This document shows positions 1 to 64,000 of a DNA stretch of 64,000 bases, piece by piece (within the stretch, counting starts at the first letter, position 1; every line of letters starts with the position of its first letter). Under the pieces are notes generated by a model. That model was not told where the DNA came from and made no database searches. It saw only the letters and a program-made list of their open reading frames with translations. Location: NCBI GenBank assembly GCA_963761305.1, contig CAVXGK010000001.1:1727417-1791416 (forward strand), read 5' to 3'. Made by a program: the position numbers and the translations under genes. Source of the stretch: an uncultured Gemmatimonadaceae bacterium. GTDB taxonomy: Bacteria; Gemmatimonadota; Gemmatimonadetes; Gemmatimonadales; Gemmatimonadaceae.

Positions 1-57
1 GGCTTTTCTTTCGCGCCGATCGCGATATCCTGACACGACACAACAACGGCTCGGCCA

Positions 58-429
58 ATGTCATCGATGCACCGCACCATCACCGGCGACGTACTGGTTC
101 AGCACCTCGCGTCCGACGTGATGACGATCGACCAGCATCTCCTGGCGACGCATGGCCGGAGCGCGCGAACGCTGGTGAAGGAGGGTCCGCTCCGCCTCAC
201 GATCATGGGACTCGCCGCCGGCGGAGAACTGCCGCCCCACAGCACCGACAATCCGGTATCGATTCAGGTCATCCGGGGCGACGTCACGTTCTTCGCCCTC
301 GAGAAAGCGTACGCGCTCGTCGCCGGCGACGTCCTGATCTTCGCGCCCGGCGTCGAACACGCCGCACGGTCAAACGCCGGCGCGTCCTTCTTACTCACCG
401 TCGCGTTCGTCCGCAGTTCGGGCGAATAG
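58..429 (+). CDS. Cupin-domain protein
   Basis: Cupin motifs GGELPPHS...IQVIRGDV and GDVLIFAPGVEHA. Confidence 0.85.
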   Translation: MSSMHRTITGDVLVQHLASDVMTIDQHLLATHGRSARTLVKEGPLRLTIMGLAAGGELPPHSTDNPVSIQVIRGDVTFFALEKAYALVAGDVLIFAPGVEHAARSNAGASFLLTVAFVRSSGE

Positions 430-449
430 ATCTCGTTTAGACGTCGTGC

Positions 450-853
450 GCGCCGTCTAAAGCCCGGGGCTCGGAGTGGGACTGTCCTCCGCGGACCGCT
501 CGCAGTATTGCCGATACTGCCGGCAATACTGCAACGGCTCCGCTCCGGACAGCCCCACCCGCTCGCCCCCGCGAGTCGGCGAACGACAGACTGCGAGCGT
601 GCGTCGGCGCGCGTCGCGCTCACCGGCGCGCGCAGGACACCGCGACCGCAGGACGTGCGCGCGCGTGACGCCACGACCGCAGGAGGACGCGCGCGCGCGC
701 GCTTGCGGCACCCAGACGGAACCTCACGCGCCCACGGAGGCAGCGCCCGAGACGACCCGGGGTCTGGAGCGCGAGCCGTTGCAGTATTGCCGGCCGTATC
801 GGCAATACTGCGAGCGGTCGCGCGGAACGACCCCGGGCGGCTCGGGCGCGTGA
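450..853. repeat. ~400-bp palindromic intergenic element, copy 1
   Basis: 47-bp inverted repeats at 494-540 and 773-819 (one mismatch). Each contains GCAGTATTGCCG-N7-CGGCAATACTGC. Ends are near-identical to 3699-4062. Confidence 0.9.
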
Positions 854-953
854 CACACACGCGAGATCAATGTCGACGACCGGCCCGATGACCCGCGTGG
901 GTCGCACGCAAGAGAGGCGGCCGCTACATTAGCGCGTCGTTTCCCTCCCTCGC

Positions 954-3656
954 GTGAACTCGGTTCGCGACCAGCTCCAACGCTCACTCGGCACCGCGTA
1001 CGTCCTCGATCGTGAGATCGGGCGCGGCGGCATGGCCACCGTCTACTTGGCGCGCGACGTCAAGCACGACCGGAGCGTCGCGCTCAAGGTCCTCGATCCC
1101 GAGCTCGGCGCCGTCCTCGGCGGCGAGCGATTCCTCAGCGAGATTCGCGTCACCGCCGGCCTGCAGCATCCAAACCTGCTGCCGCTGTTCGACTCCGGCG
1201 AAGCGGAAGGACTGCTGTTCTACGTCATGCCGTTCGTCGAAGGCGAAACCCTTCGACATCGACTAGACCGCGAAAAGCAATTGCCGGTGGAGGAAGCGGT
1301 GCGCATCGCCGCCGGTGTGGCCAACGCGCTCGACTACGCGCACCAACACGGCGTGATCCATCGGGATCTCAAGCCCGAGAACATCCTGCTCCAACACGGG
1401 CAGCCGATGGTCGCCGACTTCGGCATCGCGTTGGCCGTCTCCAACGCCGGCGGCGCCCGCGTCACACAGACCGGATTGTCGCTCGGGACACCGCAGTACA
1501 TGTCACCCGAGCAAGCGACCGGCGATCGAGTGATCGACGCCCGCACCGACATCTACTCTCTCGGCGCGGTCACCTACGAGATGCTCGCCGGCGAGGCGCC
1601 TCATAGCGGCAACAGTGCGCAGGCAATCATCGCCAAGCTCATGACGACGGAGCCGCAGCCGGTGCGCACGCTGCGGCCGAGCGTGCCGCCGAACGTCGCG
1701 ATGGCGGTGGAGAAAGCGCTGGCGAAGCTGCCGGCCGACCGTTTCGGATCGGCGAAAGCGTTCGCCGACGCATTGCTCGATCCCCGTTTCGCGACCGGCA
1801 CGCGCTCGGTTCCGACGGCAGCGACGCAGCGACGGCGGTTCGCCGATGTGGCGATCGGCGCCGTCGCCGCCGTCTCGATTCTCGCCGCCGGTTGGGCATG
1901 GATGCGACCCGCGTCGCCGGCGCCTTCCGCAGTGCGGCGATACAACATCGAGCTCGATTCCGCCGAGTCGCTGATTCCGACCGGGCGATGGGGTCGCGTG
2001 GCGATCTCGCCGGATGGATCCACCATCGTCTACGTCGGCGGTCCGAACAACGCCCTGATGCTGCGGCGCCGCGACGAGCTCCATGCCAAGGAGATCCCCG
2101 GCGCGGAGGCAGCGGGCGCCCCGTTCTTTTCTCCGGACGGAAAGCGCGTCGGATTCATCCAGCATGCGTCGCGATTGATGATCGTCGCGCTCGATGGCAG
2201 CCCGCCGGTTTTCGTGACCGATTCGCTCATCGGCCTCGCCGGCCTGGCCTGGGGCCCCGACGACATGATCTACGCCGATGGCGAGGGACAGACGCCCTTG
2301 GTGCGCGTGGCGGCGCGCGCCGGCGCGAAACCGCAGTTCTTCACCGTGCTGGACACGGCGGCCGGCGAGGAGGACGAGCTCCTGCCGAGCGTCCTTCCGG
2401 ACAACCGGGGCATTCTGTTCACCGCCGAGCTTCACCCCCGCGACGGCGGCGCAATTCATCACGCGATCGAGATCGCCGACCGAAGCTCCGGCGAGCACCA
2501 CGTGCTCATCGACAACGCGAACTTGGCTCGGTACGCCGCGCCCGGGTACCTGGTCTACGTCACCACGGCTCGCGCGCTCATGGTCGTGCCGTTCGATCCG
2601 TCGGCGCGAAAGATCACCGGCAGCCCCGTGCTGCTGGCCAACGACATCTCGCCCGAATACGTGTCGATCGACGTCGCCGTCTCGCGGACGGGAACGCTAC
2701 TATATGTCGGCGGCGGTGGCGGCGCCGCGGTCGGGCGCGACCTTGTTTGGGTCGACCGCGACGGCAGAGAACAGCGTGTCGACTCATCGTGGCACGGCGC
2801 GTTCTCCGATCCGGCGATCTCGCCTGACGGGAAGCGGCTTGCCGTCACGAGCGGCCTTTCGTTGCCGGATGTCGTTGTCGCGCGCGGTACGGCTCCCCCC
2901 GTGCTGCGCGGGGCCGGAGACATCTGGGTTCGGCGGCTCGACAACGGCGTGTTGTCCAAGCTGAGCGTCGAAGGGGGCGTCAACCGTTTTCCAGCTTGGT
3001 CCGCCGATGGCAAGTCGGTGTTGTACTCGGGAGGCGTGAACAGCCAGACGATCCTCGAGAAGCAAGCCGACGGCGGCACACCTCCTGTCGTTCGAGTTCA
3101 GACGAATCAGTACCTCGGGGCGACTGTCGAATCGCCGGATGGGCAGTGGCTCGTGTACCAGCAAGGCGCGGGCAACGTGAACACGCATCTGCTTGCCCGC
3201 CGCCGAGGCGACAGCGCCTCGGCGCCGCTCTTCCGCGGGACGGGTGCCACGCGGACCCCGGCCCTCTCGCCGGACGGGAAGTGGCTTGCCTATGCGTCGA
3301 ACGAGACCAACGGGGAGGGAGGGACGTACGAGGTGTTCGTCGTGCCGTTTCCAAACGTCAGCGCGGCGAAATGGCAGGTCTCGCGCGACGGGGGCACCGA
3401 TCCGCAATGGTCGAACCGCGGGGACGAGCTGTTTTACCGCGACAAGGATCGTTTTCTCACGTCGGTTCCCGTGTCGACGCGCCCGACGTTTTCAGCGGGA
3501 GCACCCAAGCGTCTGTTTTCGACGGCGCCATATCTTCTCGGATATGCGATCGAGCACGACGACTTGCGATTTCTCATGGTGCGACGGACGGGCGGGGAGT
3601 CGCGAGAACAGCTGAGCGTGTTCGAGAACTGGATGCAGGCCGTGCGACCCAAGTAA
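954..3656 (+). CDS. Hanks-type Ser/Thr protein kinase with TM helix and C-terminal TolB/PD40-like beta-propeller
   Basis: GRGGMATVY, VALK, HRDLKPEN, DFG and GTPQYMSPE motifs; hydrophobic helix; repeated SPDG/SADG blades. Confidence 0.95.
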   Translation: MNSVRDQLQRSLGTAYVLDREIGRGGMATVYLARDVKHDRSVALKVLDPELGAVLGGERFLSEIRVTAGLQHPNLLPLFDSGEAEGLLFYVMPFVEGETLRHRLDREKQLPVEEAVRIAAGVANALDYAHQHGVIHRDLKPENILLQHGQPMVADFGIALAVSNAGGARVTQTGLSLGTPQYMSPEQATGDRVIDARTDIYSLGAVTYEMLAGEAPHSGNSAQAIIAKLMTTEPQPVRTLRPSVPPNVAMAVEKALAKLPADRFGSAKAFADALLDPRFATGTRSVPTAATQRRRFADVAIGAVAAVSILAAGWAWMRPASPAPSAVRRYNIELDSAESLIPTGRWGRVAISPDGSTIVYVGGPNNALMLRRRDELHAKEIPGAEAAGAPFFSPDGKRVGFIQHASRLMIVALDGSPPVFVTDSLIGLAGLAWGPDDMIYADGEGQTPLVRVAARAGAKPQFFTVLDTAAGEEDELLPSVLPDNRGILFTAELHPRDGGAIHHAIEIADRSSGEHHVLIDNANLARYAAPGYLVYVTTARALMVVPFDPSARKITGSPVLLANDISPEYVSIDVAVSRTGTLLYVGGGGGAAVGRDLVWVDRDGREQRVDSSWHGAFSDPAISPDGKRLAVTSGLSLPDVVVARGTAPPVLRGAGDIWVRRLDNGVLSKLSVEGGVNRFPAWSADGKSVLYSGGVNSQTILEKQADGGTPPVVRVQTNQYLGATVESPDGQWLVYQQGAGNVNTHLLARRRGDSASAPLFRGTGATRTPALSPDGKWLAYASNETNGEGGTYEVFVVPFPNVSAAKWQVSRDGGTDPQWSNRGDELFYRDKDRFLTSVPVSTRPTFSAGAPKRLFSTAPYLLGYAIEHDDLRFLMVRRTGGESREQLSVFENWMQAVRPK

Positions 3657-3698
3657 GGAGCGCTGAGGTTCCGCGGCTACACCAGGCTCGTCCGAGGT

Positions 3699-4062
3699 GC
3701 GCCGCCTATAGTCCGGGGCTCGGGGTGGGACTGTCCTCCGCGGACCGCTCGCAGTATTGCCGATACTGCCGGCAATACTGCAACGGCTCCGCTCCGGACA
3801 GCCCCACCCGCTCGCCCACTCGAATCGCCGAACGACAGACTGCGAGCGCGCGTTGCCCGCGCATCGCGCTCACCGGCGCGCGCGTGACACCGCGACCGCG
3901 GGCCGGCGCGCACGCGGGCGCACCAGCGGAGCGTCGCGCGCACACGGAGGCAGCGCCCGAGACGGCCCGGGGTCTGGAGCGCGAGCCGTTGCAGTATTGC
4001 CGGCAGTATCGGCAATACTGCGAGCGGTCGCGCGGAACGACCCGGGCGGCTCGGACGCGTGA
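3699..4062. repeat. ~360-bp palindromic intergenic element, copy 2
   Basis: Perfect 47-bp inverted repeats at 3743-3789 and 3983-4029. Direct repeat of 450-853 with a diverged middle. Confidence 0.9.
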
Positions 4063-4140
4063 TCGCCGGCTCGGCGCGTGACCGCCGGCTCCAGCGGGCG
4101 ATCCTAACGGTCCTCCGCCACCGCTCGTATCCTTAGCAAC

Positions 4141-7100
4141 ATGAGCATCTTCCCGTCACTCACGCAGCGCCGCATCGGCGCCCGCGCCGCGGCCATCACC
4201 GCCGCCGCGCTCATTGCCCTCGTCGCTCCGTCACTCCGGGCCCAGGCGTCCGTGAACGAGACGCGCGACCCGAATCAGCGCCAGGATCCCGAGTTCGCCA
4301 CGTTCTACAAGGCATGGACGCACCACGGGAGTCCGCTCGTCGATCACCTCCCGGTCGTCTCAGGCGTCCCCTCGCCGAAGCAGTTCTTCGGCTACTACAT
4401 CGGCGCGCCGGCCAAGCTCACGTACTACGACAAGATCGTCGCGTACTACCGAGCGCTCGCCAAGGCGACGCCGAGGGTCAAAGTCGAGACGATCGGCCGG
4501 TCGGACGAAGGACGCGAACTCGTCGTCGTGTGGGTGTCGTCGGACGAGAACATCAAGCATCTCGCTCAGAACCGCGCGAACCTCGGCAAGCTGGCCGATC
4601 CGCGCGGGCTCGCGGATCCTCAAGTTCGTGAGCTGATCGCCACGACGAAGCCGAACTACCATTTCCTCGGCTGTCTGCACTCGGGTGAGACCGGTCCGTG
4701 CGAGATGCTCATGGAGCTCGTCTATCGCCTCGCCACCGAGACGTCGCCGCTCATCACGCAGATCCGGAACAACGTGATCGTGTCGGTATCGCCGGCCGCC
4801 GAACCTGACGGACGCGATCGCAACGTCGACTGGTTCTATCATGGCCTGGACATGAAGGCGCAGTTCGGCGCGGCCGACTCGGTCGCGGCGTTGGACAGCG
4901 CGCGCGCCGACAGTTCGCGCGCGAATCGCGCCGCTCCCGGAGCGCCGGCCGGAGCGGGAGCGCCAACGGGTGCAGCGCCGCCAGGTGGTGGACGGGGCGG
5001 TCGTGGCGGGGGCGGACGGCGGGGGTCGTGGAGGCGCGCCGGCCGGCGCTGACTGACACGGCGGGCGCCGGTCGTGGCGGTCCACCGGCCGGTGGCGGCG
5101 GCGGGCGCGGTGGAAATCTCGAGGGCGGCCTGCCGTACTGGGGCAAGTACGTCTTTCACGACAACAATCGCGACATCAACCTCTCGCAGTTGGAGATGCG
5201 CGCGATCACCGATTGGTACTTCACGGCGCATCCGCCGATCATCCACGATCTGCACGAAGCGCAAGCGCTGCTGTACACCTTCAGCGGCGGTCCGCCGCAG
5301 AACCCGAACCTCGACCCGATTCTCTTCACCGAGCTGCCGTTCTTCGCGAATTACGAGCTCGAGCAGATGACGAAGTACGGGATGCCCGGCGTGTACACGT
5401 ACGCGTTCATGGACGGGTGGTCGCCAGGCTACCTGGGTTCCGTGGCGTACAATCACAACGGCATGATGAAGATGTACGAAACCCAGTCCGGTCGCGACAT
5501 CCCTGCCGACTCGATGGCCGACAGCATCATGTACGCGACGCCGCGCGGTCGGGGCGGTGCGTTCGGCGGAGCAGGCGCCGGCGGATTCGGCGGCCGAGCG
5601 ACGATTCCGACCGGCAAGGGCGGCAGCCAGGACCGCGAGTGGTATCGCGGGCTCGCTTTGCCGCCGAACGGCGTCGGGACGTTCACCCGCCGCGACAACA
5701 CAAACTACATGGAAACGGGCGTCCTGTCGGCACTCCAGCTGACGTCCATGTTTCCGCAGATGGTATTGCAGAACTTTTATCTCAAGACAAAGCACTCGCT
5801 CGACGATGGCTCGGCCAAGGCACCGTACGCGTTCGTGCTTCCGGCAGCGCCGGACATGACGAAGCCGGCCACACTCATCAACGTCCTTCGCGCGCAGGGC
5901 ATCGAGGTCGGCACACTCAAGAACGTCGCGGTCGCCGGCAAGGACACCTTCCCGGCCGGCTCGTACGTGATCAAGCTGAACCAACCGTACGGACGCCTGG
6001 CCAAGAATCTTCTCGAGAAACAGGTCTTCCCCGACCCCGCGCTCACCACGTACGACGACAGCGGCTGGTCGATGGGCTGGGCGTTCGGCGTCGCCGTGAA
6101 GCAGGTCGACGACAAGTCGATCCTCGACGCGGCCGTGACACCGGTGAACGTCGCCGTCGTAAAAGGCACCGTGGCCGGCAGCGGCGCCGCCGGACTCGCC
6201 GTCGCCCACCTCGGCTCCAACAACATGATCGCCTTCCGCTTTTTGCTGAAGAGCGTCGCGATGAAGGTGGCCGAGGCGCCGTTCTCGGCGGAGGGTGTGA
6301 AGTTCCCGGCGGGTTCGTTCATCGTCACCGGATCGCCGGCCGACCTCTCCGCGGCCAAGCACGCTGTCGACTCGCTTGGTCTCACCGCCGCGGCGCTGTC
6401 CGCGCTACCGACCGTGGCCACGCACGACGCCAACGTGCCGCGCGTCGCCGTCTACTCGCAGTGGAGCGGTACCCAGGAGTTGGGCTGGTATCGCTTCACG
6501 TTCGACGAGTTCCACGTTCCCTACGACCTGATCTTCAAGGAGCGCGTCGAGCAGGGGAATCTCAAGAAGGATTACGACGTCATCGTGATGGCGGCGCAGA
6601 ACGTCAATCGCGCCGCTGTATTCGCCAAGAAGGCAGCGCATCCGCAGCCCTACGCCCAGAGCGACAAGTACAAGTTCCTCGGCATGTACGGCTCGACGCC
6701 CGACATGAGCGGCGGCTTCGGCCAGCCGGGGGTCGACGCGATCAATGCGTTCCTCGACGCCGGCGGCACGCTCATTACCGCCGTTCAGTCGGCGCGCTAC
6801 CCGATCGAGTTCGGACTCGCCCGGTCCGTCGACACGGAGAATCCGGCGGGCGTCACGGCCCAGAAGCCGCTCGTGATGGCGAAGATCACGCGCACCGACA
6901 GCCCCATCTTCTACGGCTACGCCAGCGACACGATTCCGATCAAGTTCGGCCAGGGCTCGCAGTTGTTCCACGTTGGCGTCGCCGACTCCGCCAACGTGCT
7001 GGCCGAGTATGTAGGCGGCGACGCGTCAGTGTTGAGCGGATTGATGACGGGCGCCGACAACCTCCGCAACCGCGCCTTCGCCATCGACATCCCGAAGGCG

Positions 7101-7268
7101 TACGACGGTCACGGCCGGGTGCTGATGTTCGCCAACAATCCTGTCTATCGGTGGCAGAATCATGGGGAGTTCAACATGATCTTCAACGCGATCGTGAACT
7201 GGGATGATCCTACGCCGGCGAAGAATGAAGGGAGCGCGACGCAGGCTGGGAGAGCGGTGCGGCCGTAG
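4141..7268 (+). CDS. Secreted M14-family zinc carboxypeptidase (frameshift near 5030 joins ORFs 4141-5052 and 5028-7268)
   Basis: Signal peptide; IGRSDEGR; HSGE (HxxE zinc ligands); PDG; DNNRD; DLHE. The frameshift lies in a Gly-rich GC run. Confidence 0.85.
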
Positions 7269-7299
7269 TCTCACGGCCGCAGTGTCGGACGGCGCTGAG

Positions 7300-7474
7300 C
7301 ATTTCCTCACAGCTCTTGCTCATAGCTCCTGCTCACAGCTCATGCTCGAGGCTAGGCTCGCCCCCCGTGTCCGAGAAGTCGGCCATGAGGGTTCCCAGGT
7401 GGCTATTCGGGCATCTCGGATCATCGGCCCGAGCTTAGCCATGAGCCAAGAAGCTTGAGCATGAGCCGTGAGCC
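7300..7474. repeat. Imperfect palindromic intergenic repeat built of GCTC/GAGC units
   Basis: GCTCN2-4 units on the left mirror GAGC units on the right; the right half recurs at 9641-9728. Confidence 0.6.
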
Positions 7475-7507
7475 TTCGGCCTTCGGCCGCGGCTGCTGCG
7501 GACGCGA

Positions 7508-9556
7508 TTACGGGATGTTGCTTCCGCCGAGGGCGTTGTTCGTGAAGACGTTTCCGGCGGACGCCACCGGCGTCGGAGTGACTGCGCCGCTCAGCTCCAC
7601 GAACAGGCCCCACCCTGCCCCATCATGAACATTAGAGTTCGTGAGTTTGAGCGTTGCGCCGCTGAAGACGTCGATCGTCGCCGCGCGGGCGGGTCCAGGA
7701 GCTCCGCCGCCGTACGCGACCTCGGTGAACGTCAGTTCGTTCGCGGAGCTTGCCGTCTGAAAGACTAGACCCTGCCAGTATCCTGGCGTCGACTGCTGGC
7801 CCAAGAACCGAATGCGAGACGTGGACGTCCCGATCGCCGTGAGCGTCCCCGACATGATTGTCCAGCCCCCGCCGGCCGCGACGAGAATCGTGGTTCCCGG
7901 CACCAACGTAAGTCTTCCGGAGATGGTCGTCTGTCCGTTGGTGCGGATCGGGATACTCGTAATGCTCCACGTCTGGTTGGTCGACACACCGAACGCGGTG
8001 GCGTCGACGTAGGCGGCGCCGTTCCCGGTGGCATAGTCCGACCCGGCGTCGAGAGAGCCGACGAGTTGGTCGGTCACGCGGACGCCGGCATCCACGTTGT
8101 TGCGGAAAGTGTTCGCCGAGAACCCCGGGAGAGTCGCCAACGCGGTGGCGTAGAGCCCGACGCCGGCGCTCTGCTCCAGAACCGAATTGTCGAGCTGGAG
8201 TGAAGCGGAATTTCCGACTGAAACGTCGGCGAGATTGCTGCCCGTCCCACCGCCGCCGTACGAGACGCTGGCGAAGCTCAAGCGATTAGAAGGATTGTTC
8301 GTCAGAATACTCAAGCCGCGCCAAAATCCGCGTTGTTGTTTTTCGGCTGAGAATTGAATTCGGTTTGTCGCTGTCCCCACTGCGGACAGGCTTCCTCCCG
8401 TCGCGACGGTCATTCCCGCATCCGCGCCAAACTGGACGTTCGCGCCGGCCGCGATGCCAAGGTCCGCCGAGACATTCACTTGCCCGGTGAGGTGAATGGG
8501 CGTCGTCGTCACAAACCACGTCTGAGGCGTGGAGACGCCGAATGCGAACGCGTCGATGAACTGGATTCCGTTTCCGGTCGAGTAGCTCGACGCATTGTCG
8601 AGTGTTCCGAGCAAACGATCGGGCAGGTGAATCCCGGCACCGGTGTTGTTCCGCATCGTGTCCGCGCTGAACGGTCCGAGGGCGGCGAGGGTGTCGAGAT
8701 ACAGGCCGAGAGCCCCGCTCTGTTCGAGAACCGAGTGCGACAGGTTGAGTTGCGGGGTGCCGATGACGGCCACGTCTGCCGCGTGCGCGGTTCCATCGCC
8801 GCCGCCATACGAGACGGTTGTGTAACTCAGGTCGTTCGCGACGTCGTTCGCGAAGAAGCTTATTCCCTTCCAGTAGCCGCGCACGGTCTGGTCGCCGGTG
8901 AGGCGAATGCCCGCCGTCGGTGTCCCGAAGGCGCCGATGCTTCCACCGTTGGCGACCGTCAGCCCGGCGCCTGCCGCGAACGAGACAACGGTTCCCGGCA
9001 TGATTGTCAGTCGTCCCCTCACGTTGATCGCGGCGGTGACGTGAAAGTGCACGCAACCAACGGTGCCTGCGGCCCACGTCGTCGGATTGTCGATGTCTTG
9101 CGCGACAGTCGTCGGCGCTGGGCACGCCGTGGGTGTCGTCAAACTCGCGACGTTGGAATAGGCGCTCGTGCCGGCGCTTCCGACGGCACGAACTCTATAG
9201 TTGTAGAGTGTGTTCGCCGCCAAGGCGGTGTCGCTGTACGTGGTCGCGCCGGGCGCTGTCGTGGCAAGGAGGTTGAACGTGCCACTTCCGCCGCTGCTCC
9301 GTTCGACCTGGAACCCGGTCTCATTTGAAGAATTGCGAGTCCAGGTAAGCGTGACCGAAGACGCGGATGTCGACGTCGCCGCGAGCCCGGTCGGCGCCGC
9401 GGGGATTGTCGGTGCCGGTGTCGTCGAGGTCGTGTCGGGCGGGGTTGTAGTCCGAGTCGCGTCGGAGCTACCGCCGCAGGCCGAGACGCAGACAATCCAC
9501 AGACCCAACGTGGCGCAGCTGAGGGAGCGTAACAGGGCGGGTTTGGAGCGGTGCAT
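7508..9556 (-). CDS. Lipoprotein with FN3 domain and repeated beta-helix-like modules
   Basis: Lipobox VSAC; Thr/Pro linker; FN3 signature (LTW...GFQVERS...YNYRVRA); three repeats of 'G(Y/F)W(K/R/Q)G...N.L....V.YGGG'. Confidence 0.85.
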   Translation of the reverse strand: MHRSKPALLRSLSCATLGLWIVCVSACGGSSDATRTTTPPDTTSTTPAPTIPAAPTGLAATSTSASSVTLTWTRNSSNETGFQVERSSGGSGTFNLLATTAPGATTYSDTALAANTLYNYRVRAVGSAGTSAYSNVASLTTPTACPAPTTVAQDIDNPTTWAAGTVGCVHFHVTAAINVRGRLTIMPGTVVSFAAGAGLTVANGGSIGAFGTPTAGIRLTGDQTVRGYWKGISFFANDVANDLSYTTVSYGGGDGTAHAADVAVIGTPQLNLSHSVLEQSGALGLYLDTLAALGPFSADTMRNNTGAGIHLPDRLLGTLDNASSYSTGNGIQFIDAFAFGVSTPQTWFVTTTPIHLTGQVNVSADLGIAAGANVQFGADAGMTVATGGSLSAVGTATNRIQFSAEKQQRGFWRGLSILTNNPSNRLSFASVSYGGGGTGSNLADVSVGNSASLQLDNSVLEQSAGVGLYATALATLPGFSANTFRNNVDAGVRVTDQLVGSLDAGSDYATGNGAAYVDATAFGVSTNQTWSITSIPIRTNGQTTISGRLTLVPGTTILVAAGGGWTIMSGTLTAIGTSTSRIRFLGQQSTPGYWQGLVFQTASSANELTFTEVAYGGGAPGPARAATIDVFSGATLKLTNSNVHDGAGWGLFVELSGAVTPTPVASAGNVFTNNALGGSNIP

Positions 9557-9640
9557 CGGTTCTCAGGGGGGCGGTTCGGTAGTGGCGGGTCGGCGGGCCT
9601 AGCAGTACGACGCGCGAGCGCCCGCAACCGTCAACTGCTC

Positions 9641-9728
9641 CCATGAGGGCATAACGTGGTTGGCGGGCATCTCGGATGTTTGCGCGAGCTCAGCCTAGAG
9701 CAGGAAGCTCGAGCAGGAGCCGTCAGCC
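9641..9728. repeat. Partial copy of the 7383-7474 repeat
   Basis: Shared blocks CCATGAGGG, CGGGCATCTCGGAT, CGAGCT(T/C)AGCC and GAAGCT(T/C)GAGCA(T/G)GAGCCGT(G/C)AGCC. Confidence 0.7.
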
Positions 9729-9771
9729 GGCGGTGCCGAACGGCGCTGAGGCGCGTTTGACAACGTCCCGC

Positions 9772-10356
9772 TCAGCCCAGTGGCGCGCCGTCGGCAACCG
9801 ATGCGAAGAATGCTCCCACGTCGAGCTCGAACGCTGTCGGCGCGCCACTCGGTGACCACGTGAGCGTGCCGTCGACGAGGGCCGGGCGCTCGTCCGCCGA
9901 ATGCCAAATCTCGAACACCGCCGCGTCCGCGTCGACGATCCAGTACTCCGGTAGGGCATTGCGCTGAAACGCTCGACGCTTCGTGATCCGGTCGTGGCGC
10001 GATGATCCGGGAGAGAGCACTTCGCAAATGAGCAGCGGGTCGGCTCGATCAGCGTCGGCAGGTGGTCGTCGTCCCTCGACAGCCGGGAGCACGAACAGAT
10101 CCGGCTCGTAGCGTTCACCGGTGACGAGCGGCAGCTCGCCCGGGCCGAGCACGATTTCACCGAGCTTGTGGCGAGTGAGGTACGGCGCCAGCAGCAGTGC
10201 GAGTTGCAGAATGATCCGCTGATGCCGCACGCTGGGCGCCGGCGTCACGAGCAGCTCCCCGCCCACGAGCTCGTACCGCGGCGTAAGACCCGGACGCTCG
10301 TCGATGAGCTGATCGACTTCCGCTCGCGTCCAGCGATGCTGGCGTACCGCTGACAT
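9772..10356 (-). CDS. Uma2-family putative restriction endonuclease
   Basis: RYELVGGELLVTPAP...HQ, EPDL, EVLSPGS...DRITKR and EYWIVD motifs; start taken at ATG 10356. Confidence 0.9.
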   Translation of the reverse strand: MSAVRQHRWTRAEVDQLIDERPGLTPRYELVGGELLVTPAPSVRHQRIILQLALLLAPYLTRHKLGEIVLGPGELPLVTGERYEPDLFVLPAVEGRRPPADADRADPLLICEVLSPGSSRHDRITKRRAFQRNALPEYWIVDADAAVFEIWHSADERPALVDGTLTWSPSGAPTAFELDVGAFFASVADGAPLG

Positions 10357-10475
10357 GGCCACAATCTGCTCGGCGATCGAATCCGTCCGCAACTCGGCAC
10401 GCAACAACATGACGATGCGCTTGATCCTGACCGCCTAGGACGACCGCCGCTCGCCGCGACGTCCCTTGCGCCGCC

Positions 10476-11894
10476 TCACTCCTTCGCGCGCCTCGAGGCT
10501 GGATGCGCATCGTTCACCCAGATCGTCGTGTCGACGAGACGTCCAAGCTCCGGATCGTCGGCCCGCGACTCGAATTCGATGCGGAGTCCCAAGCGCGTTG
10601 GTTGCCGTCGCCCGTTGGTCGCCGGAATTCCAACCTCCGGGCTCGGCGCGGGTGATTGTGTGGTCGGCGGCTCCGCCGTGCGCGGTTCGGTCGTGGGAAC
10701 GTCGGTTGCCGGCGCGTTAGGCTCCACGGTCGGCACGGCGAACATGTCGATGGCGGCCGGATCGGCTTCGGGAACACGCGCGCGTCCAACGCGGAGCTTG
10801 TGCGGCCCGCCCGCCACTCGCTTCACAAGCATCGCCAGCAGCGGAAACTCGTCGGCGAGACCGGCGAGCACCGACTCCATGTCGCGCTCGATGGGACGCG
10901 CCACGCGACGATGCTGCGGGAGATCGCCGCGCTCGGCGTCACCCCACTGCGCGAGCTGCGCGCTCACGGCTTCCTGCATCGCCTTGCGATAGGCGAGGAA
11001 GCTGGCGCCGCGCGGTCCGCTGCGCAGAAAATCGGCCTTGTTCAACGTCAGCGACGCCGCCAGATCCGGCGCTTCGATCAACCCGCTCACCCGGTCGGCG
11101 ACCGCCGGCATCATGCCCAGCCAATCCCAACCGCGCTTGATCACCTTTCCAAAAGTGCTGATGGCGACACCGCGCCGGTCCTCCGCGAGCGGCTCATCGA
11201 AGCGCAGCAGATAGCCGGTGGCCGACGGCTTGCGCTTGCCCGCCAGTCGCACGGCGATCGGCGCGACCTCGCGCTCGTCGCGTTCACGCACGCCGGCGAG
11301 CGCGAGGTCGCTTTCATTGATCTCGAACCGTATGCCGTTCGGGTAGTGCACGCGCAGCAGGTCGTCGAAGAACGGATCGAGCAGCGGCTCGAAGTGGCGG
11401 CGAACGGCCGCCTCGAGAAATCCGGAATCGATGAGTGGGGAGAGCGCGTTGCTCAGGCGAAGCCGCACCGCCGTGCCCCGCTCGGCGACCAGACCCGCCG
11501 GCGGCGTCCAGTGCCACGGCGCGCGCCGCCGCGTGGTGAGCATCCACGTCGTACTGATGTGCTCCTTGCCGCGGCGCGATTCGGTGATGACCTCGTCGCT
11601 CACCAGCAGCCCGAGTTTGATCCCGACGCCGGCGAATCCGATGCCCTGTCCACGCGTCTTGGTGCTCGCCCCGAGATCGTGGAACCGTCGCAGGTCGGCT
11701 CGGCGCATGCCTCGGCCGTCGTCGATGACCGTGAGTGCCTGCGCGCTCAGGTCGGTCACCAACCGAACGCGCGTCGCGCCCGAATCGAGCGCGTTGGCGA
11801 TGACTTCGGTGAGAATCGTCTCGTGCAAGTCGCCGGGATATGCGTCGGCGAGATCTTGAAGCAGGTGAAGCAGGTCGACTCGCGTCTCACCCAT
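10476..11894 (-). CDS. GHKL (HSP90/MutL/MORC-like) ATPase domain protein
   Basis: EVIANALDSGA, DDGRGM and GIGFAGVGIK Bergerat-fold motifs; Pro/Thr-rich C-terminal linker. Confidence 0.85.
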   Translation of the reverse strand: MGETRVDLLHLLQDLADAYPGDLHETILTEVIANALDSGATRVRLVTDLSAQALTVIDDGRGMRRADLRRFHDLGASTKTRGQGIGFAGVGIKLGLLVSDEVITESRRGKEHISTTWMLTTRRRAPWHWTPPAGLVAERGTAVRLRLSNALSPLIDSGFLEAAVRRHFEPLLDPFFDDLLRVHYPNGIRFEINESDLALAGVRERDEREVAPIAVRLAGKRKPSATGYLLRFDEPLAEDRRGVAISTFGKVIKRGWDWLGMMPAVADRVSGLIEAPDLAASLTLNKADFLRSGPRGASFLAYRKAMQEAVSAQLAQWGDAERGDLPQHRRVARPIERDMESVLAGLADEFPLLAMLVKRVAGGPHKLRVGRARVPEADPAAIDMFAVPTVEPNAPATDVPTTEPRTAEPPTTQSPAPSPEVGIPATNGRRQPTRLGLRIEFESRADDPELGRLVDTTIWVNDAHPASRRAKE

Positions 11895-11984
11895 GAGAGG
11901 CCGACCTGTCGGCGACGTGCATAGAAAAGCAGGACTTCCTATCCATGCCCTGCCAGATGTGTATAGAAATCTGGCATTTCGGAG

Positions 11985-13157
11985 TCATGAGCGCAGCGGC
12001 TCCGTCCCTTCGCTCAGGATCGCGAGGTACTTCGCGTAGGTAAAGACACGCCCACGGCGACGGCCGGTAATTTCGCGGACGATCCCGAGCTCGCCGAGCG
12101 CCGCCAGTGATGTGTTCACAGACGGCTGGGAGACGCCGCTCAGCTTCGCGATCGCCGCGGCCGGCGCGATGGGACGTTGGCGGAGGACGTCGAACACTCG
12201 CAGCGCGCTGCCGGCAATGCGTCGCAGCGCCTGCACCCGGACGCGGTCGCTGTCTGCCTGATGCACGAGGCGCCGAACCGTATCGACGGCACCCGAAGCG
12301 CTCGACTCCACCCCGTCGGCAAAAAAGCCGAGCCAATCCTCCCAATCGCCATCCTTCCGAACAGTGTCGAGCAGCTCGTAGTACCGCGCCCGATGCTGCT
12401 TGAGGTAGAGACTGATATACAGCAGTGGCTCGCTCAAAGCCCCCTCGGAGCACAGAAGGAGCGTCACGAGGAGACGGCCCACGCGGCCGTTGCCGTCCAG
12501 AAACGGATGGATCGTCTCGAACTGGACGTGCGCCAACGCAGCCTTGATGATGGTCGGCGTGCGCTCGGGGTGCCCATGGATCCACTTCTCGAGCGCGCCG
12601 AGGGCGTCCGCGAGATGCTCGGCGGGCGGCGGGACGAAGACGGCATTCCCGGGTCGCGATCCCCCGATCCAGTTCTGCGAGCGCCGAATCTCGCCAGGTT
12701 GCTGGTCGGATCCGCGCCCTCGCTTCATGAGGACCTTGTGAATCTCGCGGATCAGGCGCGTCGAAACCGGAAAGCCACCGCGGATGCGGGCGAGTCCGTG
12801 CTCCATCGCCGCGACGTAGTTCGAGACCTCGGTGACGTCGTCGAGCGGCACACCGGGAAGCTCGTCGGCTTCGAAGAGCAGGAGATCGGAGAGCGAGGAC
12901 TGCGTCCCCTCGATCTGCGAGGACAGCACCGCCTCCTTGCGGACATACATATATAGAAAAAGCTGCGTATCTGGGAGCAGCGTCGTGACGCTGTCCAACC
13001 TGCCAACCGCAAGCAGCGCGGCGTCGAGACGCTCACGAAGGGCGGCGTCGATTGCCAATGGTGGCTTGGGCGGCAGCGGCGCCGGCAGAAACGCGCGGAC
13101 GCTCTCACCTCCGACGTTCGAGACGCTGAGATATTTGCCGGTCACCCCTCGTCGCAT
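11985..13157 (-). CDS. Fic-family protein with N-terminal DUF4172-like region and C-terminal HTH
   Basis: HPFLDGNGRVGR Fic motif; inhibitory SSQIEG motif; C-terminal wHTH 'EITGRRRGRVF'. Confidence 0.95.
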   Translation of the reverse strand: MRRGVTGKYLSVSNVGGESVRAFLPAPLPPKPPLAIDAALRERLDAALLAVGRLDSVTTLLPDTQLFLYMYVRKEAVLSSQIEGTQSSLSDLLLFEADELPGVPLDDVTEVSNYVAAMEHGLARIRGGFPVSTRLIREIHKVLMKRGRGSDQQPGEIRRSQNWIGGSRPGNAVFVPPPAEHLADALGALEKWIHGHPERTPTIIKAALAHVQFETIHPFLDGNGRVGRLLVTLLLCSEGALSEPLLYISLYLKQHRARYYELLDTVRKDGDWEDWLGFFADGVESSASGAVDTVRRLVHQADSDRVRVQALRRIAGSALRVFDVLRQRPIAPAAAIAKLSGVSQPSVNTSLAALGELGIVREITGRRRGRVFTYAKYLAILSEGTEPLRS

Positions 13158-13177
13158 GCGTAGCCAAGGAAAGGGAC

Positions 13178-13225
13178 TTAAATAAGGCGTACGGTTATTT
13201 AAAGATACGCCGTTCCCTTAAATAG
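13178..13225. promoter_or_regulatory. Candidate operator upstream of fic
   Basis: TTAAATAA-N9-TTATTTAA inverted repeat (13178-13202) plus a third half-site TTAAATAG (13218-13225) in otherwise GC-rich DNA. Confidence 0.5.
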
Positions 13226-13230
13226 GCCAG

Positions 13231-13407
13231 ACTCAGCTTCGGGCCATGCGTCCCGCAGGTTCCCCCTGCGACGCAGCACGCGGCCGGGCACCCTCTGTTC
13301 CTCGGTAGGCTTACTCAAGGTGTGTACTTATCCCTAACTAAGGGCACGCCCGAGTAAAGGATACCGGGACCGCCGCCCCTGTGCGCTCCCGCGCGCTTCG
13401 GCTAAGT
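13231..13407 (+). ncRNA. Candidate structured ncRNA or long hairpin
   Basis: Nested helices: CGGTA/TACCG, TTACTC/GAGTAA and GGTGTGTACTTA/TAAGGGCACGCC (two U-G wobbles on the + strand), plus a 5' hairpin GCGTC..CGCAGG/CCTGCG.ACGC. Confidence 0.35.
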
Positions 13408-13617
13408 CGGAAGCTCGACGTAGCCCGCGGCGGTCGTGGGTCGGGGAATCGGCAGTCCGGCAAGTCGGAGCTCCTCGAGATGCCCTTCCACCGCTTCTCG
13501 CATGTTCGCCTCGACCTCGGTGACCGTGCGTCCCGTTGACGCGCAGCCGGGAAGATCCGGCAAGTAGCCCGAGAAGCCGGAGTCTGTCGGTTCGATGAGA
13601 ATCACGTATCGGCTCAT
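13402..13617 (-). CDS. hicB: HicB-family antitoxin (short form)
   Basis: YVILIE...FSGYLPDLPGCASTGRTVTEVEANMREAVEGHLE...PIP signature. Confidence 0.9.
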   Translation of the reverse strand: MSRYVILIEPTDSGFSGYLPDLPGCASTGRTVTEVEANMREAVEGHLEELRLAGLPIPRPTTAAGYVELPT

Positions 13618-13922
13618 GTCGGCTCCTCCTTCTTGATCTCATCGTACATCGCGTCCGGCGCGAGATCGACGCCGTTCGGCCACGTAACCGCACCGTGAGC
13701 AACGCCGACCCGCGCAAACATCGCGGGATCGCGGAGCTGTTCGAACACGCCGGCATCGTCGCTCGCAACGAGACGCGATAAGTCCACCTCGCCGCGAGTT
13801 CCGTCCGCGAATGTCACGAAGAGGCGATAGCCGCCCGCTGGGCGAACGTCCGTGACATGCCACGGCACAGGGGAACTCAGTCCAGCGGCGGAATCTGCAT
13901 CAGTGCCTGGTTGTTTGCGCAT
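13614..13922 (-). CDS. DUF2442-domain protein (putative antitoxin)
   Basis: VTDVRP...YRLFVTFADGTRGEVDL...VTWPNGVDLAPDAMY. Confidence 0.85.
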   Translation of the reverse strand: MRKQPGTDADSAAGLSSPVPWHVTDVRPAGGYRLFVTFADGTRGEVDLSRLVASDDAGVFEQLRDPAMFARVGVAHGAVTWPNGVDLAPDAMYDEIKKEEPT

Positions 13923-13934
13923 CGTTGAAGGGCC

Positions 13935-14240
13935 TTACAACACGGGTCGGCGCGATTGTAGCCAGTTGTTGAACGAGCCTTTGCTCTCCCCGGACTGTGC
14001 CCCGCGCAGGAGGTTGTCGACGCTGATGTCCTCGTCGAGATCGGGCCAATGGATGCCCTCACCGCGGCCGATGAATCGCCAATTGTTTCGTTCAGCGGGC
14101 GTCGCGGCAGCGAGGCGAGGATACCAGCCGAGCGGCACGGCAATGCTGCGTCCGTCCGCGAGATCGACGGTCAGACTGGTTGCGGACAGGCGAACTGCCT
14201 CGGCAGTGGCCGGCCGAGGTTCAATCGGCGAAGTACTCAT
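13935..14240 (-). CDS. DUF2442-domain protein (putative antitoxin)
   Basis: LADGRSIAVPLGWYPRLAAAT...GEGIHWPDLDEDISV. Confidence 0.9.
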   Translation of the reverse strand: MSTSPIEPRPATAEAVRLSATSLTVDLADGRSIAVPLGWYPRLAAATPAERNNWRFIGRGEGIHWPDLDEDISVDNLLRGAQSGESKGSFNNWLQSRRPVL

Positions 14241-14457
14241 CCCAGCGGCTCAGAAGGAGTTGCTCGTGTTCTCGGACTACCAGAAGGATACGAGCCAGTT
14301 CACCGCGTGAGAAGTTACCGCCATTGTGCACGCGAACCGGGTCGAGCCACAGCTTTGCCCGATTGGCGTCTCGCTCCACGTGGATATGCGGCGGCTCCGT
14401 ACGATCGCCGGCAAAAAAGAAGCAGCGGTAGGGGCCGGTGCGAAGGACAGTGGGCAC
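14221..14457 (-). CDS. DUF4160-domain protein (putative toxin, partner of DUF2442)
   Basis: MPTVLRTGPYRCFFF...EPPHIHV...AKLWLDPV...WDEYF; GTG start at 14457; overlaps the DUF2442 gene. Confidence 0.9.
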   Translation of the reverse strand: MPTVLRTGPYRCFFFAGDRTEPPHIHVERDANRAKLWLDPVRVHNGGNFSRGELARILLVVREHEQLLLSRWDEYFAD

Positions 14458-14534
14458 GGCGTCCACTGTACAGCGACGACTCGCCTGCCTCGGCATCAAA
14501 ACCGCGGCCTTCGGTCCCGGTCGTTGCCGTCAGT

Positions 14535-14885
14535 TCAAACGCGTAGAACAAGCATCGCTCCGACGCCGATCAGAATACCCAGCAACACCCACGGCCACAC
14601 CGCCCTCCCGCGCGATGGACGAGGCGACTCGAGGCCAAGCCAGTCGGGGACAGGCGACGGTTCGCGCGTCAGATCCTTGGGCTCGGACCGTGCATGGCCG
14701 GCCGAGTCGAGTCGCGTCCGGCTGCTTACGCCAGTGCCGGGGATGCCAAGATTGGCATAAGTGCCCCGGCTGCCCACGTTGACGCTCGCGCCGCGCGGGC
14801 CAATGGTTGTGCTGATTCCCCGGCGCGACAGGTTGATCCGCACGCCGGGAAGCAGCCGGATGGAGCGATGAAACCGGAAGCCCAT
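14535..14885 (-). CDS. DUF4236-domain membrane protein
   Basis: MGFRFHRSIRLLPGVRINLSRRGISTTIG...GIPGTGVS; C-terminal TM helix; GAGGAG RBS. Confidence 0.9.
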   Translation of the reverse strand: MGFRFHRSIRLLPGVRINLSRRGISTTIGPRGASVNVGSRGTYANLGIPGTGVSSRTRLDSAGHARSEPKDLTREPSPVPDWLGLESPRPSRGRAVWPWVLLGILIGVGAMLVLRV

Positions 14886-14922
14886 GGGCGCTCCTCAATA
14901 GATGGCCGAACTGTATGCGGGC

Positions 14923-15588
14923 TTAACGAGCCTGACCGCCGGCGTTGAAAGCAACGGCGAGCTGAAAACTCACGACCCCGCCGCTGAGACCGAGCGGCAC
15001 GCTGACAGAAGGCTGTATGGTCAGCACTCGGCTGACAACGAACCCCGCGCCCACCGTGGCAACACCATAGTTCTGATTGGCAGAACTTGAAAACCCTCCG
15101 CCGCTGGCGGTGGCCTGCGCGATGACGTACGAGCCGCCAACGAACGGGACGAAATCGAATCCGGGGCTGTGGAGCGCGACGCCGCCGATCGCGCCGCCAA
15201 AGCTGAACCCATGGGTCGCTATCGACACACTGCCAAACCCGGTATCGAAGTTCGGTCCCGTTTGATACGCGAATCCCACCTCGGGGCAAAACTGAACGGT
15301 GCGTTGAGGATTGAGATCGACTGCAAAACCCGCGTCCCCGCCTACGGAAAGTCCGCTGCCCGACACGTCTTTGTATTGAACACTCGAGACGGTGCCGCTC
15401 ACGAATGGACCGCTTGGCGCGCCGAACGCGATTTGACCGCCATAGCTCTGCGCATCGCTGTCGACACTGAGTCCGGCGCCGAGCCGTACGGGGCCGGCCG
15501 AGAAGGACGCGGCTCCTTCACAGACTTGAGCGTGCGTTTGTGAGAACGGCGCCAAACTAACGAGTACAGCTACGTGAACCATTCGCAT
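14923..15588 (-). CDS. Secreted protein, probable small outer-membrane beta-barrel
   Basis: Signal peptide from ATG 15588 (..THA-Q); alternating Gly/aromatic beta-strands. Confidence 0.6.
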   Translation of the reverse strand: MRMVHVAVLVSLAPFSQTHAQVCEGAASFSAGPVRLGAGLSVDSDAQSYGGQIAFGAPSGPFVSGTVSSVQYKDVSGSGLSVGGDAGFAVDLNPQRTVQFCPEVGFAYQTGPNFDTGFGSVSIATHGFSFGGAIGGVALHSPGFDFVPFVGGSYVIAQATASGGGFSSSANQNYGVATVGAGFVVSRVLTIQPSVSVPLGLSGGVVSFQLAVAFNAGGQAR

Positions 15589-15635
15589 TTTAGAGCCCTT
15601 TCCGTGGGTGGGTGAAGATCCGTCGATCGGTTGAC

Positions 15636-16081
15636 TCATCGGCTGGCACTCCAAGTACCGGTGAAGACGTACGTCGCACCGCTGATTGCGATCGGACAAT
15701 TCAGGGTTCCGCTCATTCGGTTTGGCGGACTCCCCGAAACGGTGCCGACGATCGTGCACCCACCAGCGCTGTTGAATGACACGGAGGTGCCAGAGATTTG
15801 ACCGCCGGTCCATGAGGTGCCCGCCAGGCTCGACGTGCTCGCGGAGCCAAGCACCGAACACGTTTGACTTCCGCTCGCCGCGATCCGCCAAACGAAGCGC
15901 CGGTTTGCGTAAAGTTGATCACGACCCCCTGAGCGGAACACGATGCACTCAACTGGCTGTTGCTGAAGTTGAGTGAGACCGTCCACTGGCCGGAAATGTC
16001 GAGCGGCCCGGACGGAGCCGTGGAGTCGCTGCCGCAGGCGATGCCCGCAACGAGGCAAAGAAGACCAAGACGTCGGAACAT
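15636..16081 (-). CDS. Lipoprotein of unknown function (frameshift near 15880)
   Basis: MFRRLGLLCLVAGIAC lipobox, GSDSTAP linker, 'ISGQW' start and 'TGTWSASR' end reached in a second frame. Confidence 0.65.
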
Positions 16082-16139
16082 TGATTTCTTGAGTGGGTGG
16101 TTGATGGGTGGCACGAGTCAATCGACCGATCGAGCGTGG

Positions 16140-16625
16140 CTACTTGGCACCTTTCGCCTCTGCGGCCTGTTTGATCTTCTGCTGCAGCGACGTTTCCCAG
16201 GTCGCTCTGGTAGAACATTCCTCATTTACGATCGACTGGTCGGCGAGCACGCGGGACTTGCCGATGCGCGTCCATCGCACGGTGATTCGTAAAGAGGTAT
16301 GAGATGAATCGCCTCGCACCAACGCGTTGTACGTCGCGTCGGTTGGGTACACGGGCCCCACGATCGCATCCTTTCCGCAGTCCGCCGCGTCGCCGAGGGA
16401 CGGGCCGACCTTGAGGGCGTCGGTCGCGATCAATCCAGATGAGCGATCGATTGTCTTGATCGGAATATTGCTTCGCGCGAACTCGTCGATGACGGCGTCC
16501 CACGTCCGGCCAAACGACGCGCCAATGTCGATCGCATTATGCGGAGTCGGCGCCGCCGGTGGCGTCGGGAGGCAACCAACGGTGCACATCAGGGCCGCGG
16601 TAAGGACGACACGTGACCTGAGCAC
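16140..16625 (-). CDS. Lipoprotein of unknown function
   Basis: Lipobox TVGC; 'ASFGRTWDAVIDEFA...IPIKTIDRSSGLIAT' resembles BamC/DUF3568-like helix-grip folds; two additional Cys. Confidence 0.7.
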   Translation of the reverse strand: MLRSRVVLTAALMCTVGCLPTPPAAPTPHNAIDIGASFGRTWDAVIDEFARSNIPIKTIDRSSGLIATDALKVGPSLGDAADCGKDAIVGPVYPTDATYNALVRGDSSHTSLRITVRWTRIGKSRVLADQSIVNEECSTRATWETSLQQKIKQAAEAKGAK

Positions 16626-16675
16626 GCATTCCTCGCATGGAAGAGAGTTGTTGAACTTGCGAACTCTCGACTCTC

Positions 16676-16697
16676 AACGTACGAGAACCCTCTGACA
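16676..16697 (-). promoter_or_regulatory. PafBC-type promoter TGTCAG-N10-TACGTT
   Basis: Minus strand reads GAC TGTCAG AGGGTTCTCG TACGTT GAGAG, ~50 nt upstream of the 16625 start; near-identical to 25149-25170. Confidence 0.75.
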
Positions 16698-16706
16698 GTC
16701 GGGATA

Positions 16707-16910
16707 CTGACTTCCGGAACGGCGCTGACTTCCAGACGGCGCTGACTTCCAGACGGCGCTGGCTTCCGAAGCGCGCTGGCAGAGGAACCACGTGCGGAGT
16801 TTTCGCTCCTTTTCGGACGTTCGCGCCCTTCGGAGGTTCGCGCCCTTCGGGAGTTAGCGCCTCATGGAAGTCTGCGCCGCTTGGGAGTTAGCGCCCCTCG
16901 GAAGCTGGCG
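16707..16910. repeat. Two inverted arrays of degenerate 17-bp tandem repeats
   Basis: About 4x CTGACTTCCAGACGGCG (16707-16775), then about 6x GG(A/G)AGT(T/C)AGCGCCCYTC-like units (~16815-16910) that resemble its reverse complement. Confidence 0.8.
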
Positions 16911-16945
16911 TCGTTCAGAATCAAAGAGGGTAGTTGAATCAACTC

Positions 16946-17920
16946 TCAACGTACGTCCGCAAGCATCACCACAAGCCGCTCCCGAATCGCCTTCCTCGCC
17001 TCCGGCGGCGACAAAATCTCGGCCTCACGACCGTATCCCAGCACGTGCCTCACCCCCCAATCGAGATCCGCCATCGGATACTCGACCACGAACGACCCAT
17101 CCGCCTCCTTCGTCCCCCGTTCCCGCTCCTCGATCCACCGCGCGATCTTTGCCGAGAAACGGACACGAAGCCTGACCGGCGCATCGGACACGAACACAGG
17201 GCCACGCTCGAGCTGCGCGTCGATCGCACCCAGGTCGGGCGGCGGACACTTCTCGGCCAACACCTTCGCCGACTCGATCCGATCCACCCGAAAGACCCGA
17301 ATCCCGCTGCTCCGCTCACAGTACGCCACGAGATACCAAACCGGCCCCGCCAGAATCAGCCGATACGGACAGATCACCCTCGCACTCGACTCGGCAGCAC
17401 TCCCGCGCCGATACGAGATTCGAATCTTCTGCCGCTTGCCGAGCGCCTCGCGCACGACCGCGAGCTGAACGCCGCCGACGCTCTCTGTCGAGACGGCATA
17501 CGAACCATCGCCCATGAGCGCGCCCGGCAGCTTCGCCACCGCTTTACGAATTCTCTCGCGCGCCCTATCAATGGCGCGCCACTCCGCCGGCCCTCGCTCG
17601 GCGCGCAGCATCGCGAGTCCTAAGTCCAGCGCGTGCAGCTCCGCGATCGTCAATCGCATCGGGCGCCGGAAGTGGTCGGTTTTGACGGACACACTGTCCG
17701 CCTCGATGAACACCTCCAGCCCTTCGACGAACCCGCCGGGCGTGTCGTAGCGCCCGCCGATCGACGTGAGATCGCGCACGACCGTCTTCGCGTCGACGCC
17801 GAGCATCGCCGCCATCTCTTCTATAGAGTGCTCCTCGCCGTCGGCGACGACCGGCACCAGCGCCAGCAGCCTCTTCAGCTGCGCCGACGCGTCGACCGCC
17901 CCGCCCGACGCACCCTTCAC
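16946..17920 (-). CDS. pafC: PafC-like HTH-WYL-WCX transcriptional regulator
   Basis: N-terminal HTH (RLLALVP...AAMLGVDAKTVVRDL), RPMRLT, WYL motif 'VWYLVAYC...RVFRVDRI', WCX C-terminus; start overlaps the stop of the upstream WYL gene. Confidence 0.85.
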   Translation of the reverse strand: MKGASGGAVDASAQLKRLLALVPVVADGEEHSIEEMAAMLGVDAKTVVRDLTSIGGRYDTPGGFVEGLEVFIEADSVSVKTDHFRRPMRLTIAELHALDLGLAMLRAERGPAEWRAIDRARERIRKAVAKLPGALMGDGSYAVSTESVGGVQLAVVREALGKRQKIRISYRRGSAAESSARVICPYRLILAGPVWYLVAYCERSSGIRVFRVDRIESAKVLAEKCPPPDLGAIDAQLERGPVFVSDAPVRLRVRFSAKIARWIEERERGTKEADGSFVVEYPMADLDWGVRHVLGYGREAEILSPPEARKAIRERLVVMLADVR

Positions 17921-19008
17921 CTCTCCGCCTCATACAGCGCCAGCGTCTCGCGCGCCGACTGCCGGAATGCGTCCGTGACCGCCGGCGGCGATACAGGTTT
18001 GGCCGCTCCCGCAAACGACAGGATCCAACGAACGAACCGGTCCACCGACTTCACTCGGAAGCTGCGCCGATCCCGATGGCCCGGCACCGCCGCGCCCAAC
18101 TGCAACCACGGAGAAACAGCCCCGGTTTGCGTCGCGAACTCGACGACCGCCTCCGTCGCATCGGTGTCTCCCAGCTCCCACGCGAGACGCGACGTCGCGT
18201 GCGTCCGCAGATTCCACCCCTCGGGCAGCGCGAAGTCGGCCGTCTGCGGACGCGCCTTGTTCACCGCGAGGTCGCGCATCCGGCTGACGCGAAAGTTCTT
18301 GATCGCTCGCGCCGCCGGCTCGTGCGCCGCCAAGTACCAATGCGAATTCAGGAAGAACATCCCGAGCGGCTCGACCGTCCGGCTCTTCGTCGAATCGCCG
18401 GACATCGAGCGATAGACGAAGGTCAGCCGCTTGCGCGACAGCAGCGACTCCTCGAGCGCCGGCAACACGGCCGGATCGATTCGCTCGGCTCTCACAACGA
18501 CATCGTCGTGGTCGTGATCGACGATTCCAGGCACATCAAACGCCAGCTTCCGCACCGCCGACCGCGCCTGCTCGGCCAGCATCGCGTCGCCGAGTTTCTG
18601 CACACGCTCGGCGGCGGCGCCGACCGCCGCGATCTCGTCGGGCTCGAACGCCAACTCCTGCACGGAGTGGTAGCCGTCCTTGTCGACCCGACTCGGCGAC
18701 ACCTTTCGCCCGCTCTGCACGACGGCGAGATACGGCAGATAAAAGTCCGCCGGCCGCAGCCGATACCGCTCGATCTCCCCGTCCTTGGCGATCGTCTCGA
18801 TCGGCACGCCGAACGCGAGCAGCTCCGCCTTGTCGCGCTCGAACATCCGCTTGACCGTCGCCTTCTCCTTCTCCGTCGCGCGCTTGGCCAGGCGATAGGC
18901 CGGCACGTCTCCCGAGAGCTGCGTGAACGTCGCGCCGAATTGGTAGCGGAGGAGCGCGACGAGGACATCGGTCCAGCGCTGGAGCTTTGCCGACGTCACG
19001 CGAGTCAC
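17917..19008 (-). CDS. pafB: PafB-like HTH-WYL-WCX transcriptional regulator
   Basis: 'KRMFERDKAELLAFGVPIET' matches the PafB recognition-helix signature; 'RTVEPLG...HWYLAAH...FRVSRM'; GTG start at 19008 after GGGAG. Confidence 0.85.
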   Translation of the reverse strand: MTRVTSAKLQRWTDVLVALLRYQFGATFTQLSGDVPAYRLAKRATEKEKATVKRMFERDKAELLAFGVPIETIAKDGEIERYRLRPADFYLPYLAVVQSGRKVSPSRVDKDGYHSVQELAFEPDEIAAVGAAAERVQKLGDAMLAEQARSAVRKLAFDVPGIVDHDHDDVVVRAERIDPAVLPALEESLLSRKRLTFVYRSMSGDSTKSRTVEPLGMFFLNSHWYLAAHEPAARAIKNFRVSRMRDLAVNKARPQTADFALPEGWNLRTHATSRLAWELGDTDATEAVVEFATQTGAVSPWLQLGAAVPGHRDRRSFRVKSVDRFVRWILSFAGAAKPVSPPAVTDAFRQSARETLALYEAER

Positions 19009-19132
19009 GCTCGGCCTGCTCCCTTCGGCGATGAGCGTCGAGGTGATACGGCTTCGAGCGGTCGACAGTCGACAAATATCTTGTGGACGAACTTTGAAAG
19101 ACGATGTTCGCTGAGACCCAGCGATGCATCCA

Positions 19133-19714
19133 TCAGCCGAAGCGCACCTCGCCACTCCTCGACGGTGTCAGGGCCATGCATCGCCGGTCGTTCGTAAAGT
19201 AGACAAGCGCAAGATGCGCATCGATGTCATTGTCCTCGCGCAAGAACTGCAGGAATGCCAAACGATTTGCGTACTGAAAGAAAGGGCTGCTAGCCCAATC
19301 AACCTTAGAGCGCGGAGCCAAAGACCTTCGCGTACGGCCGAGAGATTTGCGAATGGTCTCAAGGGATGTCCCCGCCGCTCTTGACGCGCCCGAAAGAAGC
19401 TCTGGAATGTGAGCTTTGGCCTCTAACAGAACGTATTGGTCATCTATCACCGCGATCGCATCCCACACCGGGCCACGGCGAGGCCAGAAGTCCGCGAGGG
19501 GGCGGCGGCTAGGCTCTCTGCCAATTTGACGAAAGACCTCGCCATCGCGCGCCTCACGAAACTCAGGAGCATGCGGCGATTTCCAGGATACTTCGGTGTT
19601 GGGTCGGCCGACCGCGCTCGACAATGCGGTTTCAAGTGCCGGCATCCGCGTCGACACCGCTCGCTGTATCCAAGCTTGGCTGCCCCGCTCGGCTGACTGC
19701 GTGTTTTCGGCCAT
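19133..19714 (-). CDS. Putative PD-(D/E)XK-superfamily nuclease (C-terminus probably frameshifted)
   Basis: FWPRRGPVWDAIA...LLEAKAH, followed by FQYANRLA. Confidence 0.55.
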   Translation of the reverse strand: MAENTQSAERGSQAWIQRAVSTRMPALETALSSAVGRPNTEVSWKSPHAPEFREARDGEVFRQIGREPSRRPLADFWPRRGPVWDAIAVIDDQYVLLEAKAHIPELLSGASRAAGTSLETIRKSLGRTRRSLAPRSKVDWASSPFFQYANRLAFLQFLREDNDIDAHLALVYFTNDRRCMALTPSRSGEVRFG

Positions 19715-19766
19715 AGTCGCTCCAGAAGTGGTTGGTATCGACGCGTTGGCGGGACCTACCGCTGAC

Positions 19767-20861
19767 CTATTTGATCACGGTCTCGATGCCAAGCTGGTCA
19801 TGCTCGACGACGGCGCGCGGAAAACGCGCCGGAAGCAACGCCAGCAAATCACGGTGTATCCCCGACCACGGCTGTGACAAGTTCAGAGTGGCGGCCAGGA
19901 AGGGATGACCGAACAACGCAACGCTCACCCGCAGGCTTTCCGTCGTTCGCGGGTAAACCAATATGCCTCCCACCCGAGCTCTATCCTCACCGGGCGTGAG
20001 ATGGCTCATGTAGGCGAACATCTGGTAGAGATTCGCCGAATGTAGGCTGCTCTTCGTGAAGTGCTCACCCAGTGCGGCGGAATAGTACTTGGCGTCGACA
20101 ACGATGGTCTGAGTCCTGTCGTTCAAGACAATGTCGGTACGCATTTCAGGCAGGTACGCCAGATCTTCATCGGCCCCGCTCGCTCGCCAACCGAAGCGCG
20201 GTGCGTTCACCTCAAAATGCCTCTGCTCTTTGGCGAAAAAGCGCCGGAGGAACTTCTCGAAGAGCCCCGCCATCTGCTGATCGTCCCTCGTGAAGTCACG
20301 GAACTCGACCTCGCCGGTGTCCTCGTTGACGAGCAGGTTTCGATGGACGATCTCACACACATCCAAGAGGAACCCGTAGTACGCATTGTTGCGGCCGAGC
20401 ACGACCCTACGGAAACTCTGTCCAGTGATTCGCGTTTCTTGTACCCCGGGCATTCGGCGGTACAGATCCCTGAGTCGTTCCGCTAGGTCCGGGTTCAAAT
20501 CGGCCGCGGCGGCGAGACGCCGCAGCGTCGTCTTGACGATTCGGTTGTGCACCACGTCGGGCGAGAGCTCATCGAAGACACAGTGGGCACGCGCGCGGGC
20601 GAACGTCGTGCGTTTGATCGATGCCCCGAGATCCAATCTCCCTCTGATTCCCGCAATTTCATCCTCGTCGGTGACGTACGTTCGGTCTAGGCCGCGCTTC
20701 AGCAAATGCGTCAGCCCACCGATGAGAACACGGGCTAGCAGGTCCTGAAGCCGCATTTCCGGCGTCACGGTCACGCTCGCGAGTTCGGCCTCCTCCAGTG
20801 TGTCCCACGCATAACAGAGCAGGTAGTAGATGTTCTCGATCGGAATGACGGCTGGAGGCAC
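19767..20861 (-). CDS. mcrC: McrC-family restriction endonuclease subunit
   Basis: IPIENIYYLLCYAW, LFEKF, MRTDIVL, VDAKYY and NLYQMFAY; directly downstream of mcrB. Confidence 0.92.
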   Translation of the reverse strand: MPPAVIPIENIYYLLCYAWDTLEEAELASVTVTPEMRLQDLLARVLIGGLTHLLKRGLDRTYVTDEDEIAGIRGRLDLGASIKRTTFARARAHCVFDELSPDVVHNRIVKTTLRRLAAAADLNPDLAERLRDLYRRMPGVQETRITGQSFRRVVLGRNNAYYGFLLDVCEIVHRNLLVNEDTGEVEFRDFTRDDQQMAGLFEKFLRRFFAKEQRHFEVNAPRFGWRASGADEDLAYLPEMRTDIVLNDRTQTIVVDAKYYSAALGEHFTKSSLHSANLYQMFAYMSHLTPGEDRARVGGILVYPRTTESLRVSVALFGHPFLAATLNLSQPWSGIHRDLLALLPARFPRAVVEHDQLGIETVIK

Positions 20862-20864
20862 GCG

Positions 20865-23092
20865 TCAATCCGAGAGAATCTTGAGACACTCTGCGACCGT
20901 AGTGCGATCGTCGAACCAGTATTCGTCCAGCAAGGGAGCGATCTCCTCCCGCACGACGCCGGCGTACCAGGCCGACGACTGGGTCACAGGACCGGTCGGG
21001 CAGAAGTAGCTGTGGCCGATGGCAAAACCGGGGCCCAGGTTCTTGTGATCCGCCGCGATCCGCCTGTTAACCTCACCGACACGTTCGAGAATCCGATCGA
21101 TGACCGCGTCGTCAACGCCTCGCTCGAGGAGCATGCGGCGGAACGGCCGGGCTCGCGAATGCGGGTTCGAGCGTCACGAACGCGAATCGCCGCCGCAGAG
21201 CGTAATCCACCATCGCTAGCGAGCGATCGGCTGTGTTCATCAAGCCTATGATGAAGACATTGTCTGGGACATAGAATGTGTCACTCGCCGATTCAGCGTA
21301 CGTGAGGGGGATGGCGAACTCCGGCCCCCGCTTGTCGCCCTCAATCAGAAGGAGCAGTTCGCCGAATACTTTGCTCAGATTGCCGCGGTTGATCTCGTCG
21401 ATGACGAAAACGTGCGGCTCGCCGGGTCGAGACTGCGCTCGGCGGCAGAACTCGTGGAAGACGCCGTTGCGCAGCGCGAAACCACCACCGCCATTTGGGC
21501 GCCATCCTTGAATGAAATCCTCATAGGCATAGCTCTGATGAAACTGCACCATCTGCACGTTGTCGGGCGATTCGGCCCCGACCAGCGCATACGCCAGCCG
21601 TCGCGCGAGAAATGATTTGCCGACTCCCGGAGAGCCCTGGATAATCAAATTTTTCCGGCGGCGGATGCTGGCGAGAATCTGTTCTACTGTGTCGCGGGAC
21701 AGGAAAGCCTCCCGCAGGATGTCTTCAACCCCGTAGGGCTTCGGTTCGGCAAGGGCCGGGACGCCGGCTCCGCTCTGCTCGCGAACGACCTCGCGAACTG
21801 CCTGATACTGCGTAATGTCGGTGAGGGTCTTGAGCGGGAGCTGCGCGGTTTCGGGAAGCGTCCAGTTGCCCTTCTGAAGCCACTCGACGCGGCGGACGTT
21901 TCGGAAGTCGGGTCTGGACGAGTCGTATTGGTACTCGCTGGCGATGCGACCGCGGCCGAGGATGCGATCGCGGCCTTGTTTCACGTAGACCTCGTCACCG
22001 ACGGCAATGTCGTGACAGAACTGGTAGCAGGCGAGCGAGTCGTTCGTGGGATCCTGCTCGCGGTCATACAGCCGCTTGATCGCCGCACGAATGTCGTCCT
22101 GCTTCGAATACTGCCCCAGGTCGCCGAGCTCATCCCAGCCGATCGCGACGAGCCCCTGCTCTAGGAATGCGGGCCATCGATCGGCGCCTTGCCCCGCACC
22201 GATCGCCCACACTCGGGCCTTGGACGGGTAGGGTCTGGCGGGCAATGGCTCACTAATCTGCGTCGCGTCGGCCTTCTCGGGCGGATCGGCGTCGCGCCAC
22301 CGCGCAGCGATTTCAGGTACTTCGTAAAAGTCGACCCAAGTCCCCGGTCGTTCCGCTTCCAAGGCGTGTCGCAAGTGCCAGAGCCGTCGATCGCGGGCCA
22401 ACGCTGTCGGTGCGCGATCTTTCAAGTCCAGCGCCTGCGCCTGAAGCATCCCGGCGAATGCCCTCTCAACGCTTTTTTTGTCCGACTTCGAGGAGATTCG
22501 CTCGAACTCGTCGGGAAAGAGAAGGTGAAGGAGCATATGGCGGAGTTGCCGGGACGTTGCATCAGGCAACCGGTCGAACCAGTCGGCGAACCCCCACGGA
22601 TCCTTGAGCAGCGATGCGCGCTCCGAGACATCCAAGGCCTTTATCGCCTCGGTGAACCGAACTAGCAGGAACAGCTCGAAAGGGCCGGTAGTTGTTGTAG
22701 CCCATGCCCCCGCTGCCAATTCCCCTCTCGAAGACGTCGAGCATTCGATTGGGGTCGCGCAGTGGAGTGCCGGACCAATCCCACACTGTGCGGACGAGAT
22801 TGACCTTCGTGGCGCGCTTGAGATTGCTCGGGAACAGCATCATCACCCAAAGCATCTCCGCGGCCAGCTGCGTCGCTTCCGTCGGAGCCGGCGCCAGCTG
22901 ATCGCGCAGCTTTTCTTCGAACGTGCGATCACCCTCGTCCGGCTTCTCAACGAAATGTTGGACGAGGTCGCGGGCGTGCTCAATTGTCCAAATGGCGCCC
23001 GCCTGGAAGATCGACCCGTCGGCGACGAGGCAATCGCGTTTCCATCGATCGGCTGCGTCGTAGATGACGGTGTTCTCAGTTAGTCGCGCCAC
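20865..23092 (-). CDS. mcrB: McrB-family AAA+ GTPase with extended N-terminus and an EVE/PUA-like domain (frameshifts near 22685 and 21140)
   Basis: [44 protein letters not shown] and IGHSYF, spread over ORFs 22562-23092, 21112-22719 and 20865-21134. Confidence 0.92.
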
Positions 23093-23166
23093 GGAATCCG
23101 AAAGGTTTCAGGTGACTGTAGTGGAAAGAGAGCGAATGTGGCTGGCGCGGGCGTCTGATCATCGGG

Positions 23167-24330
23167 CTATCGGCCTGAACGGGCAAGCTCAGAGAGAAGG
23201 CCCGTCTGTCCGATGCCCAACACCCGATCGCGCCAACGCTGGGCATCCGACACCGCGACCGCCTTGCTGTGGGCCGCCGGATTTCGGACGTCAGACAATT
23301 CCCTCAGCACAGCGGGGAGGCTGGCCGTGAACCACTCTCCGCTGGCACCGAGTCGGCGCTTGAGTGCCTGGTTCAGGTGCTGCGCCTCGCCGATGAGGCG
23401 CGCCAGCGCACCGAGAGGCCAGTGTTCGCCGGCTGTTGGATCAACGCTACGTCCATCGACGTTGGTCAGACGATCGGATGTGGGCACCCCAGACAGCCCG
23501 CGGCGGAGGATGATGTTCGTCTGAAGCTCGATTGCCTTTGCGAAGTCGAGGACGACGGGCGAGAAGTCAAACGCGGGGTCCCTTCTGTGGGCGCGAAAGA
23601 GTGATTCAGCTGTCGCAACGAACGTGCGAACCGCCGGATCAAGCGCGTGCCAAGTTCTCTGGCCGACGACGTTGTCTCGCAATTCCCCTTCGAGTTCGCC
23701 GATACCAGCTCGCTCGGCGTCGAACTCGACCCAATACCGCCCTTCGATCAGCTTCTCTCGAACGTCCGGCTCGAAGTACCGTGCGCCATCGTCCCTAGTG
23801 ACGATCAGCGGCAGTTCTACCATTCCGCCGTAGATCGAGACTGGTCGGTCATTGTAGCGGGTGTTGCGCAACTTCTTGAGCTCCTCGATGACAGCGATGG
23901 TATCGTCCAAAATCACGCGGCGAATGTCGAATAGTTTGAACCAGCAGTCGCACCGGAGATCGGACGTTCGATAGAAAGCTGGAACGTACGCCTCCTCTCT
24001 TTTGTCGGCGCGCAGATCGTTAGCGATGATCTCGCCGACGTGCCCGACGTATAGCGATCGGTAGTCTGTCAAATAGAGATGTACCTCTTCGTCGCCATCG
24101 GCCTCCTGTCGAAGCACCTCATCCATGGCGAGAATGTCGTCCAGGTGCGGTAACGGCGCTTGGCGGTTTGGAGACTTGGCCTTGCCCCACCAGACGAACA
24201 CGTCCTCTTCCTCGAGTTTTCCGTCTCGGTGCGCGCGAGCGTGTTGAAGAAGCAGAGCCACGCTCGCGCTCATTGCATCGGCCGCGTAGGCCGGATTCCA
24301 CACGCTGACCAGGTGACGCGCGCTTGTCAT
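23167..24330 (-). CDS. Uncharacterised protein with C-terminal HEPN-like Rx4H motif (recalls the HP0729 family)
   Basis: WNP.Y, WWGK, LYLTDYRSLYV and SIYGG in the N-terminus; helical C-terminus with KAIE...RNPAAH. Confidence 0.6.
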   Translation of the reverse strand: MTSARHLVSVWNPAYAADAMSASVALLLQHARAHRDGKLEEEDVFVWWGKAKSPNRQAPLPHLDDILAMDEVLRQEADGDEEVHLYLTDYRSLYVGHVGEIIANDLRADKREEAYVPAFYRTSDLRCDCWFKLFDIRRVILDDTIAVIEELKKLRNTRYNDRPVSIYGGMVELPLIVTRDDGARYFEPDVREKLIEGRYWVEFDAERAGIGELEGELRDNVVGQRTWHALDPAVRTFVATAESLFRAHRRDPAFDFSPVVLDFAKAIELQTNIILRRGLSGVPTSDRLTNVDGRSVDPTAGEHWPLGALARLIGEAQHLNQALKRRLGASGEWFTASLPAVLRELSDVRNPAAHSKAVAVSDAQRWRDRVLGIGQTGLLSELARSGR

Positions 24331-24522
24331 TCCGTGCTCCCGGGGACACTGGGCGGTTCAGACTGCCGGCGTGACGATATCGGTGACATCGACGCGGGCG
24401 GCGAGCCAAACGGGACTATTGGTCAAGTCCGTTTGGCGAACCAGCAGTCAGAATCGGCCGTGAATGTGCACCCCAGCCGCCGATCCCGCGAGACGCCTGG
24501 CACGTATCGCAACATCAGCGTT

Positions 24523-25110
24523 CTAATTGCTCTTCTCTTCGGCCGTTACGATTGCCTCGGCCGGTTCGGCTCCGGCGAAAACCACGCTCATCAAGCCCGG
24601 GAAGTAGTGTTCGCAGCACCCCAGCGCCGTGTGAACCATGCGTCGGATCATCTCGGGGACGATCGCCCCACCGCTCGCGTCGATGGTCAGGCGAAACCGC
24701 ATCTCGCCGTCGCCCGGATCCAACTCGAAGTTTCCGGTGCGTAGCCGCCAGTTGGCCCGATTCAGGTAGTCCAAGGCGCGGGCGCGTTGTGGCTCGGGTG
24801 CGTTGACGCCGATCTCCGCCACGCAGAGCAGTACCGGCCGGTCATCGTATGCCTTGAAGCACAGGCGATAGGATGCGTGGATCGCTCGCACGGAACAGCA
24901 TATCTGATTGACGCCAAGGAGATGTGATTGCCACTGGAATTCGCCGAGGACTCCGGCGACCGTCGCAATCAGCGGGTGCGGAACCATCGCCTCCTGACGT
25001 TCGACGACTCCGCTAAGCTGTTGCCCTGTCAGCGTGTCGAGCCAGATCTCTGTTCCATCGTCGTCCCGGGAAAGACGAACGATTCGCTGCTCATCCTTCT
25101 TTGTCTCCAA
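24523..25110 (-). CDS. YbjN-domain (T3SS-chaperone-fold) protein
   Basis: LNRANWRLRTGNFELDPGDGEMRFR...YFPGLMSV. Confidence 0.8.
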   Translation of the reverse strand: METKKDEQRIVRLSRDDDGTEIWLDTLTGQQLSGVVERQEAMVPHPLIATVAGVLGEFQWQSHLLGVNQICCSVRAIHASYRLCFKAYDDRPVLLCVAEIGVNAPEPQRARALDYLNRANWRLRTGNFELDPGDGEMRFRLTIDASGGAIVPEMIRRMVHTALGCCEHYFPGLMSVVFAGAEPAEAIVTAEEKSN

Positions 25111-25148
25111 GGGTACCTCGCTGAGAAAGCGTTGAAACCCGCTCTCTC

Positions 25149-25170
25149 AACGTACGGCACCCCTCTGACA
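25149..25170 (-). promoter_or_regulatory. PafBC-type promoter TGTCAG-N10-TACGTT
   Basis: Minus strand reads GAC TGTCAG AGGGGTGCCG TACGTT GAGAG, ~40 nt upstream of the ybjN-like gene. Confidence 0.75.
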
Positions 25171-25216
25171 GTCGACTCGTGGATGCGGTTGCGGGTCGCG
25201 GTGCGCGCAGCCAGAC

Positions 25217-25238
25217 TGTCAGACCCCACCGTGAGATT
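25217..25238 (+). promoter_or_regulatory. Divergent PafBC-type promoter TGTCAG-N10-GAGATT
   Basis: GAC TGTCAG ACCCCACCGT GAGATT GAG, 23 nt before ATG 25262; the -10 has one mismatch to TANNNT. Confidence 0.55.
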
Positions 25239-25261
25239 GAGCACCATCCACAGGCCACCGA

Positions 25262-28200
25262 ATGCAACCTGACGGCGCCGCCGTTCTCTACTCCGCCAAG
25301 GATCTCATCAACTTCCTTGGCTGCCAGCACAGCACCGCTCTCGACCTCCAAGTCGCGGCGCGCGCGCTGCGCGCGCCGGAAGGTGTCGAAGACGGCTACC
25401 TCGACCTCCTCAAAGCCAAGGGTAACGCGCACGAACGCGCCTATCTCGAAAAGCTGAAGGCCGAAGGCAGGTCCGTGCGCGAGATAACGCGCGTCGAGTC
25501 GCTGGACGAAATGACCGCGGCGACGCGTCAGGCGATGCGTGACGGCGTGGACGTCATCTACCAGGGTGCTCTGCGTTCCGGGCCGTGGCACGGGTATTCG
25601 GATTTTCTCTTGCGCGTCGACGTTGCGTCCGACCTCGGCAACTACTCGTACGAGGTCGCCGACACCAAGCTGGCCCGCACAGCACAACCCAAGCACGTCG
25701 TACAGCTGTGCATCTACTCCGAACTGGTCGCGCGCGAGCAGGGGCTGCGCCCGAAGCACACGCATGTCGTGCTCGGCGACAGCAGCGCGGTGACCTTGAG
25801 GGTCGAAGACTACCGCCACTATGTGGACGTCGTGCGCGAGCGGTTCGAAGCGTTCGCCACCGGCAAGCACGAGACGGAAGCCGAGCCTTGTTCGCACTGC
25901 GAGCTTTGCCGCTGGTCGGAGCGCTGCACCGAGGAGTGGGAGGCGACCGACAGCCTCCGACTCGTCGCACGGCTCAGCGGCACACAAGCCACAAAGTTGC
26001 GCGCCGCGGGGGTGACGAACCTCCGCGAGCTGGCTGTTGTCGACGATCGCCAGATCCCGAAAATGCGGGCTGAGACCCTCCAGCGCTTGCGCGCGCAGGC
26101 TCGGCTTCAGGACGTGAAGCGCAGAACTGGTGAGAACTGCGTCGAAACGCTAACGCTGGAACCGCACCGCGGTTTCGCGCGCCTGCCACAGCCGCACCAA
26201 GGCGACCTCTTCTTCGACATGGAGGGCGATCCGGTCTACTCGGCGGATGGCTCCCTGGAATACCTGTTCGGATTTCACCACGTGGACGCCGGCGAAGAAA
26301 AGTTCACGCCGTTTTGGGCGCGCGACCGTGCCTCGGAGAAGAAAGCATTCGAAGACGCCCTCGATTTCATCACGGCGCGGATTGCGCGGTTTCCCGACGC
26401 GTTCGTCTACCACTACGCCGTCGTACGAGGAAGTCGCGCTCAGAAAGTTGGCGCGGAAATACGGCACCTCGGTGTCGGCTGCGGTGGCCGAGCCGGACAA
26501 GAAACAGGTAGACGCCATCAAGCGGCTGGCACAGCAGTACGGCACGCGCGAGGACCAGGTTGACGACCTGCTCCGAGGCCGCAAGCTGGTAGACCTATAT
26601 AAGGTAGTCCGAGAGGGGATCCGAGACCTCCGAGCCATCATACTCGCTCAAGAACCTCGAGGCGTTCTACGCCCCGGAGCGGACGGAGGTGATCACGAGC
26701 GGCAGCGACAGCATCGTCGCGTTCGAGCGCTGGCTCGCGCTGGGCGACGAGACGCTGCTCCACCAAATCGAGGAGTACAACGCGTTCGACTGCCGCTCGA
26801 CGAAGCTCTGCCGCGATTGGTTGCTGTCGCTGCGGCCCGTCCGAGGTGGAGTGGTTCGATCCCAAGAAAGCGGACGCGCAAGACGCCGAGAAGGAAAAGG
26901 AGCGCGAGGCGAAGCGCCGAGCCAGCGACGCGCGCATTCTTGAACTTCGCCAGGCGCTCGTTCTGAACGTCTCCGACGACGAACGCCCGTGGCGCGAGCT
27001 CCTCGGTTACCTGCTGGAATACCACCGCCGCGAGGCGCGGCAGGAATGGTGGCAGTTCTTCGCACGCCGGGACGCGCGTGTCGAAGAATTGATCGAGGAT
27101 GCTGACTGCATCGGTGGGCTGATCGTGGACACATCGGTGCCACTCAGCGGCCTGAGAAGAAGTCGAAGGTTTGGACGCTACGCTTTCCGGAGCAGGAGCT
27201 GAAGCTCGGCGCCGGCGACAAGGTGGTGCGCGCGGATACTGGTGAGGGGCTCGAGATCATGTCGCTCGACGAGCGCGCGTGTACACTGGAGCTCAAGGTG
27301 GGTCCGTCGCGCGAGCCATTGATCGACGGCATCTCGTTGATCCCGCCGCGGCCCGATGAACGACACCACTCAGCGCGAGGCGATCGTCAGGTATGCCGAG
27401 GCGGTTATTGCCGGACGCGAGAAGGACTACGCCGCAATAACGAGCATCGTTCGGAAGGATCCGTCCGAGGCTGACGGACGCGGTCATCTTGGGCGGAGGC
27501 GGCACGTCGGACTTGCTGTCAGGGACAATCGACGCGGTCGGACGAATGGACAACTCGCACCTGGTCATTCAGGGCCCGCCCGGCACCGGCAAGACATTCA
27601 CGTCGGCACATGCGATCGTCGAGCTGTTGAAGAATGGCAAGCGCGTCGGGGTCACCGCCTTTACGCACAAGGCGATCAACAATCTGCTGAATAAGATCGA
27701 AGAGGTTGCCCGGGAGCGCGGCGTGAAGTTCACGGGCGTGAAGAAGTCCTCGAGCGACACCGAACAACGGCTCGGCGGTTCAGTCATAGTAGACACGGAC
27801 GACAACGCCGTCGCGACCAGCGACGACTATCAACTCGTCGCCGGTACGGCGTGGCTGTTTTCACGGCCGGAGCTTGACCGCAGGCTCGATTACCTGTTCG
27901 TGGATGAAGCCGGCCAGATGAGCCTCGCGAGCGTCGTGTCATGTGGCGCGAGCGCCAGGAACATCGTGCTCGTGGGAGACCAGATGCAGCTCTCGCAGCC
28001 GGTCAAGGGCGCGCACCCGGGCGGGAGCGGCGTCTCTGCGTTGGATCACCTGATGGGTGACTGGGCCACGGTGCCGGAGGACCGTGGGATCTTTCTCGCG
28101 AAGACATGGCGCATGCAACCCGACCTGTGCCGGTTCGTGTCGGATGCCTTTTACGACGGGCGGCTCGAGTCGGTGGAGTCCGCCGCGCAACAGAAGCTGA

Positions 28201-28711
28201 TTCTTTCGGGCGAACGCTCGCGGCGCGCTCGCGCCATTCGGGCTGCGATTCGTGCCGGTGGAGCACGAGGATCGGTCGCAGAAGAGTGACGAGGAAGCCG
28301 ATCGGCTGAACGGCGTATATCGTGAGCTGCTCGGACAATGCTGGGTGAATCAGCGCGGCGAGACGAAGTCGATCACCATGGATGACATTCTCGTGGTGAG
28401 CCCGTACAATATGCAGGTGAATCTGCTGAAGCTCGTGCTGCCGAACGGCGCTCGCGTGGGCACCGTGGACAAGTTTCAGGGCCAGGAGGGCGCCGTGGTG
28501 CTGATCTCGATGGCGGCGTCGAGCGGCGAGCACATTCCGCGCGGGATAGAGTTCCTGTTCGTCGCGAAATCGGTTGAACGTGGCTATGTCTCGTGCTCGT
28601 TGCCTGTCGACCATTCTGGCGTCGCCGCTGCTGTTGGGCGTCACGTGCGGCATTCGGTTCGAGCAGATGCGGCTGGCCAATGTCATTTGCTGGTTCGCGT
28701 CGTATGTCTAA
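25262..28711 (+). CDS. TM0106-family RecB-like nuclease fused to an RNase-H-like domain and an SF1 (DNA2/NAM7-like) helicase; several frameshifts
   Basis: SAKDLINFLGC; DFL...YEVADTK...QLCIY; CxxCxxCxWxxxC; FFDMEGDP; YNAFDC; QGPPGTGKT; VDEAGQ; VGDQMQL; SPYNMQV; GTVDKFQGQE. Confidence 0.9.
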
Positions 28712-28850
28712 GGCGGCCAAAATATCGGTCGACCCTCACAGCTTTCCCCAGTCGGAACGACACCGCCAACTAGGCAATGCGCCACGACCGCTGCAGCGCG
28801 GCGGATTGCACGGACGGTCGCCCGCACAATGAGCATGCAATCGCCCGACG

Positions 28851-29282
28851 ATGGATCGAATCAATAGACGGCGGCGTTCGGCAAACATGGCGGCGATCCG
28901 TGGTCGAGATACGACTCCGGAACGCGCTGTAGCGGCCGCGCTCAAACGTCTGCGATACACCTTTCGGACTCACGCGCGCGAACTACCCGGTCGACCTGAC
29001 TTTGTCCTCCCTCGTCGGCGAATGGCCGTTCTCGTTCACGGCTGCTTCTGGCACCGCCACCGAACCTGTCGATTCGCGTATACGCCGAAATCCCGCATCG
29101 ATTTCTGGATGGCGAAGTTCGCCGAGAACGTTGCCCGCGACCGCAGGGTACGGCAGGCCTTACGGCGCGACGGCTGGCGTGTGATCGAAATATGGGAGTG
29201 CCAGACTGACGAGCCCACGCGACTCGATCGGCGCTTGAAGCGTGCGATCAAGGGGCCCGTAGAGCGGGTTGAAGACCAGTGA
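28851..29282 (+). CDS. vsr: Very-short-patch repair endonuclease
   Basis: RSANMAAIRGRDTTPE, LPGRPDF, HGCFWH and IWEC. Confidence 0.95.
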   Translation: MDRINRRRRSANMAAIRGRDTTPERAVAAALKRLRYTFRTHARELPGRPDFVLPRRRMAVLVHGCFWHRHRTCRFAYTPKSRIDFWMAKFAENVARDRRVRQALRRDGWRVIEIWECQTDEPTRLDRRLKRAIKGPVERVEDQ

Positions 29283-30772
29283 AGAAGGGCGGATTGGAGG
29301 ATGTTACACCCCGCCCGGGTGAACTCATCGATTCGCTCCGCGACTTCGGATACACGTTGCACTCGGCCATCGCGGACCTCGTGGACAACAGTATCACGGC
29401 GGAGGCGCATAAGATCGCTATAACCGTTGCGCCAGAAGGTCAGCGCCCCGCGCACATCGGTGTCGTCGATGACGGCAGAGGAATGTCTGTCGAGACGCTT
29501 GTCGAGGCGATGCGGCTCGGGACGAAGGGGCCGCGGGCCACGCGAGCGCCGGGCGATCTGGGCCGTTTCGGCCTCGGGATGAAAACCGCGTCGCTGTCCC
29601 AAGGCAGATCGGTGACCGTCATTACAAAGCGCGCCGGAGAAGAACCGAGTGGCCGCTGTCTGGATGTGCGGTTCGTACGGGATGAAAAGGCGTGGTCGCT
29701 GAAGGCGCCAGACTCGCGTCTTGCGATTGAGTACGCGGCGATCGTCGATGCTCAGGCGTGCGGCACAGCGGTCATCATCGAGGACCTAGATCGCGCCACC
29801 TTTCTCAAAGTGCCGCCCGCCCAGTTACACGAGCACCTCGGCATGGCATTAAGCATCGTGGCTGACCATCTGGGCCTAGTCTTTCATCGATTCATTGCCG
29901 ACGGTCTGCAGATTCGAATCGGCGAGAAAACCATCGCCGGCTGGGATCCGTTTCTCTCCGGACAGTCCACCGCGCTGCCCACGAGGCATGCGTCTCGAAG
30001 GAGCGCCGATCGTCCTGTCACCTTATGTACTTCCACATAAGTCAAGGCTTTCGTCAGATGACGAACACACGCGCGCGGGCGGGCCCCGCGGCTGGAATGA
30101 GCACCAAGGGTTCTACATTTACAGGTGCGGTCGTCTGATCGTGCCCGGCACGTGGCTGAACTTGGGACGAAGAAAGAGGAGCACTATAAGCTCGCACGAA
30201 TCGCCGTTGATCTTCCCAACAGTATGGATGAGGCATGGCACCTGAACGTGACGAAAGCGCACGTTGCCGCGCCAGCGTATCTCCGGGATGATCTGCGGCG
30301 CATCGCCCGTCGGACACGGAGCGATGCGTCAAACGTCTTCCGGTATCGAGGAGAGCGCGCAGCGCCGACGCAGGGACCACCAGAACGGTTCGTATGGAAG
30401 CGCGAGGAGACGCAATCCGGCGTCCGCTTCCGTATCGACCGGAGTCACCCGGTGATCCGCGCGCTACTCCATGCGGGTTGTGGACACGAAAGTCTGCTGA
30501 ATGGTGCGTTCGAGCTGGTGGAGCGTACGGTGCCGATTGCGGCAATGCTTCAGGATCCGGGAAGCGCCGTTGACGGGAGCGTCGAAGATCCGGATGCCAA
30601 ATTGCTGACGCACATGGCGTCACTGGCGAGTCACACGCAGGCTTTCCTGATCCGCGCGGGCAAGTCTCCGCAACAGGCCCGTCACATCGTACTCACCTCC
30701 GAACCGTTTGTTCGCTGGCGCGCAGCGCTCCAGCCCCTCCTCGGAAGCGACTTAGTCAACTCTGAACCATGA
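29279..30772 (+). CDS. MORC/MutL-like GHKL ATPase (frameshifts near 30000 and 30170)
   Basis: LRDFGYTLHSAIADLVDNS, DDGRGM, DLGRFGLGMKTAS, QGFYIYRCGRLI and YKLARIAVD. Confidence 0.88.
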
Positions 30773-31219
30773 GCGCTCCTTTCACTCAGTTCACTGCGGC
30801 GCAGGTCGTTGAAATCCTGATGCAGTTGTTTCAGAGCGGGGCGGACGTCACGCCAGCTCAAGTCCAGGAACGGGTCCAACAATTCTTGGAAGCGCCGGGT
30901 TTCGGCCACCTGAAGCCCGAGATCGCCTCGATCGTCGACGAAATACTGCGGCGCATCAAAGTCGTGATTGGTGCGGCGGCCGTTCTTGATGACGATGACG
31001 ATCACATCGACTGGCTTGAGGACGCGGACCGATCGAGCTGGCGTCTGTGGCCGCGGCTTGAGGATTATCTGAAGCGCATCGACAAATTGCCGCCCGCCGT
31101 CGTCGGTGAGGTCGGCCGATCCACGGATCTCGTACTCAAACGGTTGGAAAGCCCTGAACGCGATGGACAATGGGACCGACGCGGCTCGTGGTAGGACATG
31201 TTCAGTCTGGAAGACGACC
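30769..31219 (+). CDS. N-terminal fragment of a Z1-domain SF2 helicase-like/endonuclease protein, truncated at the junction
   Basis: W.LW.R...YL, STDLVLKRLESP, then RRG-LVVGHVQSG-KT across frameshifts; follows the MORC gene as in known Z1 loci. Confidence 0.8.
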
Positions 31220-31225
31220 CACCAA
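31217..31225. other. Junction between two unrelated sequences
   Basis: The Z1 gene stops at its Walker A motif and mazG stops before its C-terminus, head-on; abrupt change in GC content and codon style. Confidence 0.85.
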
Positions 31226-31940
31226 CGGAAAGATAGCGCGCAATATTTACGAGCACAAAGAAGAGATCGCCAACTTCATCTTCCACACGCTGTCTGAGTT
31301 CTTCCGGAAGCATGAGTTTTTCAGCAGGCGAATCAGCGGACGGAATCTTTTGCACCTGCTCCTGTAATTCATGTGTCTCTTCAGAGAGCTTCTCAAATAG
31401 GCCTTGCACTGTGGGCCAGTCAAAGCCAATATGTGCCGCCTTGGAGCTGATTTTGTGGGCCTCTTGCAGTCCCGGCATTTTGAAGAAACGCCATCCAGCA
31501 GCAGTTGCGGCTTGGTCTGCAAGCTTTCGCCGCTATTGTGCAAATTTTTTGCTTCTCTTCTGCTTTCAGGGCTTCCCAGTTCTTTAGCACCTGGGCAGAA
31601 TCGTCTGCCTTTGTGTCGCCAAAAACATGGGGATGGCGGTGGATCAGCTTGTTACTAAGGGCATCAAGGACGTCGTCAATCGTGAATGAGCCCTGTTCCT
31701 GGGCCATTTCGGCATAAAACAGCACCTGCAGCAGCAGGTCTCCCAGTTCGCCTGTAAGCTCTTTCCAGTCCCTGTTTTCAATAGCTTCCAGAACTTCATA
31801 GGTTTCTTCCAGGGTGTAACGCTTGATTGTGTCGAAGGTTTGTTCACGGTCCCATGGCATTCGCCGGGCGCCCTAAGCCGGGCCATGATAAAACTGCACG
31901 TTCGAATTTTGCGCCTGTTAACACAAAAGTAATGTATCAT
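31223..31940 (-). CDS. mazG: Nucleoside triphosphate pyrophosphohydrolase MazG (frameshifted, 3' truncated; start approximate)
   Basis: IMARLRAPG, PWDREQT, EETYEV, ELGDLLLQV, RHPHVFG, GFDW and EVGDLFFVLVNIAR. Confidence 0.92.
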
Positions 31941-32020
31941 TGCGGCGACTTTCCCAAAAAACTGCGTCGCGGCCAAAGTAACAGGCGACACTAAAAATAC
32001 TGGCCTTTCCGGGGGTCTAA

Positions 32021-33809
32021 ATGCCTTTGTATTTGAAAAGCAGCGGCAAGAACGTTTTAAGAAGCGCATTGGACGCTCGCAAGCTGCTGCCATTCGCTTT
32101 CATGTTGATGCTTGCCTTCCTTGTGGCCATGGCCTGGGACAGCTTTTCCCGCACGCGCGAACTTCTGAGTTCACAAACGTACGTGGAGCATACCCACCAG
32201 GTCCTTTATGAACTGGATGCCATTCAAGATGGCTTGGGCGATGCGCGTGAAGCGTGGCTCCACTACATCCTGACGCCGGAACAACAGGATCTTGATACCT
32301 TTGCGGAATCTCCAAGCAGATATGGAAACGCGTGGCGCTTGTGGAAGAGTTGACCAAAGGCGATCCACAAGAAGAAAGAATCAAACAACTTCAGGTGTGG
32401 ATCACGGAAGAATTGAAGCAGCTAAGCGACAACCTGCGTACCAACAAGACGCTGCTCATTTATCACAGCCCGGCAACCGACTTTAAGCAAGACCGGGTGC
32501 GCAACGCGGTACAGAAGTTCAAAGACGAACAAGAAGTCATTCTGCATGAGCGCAATCTGGCAACGCAGGCGCGGGCGCAGGAAGTGGAGCGCAGCGTATC
32601 AGTCCGCGTGGGTATCTTCAGCGCGTTGATGGCGTTCCTGTTTCTGCTGGTGATCCGCGAATCAAAGAAGTTGCGCATCGCGGAGCAAGCAGCTCTGCAT
32701 TCGCAAAACAGGCTTGAGGGGTCACTGCAGCAACTCCAGATTGAAACTGAAAGCGGCAAACTGCTGAATGAGTTGCAGGCCAATCTGCAGATATGCGTGA
32801 ACCCGCCCGAAGCTTATGAAGTGCTGGGCGCGTATGCGCAAAGATTTATTCCCAACAGCGCAGGCGCTGTTTTTGCCATTGATAGTTCACGCAACCTGAT
32901 GGGCGTAATGGCAAGCTGGGCGACTCGCTGAGTCCAACACAACACATCCTTTCGCCAGATGATTGCTGCGCCATGCGCGGCAGCCGTCTCCATTTGCGCG
33001 TGGAAAATTCTCAGGGTATTTCTTGCCGGCATTTCAGCGGCAGTATTCCAGATGCTTATGCCTGCTTACCGCTGGCAGCCCTGGGCGAAACGCTGGGCAT
33101 CCTGCACATCAGCACATCCAGCTCTGAGATGTTTACGGCTGCGCGGCTGGCGATGGTCCAGCAGGCTGGAGAATATGCGGCATTGCGCCTGGCCAACCTA
33201 CGGTTGCGCGAGAAGCTGCATGATCAGTCGATCCGTGATCCACTCACCGGTCTATATAACCGCCGGTTTCTGGAAGCGACTCTGGAGCAGGAGCTCCACC
33301 GCTCCAGCCGCCACCATACCGGCCTGGGCGTGATCATGGCGGACATCGACAAGTTCAAGGTCTTCAATGACAGTTTTGGCCATACTGCCGGCGACATTGT
33401 GCTGAAAGAAGTGGCAGCCATGTTGCGGCGTTCCGTGCGCACTGAAGATATTGTCTGCCGTTACGGTGGAGAAGAGTTCCTGATGGTGCTGCCCGATACC
33501 TCTCTTGAGAGCGTGCGCGAGCGCACCGAACTTATGCGCGAAGCGGTGGCCAAGCTGGAACTGCAGCATGCAGGACACTCGCTGGGGAAAATCACCGCGT
33601 CGTTCGGGATCTCTTTCTCGCAGGATGGCGTACTCACTCCGGAGATCCTGTTGCGCTATGCCGACGAAGCTCTCTATGAGTCAAAACGGCGTGGCTGCAA
33701 CTGCGTGAGCCTGAGTGATTCCGTGGCTAATCTGCTGGCAGCGGAAGAGCCTACCCCAAGCAAAGATCCCGCGCCTGCGCCGCTGACTTTTAAAGTCGCG
33801 CAGAGCTGA
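32021..33809 (+). CDS. Membrane diguanylate cyclase (CHASE3-like sensor, GAF, GGDEF); two frameshifts
   Basis: TM helix, VEHTHQV, second TM helix, DPLTGLYNRR, DIDKFK, RTEDIVCRYGGEEF (RxxD I-site present). Confidence 0.9.
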
Positions 33810-33828
33810 TATTTCATACGCTATACAT

Positions 33829-33868
33829 AGAGGAGGTGCCGTTGCTCACGGCATCTCCTCTTTTTTTT
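33829..33868 (+). terminator. Rho-independent terminator
   Basis: AGAGGAGGTGCCGT-loop-ACGGCATCTCCTCT followed by a T run. Confidence 0.85.
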
Positions 33869-34035
33869 GCATCTAAAGTCATGCCATTTTGACGTCATAT
33901 CGAAAACCAGCTCTGCGGCCTGGTGACAACTCAATCGGATCAGTTGTAGTAAACTTGAAGTTTGCGCTGCTGTTGGTGCATCTATTTAAGAAGGCCTTGG
34001 CGCCGGTCATCCTTTTTTAAGGCCACTGATTTCCA

Positions 34036-35790
34036 ATGAATCAGACATCTCCGAAAAAAAATCCGCTGGGATATGTAACGTTTGCTCTTCACTCCCACCT
34101 GCCTTATGTGGTCAACCATGGAACGTGGCCGCATGGAATGGAATGGCTGCATGAGGCGGCTGCAGAAACCTATCTGCCTCTTATACGGGTTTTTGGCGAG
34201 TTGGAGCAGCAAGGTCTGGCACTGAAGGCGAACGTAAATCTCTCGCCTATTCTGCTGGAACAGCTCTCGCATCCTGTGTTCAAAGACGAGTTTCCCAAAT
34301 ACCTGCTGCGCAAAATCGAAGCCGCACATAAAGACGCCGACGACTTCACGCTGGAAGGCGATAAGCATATGGTTGAGGTATCGCGCTTCTGGCTGCATTT
34401 TTATGAGCAGGCGCTGCGCCAGTTTGACGATCTGAATGCCAATATCATTCGTGGCTTCCAGCACTTCTACGATACCGGCGCAATCGAAATTATTACCTGC
34501 GGCGCAACGCACGGTTACTTCCCTCTGCTCGGCACGGATTCATCCATCCGCGCGCAAGTACGACGGCGTGGAGACACACGAAGTTTCTTCAACCGGAAGC
34601 CGCGCGGCATCTGGTTGCCGGAATGCGGATACCGTCCTGCAGGCGAGTGGCAGTTTCCCGTGGCTCCTGCAGGCGCTTCCTCTTACAACCGGCATCCGTT
34701 TTATCGTGACGGTGTAGAGCAGATTCTTGCCGAACACGATCTGCAGTTCTTTTATGTCGACACTCATCTGGTGGACAGCTCCACGCGTTTTACGCCCTAC
34801 CAGTTGATGGCGGGCGACGTTCCTATTGCTCTGGAAACCGAGTCGGAGTCCGACACCGAGCACAAGAATTTCTATCGCCCTTACTACACAGAAAGTCCTG
34901 ATCCGGAAGCTCACGTGGCATTCTTCACGCGCGACCCACGCACCAGCGTGCAGGTCTGGAGCGGCGATCATGGCTATCCGGGCGACGCAAATTATCTGGA
35001 GTTCCACAAGAAGCGCTGGCCTGGTGGCAATCGCTACTGGCGTATTACAGGCCCAAAGGTCGATCTGGGACTCAAGCAGGCGTATGACCCCGCGATTGCG
35101 CTGGAGCGTACGCGCGCCCATGCAAAACATTTTGCGCATATTACCGCAGAAACACTGGAGCGCCATGGCAAGAACGCCCCTGGCATCCCTGTATTGACCG
35201 CGCCGTTTGATGCCGAGCTTTTTGGGCATTGGTGGTTTGAAGGTCCGGAGTGGCTGAAGAACGTAGTGCTGGAATCGCCAAGACCGGAATCACAGGTTGA
35301 GCTGATTTCCTGCCCTGAATACCTGAGCCAGTCTCCGCCCAGCGGTTACGTTGCTTTGCCGGAAGGATCATGGGGCGCGGAGAGCAATAACAGCGTCTGG
35401 CTGAATGACGACACGGCATGGACCTGGACGCATATCTATCCCGCGGAGCTGGCTGTACAGCAGATGGCCAACAGCGGTTTGTGGCGCGGCCATGAAATAG
35501 CGACACGGCTGGCCAAGCAGTTATGCCGTGAGCTGCTGTTGCTGGAATCTTCTGATTGGCAATTTCTAATCACCACCAAGGCTGCGCGCGACTACGCCGA
35601 GAAACGCTTTAATACTCATCTGGAGCAGTTCCGTGCTTTGCTCGATACATGGCGCCGTTTTGAAGTGACCCATCAGATCCCGGCGGACAAACTGCAGGAG
35701 CTGGAAGCGATCGAATTGCGCGATTCCGTCTTTCCTGAGATTGACCCTGATTTATGGGCCAAAACCGAAGCTGTCTTAGAGCACGCTTAG
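34036..35790 (+). CDS. GH57 1,4-alpha-glucan branching enzyme (DUF1957)
   Basis: LHSHLPYV, ETYLPL, ATHGYFPL, GIWLPECGY, PFDAELFGHWWFEG and ESSDWQF. Confidence 0.93.
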   Translation: MNQTSPKKNPLGYVTFALHSHLPYVVNHGTWPHGMEWLHEAAAETYLPLIRVFGELEQQGLALKANVNLSPILLEQLSHPVFKDEFPKYLLRKIEAAHKDADDFTLEGDKHMVEVSRFWLHFYEQALRQFDDLNANIIRGFQHFYDTGAIEIITCGATHGYFPLLGTDSSIRAQVRRRGDTRSFFNRKPRGIWLPECGYRPAGEWQFPVAPAGASSYNRHPFYRDGVEQILAEHDLQFFYVDTHLVDSSTRFTPYQLMAGDVPIALETESESDTEHKNFYRPYYTESPDPEAHVAFFTRDPRTSVQVWSGDHGYPGDANYLEFHKKRWPGGNRYWRITGPKVDLGLKQAYDPAIALERTRAHAKHFAHITAETLERHGKNAPGIPVLTAPFDAELFGHWWFEGPEWLKNVVLESPRPESQVELISCPEYLSQSPPSGYVALPEGSWGAESNNSVWLNDDTAWTWTHIYPAELAVQQMANSGLWRGHEIATRLAKQLCRELLLLESSDWQFLITTKAARDYAEKRFNTHLEQFRALLDTWRRFEVTHQIPADKLQELEAIELRDSVFPEIDPDLWAKTEAVLEHA

Positions 35791-35879
35791 GCTGTAAGTC
35801 CTTAAAAAATCACGCTTTTCACAATGTATTCCGAAGTAATGTTGTGGTGTGCCTAAAAAGCATCTAAATAGATGTAAAT

Positions 35880-37547
35880 GTGAGCAGCCCAATTCAAACC
35901 AATAACCAGAATTTTGACGTTCTGGTAATCGGCGGCGGCATTAACGGTGTTGCCATTGCGCGTGAGTGCGCGCAGTGGAGCAAACGTACGATACTGGTTG
36001 AGCAAAACGATTTTTCTTCCGGCACTACCAGCCGCTCCACACGAATAATCCATGGCGGACTGCGCTACCTGGAATATGGAGAGTTCGGCCTGGTGCGTGA
36101 ATCCCTGCGCGAACGCGAGCGCATGCTGAATCAAATGCCGCATCTGGTCCGGCCACTTCAGTTTCTGTTGGCCTTGCCAAAACAATCCTGCTCGATTAAG
36201 CGTAGTTCACTTGCCATCCGGACCGGTCTTTGGCTTTACCACAAGTGGGCCGGAGGAAAACGCCCGGCATCCGTTGATTGCACGGCCTTCGAACAGCAAT
36301 TAGATAATGGCAATGCCTGGTCAGTCTATTCCTATGAAGACGCCCAGTGTGAATTTCCAGAACGTCTGGTGGCCGAATGGCTGGCGGAAAGCGTGGAAGC
36401 CGGCGCAGTGGTGTGCAATCACACGCAGCTGCTGGAGATTTCCCGCAACAATGGGCGCGTCACTGGCGCCAGGCTGCGCGACCGCATTTCCGGACAGGAA
36501 TATGCCGTTCAAGCTTCTCATATTGTGAATGCAACGGGACCATGGGCAGATACTGTGATCGCCGCTTCAGGCATATCCACCCCGCGGATGATTGGCGGCG
36601 TGCGCGGGTCTCATCTGGTTCTGCCGAAATTTACCGGCGCGCCAGAACAAGCTATTTACACCGAAGCAGTCGATGGCCGCCCCATCTTCGTGATTCCCTG
36701 GAACGGCCAGTTTCTGGTTGGCACCAGCGAGGTTGCCGACTCCAATACGCCTGACAATCCGCAGCCCAGCACGGAAGAGATTGAATATTTGTTCAAAAGT
36801 TTCGCGCGGCTCTTTCCCCGCTCCGGACTTACACAGGCCGATATTCGTTATGACTTTGCCGGAGTCCGCCCACTTCCCTTTTCGCCAGGGAAGGTCTCTT
36901 CATCCGTGACCCGCAGACACATTTTGCATGACCATGCGGGTGAAGGCGCCGCAGGCCTGATTTCCGTGATTGGCGGCAAGCTCACCACGGCAGCGAGCCT
37001 GGCCCGCGAAGTTGGACGCAAATTGGGCATCGATATTCCTGAGCCGGTCAACGTATTTGCATCGCCAGCGATGGAAGAAGATGTGGAGTCTACGGTGCGG
37101 CAGTGGGCGCGACTGGTCGCCTGCAAAGCAAAAATTCCGCAGGGTTGCGCGGAAGCGATTGCGGAATGGCATGGCCGCCATGCGCTGGCGATTGCACACG
37201 CGGCATCCCTCGATGAGCGTTTGCGTGAACCGCTTTGCCCGCATAGCTGCCATCTGGTAGCGGAGGCAGTGGAAGCTGTGGCACATGAATCCGCCGTTAC
37301 CCTGGGCGATATTCTTCTCCGCCGTGTACCGGTTGCGCTGGGAGCCTGCTGGTCAGAAGAGTGCAGCCGCGAGGCCGCGCCCAAGATTGGCCGCGCCCTG
37401 GGCTGGGACCAGTCGCGTATTTCCATAGAGCTGCAGCGACTGGAAGAAGAACGTGAGCAGTTCCTGCACCCGCGCCATGGCCAGCAGTTGGATCCAAAAA
37501 AAGGTTGCGGCAGCCAGCCCTCGCCACTGCAGAGTGAAAGCGCGTAG
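35880..37547 (+). CDS. glpD: FAD-dependent glycerol-3-phosphate dehydrogenase/oxidase
   Basis: IGGGING, SGTTSRSTRIIHGGLRYLE, NATGPW, AGVRPL and GGKLTT. Confidence 0.88.
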   Translation: MSSPIQTNNQNFDVLVIGGGINGVAIARECAQWSKRTILVEQNDFSSGTTSRSTRIIHGGLRYLEYGEFGLVRESLRERERMLNQMPHLVRPLQFLLALPKQSCSIKRSSLAIRTGLWLYHKWAGGKRPASVDCTAFEQQLDNGNAWSVYSYEDAQCEFPERLVAEWLAESVEAGAVVCNHTQLLEISRNNGRVTGARLRDRISGQEYAVQASHIVNATGPWADTVIAASGISTPRMIGGVRGSHLVLPKFTGAPEQAIYTEAVDGRPIFVIPWNGQFLVGTSEVADSNTPDNPQPSTEEIEYLFKSFARLFPRSGLTQADIRYDFAGVRPLPFSPGKVSSSVTRRHILHDHAGEGAAGLISVIGGKLTTAASLAREVGRKLGIDIPEPVNVFASPAMEEDVESTVRQWARLVACKAKIPQGCAEAIAEWHGRHALAIAHAASLDERLREPLCPHSCHLVAEAVEAVAHESAVTLGDILLRRVPVALGACWSEECSREAAPKIGRALGWDQSRISIELQRLEEEREQFLHPRHGQQLDPKKGCGSQPSPLQSESA

Positions 37548-37656
37548 AGCTTCTTCCCTGCTCGTTAGCATTCCCGTCCCTTGCCGCGTTATCCAGCGCT
37601 GGATTTCCTTGATAGTCACGCCATCTGCGCCGTAGAATTCCCAATCGATTACTCTC

Positions 37657-38172
37657 ATGCCAATGAGCTTATCTTTTGAAATTGCCGTGGAAGACGATGT
37701 CCGCGCCATAGCTGCAGTGCGCAACGTAGCAGCAGAACATCTCACCGGCAAATATGGACAAGGCAGATGGTCGCATCTTGCAACCGCGCGCAGTGTGCAG
37801 GTGCATGAGTTCATGCGTCCGAAATTTCAACGGACTTTGATCGCGCGCGATGGCAGCAAGGTGATTGCCACACTATGCCTGCAGACTAAAAAGCCCTGGG
37901 CCATCGATGTGAAATATTTCACCAGAGTCAGCAAAGCGCTTTACCTGATTGGCATGGCGGTCCACCCGGACTGGCAAGGAAAGGGCGTGGGACGGCTGAT
38001 TCTAAAAGAGGCGGGGGATATCGCCAGAAACTGGCCAAGCAACGCGATTCGTCTTGACGCATGGGATGCCGACGCGGGCGCTGGACCGTTTTATGTGAAG
38101 TGCGGCTTTCGCGACGTGGGACACGTGATCTATCGCACAGCGCCGATTGTCTATTACGAGATGCTGCTGTGA
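37657..38172 (+). CDS. GNAT-family N-acetyltransferase
   Basis: AVHPDWQGKGVG motif A; FYVKCGF. Confidence 0.9.
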   Translation: MPMSLSFEIAVEDDVRAIAAVRNVAAEHLTGKYGQGRWSHLATARSVQVHEFMRPKFQRTLIARDGSKVIATLCLQTKKPWAIDVKYFTRVSKALYLIGMAVHPDWQGKGVGRLILKEAGDIARNWPSNAIRLDAWDADAGAGPFYVKCGFRDVGHVIYRTAPIVYYEMLL

Positions 38173-38792
38173 CTCTTGTGCCGGAGCGAATCACATTAAA
38201 TCGCCCCCCTCCCCCTCCCAATACCATCCGAAGATGGCATAGGGTTGAGCGACCATCATCCCAAGTCATCCCAGATTGGCGTAGGCTTGAGCGATTTACC
38301 TCTCGATTTGGCGTAGAGTTGCTTTTGGTTTTTCCGATGATCCGATGTCGGCGATCACCCGATTTTGTGGCCCTCTGCCTGCATCTTTCAGCCAAACCCC
38401 CCACCCGGCATAGACGTTTTGTTGCAAACAAACGTCAAACCGCAATTCGACCGAGCGGTGACCGAGCGGTCGAACCCCCTTTCTGATGTTTTTCAGGGTT
38501 GTTTGGCTTAGTCGCTAGTGGCCAATTTGCTATTACTAAATTTTCAAAGATCTTCACCGCTTGCACCTTGGGGTGCTGCCGGGAATATAAAGAGTTTTCA
38601 GTTACGAATCAATTGCGAATAAGGACATGTCTTTTGACGCCGTGCCTTGCGGCACAGTAATGCTGGGACAATCAACGAAAATGATTTACATACTTGTAGA
38701 TGCTTGTCCAAACTCATGTAATAATGCATGGCTACCTTGCTAAGGCGTATAACACCATACCAATCGGATATTAACCTCCTTTCGGACCCACG

Positions 38793-41700
38793 ATGCCAGA
38801 ACACTTTCTGTCCTATGATGAAGCCGCGCTTTTGGAACGTCTTTCCAACGGTCTTAAAAAATACGGCCAGCAGGTTTTATTTTTGGTCGGTGCGCCTATG
38901 TCTGCACCGAGCAAACCTGGCATGCCAGGCGTTCCAGGAGTCGATGCACTTGTCGATTTGATCAGAGCAGAGTTTGCCGACGATCCCTTGCAGTTAGTTG
39001 CATTCGAACGTTTTTTGGCTGCTGGAGCGGACAAGAAGTACCAAGCTGCTTTCGTTTTTTTGCTGGGCCGTCGCGGGCAGCCTGTCGCGAATGCAATTGT
39101 AAGAAAAGCGGTCATGGCAGCCCGAAAGCCTGGTTCGGCATTTGCCGATGCCCATTTTGAGAATTTGGCATCTGCCGAAGACGCATGTCGCTTAATGGAC
39201 TTAGATGCTTCTGGCTGGAACCTGACGCCTGGCATGCAAGCTCTGGGGCAATTAGCCAGCCAAGTATCGGGAGTACTTTGGGGGCTCCATACTAACAACA
39301 AACTTTGATCCACTAATACAAGTAGCTATTCAATCATCTGGCGGACATTTCTTCAGAACTACATTACACTCTGACGGTAATTTAGCCACTGAAGGCGATG
39401 GCTGTCATATTATCCATTTACACGGATTTTGGCACGGCTCTGATACGCTTCACACAGGCAGACAACTGGGGCAAGCCAGACCGCAGCTAAAATCGTCTCT
39501 CTCCGCGCTATTGAGAAATAAAGCCGTAGTGGTCTGTGCATATAGCGGCTGGGACGATACATTTACTCGCGCCTTAATGGAAGTTGTGGCGGATGATAAG
39601 GCATCACCCGAAATCATCTGGACATTTTATAAAGACTTACCGCCACCAGAAACGCCTCTTTTACGCTACTTAGAGCCAGGTCTCAACAGAAGTCGGGTCA
39701 CTCTTTATACCAACATCGATTGTCATGAATTTTTCCCAAAGCTCTATAGCAAGTGGTTGACTATTCAACCCCAGATCGTCCAATCGAGTCTTCTTCAGTC
39801 CAATCCAGTCACAATAAGCTCAGAACTTCGGCACCAAGTTGAGACAGTAGTGCGTTCTCCAATTGTCCTTGAAGGGGATGATGAGGATCACCCACCCTTC
39901 GTAGCAGTATGCGTAGGACGGGATAAAGAGCTTCGATTGTTAGAAGAGACGAGTGCGAATGTCATTTTTTTGACGGGACTGGGAGGGCAAGGTAAATCGA
40001 CGCTCGCTGCCCAGTATTTTTCGAGATCTCAATCAAGTGGAAGGTTTGAAGTATATGTTTGGCGTGATTGTAAGGAAGAAAGCGAACGCTTTGAAAACCA
40101 GCTTGCTTCGGTGATTGAGAAATTTTCTGCAGGGACTATTACGGGGGACGATTTGGCTAAGAGGAGTATCGAGTCCCTGACGCAAGTCTTACTTGATCTA
40201 GTAAAGGATACCGCTGTCCTATTCGTGTTCGACAATGTGGATCACTATATCGATCTTGAACTTTTTCGAATGACTGGGAGCCCAGATGTTTTCGTAAAGG
40301 CTCTACTGTTGTCGGGATCGAAATCAAAGGTTGTTTTTACTTGTCGTCCTTCTGTAGCGTACGCTCATCCACGTGCCCTGAGTCTGCACCTTGAAGGATT
40401 GAATATCGACGCTACCCGCCGGCTATTTCTCGAGCGCCGGGCACCGTCCAATTCCAGTGAAATCGAAGACGCTCATGAAATCACGGAAGGCCACGCTTTT
40501 TGGCTTGATTTGTTAGCAGTGCAGGTGGCCCGACGAGCGCCGGAGGTTCAGCTTATTTCGTTAGTTAACGAAATCCGCAACGGTCGAGGCCCGCTACCAG
40601 AAAAGACGTTAACGTCGATTTGGGAGACATTGAAGGAGCAGGAGCAGATGGTGCTTCGCGCGATGGCAGAAACAGTGAAACCAGAGACAGAAGCGGTAAT
40701 TGGCGAATACCTAAGCCCGACGATGAATTACAACAGATTCTCGCGCGCACTCAGGCAGCTCCGCGTCCTAAACTTGATCGTAGTTAAAAAACGACCTCAT
40801 TCTGACGATGTCTTAGAGTTGCACCCGATGGTACGTCAGTTCGTATGGAGAAACTTTAATCACAGAGAACGACTCACTTTCATAGATGCCATTATCCGTG
40901 TTTATCAGCGTTACATAGGCAGTCATAAATCTGCCCTTGCCGAGCGGCCTTCACTATCGACACTCGAATATTGGACTCAAAATGCTGAGCTAGATATTAC
41001 TGCTGGAAGGTTTGCCGATGCATTTTTGATGCTTTCTGAGGTGGCTGATGCTTTCGCCGTCAGCGCATTTCCGCGGGAATTCTTGCGAATTTCTCGTTTG
41101 CTACTTGCTACTGCTGATTGGACTAAGGACCATGCCAAATATAAAGGCTTTGAAAAGGTTATCGGCAGTCATATTTACCAGCTGAGCTATCTTGGAGAGC
41201 ACACAGAAGTGGATTGGATATTAGATAAGTATTCGAGAACAGTATTGAACAGGGATACGCGTTATATTAATTATTGCGAAATGCGCTGTATCTCAAAATG
41301 GGTTAGGGGCGATTTCAGCTCAGCAGTTGAGTGGGGAACAATTGGCCGCGATCTGAAAATCTCTTCTGGAGTGGATACTCACGATAACATAGAACATATG
41401 CTAGCTTTGGCTTTACGCGACGCTGGCGAACCCGAATTAGCGTTGCCTGTCTTTTTGTCCGGGCGGAAGCTTTCTGAAGTGACCGATCCTGAAGAATTGG
41501 ATGAGATCAGAGGCGGTGCCCACTACGGAAATATAGGCCGTTGTCTTCATCTAATGGGACAGATTGATACCGCACTTGTCTGTTATCAAAAGTCTGCGCT
41601 TTTGATAGAAAAAGATTCACGACGAGAACACATCTTGAACCAGGGATATATCAGGGCATGGATTGGCGAGCTACTATTTGGTCGTGGGCAACATCGAATA

Positions 41701-41889
41701 GCAGAAGTTTTCTATAGAGCTGCATATTTGAAATGGGAACGCACGTTTCCTGAAAGAGCATCGAAGCTCCTGGTTATTGTTGCGGAAATCAGGAAAGGGA
41801 TTTCGCAACTATCGCATATTTCGGACTCGGAGCTGGAAAAACATTGCCGTGATTGGATCCTGGGACGGAACACACTCTCGGACAATTAG
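38793..41889 (+). CDS. SIR2-domain / STAND (NB-ARC-like) ATPase / TPR protein (frameshift near 39260)
   Basis: FLVGAPMS; after the shift ILTTNFD, HLHG and AYSGWD (open and in frame with ORF 39511); GLGGQGKS; FVFDNVD; LHPMVR; C-terminal TPR-like helices. Confidence 0.85.
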
Positions 41890-41939
41890 TGGTTTTGTTG
41901 CATTTGTTCCGTCTAGGGTGCGTCAGTTCAGAAAACTAA

Positions 41940-43118
41940 TCAGTTCTTTGGAACTTCCGCAATCCATCCACCACCGACGACCAGATCGCCGTCATAGAAC
42001 ACTACGGCCTGTCCTGGTGTGATGGCGCGCTGCGGCTGATCGAAGGTTACGCGGACCTCACCATTGGGAGCAGGCTCCAGTACGGCAGGCGCGGGCTCAT
42101 GGCGATGACGGATTTTTGCTTGAACGCGCATAGGCGCGGTAGCTTCTGAATCGTCACCCCGCAAAGCGTCACTCTGTAGCCCATCGATAGAAATCCAATT
42201 CAGTTTGTGGGCGATTAAGGTGCGTGAGAGCAAATCATCATTGCCGCCGACGGTTACTTTGCCTTCAGCGCCGTTGATGTTGATCACGTAAAGAGGCGAG
42301 CCCGTAGCGACGCCCAGTCCCTTGCGCTGGCCGACAGTGAAATTGTGTATGCCCTCATGGTGTCCCAGCACCTTGCCTTCAGTCGTAACAAGCTCGCCGG
42401 AGGTATCCGGCAATGACTCACCCTGCTCGGTGAGATAGGCGTCAATAAAGCGCTTGTAGTCGCCGCCGGGGACGAAGCATATCTCCTGCGAATCAGGCTT
42501 TTCGGCCAGGGCCAGTTTATGGTCGCGCGCGAGCTCGCGCACCTGCGGCTTCTGCATGTGTCCCAGAGGAAAGAGCGTGCGGCTTAGTTGCTCCTGCGTA
42601 AGTCCGAAAAGAAAGTAAGTCTGGTCCTTGGCTGGATCGGCGGCGCGGCGCAGCAGCCAGCGATTACGCCCGGCATCAAATTCGCAGCGGGCGTAGTGCC
42701 CTGTTGCAAGAAGGTCAGCGCCAATCTGGCGGGCGGTAATGAGCAATTGATCGAACTTGAGATGGTTGTTGCACAAACTGCACGGAATGGGCGTGCGTCC
42801 GGAAAGATATTCATCAATGAATGGACGCACCACATCACGCTCAAAGCGCTCTTCATGGTTGACCACGTAATACGGAATATCCAGATCTTCGGCGACCCGG
42901 CGCGCATCATAAACATCATCAATGGAACAACAGCGGCCCTGTACCTGCTCCGGCATGCCTTCGTGTCCGGCCAGGCGGCGCTGGTTCCAAAGCTGCATGG
43001 TCAAGCCCACTACATTGTGGCCCTCTGCGCGCAGCATGGCCGCAACGGTGGAAGAATCCACACCGCCGGACATTGCTACGGCAATGGTTCGGGTTACGGG
43101 ATTGGTCTGAGTGGGCAT
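41940..43118 (-). CDS. mnmA: tRNA 2-thiouridine(34) synthase MnmA
   Basis: [38 protein letters not shown] and [10 protein letters not shown]. Confidence 0.97.
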
Positions 43119-43445
43119 AAATCGCGCTCTTGCCATTATAGATGGTGACCCCGCAGGTGAGGGATGAAGAGGGCAAAAAGCAATGCAAAAGTGCTGTTGG
43201 TCGCAATTGTTTGCACATAGTTGCGCTGCATAGAAATTGAACCCCAGCGTTCTTATTGCAACGGCGCAACCGTTTTTCGAGAGTTCAAATTGGAACAAGA
43301 TATTTTAAGAAAAAATTTATTATTTTTTACGCGAGACACTCTGTTCCAAGAGCGCAAATCGGCTGTCTTTTTTGATTTAATAGGAGTAACTCGGGCTACA
43401 ATGCAGCTCAATCATTGAACCAGCCTGCAATGATCCACACTGTTC

Positions 43446-45894
43446 ATGAACAGTTCAGATACAGCATGGAATGACGACCCACTTCTATCAACGCCAGTCG
43501 CCCGGCTGGAGCGTGAGGTAGCGGAGCTGCGTCGTCAATTAGCCGCATTCGTGCCGCGCTCACCTGCGGAGGATCCGAGCCGGTTTGTGACATCGCAGGA
43601 TATCTCCAACGACGTGCGTTATCGCGTATTGATTGAGCTGTCCCCGCAGATCGTATGGATGTCTGACCCGAACGGGATGATCACGTACGTAAACCAGTAC
43701 TGGTTTGACCTGACTGGGTTCACTCTGGAGGAGACACGCGGTGACGGATGGACCCGCGCGCTTCACGCGGACGACGTCCACAAAACATACGACCAATGGC
43801 ACGATGTTGTTACTAAGGGGACGCCCTGGGAAAATGAATTCCGCATTCGGCGCGCCAGTGACGGGCAGTATCGCTGGTATGTCACCCGCGGCCTGCCTAT
43901 CCGCAATGAAGCGGGAGAAATTACCAGTTGGATGGGAGTTTCACTCGACATCCATGATCGCAAAGTGGCCAAGGAAAATCTGGCAGTCGCCGATGAGCGA
44001 TTGCGCCTGGCTGTTGAAGCGGCAAACATTGGCGCCTGGGACCACTACTTACAAACAGGTAAAATTGAATGGTCACCCAGAGCTAGAGAAATTTTTGGCG
44101 TATCCGGCAATGAGCAACCGAGTTTTGAATGGTTCTTCTCTTGCCTTGATCCGGCAGACCGCCCTCGTATTGCGGAGAAGCTCAAGCGGGCCACTGATCC
44201 CAGGATTCGCGCGGAATATGATGCAGACTATCGCATCACCTGGCCGGACGGTTCTTCTCACTGGGTGCTTGCCCGGGGCAAATGTTACTTTGATGGAGAA
44301 GGAGACACAGCGCGGGCCGTGCGAGCCGCCGGGGTGGTCTTTGATATCACTGACCGCAAGCAGGCTGAGTGGGAGCGCGCCATGCTTACCGCTACGCTGC
44401 AACACAGTCCAGACTTTATTGGCATTACCGACCTGAAAGGGAAAATTGTTTTTCTGAACAAAGCAGGCCAGAAACTGGTAGGGCTGCGCGATGACGCTGA
44501 AGCTGAATCAAAATACGTCTATGACTTTCTTAGCGCCGCGCGAATTGAAAATACTGAAAGACAAAATCATTCCCGCGATTCGCCGCCGTGGCGTGTGGGA
44601 GGGCCGGTTTTCCCTGCGGCATTTTATTACCAATGAAATCATTCCATTCGATACCCGCGGCTTTGGCATATTCGATGCCGCTGGGCATCTCACCAATATC
44701 GCCACGGTAAGCCGGGATATCGCGGACAAGGAAAAGCTGGAAGAAAAGCTTCGCACGGCACAGAAGATGGAAGCCATCGGGCAGCTGGCCGGAGGCATTG
44801 CCCACGACTTCAATAATCTACTGACGGTAGTTCGAGGATCGGCCGAGGTGCTGGAGCACCGTCTACCGGAAAGCGCGAAAGATCTACGCCACAGCTTGCG
44901 TGAGATCCATGTGGCCGCCGATCGGGCCAGCGCACTCACCGATCAATTGCTCACGTTTGGGCGGCGCCAGATGGTCTTTCCCCAGGTCCTTCACCTCAAC
45001 AACGTGGTTCTTGGCATGGAGGAGATGCTGCGACGGCTGGTGGGAGAAAAGATTATGCTATCGCTTTCGCTTGCTCAGGATCTGTGGAATGTAAAGATCA
45101 ATCCCTCACAAGCGGACCAGATATTGATCAACTTTGCCGCCAACGCTCGCGATGCCATGCCTGATGGCGGCAATATCGCAATCAAGACCTGGAACCAGAC
45201 TTTCGATGCCAGCATCGCCCCGGCTGTAGGACTTCATGCAGGCGAATACGTTTGCATATCAGTGGCTGATAGTGGCTTTGGCATGGATGCCGCGACTTTG
45301 AGCCACATTTTTGAACCGTTCTTTACCACCAAACAGATGGGCAATGGCATGGGACTGGCCACCGTGTATGGCATTGTGCAGCAATGCTCCGGGCACGTTG
45401 TGGCCCACAGCATAGCGGACAAAGGAACAGAATTTATCGTTTATCTTCCGCGAACCATGGAGGCCGCAGCGGCAGAAATGGCGGCCGGCAAAGTTCCTTC
45501 CGCTAAAACTGGATCGGCAACGATCCTGATCGCTGAAGACGAACCCAGCCTGCGCGCGCTGCTGGCTGATTACGTTCGTGAAAGTGGATACCGTGTGCTT
45601 GAAGCGGCCAGCGTCAAGGAAGCGCTGGCGACGGCCCACGACCAAAAGCTCGATTTGCTGGTCACCGATATCGTGATGCCCGGCGGAAGCGGACAGACTC
45701 TGGCGTCTACTCTTTCCGCTTCTCATCCAGGTCTGGCAATCATCTTCATGTCAGGCTATGCCGACTATGCCGCGCTAAAGGAAGCCACCAGCCAGCCAGG
45801 CGTAGCGTTTGTGCCAAAACCGTTCACACTGAAGCATATGCTGGGCAAGATACGGGAAGCTCTCGGTGGCAAGGCTGCATCGGTGCCGGCGTAA
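43446..45894 (+). CDS. Multi-PAS hybrid sensor histidine kinase/response regulator (frameshift near 44535)
   Basis: Three PAS/PAC domains; AGGIAHDFNN; NARDAM; FEPFFTTK; receiver domain AEDE...TDIVMP...KPF. Confidence 0.92.
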
Positions 45895-45928
45895 TGGCCA
45901 GCATTAGAATTATTAGATCTTTGAAATC

Positions 45929-47092
45929 TTAGCTAACAGGCTGCTTCTGATAGGCGGGAGAAATCTCGCGCAGGCGTCCCACAGTTTCCGGGATTACCTT
46001 GATCGCGAAGTCGATATCTTCCTGCGTAGTCTGCTTGCCCAGGCTCAGACGAATGCTGGCGCGGGCACGCTGATGCGGCAGTCCCATGGCCAGCAGCACG
46101 TGCGAAGGCTCAATGGCGCCTGAAGAACACGCAGCGCCGCTGGAAACCGCCAGCCCTTTGAGATCGAGCGCGATGACCAGCGCTTCGCCTTCCACGTGAT
46201 CAAACCAGAGATTCGTGGTGTTCGGCACGCGCGATGCTCCCACGCCGTTTACTCCCACATCATCCATCGCGCTCAGAATCGAATCTTGTAGGCGGTCACG
46301 CATGGCGGACATCTCTGCCGCGCCTCCACTTTCCAGCCAGTGCTTGGCCAGTTCCGCGGCTTTGCCAATGCCGACAATACCCGGCAGATTTTCTGTTCCA
46401 GCGCGGCGCTGGCGCTCATGGCTACCGCCATAGATCAATGGCTGAATCAGCGTTCCCTTTTTGATAAATAGCGCGCCAGTTCCTTGCGGCGCGTGGATCT
46501 TATGGCCGGAAATGGAGAGCGCATCGCACGCAATTTTCTTTACGTCGATCGGTATTTTTCCTGCGGCCTGGACTGCATCCGTATGGAAAAAAACATCGGC
46601 TTCCTGTGCGATCTTGCCGATTTCCTCCACGGGCTGGATGACTCCGGTTTCATTGTTCGCCATCATCACGCTGATGAGCCGAGTATTCGGGCGCAACGAT
46701 TTCCGCACCTCTTCTGGATCAATTTCACCCTGGCCATTCACGGGGACAAACGTAACCTCGCATCCCATCTGCTCCAGACGCTTGCAGCTATTCATTACTG
46801 CACTGTGCTCGATGGTGGAGGTAATTACATGGTCGCCGCGCTGCACCAGTCCAAAGATGCCCTGATTGTCAGCCTCTGTACCGCCGCTGGTAAACACAAT
46901 TTCGGCAGGACGGGCATTCAGCAACGCAGCCACTGAGGCGCGCGCTCTTTCCACCGCGGCACGCGCGTGCTGTCCATAGTGGTGAATGGACGAAGCATTG
47001 CCAAACTGTTCCAGGTAAAATGGCCGTATCATTTCAAACACTTCCGGTAGGACCGGTGTTGTGGCATTGTTGTCCAGGTAAACGCGGCGCAT
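45929..47092 (-). CDS. iscS: Cysteine desulfurase (IscS/NifS)
   Basis: YLDNNATT, FTSGGTE, HTDAVQ, SGHKIH and SSGAACSSG. Confidence 0.93.
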   Translation of the reverse strand: MRRVYLDNNATTPVLPEVFEMIRPFYLEQFGNASSIHHYGQHARAAVERARASVAALLNARPAEIVFTSGGTEADNQGIFGLVQRGDHVITSTIEHSAVMNSCKRLEQMGCEVTFVPVNGQGEIDPEEVRKSLRPNTRLISVMMANNETGVIQPVEEIGKIAQEADVFFHTDAVQAAGKIPIDVKKIACDALSISGHKIHAPQGTGALFIKKGTLIQPLIYGGSHERQRRAGTENLPGIVGIGKAAELAKHWLESGGAAEMSAMRDRLQDSILSAMDDVGVNGVGASRVPNTTNLWFDHVEGEALVIALDLKGLAVSSGAACSSGAIEPSHVLLAMGLPHQRARASIRLSLGKQTTQEDIDFAIKVIPETVGRLREISPAYQKQPVS

Positions 47093-47279
47093 AGGTTTAT
47101 TCTACGCCTTTTCTTCAGTATTCAGATGGGCACTTCCCGCCGCAGGGCCCTTACGTTGATTATTAGAAAATACACATCTGAGACAAAACGTCTCTGGTTT
47201 GTGCATCTTACAATAATGAGCTTTTTCCTGGAGAGAAAATAAACATGCATAAATTGAATTCATTCATGGCGGTGGGCGC

Positions 47280-47909
47280 ATGAAAAAGCATCTTGGATTT
47301 TTCGCGTTCGTTGGCCTGCTTTTGATCGCCTGCGCTCCCGTTTTCGCACAGCAGAACCATGAGCAGCATTCGGCTCCGCCACAACACGCTGCTCCACCAC
47401 AACATTCCCAGGCGCCACAGCATGGCGGCGAGCATGGCGTCGGTCAGGGACATATTCCTGCACACGGGCCAGCGCCTTCACATGCGGCGCCTCATCCAGC
47501 GCCACAACCCAACCACGGGGAGCAACACGGCGGGCAACCGGCTCAACACAGCTACCGTGATCAAGAAGGCCACCCAGAAGCCCCGCACGTTCACGCAGAA
47601 AACGATCGCTGGGTAGGACATGAAGGACACGATGCTCGCTACCATCTTGACCATCCCTGGGAGCACGGCCGTTTTACTGGCCCTATCGGCCGGCAGCATA
47701 TCTGGCGTTTATCCGGCGGATCTCCGCAGAGATTTGGCATTGGCGGCTTCTTCTTTGAGGTTGCACAGCCTGATTACGGCTATGTGAATGGTTGGCTCTG
47801 GGACACCGACGATATCGTGATCTATGACGATCCCGATGACGCGGGTTTTTACCTGGCCTATAACGTCCGGCTTGGCACCTATGCACACGTGGTTTATGTG
47901 GGGTCCTGA
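47280..47909 (+). CDS. Secreted His/Pro/Gln-rich hypothetical protein
   Basis: Signal peptide (VFA-Q); low-complexity H/P/Q tract; aromatic-rich C-terminal domain. Confidence 0.75.
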   Translation: MKKHLGFFAFVGLLLIACAPVFAQQNHEQHSAPPQHAAPPQHSQAPQHGGEHGVGQGHIPAHGPAPSHAAPHPAPQPNHGEQHGGQPAQHSYRDQEGHPEAPHVHAENDRWVGHEGHDARYHLDHPWEHGRFTGPIGRQHIWRLSGGSPQRFGIGGFFFEVAQPDYGYVNGWLWDTDDIVIYDDPDDAGFYLAYNVRLGTYAHVVYVGS

Positions 47910-47930
47910 CCCCTGTGCGGTTAAACACAC

Positions 47931-47963
47931 GAAAGGCGGTAGCAAACAGCTACCGCCTTTTTT
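47931..47963. terminator. Terminator between convergent genes
   Basis: AAAGGCGGTAGC-AAACA-GCTACCGCCTTTTTT. Confidence 0.85.
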
Positions 47964-48029
47964 ATTGTTCAAAAGGAGGGGAAAAAAAATAGAAAGGAAA
48001 TAAGAGAGAGGGGTTCAGGATGCGAAAGG

Positions 48030-49165
48030 CTATCTTTTTTCCATCTGTACGTATTTGTTTGGATACGCGGGGCCAATGTAATCAGCACGCGGACGGATCA
48101 ACCGATTGTCATCCAGCTGTTCAATCACATGCGCTGCCCAGCCGCTGATACGCGATATGGCAAACACCGGAGTGAACAAATCCACGTCAAGCCCAAGCGT
48201 GGTGTAAGTTGAGGCTGAGTAGAAATCCACGTTGGCGTTCAGGCCTTTTTCATTCTTGATGTACTGCTCGATCTTGGCGGAAAGCTCATACCACTTGGGA
48301 TTGGCGGAGCGTCCCAGGTCGCGCGACATCTGTCGCAGGTGCGTGGCCCGCGGATCTTCCGTGTGATAAACGCGATGGCCAAAGCCGGAAACTTTCTTCT
48401 TGTTGGCCAGCATGTTCTTCACATGCTCAACCGGGTCTTCACCTTTTTTATCGATCTCAAACAACATGCGCATCACGGCTTCATTGGCGCCACCGTGCAG
48501 CGGGCCTTTCAGCGCGCCAATCGCACTGGTGATGGCCGAATGCATATCTGAGAGCGTGGCGGCTGTAACGCGGGCGGCAAATGTGGACGCATTCAACTCG
48601 TGATCAGCGTGCAGGATCAGGGCGACATCCAGTGCCTTTTCCGCCGTCGCCGAGGGTTTTTCACCATTCAACTGGAGCAGGAAATTGGCCGCATGGGAAA
48701 GCGATGGATCAGGATCAACCACGTTCTTGCCCTTACGTATGCGGTCATAACCGGCCACCAGCATCGCAATCTGCGAGGTCAGGCGGATGGACTTGCGCAC
48801 ATTGGCGTCATGGTCAATCTTTTCCGCCTCAGAATCATAAAAAGAAAGTGCGGAGACTGCCGTACGCAGCACTTCCATTGGTGTGGCTGTTTTGGGGACA
48901 CGGCGCATCAGGTCATAAATGGCAGGATCGATTTTGCGCTCTGCTGCAAGTTTTTCTTCAGGTCAGCCAACTCAGCTTTTTGAGGCAGCTTTCCAAACCA
49001 CAACAGGTAGCAGGTTTCTTCAAACGTTGAGTATTCCGCTAGCTCATGGATATCAATACCGCGATAGGCGAGCACTCCGGCATCGCCATCGATGTAACAC
49101 ACCCCGGAACTGGCCGCGACTACGCCTTCAAGGCCTTTTGTATTGGTAATTGTGCTGGTAGACAT
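48030..49165 (-). CDS. gltA: Citrate synthase (frameshift near 48945)
   Basis: KGLEGVVA, YRG, HADHELNAST, GPLHGGAN, GFGHRVY, DPRA and NVDFYS. Confidence 0.95.
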
Positions 49166-49406
49166 GGTATTTTTAGCGCCGATTTCTGGCTTCTCCAGTG
49201 AGAAAAAGCATCTCTGTGCGCAACATTTCTTTATACTCCAAAAACTTTAGACTTGCCACCCGCGCGGGGAACCAAGGTAACGCCCTGGACGAGTGGTTCG
49301 CAGCGGACGAGCCACTTGCACGCGGCAAAAAGCGCGGTCGATCAAAACGTGACTTAGGACGGATTAGAGGGGATGCTTCGAACGGAGGGAGACGGAGCGG
49401 CGGGAG

Positions 49407-50041
49407 CTACAGGGACCAAAATATCGATAATGGCCGGTGATCTTCCAATTAAATAAAACATCTTCAATTTTGGGGCCCGCGCCAATGTTGTGCTCAACCA
49501 TGTATCGGCGGCTGAGAGCCCTTTCCTATCCACAATGATTCCAATATGGGGCACACCGCCGCCCAGGTCCCAGGTAACAAGATCACCAGGGGCGTAATCT
49601 TCAACCCGGCCGGTGATCGGCAGGCTCTCTCCCTTGCGGCTAAAGAAAGTCATCAGATTGGGCACGCGGCGATGGTCAATGTTGGAATCGGGGCTCTGTC
49701 TTATGCCAGCGCCACTTGCTTGGATAGGCGTAAAGTTGGCCACCATATCTTCGTGAACTTCTTTTTGCAGATCGATGCCGACTACACGGTAGGCGCGATG
49801 ACCTCGTCCGTACAGACGCCGGTTTCGGCAGGCACGTCCCCACCGGGATATGGAATGCGTACGTAAGCTGGGTCGTAACGCACAATATGATTCGTACGCT
49901 CCACGGCAGCAGTCACAAATTTGTGGAGGAATTCCTGACGGGCTGCGGCGGGCGACGGCGTCTGGGCAGCAGCAAAACCAAAGAATGTTGCGGCCATCGC
50001 AGTACCAGGCTCAACGATCCATCAAAGCAGTGAGATTGCAT
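49407..50041 (-). CDS. DUF1287 (YijF-like) secreted protein, frameshifted; ends approximate
   Basis: YDPAYVRIPYPGGDVP..TGVCTD, DSNIDHRRVPNL, GDLVTW, HIGI and ITGHYRY. Confidence 0.85.
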
Positions 50042-50058
50042 GACTGAATCGACACCGC

Positions 50059-50907
50059 TCAGGAAGATAATGTTCCCGAATTTATAGTAGCCGTCACCCA
50101 TTGCCAGATGCCCATCACGATAAATGGCAGGATTGCCACCAATACCCACAATTTAGCGGAGCCGCGGATTTTTTCTTCTTTTTCCCAGCGAAAAAGCTTC
50201 ATGGAAATTACCGTACCGGCAACAATGGTGATGAGCAATACAACCACGCCAATAAATTCTTTCTCTCAGCCAAGCCCTGCCCTTTAAGCATGATGCTTTT
50301 CATCCCTCCACCATATAGGTGGCCGGAACGAAGTTATGAATGATCTGCATGACCCGGGGAAATTTTTCTGAAGGGAATGTGGCGCCGCTCAACAGCAGCA
50401 TGGGAAAGTAAAAAAGCTGTACCAGGATCGTGCCTTCCTGCATGGTGTTGGCTACAGACGCAATCACCAGACCGAGCGACGGAAAGCAATCAGGCCAAGG
50501 GAAATAAAGGCAAAAATTCAAAAAAATGCACCGGCAGCGGCATGTGATAAATGAAGTGGGCCATCAGCAACAGCAGCACAATATAAGGAATAAAAATCGC
50601 CCAACCCGGTGAACATCGATCCCACCAGAATCGGCGCCGGCGTAATCGGCGTGACTTTATATCGCCGCAGAATACCCAGTTCGCGTTCCTGAATGGCGCG
50701 GATGCCGGCTCCAAAAAAGCCGCTGCCCAGCACTCCCAGAGTCACGGACATGGTGACAACAAACGTCATGGCCCCGGACTCACCCTTAAGCACCGTGGCA
50801 AAGGTAAAGAAGAAAATCAGTGGAAACAGGTAGTTAAAAAAAATCACCGCCCGCAACCGCAGCGCGAGCCTGATGTCCATTGCAATCACTGCCAGATAAG
50901 GTTTCAT
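50059..50907 (-). CDS. ABC-2 type transporter permease, frameshifted
   Basis: FFNYLFPL, ERELGILRRYKVTP and LLLSGATFP; multiple TM helices. Confidence 0.85.
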
Positions 50908-50908
50908 G

Positions 50909-51839
50909 CTAGTCCCGCAACTTCTTTCCGGTTAATTCCACAAACACATCTTCCAGGGTTGGACGTTTCAGGTGGACGTCTTCCAGCGGTATGGATTGCT
51001 GGTCAAGCCATTTCATGATTTCAAAAAGCGTCCGCGCTGGCCGCGATGAATACACAGTGAGAGCGCGCTTGTCGTCTGCCAGGCGAGATTCAATCGTGTC
51101 CGGCCAGTGCGGTAACGCGGCCGCATTCAAGTCCTGGCCGCAGACAATATCAATACGCGATCTCTCCCGGCTCTGCTGCTGCAGTTCACGCGGCGTGCCT
51201 ATGGCCACGATTTTTCCCGCATCGATAATGGCCACGCGATCGCAAAGCCGCTCCGCTTCTTCAATGTAATGCGTGGTCAACACCACCGTGCGTTTCTCTT
51301 CTTTCATTTCCTCGATCAGCTTGTGAATCTCCAGACGGATTTGCGGGTCGAGGCCGGTGGTAGGCTCGTCCAGAAACAGCAGTTGCGGATCGTTGACCAG
51401 GGCCAGGGCCAGAGCAAGCCGCTGCTTTTGTCCGCCGGAGAGCGTTTCATAATAAGCGGCGCGCTTCTCCCACAATTGCAATCGCTTCAGCAAAACCTCT
51501 GCGCTGACGCTGCGCGTATAGAACGATCCAAACAGCTCCAGCGCTTCCTGTACGCGCATCTTGGCCGGCAAATTGGTGGCCTGCAGGCAGACGCCAATGC
51601 GGTCTTTCAACTGCGCTGTTTCTGGCGTCAGGATCAAAGCCCAGCACCAGGGCATCTCCACCGGTGCGGGGGCGAAGGCCTTCCAGAATCTCGATTGTGC
51701 TGGTTTTCCCTGCGCCATTGGGGCCGAGCAGGCCAAAAACCTCGCCTGCACCCACCTGGAAATCGATGCCTCTCACGGCCTCAACCTTGTCGTAGCTCTT
51801 CTGTAATTGCTGAACGTGTATGACCGGCTGTTCACTCAT
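50909..51839 (-). CDS. ABC transporter ATP-binding protein, frameshifted
   Basis: GPNGAGKT, LSGGQKQR, LDEPTTGLD and TTHYIEEAE. Confidence 0.93.
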
Positions 51840-51964
51840 GGATGTTTCAGGGTATAAACGCATTCCAGTTATGTCTAGTTCCCATTTAGACAAGGCCCTC
51901 TTTTTTGCAATCTGGCGATTTGAGGTTTACCCTTCTGGCGCAACCTTTCTGAAGGACACCGCCC

Positions 51965-53299
51965 ATGCTCAAGAGAACCGTTGTCGCGCTTGTTTTCCTA
52001 TTTCTGGCAGTCATGCTCCGTGCGCAGGCCGCCGATCCGCAGCTGCTGGAAGAAATTAACAAGATCAAAGCCATCGACAACCATTCTCATCCGCCCAAAC
52101 TGGTGGCTGCGGGCGAGAAAGACGATGATTTTGACGCGCTGCCCTGCGATCCGCTGGAACCGAGCGATCCCACCACCATCTCACGCCCGGAAAATCCGCA
52201 ATACTGGCCGCATGGAAAGCGCTTTATAACTACCAGTATAACGACCGCAGTCCGGAACACGTGAAAGAGCTTTTAGCAGGCCAAACAAAAAATCATGCAG
52301 GAACAGGGCGATAATTATCCCAATTGGGTGCTGGACCAGCTTGGCATTGAAACCGAACTGGCCAACCGCATCGTCATGGGGCGCGGCTTGCAGCCGCCTC
52401 GTTTCCGCTGGGTGCCATTCGATGATGCTTTGATGTATCCCCTCAAGACATCTTCCCTGGCCAGTGAAACTCCTGACCGGAAATTCTTTTTCCAGCGGGA
52501 AAACATGCTGTTGCGCCGATACATGAAGGAAGTAGACCGCGAGACCCTGCCCGCAACTCTCCAGGAATACACGGCAAAAGTCATCACGCCGGTGCTTGAG
52601 CTGCAGAAAAAGAACGGCGCGGTGGCCGTGAAATTTGAGGCTGCGTATCTTCGCTCGCTCGATTTCGGCCCATCCGAGCCGCAGGAGGTTGTCCAGCAGA
52701 TTTATGCACACTTTATAAAAGGCGACGTTCCTCTTAAACCCGACTACATCCGCTTGCAGAACTATCTGTTTCGATACATTGCCCGCGAGGCCGGACGGCT
52801 GGGACTGCCGGTACACATACATACGGGCGGCGGATGCGGAACCTATTTCATGCTCATGGGGTCGAACCCGGCTCTACTGGAATCGGTGCTCAATGACCCT
52901 TCCCTGCGCAAGACCAATTTCGTCCTGATCCATGGAGGCGCTGGCCCATTTCCTAAATATATGGACTATCTGCTGATGAAGCCCAACGTCTATACCGATT
53001 TCTCTGAGCAGACCTGGCTCATTTCCACGCGCCGCCTGAGTGAGAACATACGTGATCTGCTGGAGTGGTATCCGGAAAAAGTCATGTTTGGGACGGATCT
53101 TTATGCGAATACGCCAGAAATCAGTTGGGAGGAAATTGGCTGGCAGACCACTCAGTCCGGGCGTGAGGCACTCGCGATCGCATTGACCGGCATGATGCAG
53201 GACGGTGAAATCAGCCGAGAACGTGCGCTGGAGTTGGCTCATATGGCGCTACATGATAATGCCGCCAAGTTATACGGATGGACTGGAGCGGCTAAGTAA
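51965..53299 (+). CDS. Secreted amidohydrolase-2 family protein, frameshifted
   Basis: Signal peptide; IDNHSH, HIHTG, LIHGG and MFGTD metal-ligand motifs. Confidence 0.85.
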
Positions 53300-53312
53300 C
53301 CCACGTCCTGGA

Positions 53313-54178
53313 CTAATGAAACAGGTTGTAAACCTCTTCTTTGAATCGCTGCCAGTACATTATGGCTTGCAGTTGTAACGGCTGCTTCGTAGGATCCACG
53401 ATTTTAGAGACTTTTTTGAAATCGGCTGGAGCACGGAACAAGGCTGGATCGAGTGGCGCTTGAGAAAACTCCACGACTTCCATCTCTGAAGAGTAGCTGG
53501 GGCTGTCGGAAATATTCGTGGTCTTCATTTTTACCGGATATCCTGGTATGGGGCCGGTGCGATGTAAATCAATCTTGTCATAGCAGCGTTCGGCGCCCTG
53601 AGGCCTGGTTGATACAACAAGAAATGCAGTTCCGGCTTGTTGTGGGCGACGCCATGCGGGCAGTGCGTCATAGTCGATGTACCAGCCATCTATTTCGCTC
53701 TCTGACCCTCCGCCATAACAATTCTCTGGCCCGCCGATGCGTTTCTGTCTGGTAATCAGGTGGCGCGCTGTCTGGCCAAACATCTCTTTGCGCTCACCGG
53801 TATCTACCGTATCAATATTGATCGTGAACGTCTTGCCAGATGCCTTGGCGTTGAGTGGCTTCGCGCCTGGCACAGTGCCACGAAGGTCTGTTTGATAGCT
53901 GACATACTCGTGGGCATCCAGATCAAGATCGTAGACCTGGATTTTTTCTGCTCCGCGCTGCCTTATGATGGCGCGGCGATGCCGAGCACGCTGCCGGACG
54001 AAGACTGCATTTCACTCCTGGAATTCTCGCCACTGTGGTATTCGATTGTGGTGAATGAATCTCCACGGCCTGAGCTATGCCGGGTGGTCACCTTGAGGTC
54101 ACTGGTGGCCGGTTGGACTACAGCAGTAGCAAAGAGAAATACAAAGCCGATAACTGTGATCCAAGTTGGGGTTGGCAC
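53313..54178 (-). CDS. Secreted hypothetical protein (DUF4412-like), frameshifted near 53880-53965
   Basis: Signal peptide; DTGERKEMFG.TARH; C-terminal LDPALFRAPADFKKV. Confidence 0.6.
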
Positions 54179-54437
54179 GTCACCCTCCTTTTAGCTCAGT
54201 GTTCTTTAGTATGCGGAATGGGTATTCCGATCCGCAATAGGTATTCCGGTACTGGAACGGCTTTTTGAAAGATGCAAAAGACGCTGCCTGTCGGCGGGTT
54301 TACTTTAACCGTCTCAAAATAAGACAGGTAAAGACCTTACATTTTAATGCCTTTTTGCCAATTTACCCTTGACTTGGGCACAGGACACTGCAAAACTCAC
54401 ACAGTCCAACTAGGTTAGTTGGGAGGTGTAATTATAT

Positions 54438-54632
54438 TTGGCTGAAGTCAGGCTACAAGAGGCAGAACCTCTTGAAAACGCCTTGCGCCGCTTCAAAAGA
54501 AAAGTCCAGCAAGAGGACGTGATTCAGGAAGTCAAGCGGCACTCCTTCTATCTAAAGCCCGGCGAGAAACGCCGTGTGAAGGAAGCAATGGCACGCAAAC
54601 GCAATCGTAAAAAGGCCCGTAAAGAGGTATAG
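54438..54632 (+). CDS. rpsU: 30S ribosomal protein S21
   Basis: LENALRRFKRKV...FYLKPGEKRR; GGAGGT RBS; TTG start. Confidence 0.97.
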   Translation: MAEVRLQEAEPLENALRRFKRKVQQEDVIQEVKRHSFYLKPGEKRRVKEAMARKRNRKKARKEV

Positions 54633-54641
54633 CAATCCACT

Positions 54642-54673
54642 GGGCCGTTTTCCCTCAAAAACGGTCCAGTTTT
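54642..54673 (+). terminator. Probable terminator after rpsU
   Basis: GGGCCGTTTT-CCCTC-AAAAACGGTCC hairpin followed by AGTTTT. Confidence 0.5.
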
Positions 54674-54862
54674 ATATAACTGGTTAGCGAAGAAGTTATT
54701 TGACGGTTAATTTATAGAAACTTGTCTTCGTAGGTTTAGTTGTAAACACGGCCTTAAAGCCGCGTGGGCCCAAGTGGTAGGGATTCACTTCTGGGATTCC
54801 TGTGGGAGACGTGCGTGCTCTTCTGGATTCCCTGCAGTGAATGCAGGAAAGGGGGCACTCTC

Positions 54863-55174
54863 ATGGAGTTCCAGGACAAGGTTCTCAAGTGCGTGGACTG
54901 CGGCGCCGATTTTATTTTCACCGCAGGCGAACAACTCTTCTTTCACGATAAACAATTCAAGAACGAACCCAAACGCTGCAAAAACTGCAAAGGCAAACGG
55001 GCCCAGGCCCTGGGATTGCCACAGAATGGCGGTAATTACCAGCGCGTTGAAACCAAGGCAGTCTGTTCCGGTTGCCAGCGGGAAACCACCGTGCCGTTCA
55101 AGCCTACGCAGGGACGTCCAGTGTTTTGCCGGGAGTGCTTCCAGCAGCGCAAAGTAACTGCTGCTTCCGCCTAA
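54863..55174 (+). CDS. Zinc-ribbon / CxxC-x17-CxxC domain protein
   Basis: DKVLKCVDCG..F.FTAGEQ.FF...NEPKRCKNC and CSGC...VPFKP..GRPVFCRECF. Confidence 0.92.
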   Translation: MEFQDKVLKCVDCGADFIFTAGEQLFFHDKQFKNEPKRCKNCKGKRAQALGLPQNGGNYQRVETKAVCSGCQRETTVPFKPTQGRPVFCRECFQQRKVTAASA

Positions 55175-55193
55175 GGTTCTCTCTAGAAGCTGT

Positions 55194-55750
55194 TTACCTT
55201 GAACACAACAGGTAGCTGGTCGTACCTTCATGGCTGTCTCGCTCAAGCGGCATGCTCAAAAAGGTATGCCTTCTACTTAGCATGATGCGTTGAGTGCCCG
55301 CCTCAGGCCGGCATCTAAGAGGTTTCTTGGCTGCTGGCGCGTTCTGAGATTTGCCGCCTACTCGCGCTGCTTTTTGCTGCCGCTGGTCTTCATGCTGGAT
55401 CAATAACACCTCAATGCGGCGCAAAAGATCGTCCGTGTTCATGGGCTTTACCAGCATGGAATTGGCGCCCTGGGTTTTCCAGTCGCCACCGAGCAGGGGA
55501 TAAGCCGTAAGGATCGCCACCGCAGGATTGTAATCAGTCTTTTTCGCCGCGCGGATCACGTCATAACCGGCCTTGTCGTGTCCATCTTCATATCGGTAAT
55601 CACCATGTGATAGGTATTGGCTTTCAGCTTGGAAATGGCTTCCTTGGCGGAAACCGCGGTTTCGACCTCGAAATGGTGGATTTCCAGAATCGTTTTGAGT
55701 GTCAGCAGGATGGCCAGTTCGTCGTCAACCAAAAGAATACGGCGTTTCAT
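55194..55750 (-). CDS. Response regulator receiver protein, frameshifted; 3' end uncertain
   Basis: ILLVDDE, VITDMKM, ILTAY and LVKP. Confidence 0.85.
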
Positions 55751-55880
55751 GAGGAACTCCAGTGAGATTCGAAACTGTTGGATCGTGCTAACTTTTTGTC
55801 GCGCTAGTGAGATGCGGCAGCGACCCTAATGGTTGTGAGTAGCTGGAACAGTTCGAACTCTTATATAGACTCCCATTATA

Positions 55881-57268
55881 ATGCTCCTTGTGCCGGGATA
55901 TTTTGTACAAAATTTTGGTTGCCGCGCCACCCAGGCGGATGGCGCAACCTTAGAGCGCCAACTGGCGGCCCCGGCATGACTCCGGCGGGTTCCGCAACGG
56001 AAGCCGAATTGTTGTACTCAATACCTGCACCGTGACCGCTGCAGCCGACCAGGACGCCCGCGCTTCCATTCGGCGTATCCACCGTGAAAACCCAGCGGCA
56101 AGAATTATGGTAACGGGCTGTTATGCCCAGCGCGCGCCCCAGGAGATTGCTGCACTTCCCGGCGTGACCTGGGTGGTGGGAAATTCGCACAAGCATCAGG
56201 TGGCAGAGATCGCGACCGCGCATAATTCGCAAGCAAAAACGCCGCTGCAGAATTTTGTTTCTCTGGAAACAGTGGTTCTTTCCGGCGCCGGCATTCACTC
56301 TGGTGGGAGATATTTTTGCCCATACCGAACTGATTGCCGCTCCGGTCTTTGCCGGCGACGGCATTGCGGAAAAAACCCGGCCTAACCTGAAAGTGCAGGA
56401 TGGCTGCGATAACCGCTGCTCTTTCTGCATTATTCCCAGTGTCCGTGGCCAGAGCCGGTCCATGAGACTGGAGCGGGTGATCGAAGAAGCCAATGCGCTG
56501 GTTGCAGCAGGTTATCGCGAACTGGTGCTGAGCGGCATCAACCTGGGCCGCTGGGGACGCGACTTTCAGCCGCAGCAAAAGTTTGAACAGTTGGTCCGCG
56601 CGCTTCTGGAACATACCGGCATCGAAAAAATCCGCATCAGCTCCGTTGAGCCCATGGACTGGAACGACGAACTCATCGCTCTGGTAGCGCAATCGCCGCG
56701 GATCGCCAAGCATGCGCACGTTCCGTTGCAATCCGGCAGTGACCGCATTCTGCGGCGGATGCACCGCAAGTATCGGCCATGGCATTACGCCGAGAAGATC
56801 AGAAAGATCCATGAAGCCATGCCGGACTCTGCGATCGGCGCCGATGTAATGGTCGGCTTTCCTGGCGAAACCGACGAGTTATTCGAAGAAAGCCGCAGCT
56901 TTATCGAGCATCTGCCGTTTACCTATCTGCATGTGTTCACTTATTCGTCGCGGCCGGGCACGCCTTCGGCCGCCATGCCGAATCAAGTGCCGGTTCATGT
57001 GGCTCGGGAACGCAATCGCATATTGCGCGAACTGGCAGCGGAAAAGAACTTAGCTTTTCGGAAGAGATTCATTGGACGGACGCTGGAAGCCATCACTCTG
57101 CAATCTATTGGCGATGGCTGGACAGAAGCGCTGAGCGACAACTATCTGAAGGTCAGGCTGGCTGGCGAACATGCGCCCAACAAGATATTGAAGGTTGATG
57201 TTATAGATCTTGATAGTGAAAACCTGTTAGCTACCTATTCAACAGCAGCTGCGCTCTGTCCCTTGTGA
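55881..57268 (+). CDS. mtaB: tRNA t6A methylthiotransferase MtaB, frameshifted
   Basis: NFGCRATQAD, NTC.VT, VTGCYAQ, KVQDGCDNRCSFCIIP, PLQSG, VGFPGET and HVFTYSSRPGT. Confidence 0.92.
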
Positions 57269-57446
57269 AAAACGAAGCATCAAAAAAGCCAACGATAATG
57301 CATGCGTCCTAGATAGCCGATCACTACCGCACAAACTCTATTACATTCAAGTAATAACTTCTAAATCGAACCTATATTAATTTTGGCTTCTGCTGATTAG
57401 TAGCTTGATTTAGGTTTCATCTCAGGTTAACTTACTCTCGACCCAC

Positions 57447-57756
57447 TTGAAAAAATCATCCCAAATCCATCTTGGCCTGCTGGCCACGCTTGCGCTCTCA
57501 CTCACGTCCTGCGGGAGAAAAAGAGATGCAGAGGTGCGTTGACGACCATCAGACCGTGGCTGACGATTCACGATGCATTTCCAATCAAGTGGGATACCAC
57601 TGGTACTACGGCGGCGGCGGCAGTTACACGCACGGCACGTTTGTTTCGGGCGGAAGTTATTCGCCTCATTCCGGCTATAGTGGAGTGACCTCATCCAGCG
57701 TGAGTCGAGGCGGTTTTGGCAGCTCCGGTGGGCACGGCGGTAGCGGAGGCGAATGA
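57447..57756 (+). CDS. YgiB/DUF1190-like lipoprotein, frameshifted
   Basis: MKKSSQIHLGLLATLALSLTSC lipobox; C-terminal VSRGGFG; overlaps the downstream GSP-synthase gene. Confidence 0.75.
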
Positions 57757-58898
57757 GACGCCTTACTGTCACGCCTCGGGACAACTGGCAAAAGAAGGTC
57801 GCACGCGCAGGACTTCTCTATCACACGCCAGCCAATGGTGCGGGCGAGCCCACGCCTTACTGGGATGAATCTGCTTATTACCAGTTCTCTTCCAGAGAAG
57901 TGGATGTACTGGAAAAAGCCACCAATGATTTGCAGGCCATGTGTCTTGAGGCAGGACAATTCATCATCGATAAAAACCGGTTTACAGATTTAGATATTCC
58001 CGCAAGTGCCATTCCGGCTATTCGGCAGACATGGGAAGAAGAGCCACCGGCAATTTACGGCCGTTTTGATTTGGCCTATGACGGATCGGGACCGCCCAAA
58101 CTGCTGGAATACAACGCTGACACGCCCACATCCCTTGTAGAAGCAGCAGTGATTCAGTGGGAATGGCTTGAGGACTGCTTCCCTGGCTCAGACCAGTTCA
58201 ATTCAATCCATGAGCGCCTGATCGCCAAATGGAAAGAGCTCAGGGATTACGCTGCATCTCCTGTGTATTTTGCCGCGCTCCACGACATGGAAGACATCAT
58301 TACCGTGACGTACATGGAAGACACAGCTCAACAGGCTGGACTTAAAACAAAAAGAATTTTGATACCGGACATAGGCTGGGACAGCGCTAAGCATTGCTTC
58401 GTGGATCTGGACGAAAAGGTTATCAAGACGGTCTTCAAGCTCTATCCCTGGGAGATGATGCTGCGAGACGAGTTTGGCAGCCATGTGTTGGAAACTTCCC
58501 GTGCGGTGCAGTGGATGGAGCCGATCTGGAAAATGATGTTTTCGAACAAAGGCTTGCTGGCGATCTTGTGGGAGATGTATCCAGGGCATGCGAATTTGCT
58601 GGAGGCCCATCTGGATGGCCCAGAAAAAATGACGGAATATGTACAGAAACCGCTTTTAGGACGAGAAGGCGCGAACATTATCCTGAAAACCGCTCACGGT
58701 GACACATCCACTTCCGGCCCCTACGACGATGGGCGCTACGTTTACCAGGCTGTGGCTCCCATTCCCCAGATAAAATCGCGCTATCCAGTGATTGGCAGCT
58801 GGGTGATTGATGGCGAGGCAGCCGGCATGGGCATACGCGAATCGAGCGGGATGATTACTGATAACCTGAGTAGGTTTGTTCCTCACCGTTTTGAGTAA
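57753..58898 (+). CDS. Glutathionylspermidine synthase-family ATP-grasp protein (YgiC-like)
   Basis: YWDESAYY, YGRFDL, LEYNADTPTSL, FKLYPWE, KPLLGREG and FVPH. Confidence 0.93.
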   Translation: MRRLTVTPRDNWQKKVARAGLLYHTPANGAGEPTPYWDESAYYQFSSREVDVLEKATNDLQAMCLEAGQFIIDKNRFTDLDIPASAIPAIRQTWEEEPPAIYGRFDLAYDGSGPPKLLEYNADTPTSLVEAAVIQWEWLEDCFPGSDQFNSIHERLIAKWKELRDYAASPVYFAALHDMEDIITVTYMEDTAQQAGLKTKRILIPDIGWDSAKHCFVDLDEKVIKTVFKLYPWEMMLRDEFGSHVLETSRAVQWMEPIWKMMFSNKGLLAILWEMYPGHANLLEAHLDGPEKMTEYVQKPLLGREGANIILKTAHGDTSTSGPYDDGRYVYQAVAPIPQIKSRYPVIGSWVIDGEAAGMGIRESSGMITDNLSRFVPHRFE

Positions 58899-58920
58899 CC
58901 GCTCTGGCCGCAATGCCCCA

Positions 58921-58929
58921 TGCTATAAT
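58921..58929 (+). promoter_or_regulatory. Extended -10 promoter for infC-rpmI-rplT
   Basis: TGCTATAAT (TGnTATAAT) about 80 nt upstream of infC. Confidence 0.6.
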
Positions 58930-59010
58930 TTTCTAGTCTTGCCACAGTGTGTGGCGCCCTCCGCAATTCCACTAAAAACGTGAGTTTGCCGGAAGGTTCA
59001 GGAGGATCGC

Positions 59011-59619
59011 ATAGATAAACGCTTTATTAAGATGAATGAGCGCATCCGCGCGCGGGAAATCCGCGTGATCGGACCAGACGGCGAGCAGCTTGGCATTATG
59101 ACGCCGCAGGATGCGACCAGAAAGGCCCGCGAGCAAAGCCTTGACCTCGTGGAGATTTCGGCCACGGCTGTGCCCCCTGTATGCAGGATCATGGACTACG
59201 GCAAGTTCCTCTATGAGCAGGAAAAGAAGGAACGGGCCGCCAAGAAGAACCAGAAACAGATCGTCCTGAAAGAAGTGAAATTCAGCGTCAACGTAGACGA
59301 GCACGATTATGTGACCAAAAGGAACCACGTGCTGCGTTTTCTGAATGAAGGCGACAAGGTGAAAGCCAGCCTGCGCTTCCGCGGACGCGAAATGGCCCAC
59401 CAGAACCTGGGACGCAAGGTGCTGGAGCGGTTGATTAATGAAGTGGGCGACAAAGGAATTGTGGAGTTCAGGCCGCGCATGGAAGGCAATACCGTGCACG
59501 TGATTCTGGCTCCGCCCCGTCAGGTACCCGGCGCAGCCCCCAAGAAGCCGGAGAGGCCTCCTCAGCAGCAACAACAGGCTGGCGGACAGCCACAGACCGG
59601 GGCAGTGAAGAGCAGCTAG
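59011..59619 (+). CDS. infC: Translation initiation factor IF-3 (probable non-canonical ATA start)
   Basis: NERIRAREIRVI, PPVCRIMDYGK and FRGRE; GGAGG lies 5 nt before an in-frame ATA at 59011. Confidence 0.96.
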   Translation: MDKRFIKMNERIRAREIRVIGPDGEQLGIMTPQDATRKAREQSLDLVEISATAVPPVCRIMDYGKFLYEQEKKERAAKKNQKQIVLKEVKFSVNVDEHDYVTKRNHVLRFLNEGDKVKASLRFRGREMAHQNLGRKVLERLINEVGDKGIVEFRPRMEGNTVHVILAPPRQVPGAAPKKPERPPQQQQQAGGQPQTGAVKSS

Positions 59620-59732
59620 AAAAAAAATTTTAAATCACACCGTAAGACAAGTGAGACAGAAAGAATTCGAACTGCCGTAGCAACGAGTCAAAAGCTAATT
59701 GCTAACGGCTAATTACTAAGTACTGAGATTTT

Positions 59733-59927
59733 ATGCCTAAACTAAAAACGCACAAAGGCGCAGCAAAACGCTTTAAGAAAACCGCGACCGGCAAGATCAA
59801 GCGCGGCAAAGCGTTCAAACGCCATATCCTTACCTCCAAGGCGACCAAGCGCAAACGCCACCTCGATACCGATACACTGGTGAGCGACGCTGACGCGCCA
59901 AAAGTCCGGAGAATGATCCCGTACTAA
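59733..59927 (+). CDS. rpmI: 50S ribosomal protein L35
   Basis: [17 protein letters not shown]. Confidence 0.98.
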
Positions 59928-60097
59928 ATTCGGGACAGAGTTCGGCCCGCCTGATTCCATCAGCGCTGAGGCCGGCCTGAAAAAAGAGCTCAATCAGCAA
60001 GATCAAGTTGAGCTCACCGCGCGTGAACAGGGACCTGAACCTTCCCTGCAGCCGCGAATAACCGCCGGGAAATCCGGCACAAAAAAGGGAGCAACAC

Positions 60098-60466
60098 ATG
60101 CCTCGCGTAAAACGTGGTACTAAACGCCGCCAGCGCCGCAAAAAGATACTTGAACGCGCCAGCGGGTATTTTCTAACAAAATCAAAACTTTATCGCGCCG
60201 CCAAAGAATCGGTGGAGCGCGGACTGAAGTTCGCCTACTGCGGCCGCAAGCAGAAGAAACGCCAGTACCGGTCGATCTGGATCGTCCGCATTGGTGCAGC
60301 TTCCCGCGCCCTGGGTCTGAGCTATAACCAGTTCATCAGCGGCCTGAAGAAAGCCGGCGTGGAACTGGACCGCAAGATCCTGGCAGATATCGCGACAAAT
60401 GACTCTGCCGGCTTCACCGCATTGGTGGAAACGGCCAAGCGCGCGAACGAAAAAGCGACTGCCTAA
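60098..60466 (+). CDS. rplT: 50S ribosomal protein L20
   Basis: MPRVKRG...WIVRIGAA...LDRKILAD. Confidence 0.98.
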
Positions 60467-60484
60467 GCGAATCCATTCATCTAC

Positions 60485-60523
60485 AAAAAAGCGGTCAAGC
60501 CAGTAAATGGCCTGACCGCTTTT
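60485..60523 (+). terminator. Rho-independent terminator
   Basis: AAAAAAGCGGTCAAGCCA-GTAAA-TGGCCTGACCGCTTTTT. Confidence 0.85.
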
Positions 60524-60811
60524 TGCATACAGCGGAAATCACTTCAATAAAATCCTAATTCTCTAGTCGATTCTGCTGGTTCTCGCCCACAAGAGCAGTT
60601 CCCTACCAACGGAAATATCCCTTAGGGAAACAAGTGAAAACTATTGCAAACATGCCGAGCGCAATTTGCTGCAGATGATCCCTTTTACTCACTCTGTAAG
60701 GGGTGATCTTTCTTGTGAACAAAATTCACCGGGGCTATAATCTGGCCAACGTTAACGCCACTTCAGCCCCAGAACAATCGTGGCGCTTCATTTACAACAC
60801 GGGAAGCCATT

Positions 60812-63085
60812 TTGTTGACGGCGGGCACAAAACTTGGACACTACGTCATCTCCGCTCCCCTTGGCGCAGGCGGCATGGGAGAGGTGTATCTGGCGCATGA
60901 TGCTCGTCTGAATCGTGACGTCGCCATCAAAGTCCTCCCCGCGAACCGTAGTCTGGATGATATGGCGCGCCAGCGCTTTTTGAGGGAAGCCCGCGCGGCT
61001 TCTGCCTTGAATCACCCCAACATTATTACGATTTATGAAACTGATTCGCATGATGGCGTGGCCTACATTGCGATGGAATATGTTCGTGGCCACACTCTTT
61101 CATCTCTTATCGGGCATGGGCTGCCTGACTCAGATGCGATCGGTTATGCGATACAGATCGCGGATGCGCTGGCGAAAGCCCATGCCGCAGGGATCGTCCA
61201 TCGCGATCTGAAGCCTGGCAATATCATGATTACCGAAGATGGCCTGGTAAAGGTGCTCGATTTTGGCCTGGCCAAGGTTGGGCAGGTAACCAAGCATGCC
61301 ACGGCCGGCGGACCGCCCAGTTCGGATGATACAGGCTCTCTTCTGAGCATGCCGGGAAGCACGCTGGGGACACTTGCTTACATGTCACCGGAGCAGGCGC
61401 GCGGCGAGGCCGTTGACGCCCGCTCCGACATCTTCTCCTTCGGCACGGTCCTGTTTCAGATGCTCACGCGAGAGCTGCCCTTTGACGGGGACAATCTTCT
61501 CGCCATCCTGCACAACCTGCATTTCGGAGCACCCAAGGACATCCGTTATCTCCGCCCTGATCTGGCCCCGCCTATTGCATTGATTGTCGGCAGGTGCTTG
61601 CGGAAGGAGCCTCAAGACCGCTACCAGAATACTGCCGAACTTGGTCGCGATTTGCGTGCTGCTCAGGGACATGGGTCATCGATTATGGCCGGTTCTTCGT
61701 CGGCGGCCACGATCTCAATAGAAACCGTCCCTGATAAGTTTTCTCCTTTGGTCGCTAAGCCCGGCGTGGGCCATAGAAAATGGGGGGTAGCTATTGGGGC
61801 GGCTTTGGCAGCGATTACCATCGCAGTGGCGATTTTTTCCGTGCGGCGACACGCGAGCGAGTCACAAAATGCGCCAAGTGCCCAGCCCGTTGCAAACAGT
61901 GCCGCGCCGTCTGTCGCGGATACACCTTTCGCATTGCGCACTCAGGCACAGGCTTATCTGGAGCGATGGGATGTTCCCACGAATCTGGATAGCGCCGTCA
62001 CCATGCTGAACCGGGCGCTCGAGCTCGACCACGGCTACGCTCCCGCATATGCAAGTTTGACTTTTGCTTATTTTGAAAAGAACCGCATCAGCCCCGATCG
62101 CCAATGGGCAAAACAAGCCACCCAATCAGCAGCGCGCGCTCTGCAACTGGATCCTGCGCTCGCGGACTCCCACATGGCTGCCGGCGTTGCCGCGATGTTA
62201 GGCGGACACAACAACGAAGCTGAACGAGAATTCCGCAAAGCTGCTGACCTGGATCCGAAGAGTTCCCGGCCATACCGCTGGCTGGGTTTTATGTTCAATA
62301 GCATGGGTAAAGGGAAGGCTGCGGAGCTGGAACTTCATCGGGCACTCACACTCAATCCTGCGGACTGGCGTGCCAGCATGAACCTGGGTCTGCTTTTCTA
62401 CAAGACCGCACGCTATGAGGAAGCAGTGGATGCCTGGCAAAAGGTGAGCAAGCTTACGCCCGACAACTTCGTGATTCTAGGTAACCTTGCCGCTGCGTAC
62501 CACATGATGGACCGTGATGACGACGCTGCTTCGGCCCTTCAGCGTTCACTGGAGATCAAGCCCGATGCCTACGCTTACGGCAATCTGGGCACACTGCGTT
62601 TCTTCCAGGGGCGCTATGACGATGCGGTTCCAGCCTTCGAAAAGGCCGTGAAAATGGAACCCGGTGAATACTTGTGGTGGGGAAACCTTGGCGACGCTTA
62701 CCGCTGGGCGCCAGGACAGGCAGCCAAAGCGAAGCCAGCGTATGAAAATGCCATCCGGCAACTCCGGGAAAATATTGCCGCACACCCGGATGACCTGGAT
62801 TTACAAAGTACCCTGGCTCTGTATCTGGCAAAGCATGGCGATAAACAGGAAGCGCTGGACCAACTTAAAGCCGGAGATGCCGCACTCAAGAAGACGCCCA
62901 TCATCCTGTTTAGATCAGCTGTGGTGTATGAGATCTCCGGAGAGCGAGAGAAAGCACTCGATGCCATCTCTGCGGCACTTAAATCAGGCTACGCCCCGAA
63001 GGAAATCAAAAACGAGCCAGAACTCGTGGCCCTGCGAGCGGACAGCCGCTACCAGATGATGCTGGCGACTCTGCCTAAAAAATAA
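60812..63085 (+). CDS. Ser/Thr protein kinase with TM helix and TPR repeats
   Basis: GAGGMGEVY, HRDLKPGN, DFGLAK and YMSPEQ; TM helix; many TPRs. Confidence 0.95.
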   Translation: MLTAGTKLGHYVISAPLGAGGMGEVYLAHDARLNRDVAIKVLPANRSLDDMARQRFLREARAASALNHPNIITIYETDSHDGVAYIAMEYVRGHTLSSLIGHGLPDSDAIGYAIQIADALAKAHAAGIVHRDLKPGNIMITEDGLVKVLDFGLAKVGQVTKHATAGGPPSSDDTGSLLSMPGSTLGTLAYMSPEQARGEAVDARSDIFSFGTVLFQMLTRELPFDGDNLLAILHNLHFGAPKDIRYLRPDLAPPIALIVGRCLRKEPQDRYQNTAELGRDLRAAQGHGSSIMAGSSSAATISIETVPDKFSPLVAKPGVGHRKWGVAIGAALAAITIAVAIFSVRRHASESQNAPSAQPVANSAAPSVADTPFALRTQAQAYLERWDVPTNLDSAVTMLNRALELDHGYAPAYASLTFAYFEKNRISPDRQWAKQATQSAARALQLDPALADSHMAAGVAAMLGGHNNEAEREFRKAADLDPKSSRPYRWLGFMFNSMGKGKAAELELHRALTLNPADWRASMNLGLLFYKTARYEEAVDAWQKVSKLTPDNFVILGNLAAAYHMMDRDDDAASALQRSLEIKPDAYAYGNLGTLRFFQGRYDDAVPAFEKAVKMEPGEYLWWGNLGDAYRWAPGQAAKAKPAYENAIRQLRENIAAHPDDLDLQSTLALYLAKHGDKQEALDQLKAGDAALKKTPIILFRSAVVYEISGEREKALDAISAALKSGYAPKEIKNEPELVALRADSRYQMMLATLPKK

Positions 63086-63092
63086 GCTACCC

Positions 63093-63776
63093 TCAGCCCC
63101 TGACGCCCATCTCAGGATCGTGCCCATAGGCGAACTGGTGCTGGACGTTGTTTTCCGTGAAGTAAACGTTCGCGCCCACATTGAAAGAGTAAGTGCTGTG
63201 GCGGTTGGGCTGATGGGGATGCCCTTGTCCCTTCTGGCCAATCCCGTTCTGCGAAAGGCGGCCAAGGTAAAAAATAAAGGAGCCGTCTGGTCCGGGGGTA
63301 GTCGATCGGTGAGAGAAAGCAGGCCGCGGTGAATGAATTCCAGATCCATGGTGAGGCGCCAGAAAAACAAAGGGTGACGCCAGGGTAGCTCCGCCGTGGT
63401 CCGGGGTATTTGGACGCCCAAAAACGACCAAGGATTCAAGGGTCATCTTCACGCCTTCCGGCCACATCGGCCAAAGGCGTCCCCAACTGCCATCAGCCGC
63501 CATCCGGACATAGATATCGTCGCCTAAATTGCAAACAAAGCTTGCCTGGCCGTTGTGCGGGTTATCAGGGACCGGTTGCGGTGGTATCTTGTGTATCAGA
63601 TTGGACGCTTCCATCACCTGGTCCTGCGCTGGCGCTACGGCCGGCCAGCCTGTACCCATTGAGTACCAAACCTTGGATCGTTCGCGAGCGTTGGGGTTGT
63701 CGTCAACAAATAATCCGCTGGCCGAGATAGCGGCGGCCGGTTTCGAATAATGCAAATTCAATAGATACCCGGACAT
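63093..63776 (-). CDS. Hypothetical protein
   Basis: 227-aa ORF with a GGAGG RBS, convergent with the kinase; beta-rich, ends YGHDPEMGV. Confidence 0.65.
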   Translation of the reverse strand: MSGYLLNLHYSKPAAAISASGLFVDDNPNARERSKVWYSMGTGWPAVAPAQDQVMEASNLIHKIPPQPVPDNPHNGQASFVCNLGDDIYVRMAADGSWGRLWPMWPEGVKMTLESLVVFGRPNTPDHGGATLASPFVFLAPHHGSGIHSPRPAFSHRSTTPGPDGSFIFYLGRLSQNGIGQKGQGHPHQPNRHSTYSFNVGANVYFTENNVQHQFAYGHDPEMGVRG

Positions 63777-64000
63777 GGATCCCTCCGTCTCGCCGCCCTC
63801 GGCAGTTATTGGTTCAGGTTAATTATCAGGCTTAGCCCCTAACGCCCATTTCCGGATCGTGTCCGTACGTGTATTGAGTTTGAATACCACTCACGGTCTG
63901 GATCAACGTTGCACCTACAATAAAAGAGTAAAGGCAGGTGCGTCCGCCGTTCGGGCCCTGGCCATTGCCTTTTTGACCAATTCCATTCTGTTGCGGTTGC

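Follow-up and report, generated by a model that had tools for sequence, protein, structure and literature searches.

A PafB/PafC-type pair of WYL regulators and its probable −26/−10 promoter sites at a defence-rich locus in Gemmatimonadota

We conclude that two WYL genes in a 64,000-nt stretch of DNA from an uncultured Gemmatimonadaceae bacterium (the window) are counterparts of pafB and pafC, and that the sites described below are likely their −26/−10 hybrid promoters, from which the pair, once it has bound single-stranded DNA (ssDNA), would switch on a small, often self-including regulon; we put the probability of this reading at roughly 80%. The orthology, the conserved residues, the geometry of the sites, their position at unit heads and their co-occurrence with pafB are established by sequence analysis, and activation would, we infer, proceed by sigma adaptation. 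The features of the window are as follows.

14535..16625, − strand: envelope cassette behind site 1, comprising the next four entries
14535-14885, − strand: DUF4236
14923-15891, − strand: beta-barrel-like ORF, judged by sequence, without a Pfam match
near 15636-16121, − strand: small ORF(s)
16140-16625, − strand: lipoprotein-like ORF
16676..16697, − strand: candidate PafBC-type promoter site 1, TGTCAG-AGGGTTCTCG-TACGTT-GAG, heading the lipoprotein/envelope cassette; 26.5 bits, genome rank 1
16707..16904, no strand: two arrays of 17-nt tandem repeats, lying between pafC and site 1
16946..17920, − strand: pafC counterpart, HTH_PafC-WYL-WCX, with a 4-nt overlap with pafB
17917..18999, − strand: pafB counterpart, wHTH-WYL-WCX, start at 18999 or 19008; WYL and WCX match
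19133..19714, − strand: putative restriction-endonuclease-fold ORF with a D...EAK motif, shorter than several look-alikes
19767..20861, − strand: mcrC (NCBIfam McrC, 338.4 bits vs. a cut-off of 338)
20865..23092, − strand: mcrB, split by frameshifts into three overlapping pieces (22562-23092, 21112-22719, 20865-21134)
23167..24330, − strand: HP0729-like protein gene, predicted N-terminal PUA/YTH-like reader and C-terminal HEPN RNase (R349-N350-x3-H354)
24523..25110, − strand: YbjN (TY-chaperone) gene, first after site 2; Pfam YbjN, E = 1.7e-12
25149..25170, − strand: candidate PafBC-type promoter site 2, TGTCAG-AGGGGTGCCG-TACGTT-GAG, heading ybjN; 24.3 bits, genome rank 2
25217..25238, + strand: candidate PafBC-type promoter site 3, TGTCAG-ACCCCACCGT-GAGATT-GAG, heading the TM0106 nuclease-helicase; 21.2 bits, rank 3
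25262..28773, + strand: TM0106-family nuclease and SF1 helicase in frameshifted pieces, behind site 3
28851..31194, + strand: vsr, mzaB (two pieces) and the mzaC N-terminus, mzaC being cut at a probable chimeric junction

The sequence-only reading had described a tandem PafB/PafC-like WYL pair in a host outside Actinobacteria, and both points were borne out. Profiles for HTH_PafC, WYL and WCX were matched by PafC and those for WYL and WCX by PafB, which also carries RMFERDK; the genome has no other WYL match. For PafB, a start near 18999-19008 is more probable than one at 19155, since its closest homologues are about 360 aa long. The best PDB matches were PafB/PafBC for the window's PafB and PafC for its PafC (M. 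smegmatis PafC, 7p5x_AX, E = 6.7e-21), and DriD structures matched this PafC far more weakly (E = 1e-8 vs. 7e-21 for PafC). In a FastTree phylogeny of 88 rows, whose outgroup consisted of only 7 other WYL rows, PafB of the Gemmatimonadota clade and actinobacterial-type PafB together formed one side of a branch (support 99); for PafC, each of the two sets formed one side of a branch (98 and 93), their union being unseparated from two outgroup rows. The gene order is B then C in the great majority of related loci, and 11 long or fused PafB-PafC ORFs (>600 aa) among them suggest a heterodimer. A scan of viral contigs found no pafB relatives, and among plasmid records the only PafB-PafC pair was seen on an 11.9-Mb Nonomuraea record.

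Residue roles were taken from the published work on PafB and PafC (PMC8635444, PMC11804915). The window's HTH-B keeps DNA-reading R46 and R50 as well as the backbone contacts K5, R8, K52 and Y76; among 104 PafB sequences, R46 is found in 102, and R50, K52 and Y76 in all. The ssDNA-binding WYL residues are likewise kept, namely R181, Y196, R211 and R214 of PafB (104, 104, 101 and 104 of 104) and R201 and R204 of PafC, which are present in 93/93 sequences, as is W250. Deviations in the window's PafB are R208 to K, R204 to A, and L at R56, a position held by R in 90/104. Judged by the best PDB matches, the place of PafB in the tree beside actinobacterial PafB and the near-invariant DNA-reading and ssDNA-binding arginines, the window pair is a true PafB/PafC counterpart.

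Three intergenic sites had been claimed from the letters alone, and reading the sequence confirmed them exactly in coordinates and strand. With a matrix derived from other loci they are the top three matches in the 5.2-Mb genome (site 3 ranked 4 under a first matrix). The string GACTGTCAGA occurs three times in the window vs. 0.09 expected, a count attained in 0/100 shuffles, and five times genome-wide, so that 3/5 copies lie within the window. Candidate gene starts are located 50, 38 and 23 nt 3′ of sites 1, 2 and 3 (16625, 25110 and 25262). No canonical −35/−10 was found at the three sites. Site 3, which is divergent from site 2, has a weaker, non-consensus −10 (GAGATT). All three are followed by GAG, as had been noted, but 76 related sites show nothing conserved past the −10; the trailing GAG is lineage-specific. 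A site before an RpoD-like sigma gene (G000, C2:2501685) was discarded as a chance or housekeeping match, as it scored <13 bits and recurs in members of the genus without a pafC match.

The same geometry was found in relatives. Across 160 pafB loci, the pattern matched 26 times with N10 vs. 3, 2, 1 and 1 times with N8, N9, N11 and N12, and its N10 density was 15.6 per Mb vs. 0.58 in the window's genome; the hexamer is mostly TGTCAG, TGTCGG or TGTCAC. Using a leave-one-locus-out matrix and a cut-off of ≥12 bits upstream, sites were detected before the unit heads pafB (38/78, about half of these heads scoring <12 bits), vWA (11/11), PEGA (8/10), ARPP (5/5) and AddB (7/18), as opposed to 17/508 other unit-head genes and none of the operon-internal pafC (0/93) and addA (0/25). 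An ORF-opening ATG lies 4–8 nt past the hexamer at 15/79 sites vs. one at 9–16 nt, the pattern that leaderless transcripts from a genuine −10 should give. In a sample of 301 genomes, overlapping the loci from which the pattern was derived and including kin that are not independent, 68 sites in 45/90 pafB-carrying genomes faced 21 in a reversed control, and 44 sites in 38/211 pafB-less genomes faced 48. The excess above control is thus confined to pafB-carrying genomes, half of which lack a strict site; strong sites also precede genes of the regulon type in two pafB-less genomes (DUF2779 in G303, ARPP in G078). The proposed PafBC promoter geometry, bipartite with an N10 link, without a −35 and often placed before pafBC itself, was recovered, and the motif goes with pafB and with unit heads. 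The loose pattern TGTCAG-N10-TANNNT lies at genome-wide background in 61 relatives, and a genome-wide regulon was rejected on this basis.

Behind site 2, the HEPN call for the HP0729-like ORF is backed by the predicted fold and by RNxxxH, which is invariant in 21/21 such proteins. The model (pLDDT 88.6) had RnlA (Z 11.6), LsoA (11.4) and the AF0298 HEPN (10.4) as its top structural rows; the match to RnlA (rmsd 3.3, 139 aligned) concerns a helical bundle, a fold for which Z by itself is moderate evidence. Foldseek returned nothing at E ≤ 0.001 for this model, only weak YTH/ASCH rows. ORF 19133-19714 had no match in Pfam, NCBIfam or PADLOC; its Atlas look-alikes scored 0.94, one of them labelled putative restriction endonuclease. 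The McrB, TM0106 and MzaB genes are each in frameshifted pieces. No site stands directly before pafB, which lies some 6 kb away from site 2; we infer that site 2 heads a co-oriented run reaching down to pafBC, with read-through across McrBC. A terminator scan (17 vs. 13.6 in shuffles) was at shuffle level and uninformative on read-through. On the other strand, vsr, mzaB and mzaC may possibly be co-transcribed from site 3. The 17-nt repeat arrays are absent from relatives' contigs, and the joint 16701-16962, which spans the repeat region, was found in runs X1 and X2. Past about 31190, the window looks like a chimeric Acidobacteriota join.

The predicted regulon is small, consisting of pafBC, AddAB/RecBCD, a predicted PUA-HEPN RNase, vWA, YbjN/TY-Chap, ARPP/ADP-ribose units and lipoproteins. 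AddAB/RecBC(D) is the commonest neighbour (41/138 Gemmatimonadota-clade loci), and a McrB relative occurs in 1/160 related loci and McrC in 0/160. PEGA lipoproteins, an OMP and DUF4236 stand behind sites in other loci too. PADLOC matched 5/39 site-headed or distal target proteins (DEDDh, ATPase, RmuC, HNH and type I MTase), and most targets are therefore outside the catalogued defence genes. yraN-recA has a site in 3/60 genomes: TGTCAG stands 10 nt before its −10 in three pafB-carrying genomes of one genus and in 0/30 pafB-less genomes. In the window's genome, neither recA nor lexA has a site, and none lies upstream of the second copies of TM0106 and of the DUF2779-HP0729 pair. The earlier suggestion that the pair drives a defence island is partly right: it would fit the window, where McrBC and MZA genes lie downstream of sites, but it goes too far as a general statement, McrBC being rare cargo across the relatives.

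In the preferred reading, PafBC with bound ssDNA would switch on transcription from TGTCAG-N10-TANNNT-type sites. Its phylum-wide targets would include genes for double-strand-break processing (AddAB/RecBCD, RmuC-, DUF2779- and TM0106-type) and, besides these, the predicted modified-base-reader/HEPN RNase, vWA, TY-chaperones, ADP-ribose-removal units and exported lipoproteins. Such a damage-and-invasion response would act alongside the LexA/RecA SOS system without replacing it. In the window's genome, the switch would drive a defence-rich island, since no AddAB/RecBCD was found there and McrBC, a restriction-type nuclease, TM0106 and an MZA fragment lie behind two divergent sites; positive feedback on pafBC by read-through is likely.

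Tentatively, and at somewhat below even odds, Gemmatimonadota PafBC could be seen as a self-amplifying immune alarm that reprograms a non-actinobacterial polymerase and has captured defence cargo behind a portable promoter. AddAB/RecBCD or restriction nucleases would degrade invading or broken DNA to ssDNA and so render PafBC active, which would redirect polymerase carrying a short sigma with an altered region 4 to −26/−10 promoters. The products would be more PafBC, nucleases, the modified-base-sensing HEPN RNase and ADP-ribose-removal enzymes. McrBC, MZA and type I RM would have been acquired by insertion behind the portable 22-bp promoter, and single lineages would have brought recA under this control by gaining a TGTCAG ahead of a −10 that was already there.

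The residues through which the mycobacterial complex contacts RNA polymerase (PafB W70, PafC D62, SigA R416/R442/S446) are not conserved here: W occupies the wing in 1/104 PafB only, and at the D62 position of PafC the window has E, which is found in just 8/93, Q, S or R being commonest there. Our offset mapping of the local RpoD-like sigmas shows R442 retained, Y in place of R416 and E/D in place of S446. Modelling of the PafC HTH in complex with sigma region 4 scored 0.00 and was counted neither for nor against. This divergence lowers the certainty on mechanism, not on orthology. Together with the five short RpoD-like sigmas encoded in the genome, it could mean that PafBC activates through another polymerase contact, by ordinary recruitment or with one short RpoD paralogue. 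We consider this unlikely, as R442 is kept and the −26 and −10 elements are spaced exactly as in mycobacteria (PMC8635444). This spacing would place PafBC where sigma 4 would otherwise sit.

BrxR and CapW are each encoded by a single WYL gene with an inverted-repeat operator at its own promoter. If our pair likewise repressed the same sites, with ssDNA or ADP-ribose relieving repression, a site before pafB itself would be as common as it is, as with autorepressors, and the 10-bp inverted pair formed by sites 2 and 3, with 40 nt between them, would fit as well. Further, ARPP, TY-Chap3, ARG and PARG units stand behind sites in related loci, and WYL regulators beside ARG/ARPP/TY-Chap genes have been read as negative (Iyer et al., 2022; PMC9503650). 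Nevertheless, repression appears quite improbable: the site is not palindromic but asymmetric, at a constant 10 nt from its −10, there is no −35 to block, the recognition helix is conserved with activator PafB, and the majority of sites are single. Two distinct genes and an asymmetric motif leave BrxR/CapW-type features unmatched in the window.

That the motif is an alternative-sigma promoter or another regulator's site merely travelling with islands is very improbable: many sites read TGTCACA, resembling the −35 of ECF41 promoters, and a few strong sites occur in pafB-less genomes, but sigma 4 and sigma 2 could not both be accommodated across a 10-nt spacer (the ECF reading was ruled out on spacing), positions 24–27, the expected place of an ECF −10, are unconserved, the excess over control occurs only in pafB-carrying genomes, and the GTC-reading arginines are near-invariant.

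In searches of main texts, mostly open-access, we found no published non-actinobacterial PafBC regulon or PafBC in Gemmatimonadota, nor any work joining HP0729, PUA-like, HEPN and WYL; these proteins could be among the WYL proteins listed in the supplements of PMC6789036 and PMC9503650. Structures demonstrate sigma adaptation in mycobacteria only, and the mechanism was put forward for these and other actinobacteria (PMC8635444). With a PafBC pair and matching promoters in about 30% of the genomes sampled from another, little-studied phylum, and with sigma contacts that have diverged, one can test directly how general the mechanism is and may learn which contacts are dispensable. Further, the 22-bp site can serve as a discovery tag, marking PUA-HEPN, vWA, DUF2779, ARPP, PEGA lipoproteins and DUF4236 as candidate damage- or phage-induced functions.

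Among known systems, the closest is PafBC of Mycobacterium smegmatis and Arthrobacter aurescens (PDB 7P5X, 9FND, 6SJ9; PMC8635444, PMC11804915, PMC6789036), which shares the tandem overlapping wHTH-WYL-WCX pair and natural fusions. Common to the mycobacterial system are also R46/R50/K52/Y76 and the WYL arginines, a GTC-containing −26 box 10 nt before TANNNT, and the targeting of an end-resection helicase-nuclease, adnA there (PMC8682763) and addAB/recBCD in relatives here. Unlike in Actinobacteria, the system is patchy (90/301 genomes) and belongs to another phylum, no Pup ligase was found in the window's 93%-complete genome, and Gemmatimonadota loci show no pafA/prc/tat synteny. Compared with mycobacteria, there are few promoters instead of about 150 genes, recA is mostly outside the regulon, the box varies (TGTCAG/TGTCAC/TGTCGG), W70 and the sigma-4 contacts have diverged, and pafBC often stands behind its own site, whereas mycobacterial pafBC was reported as not induced (PMC7617703). 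Since Pup-proteasome linkage and a large recA regulon are the actinobacterial setting, the window system is a variant.

Activation of defence genes has a precedent in DdaA of Moraxellaceae, a WYL activator over DNA-repair and anti-phage genes, but DdaA is a single gene whose motif lies some 50 bp before the TSS, and according to its authors it probably does not use sigma adaptation (PMC12392091). SiwR and DriD are ssDNA-sensing WYL activators, SiwR having a local regulon and using the −26 region; both differ as homodimers, SiwR acting on an imperfect palindrome (PMC10693628). BrxR (PMC9122601) and CapW are WYL regulators amid defence genes, described as single-gene repressors, in contrast to the B/C pair and asymmetric −26/−10 promoters here. 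Finally, ARG-centred ADP-ribose conflict systems (PMC9503650) share ARG, PTP, ARPP, TY-Chap/YbjN, REases and helicases with the genes behind sites in related loci. One-component negative regulators are assumed for them, whereas the sites described here suggest activation by a PafBC pair, which challenges the assumption of a repressor role for WYL regulators in ARG/ARPP/TY-Chap systems.

The three PafBC-type promoter sites proposed by the sequence-only reading are present in the window exactly as it described them: 16697-16676 (-), before a lipoprotein/envelope cassette (site 1); 25170-25149 (-), before ybjN (site 2); and 25217-25238 (+), before a TM0106 nuclease-helicase (site 3). Their decamer GACTGTCAGA has three copies in the window against 0.09 expected, a number reached in 0 of 100 shuffles; with one mismatch allowed, six copies stand against 2.9 expected and the excess is mostly gone. 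In G000, the window's own genome (5.21 Mb, 93% complete), the decamer occurs five times, three of them inside the window, and TGTCAG-N10-TANNNT three times, two of them inside. Scored with a matrix built from 76 sites of other loci, the nearest relative (locus L018) left out, the three sites rank 1, 2 and 3 genome-wide (26.5, 24.3 and 21.2 bits; next 17.5); a first, stricter matrix had ranked them 1, 2 and 4. By eye, short inverted repeats start directly 3′ of the −10 of sites 1 and 2 (16640-16676 and 25120-25149), but they were not reported by the repeat finder and are not conserved family-wide. The gap between pafC and site 1 contains two 17-nt tandem arrays (16707-16904; 3.5 and 5.5 copies), absent from the relatives' contigs, and the pafC stop region (approx. 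16930-16955) is similar to site 1 from its −10 through the leader but lacks the TGTCAG box, as if it were a duplication remnant.

The 160 pafB loci searched, 1.66 Mb in all, are the top 80 genomic and the top 80 metagenomic ones, each set taken from over 500. TGTCAG-N10-TANNNT was found in them 26 times vs. 3, 2, 1 and 1 times for spacers of 8, 9, 11 and 12; TGTCGG-N10-TANNNT adds 19. A consensus drawn from 76 sites reads (C/T)TGTC(A/G)(G/C)A-C/G-rich-TA(T/C)NNT, and none of their sequence 3′ of the −10 is conserved. Unit heads in 138 Gemmatimonadota-clade loci were examined with a leave-one-locus-out matrix for an upstream site of at least 12 bits. Such a site precedes pafB in 38/78 cases (antisense control 10/78), vWA in 11/11, PEGA lipoprotein in 8/10, ARPP in 5/5, AddB in 7/18, YbjN in 3/6, HP0729-like genes in 3/14, and RmuC and DUF2779 in 3/5 each, vs. 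17/508 for all other genes and 0/22 for Ser/Thr kinases; the operon-internal genes pafC (0/93) and addA (0/25) have none. An ORF-opening ATG follows the hexamer after 4-8 nt in 15 of 79 sites and after 9-16 nt in one, and the former placement would mark leaderless transcripts from a real −10. Among 301 sampled genomes of the phylum, 90 carry pafB; 45 of these contain 68 sites of the strict pattern (reversed control 21), and 38 of the 211 without pafB contain 44 (reversed control 48). As the pattern derives from overlapping material and kin are not independent, the Fisher P value of this comparison is given no weight. An excess over control appears only with pafB. Two strong sites in genomes lacking it, before DUF2779 and ARPP (20 of the 44 sites examined), speak either against strict dependence on pafB or for incomplete bins.

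G000 has no WYL matches besides the window's pafB (17917..18999, -) and pafC (16946..17920, -), and no Pup ligase was found in it. PafC matches HTH_PafC, WYL and WCX; among solved structures it comes closest to PafC of M. smegmatis (E 6.7e-21) and PafBC of A. aurescens, with DriD far behind (1e-8); PafB is best matched by PafBC and PafB, and its named homologues belong to Gemmatimonadaceae and Gemmatimonadales. A FastTree phylogeny of 88 rows covered 28 of 46 candidate Gemmatimonadota-clade sources, seven other WYL proteins and 13 labelled actinobacterial-type, the latter comprising six with Pup-ligase/proteasome/tat neighbors, one Nonomuraea and six unlabelled contigs grouped by similarity. 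A branch with support 99 has the Gemmatimonadota-clade and the actinobacterial-type PafB on the same side; the two groups of PafC are each coherent, with no supported branch uniting both. Eleven ORFs of more than 600 aa, B-C fusions among them, occur in the pafB loci, and one locus (L033) has two pafBC pairs. Two loci carry non-Gemmatimonadota labels (L082, Polyangiales; L023, Kuenenia); L082 nests among Gemmatimonadota sequences, by transfer or misbinning.

Residues named in the accessible portions of PMC8635444 and PMC11804915 were mapped onto 104 full-length PafB and 93 PafC from Gemmatimonadota-clade loci. PafB R46 (102/104), R211 (101/104) and R50, K52, Y76, R181, Y196 and R214 (all 104/104) are kept, as are PafC R201, R204 and W250 (93/93). 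Not kept are the PafB wing tryptophan W70 (W in 1 of 104 wings) and PafC D62, which is E in the window and Q, S or R in most of the 93. G000 encodes five short (approx. 290 aa) RpoD-like sigmas, all with LYFG/LYYG in region 4:

C1:184652-185617, short RpoD-like sigma
C1:294432-295307, short RpoD-like sigma
C2:1416096-1417046, short RpoD-like sigma
C2:2383667-2384647, short RpoD-like sigma
C2:2501673-2502761, short RpoD-like sigma

No long RpoD was among the six best region-4 matches translated. With positions placed by offset from the ranges aligned with M. smegmatis SigA (71-314 to 223-465), R442 is kept, R416 is Y and S446 is E/D. Conservation covers the DNA-reading side and the site geometry, divergence the polymerase-facing side.

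The best reading, with a probability of roughly 0.8, is that a PafBC heterodimer would sense ssDNA and, so activated, turn on −26/−10 promoters as in mycobacteria. Since the polymerase-facing side has diverged, activation through a changed contact with polymerase is the main rival, though an improbable one. Repression by PafBC is less likely still, as the site is asymmetric and coupled to a −10, and a −35 was not found at any of the three sites. We infer, in keeping with the core of the sequence-only reading, a PafBC-type activator pair with hybrid promoters. Under this activator reading, a site 2 transcript could plausibly, at near even odds, read through approx. 6 kb to pafB, on one strand with gaps below 200 nt.

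The emphasis on a defence island fits this genome but only partly the family. AddAB/RecBC(D) is commonest within 10 kb (41 of 138 loci, many contigs being short), followed by HP0729-like (25), vWA (15), PEGA (11), DUF2779 (9), YbjN and RmuC (6 each), and TM0106, ARPP and ARG (5 each). A McrB relative occurs in 1/160 loci and McrC in 0/160; McrBC is therefore variable cargo. As adnA is exclusively PafBC-dependent in mycobacteria according to the available text of PMC8682763, AddAB is probably an ancestral target and the regulon one of repair and conflict rather than defence alone. In L018, ybjN is preceded and pafC followed by the same sites as in the window; AddB/AddA-like genes lie upstream, and different genes occupy the place of McrBC. 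A tblastn search found no AddAB/RecBCD orthologue in G000. Contigs of two runs from one study join window positions 16701 to 16962 and 16081 to 16645, so placing site 1 directly behind pafC and skipping the first cargo gene in these relatives, which weakly suggests that cargo is exchanged while the promoter is retained.

Distal sites were surveyed in 40 stretches (41 strict sites) from pafB-carrying genomes. They precede PEGA, vWA and yraN-recA (twice each) and PTP-ARG, DUF2779, RmuC, SSB, HNH, SNase and a type I MTase; many others look like chance matches. When yraN-recA was checked directly, 3 of the 60 genomes that have a match to pafB or pafC showed the site, against 0/30 of those lacking such a match; the three belong to one genus (g27; 3/8 of its genomes). 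In these (loci L268, L278 and L280 of G322, G243 and G178), TGTCAG lies 10 nt before the leaderless −10, and recA was apparently recruited into the regulon within that genus; recA and lexA of G000 have no site. Site-headed ADP-ribose units comprise TY-Chap3 with PARG, ARPP with ARG, and a PTP-ARG fusion (loci L040, L071, L209).

The HP0729-like model (23167..24330, -; pLDDT 88.6) has a PUA/YTH-like and a HEPN domain, the latter best matched by the RNases RnlA (Z 11.6) and LsoA (Z 11.4); RNxxxH is present in 21/21. G000 has a second DUF2779-HP0729-like pair (C2:3408421-3412077, near the contig end), followed 3′ by small genes nearly identical to those at window 13405-14240, and an intact second TM0106 (C1:779842-784868), whose neighbors, by N-terminal sequence, are presumably Ku- and LigD-like; neither has a site upstream. 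Past the envelope cassette, a Uma2 nuclease, GHKL ATPase, Fic and two DUF2442 genes (9772-14499) have no site of their own.

Near 31000, GC falls from approx. 62% to 53-54%, MzaC ends after 139 of 806 model positions, and a GGDEF protein of the low-GC tail (31190-64000) clusters at 90% with proteins of Candidatus Angelobacter, which we take to be Acidobacteriota. Consequently, the last 33 kb are probably a chimeric join of foreign DNA at approx. 31190, at the contig end, which cuts the island. Frameshifts break McrB, TM0106 and MzaB into pieces; 1-nt differences in relatives' contigs at 26624, 26836 and 28212 fit assembly errors.

Literature searches gave no paper in which PafBC and Gemmatimonadota occur together. 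Sigma adaptation is framed for mycobacteria and other actinobacteria in the accessible text of PMC8635444, and the available parts of PMC6789036 and PMC7617703 describe domain architectures resembling PafBC from other phyla but no B/C pairs that have this promoter type. BrxR is covered in the accessible sections of PMC9122601, and those of PMC9503650 describe ARG/ARPP/TY-Chap neighborhoods, assuming repression. The PafBC-type pair with its candidate promoters is a real feature and differs from the known form. As far as the portions available to us go, DdaA (PMC12392091) is a WYL activator of defence genes already demonstrated, though of different geometry, and SiwR (PMC10693628) is a local activator using the −26 region.
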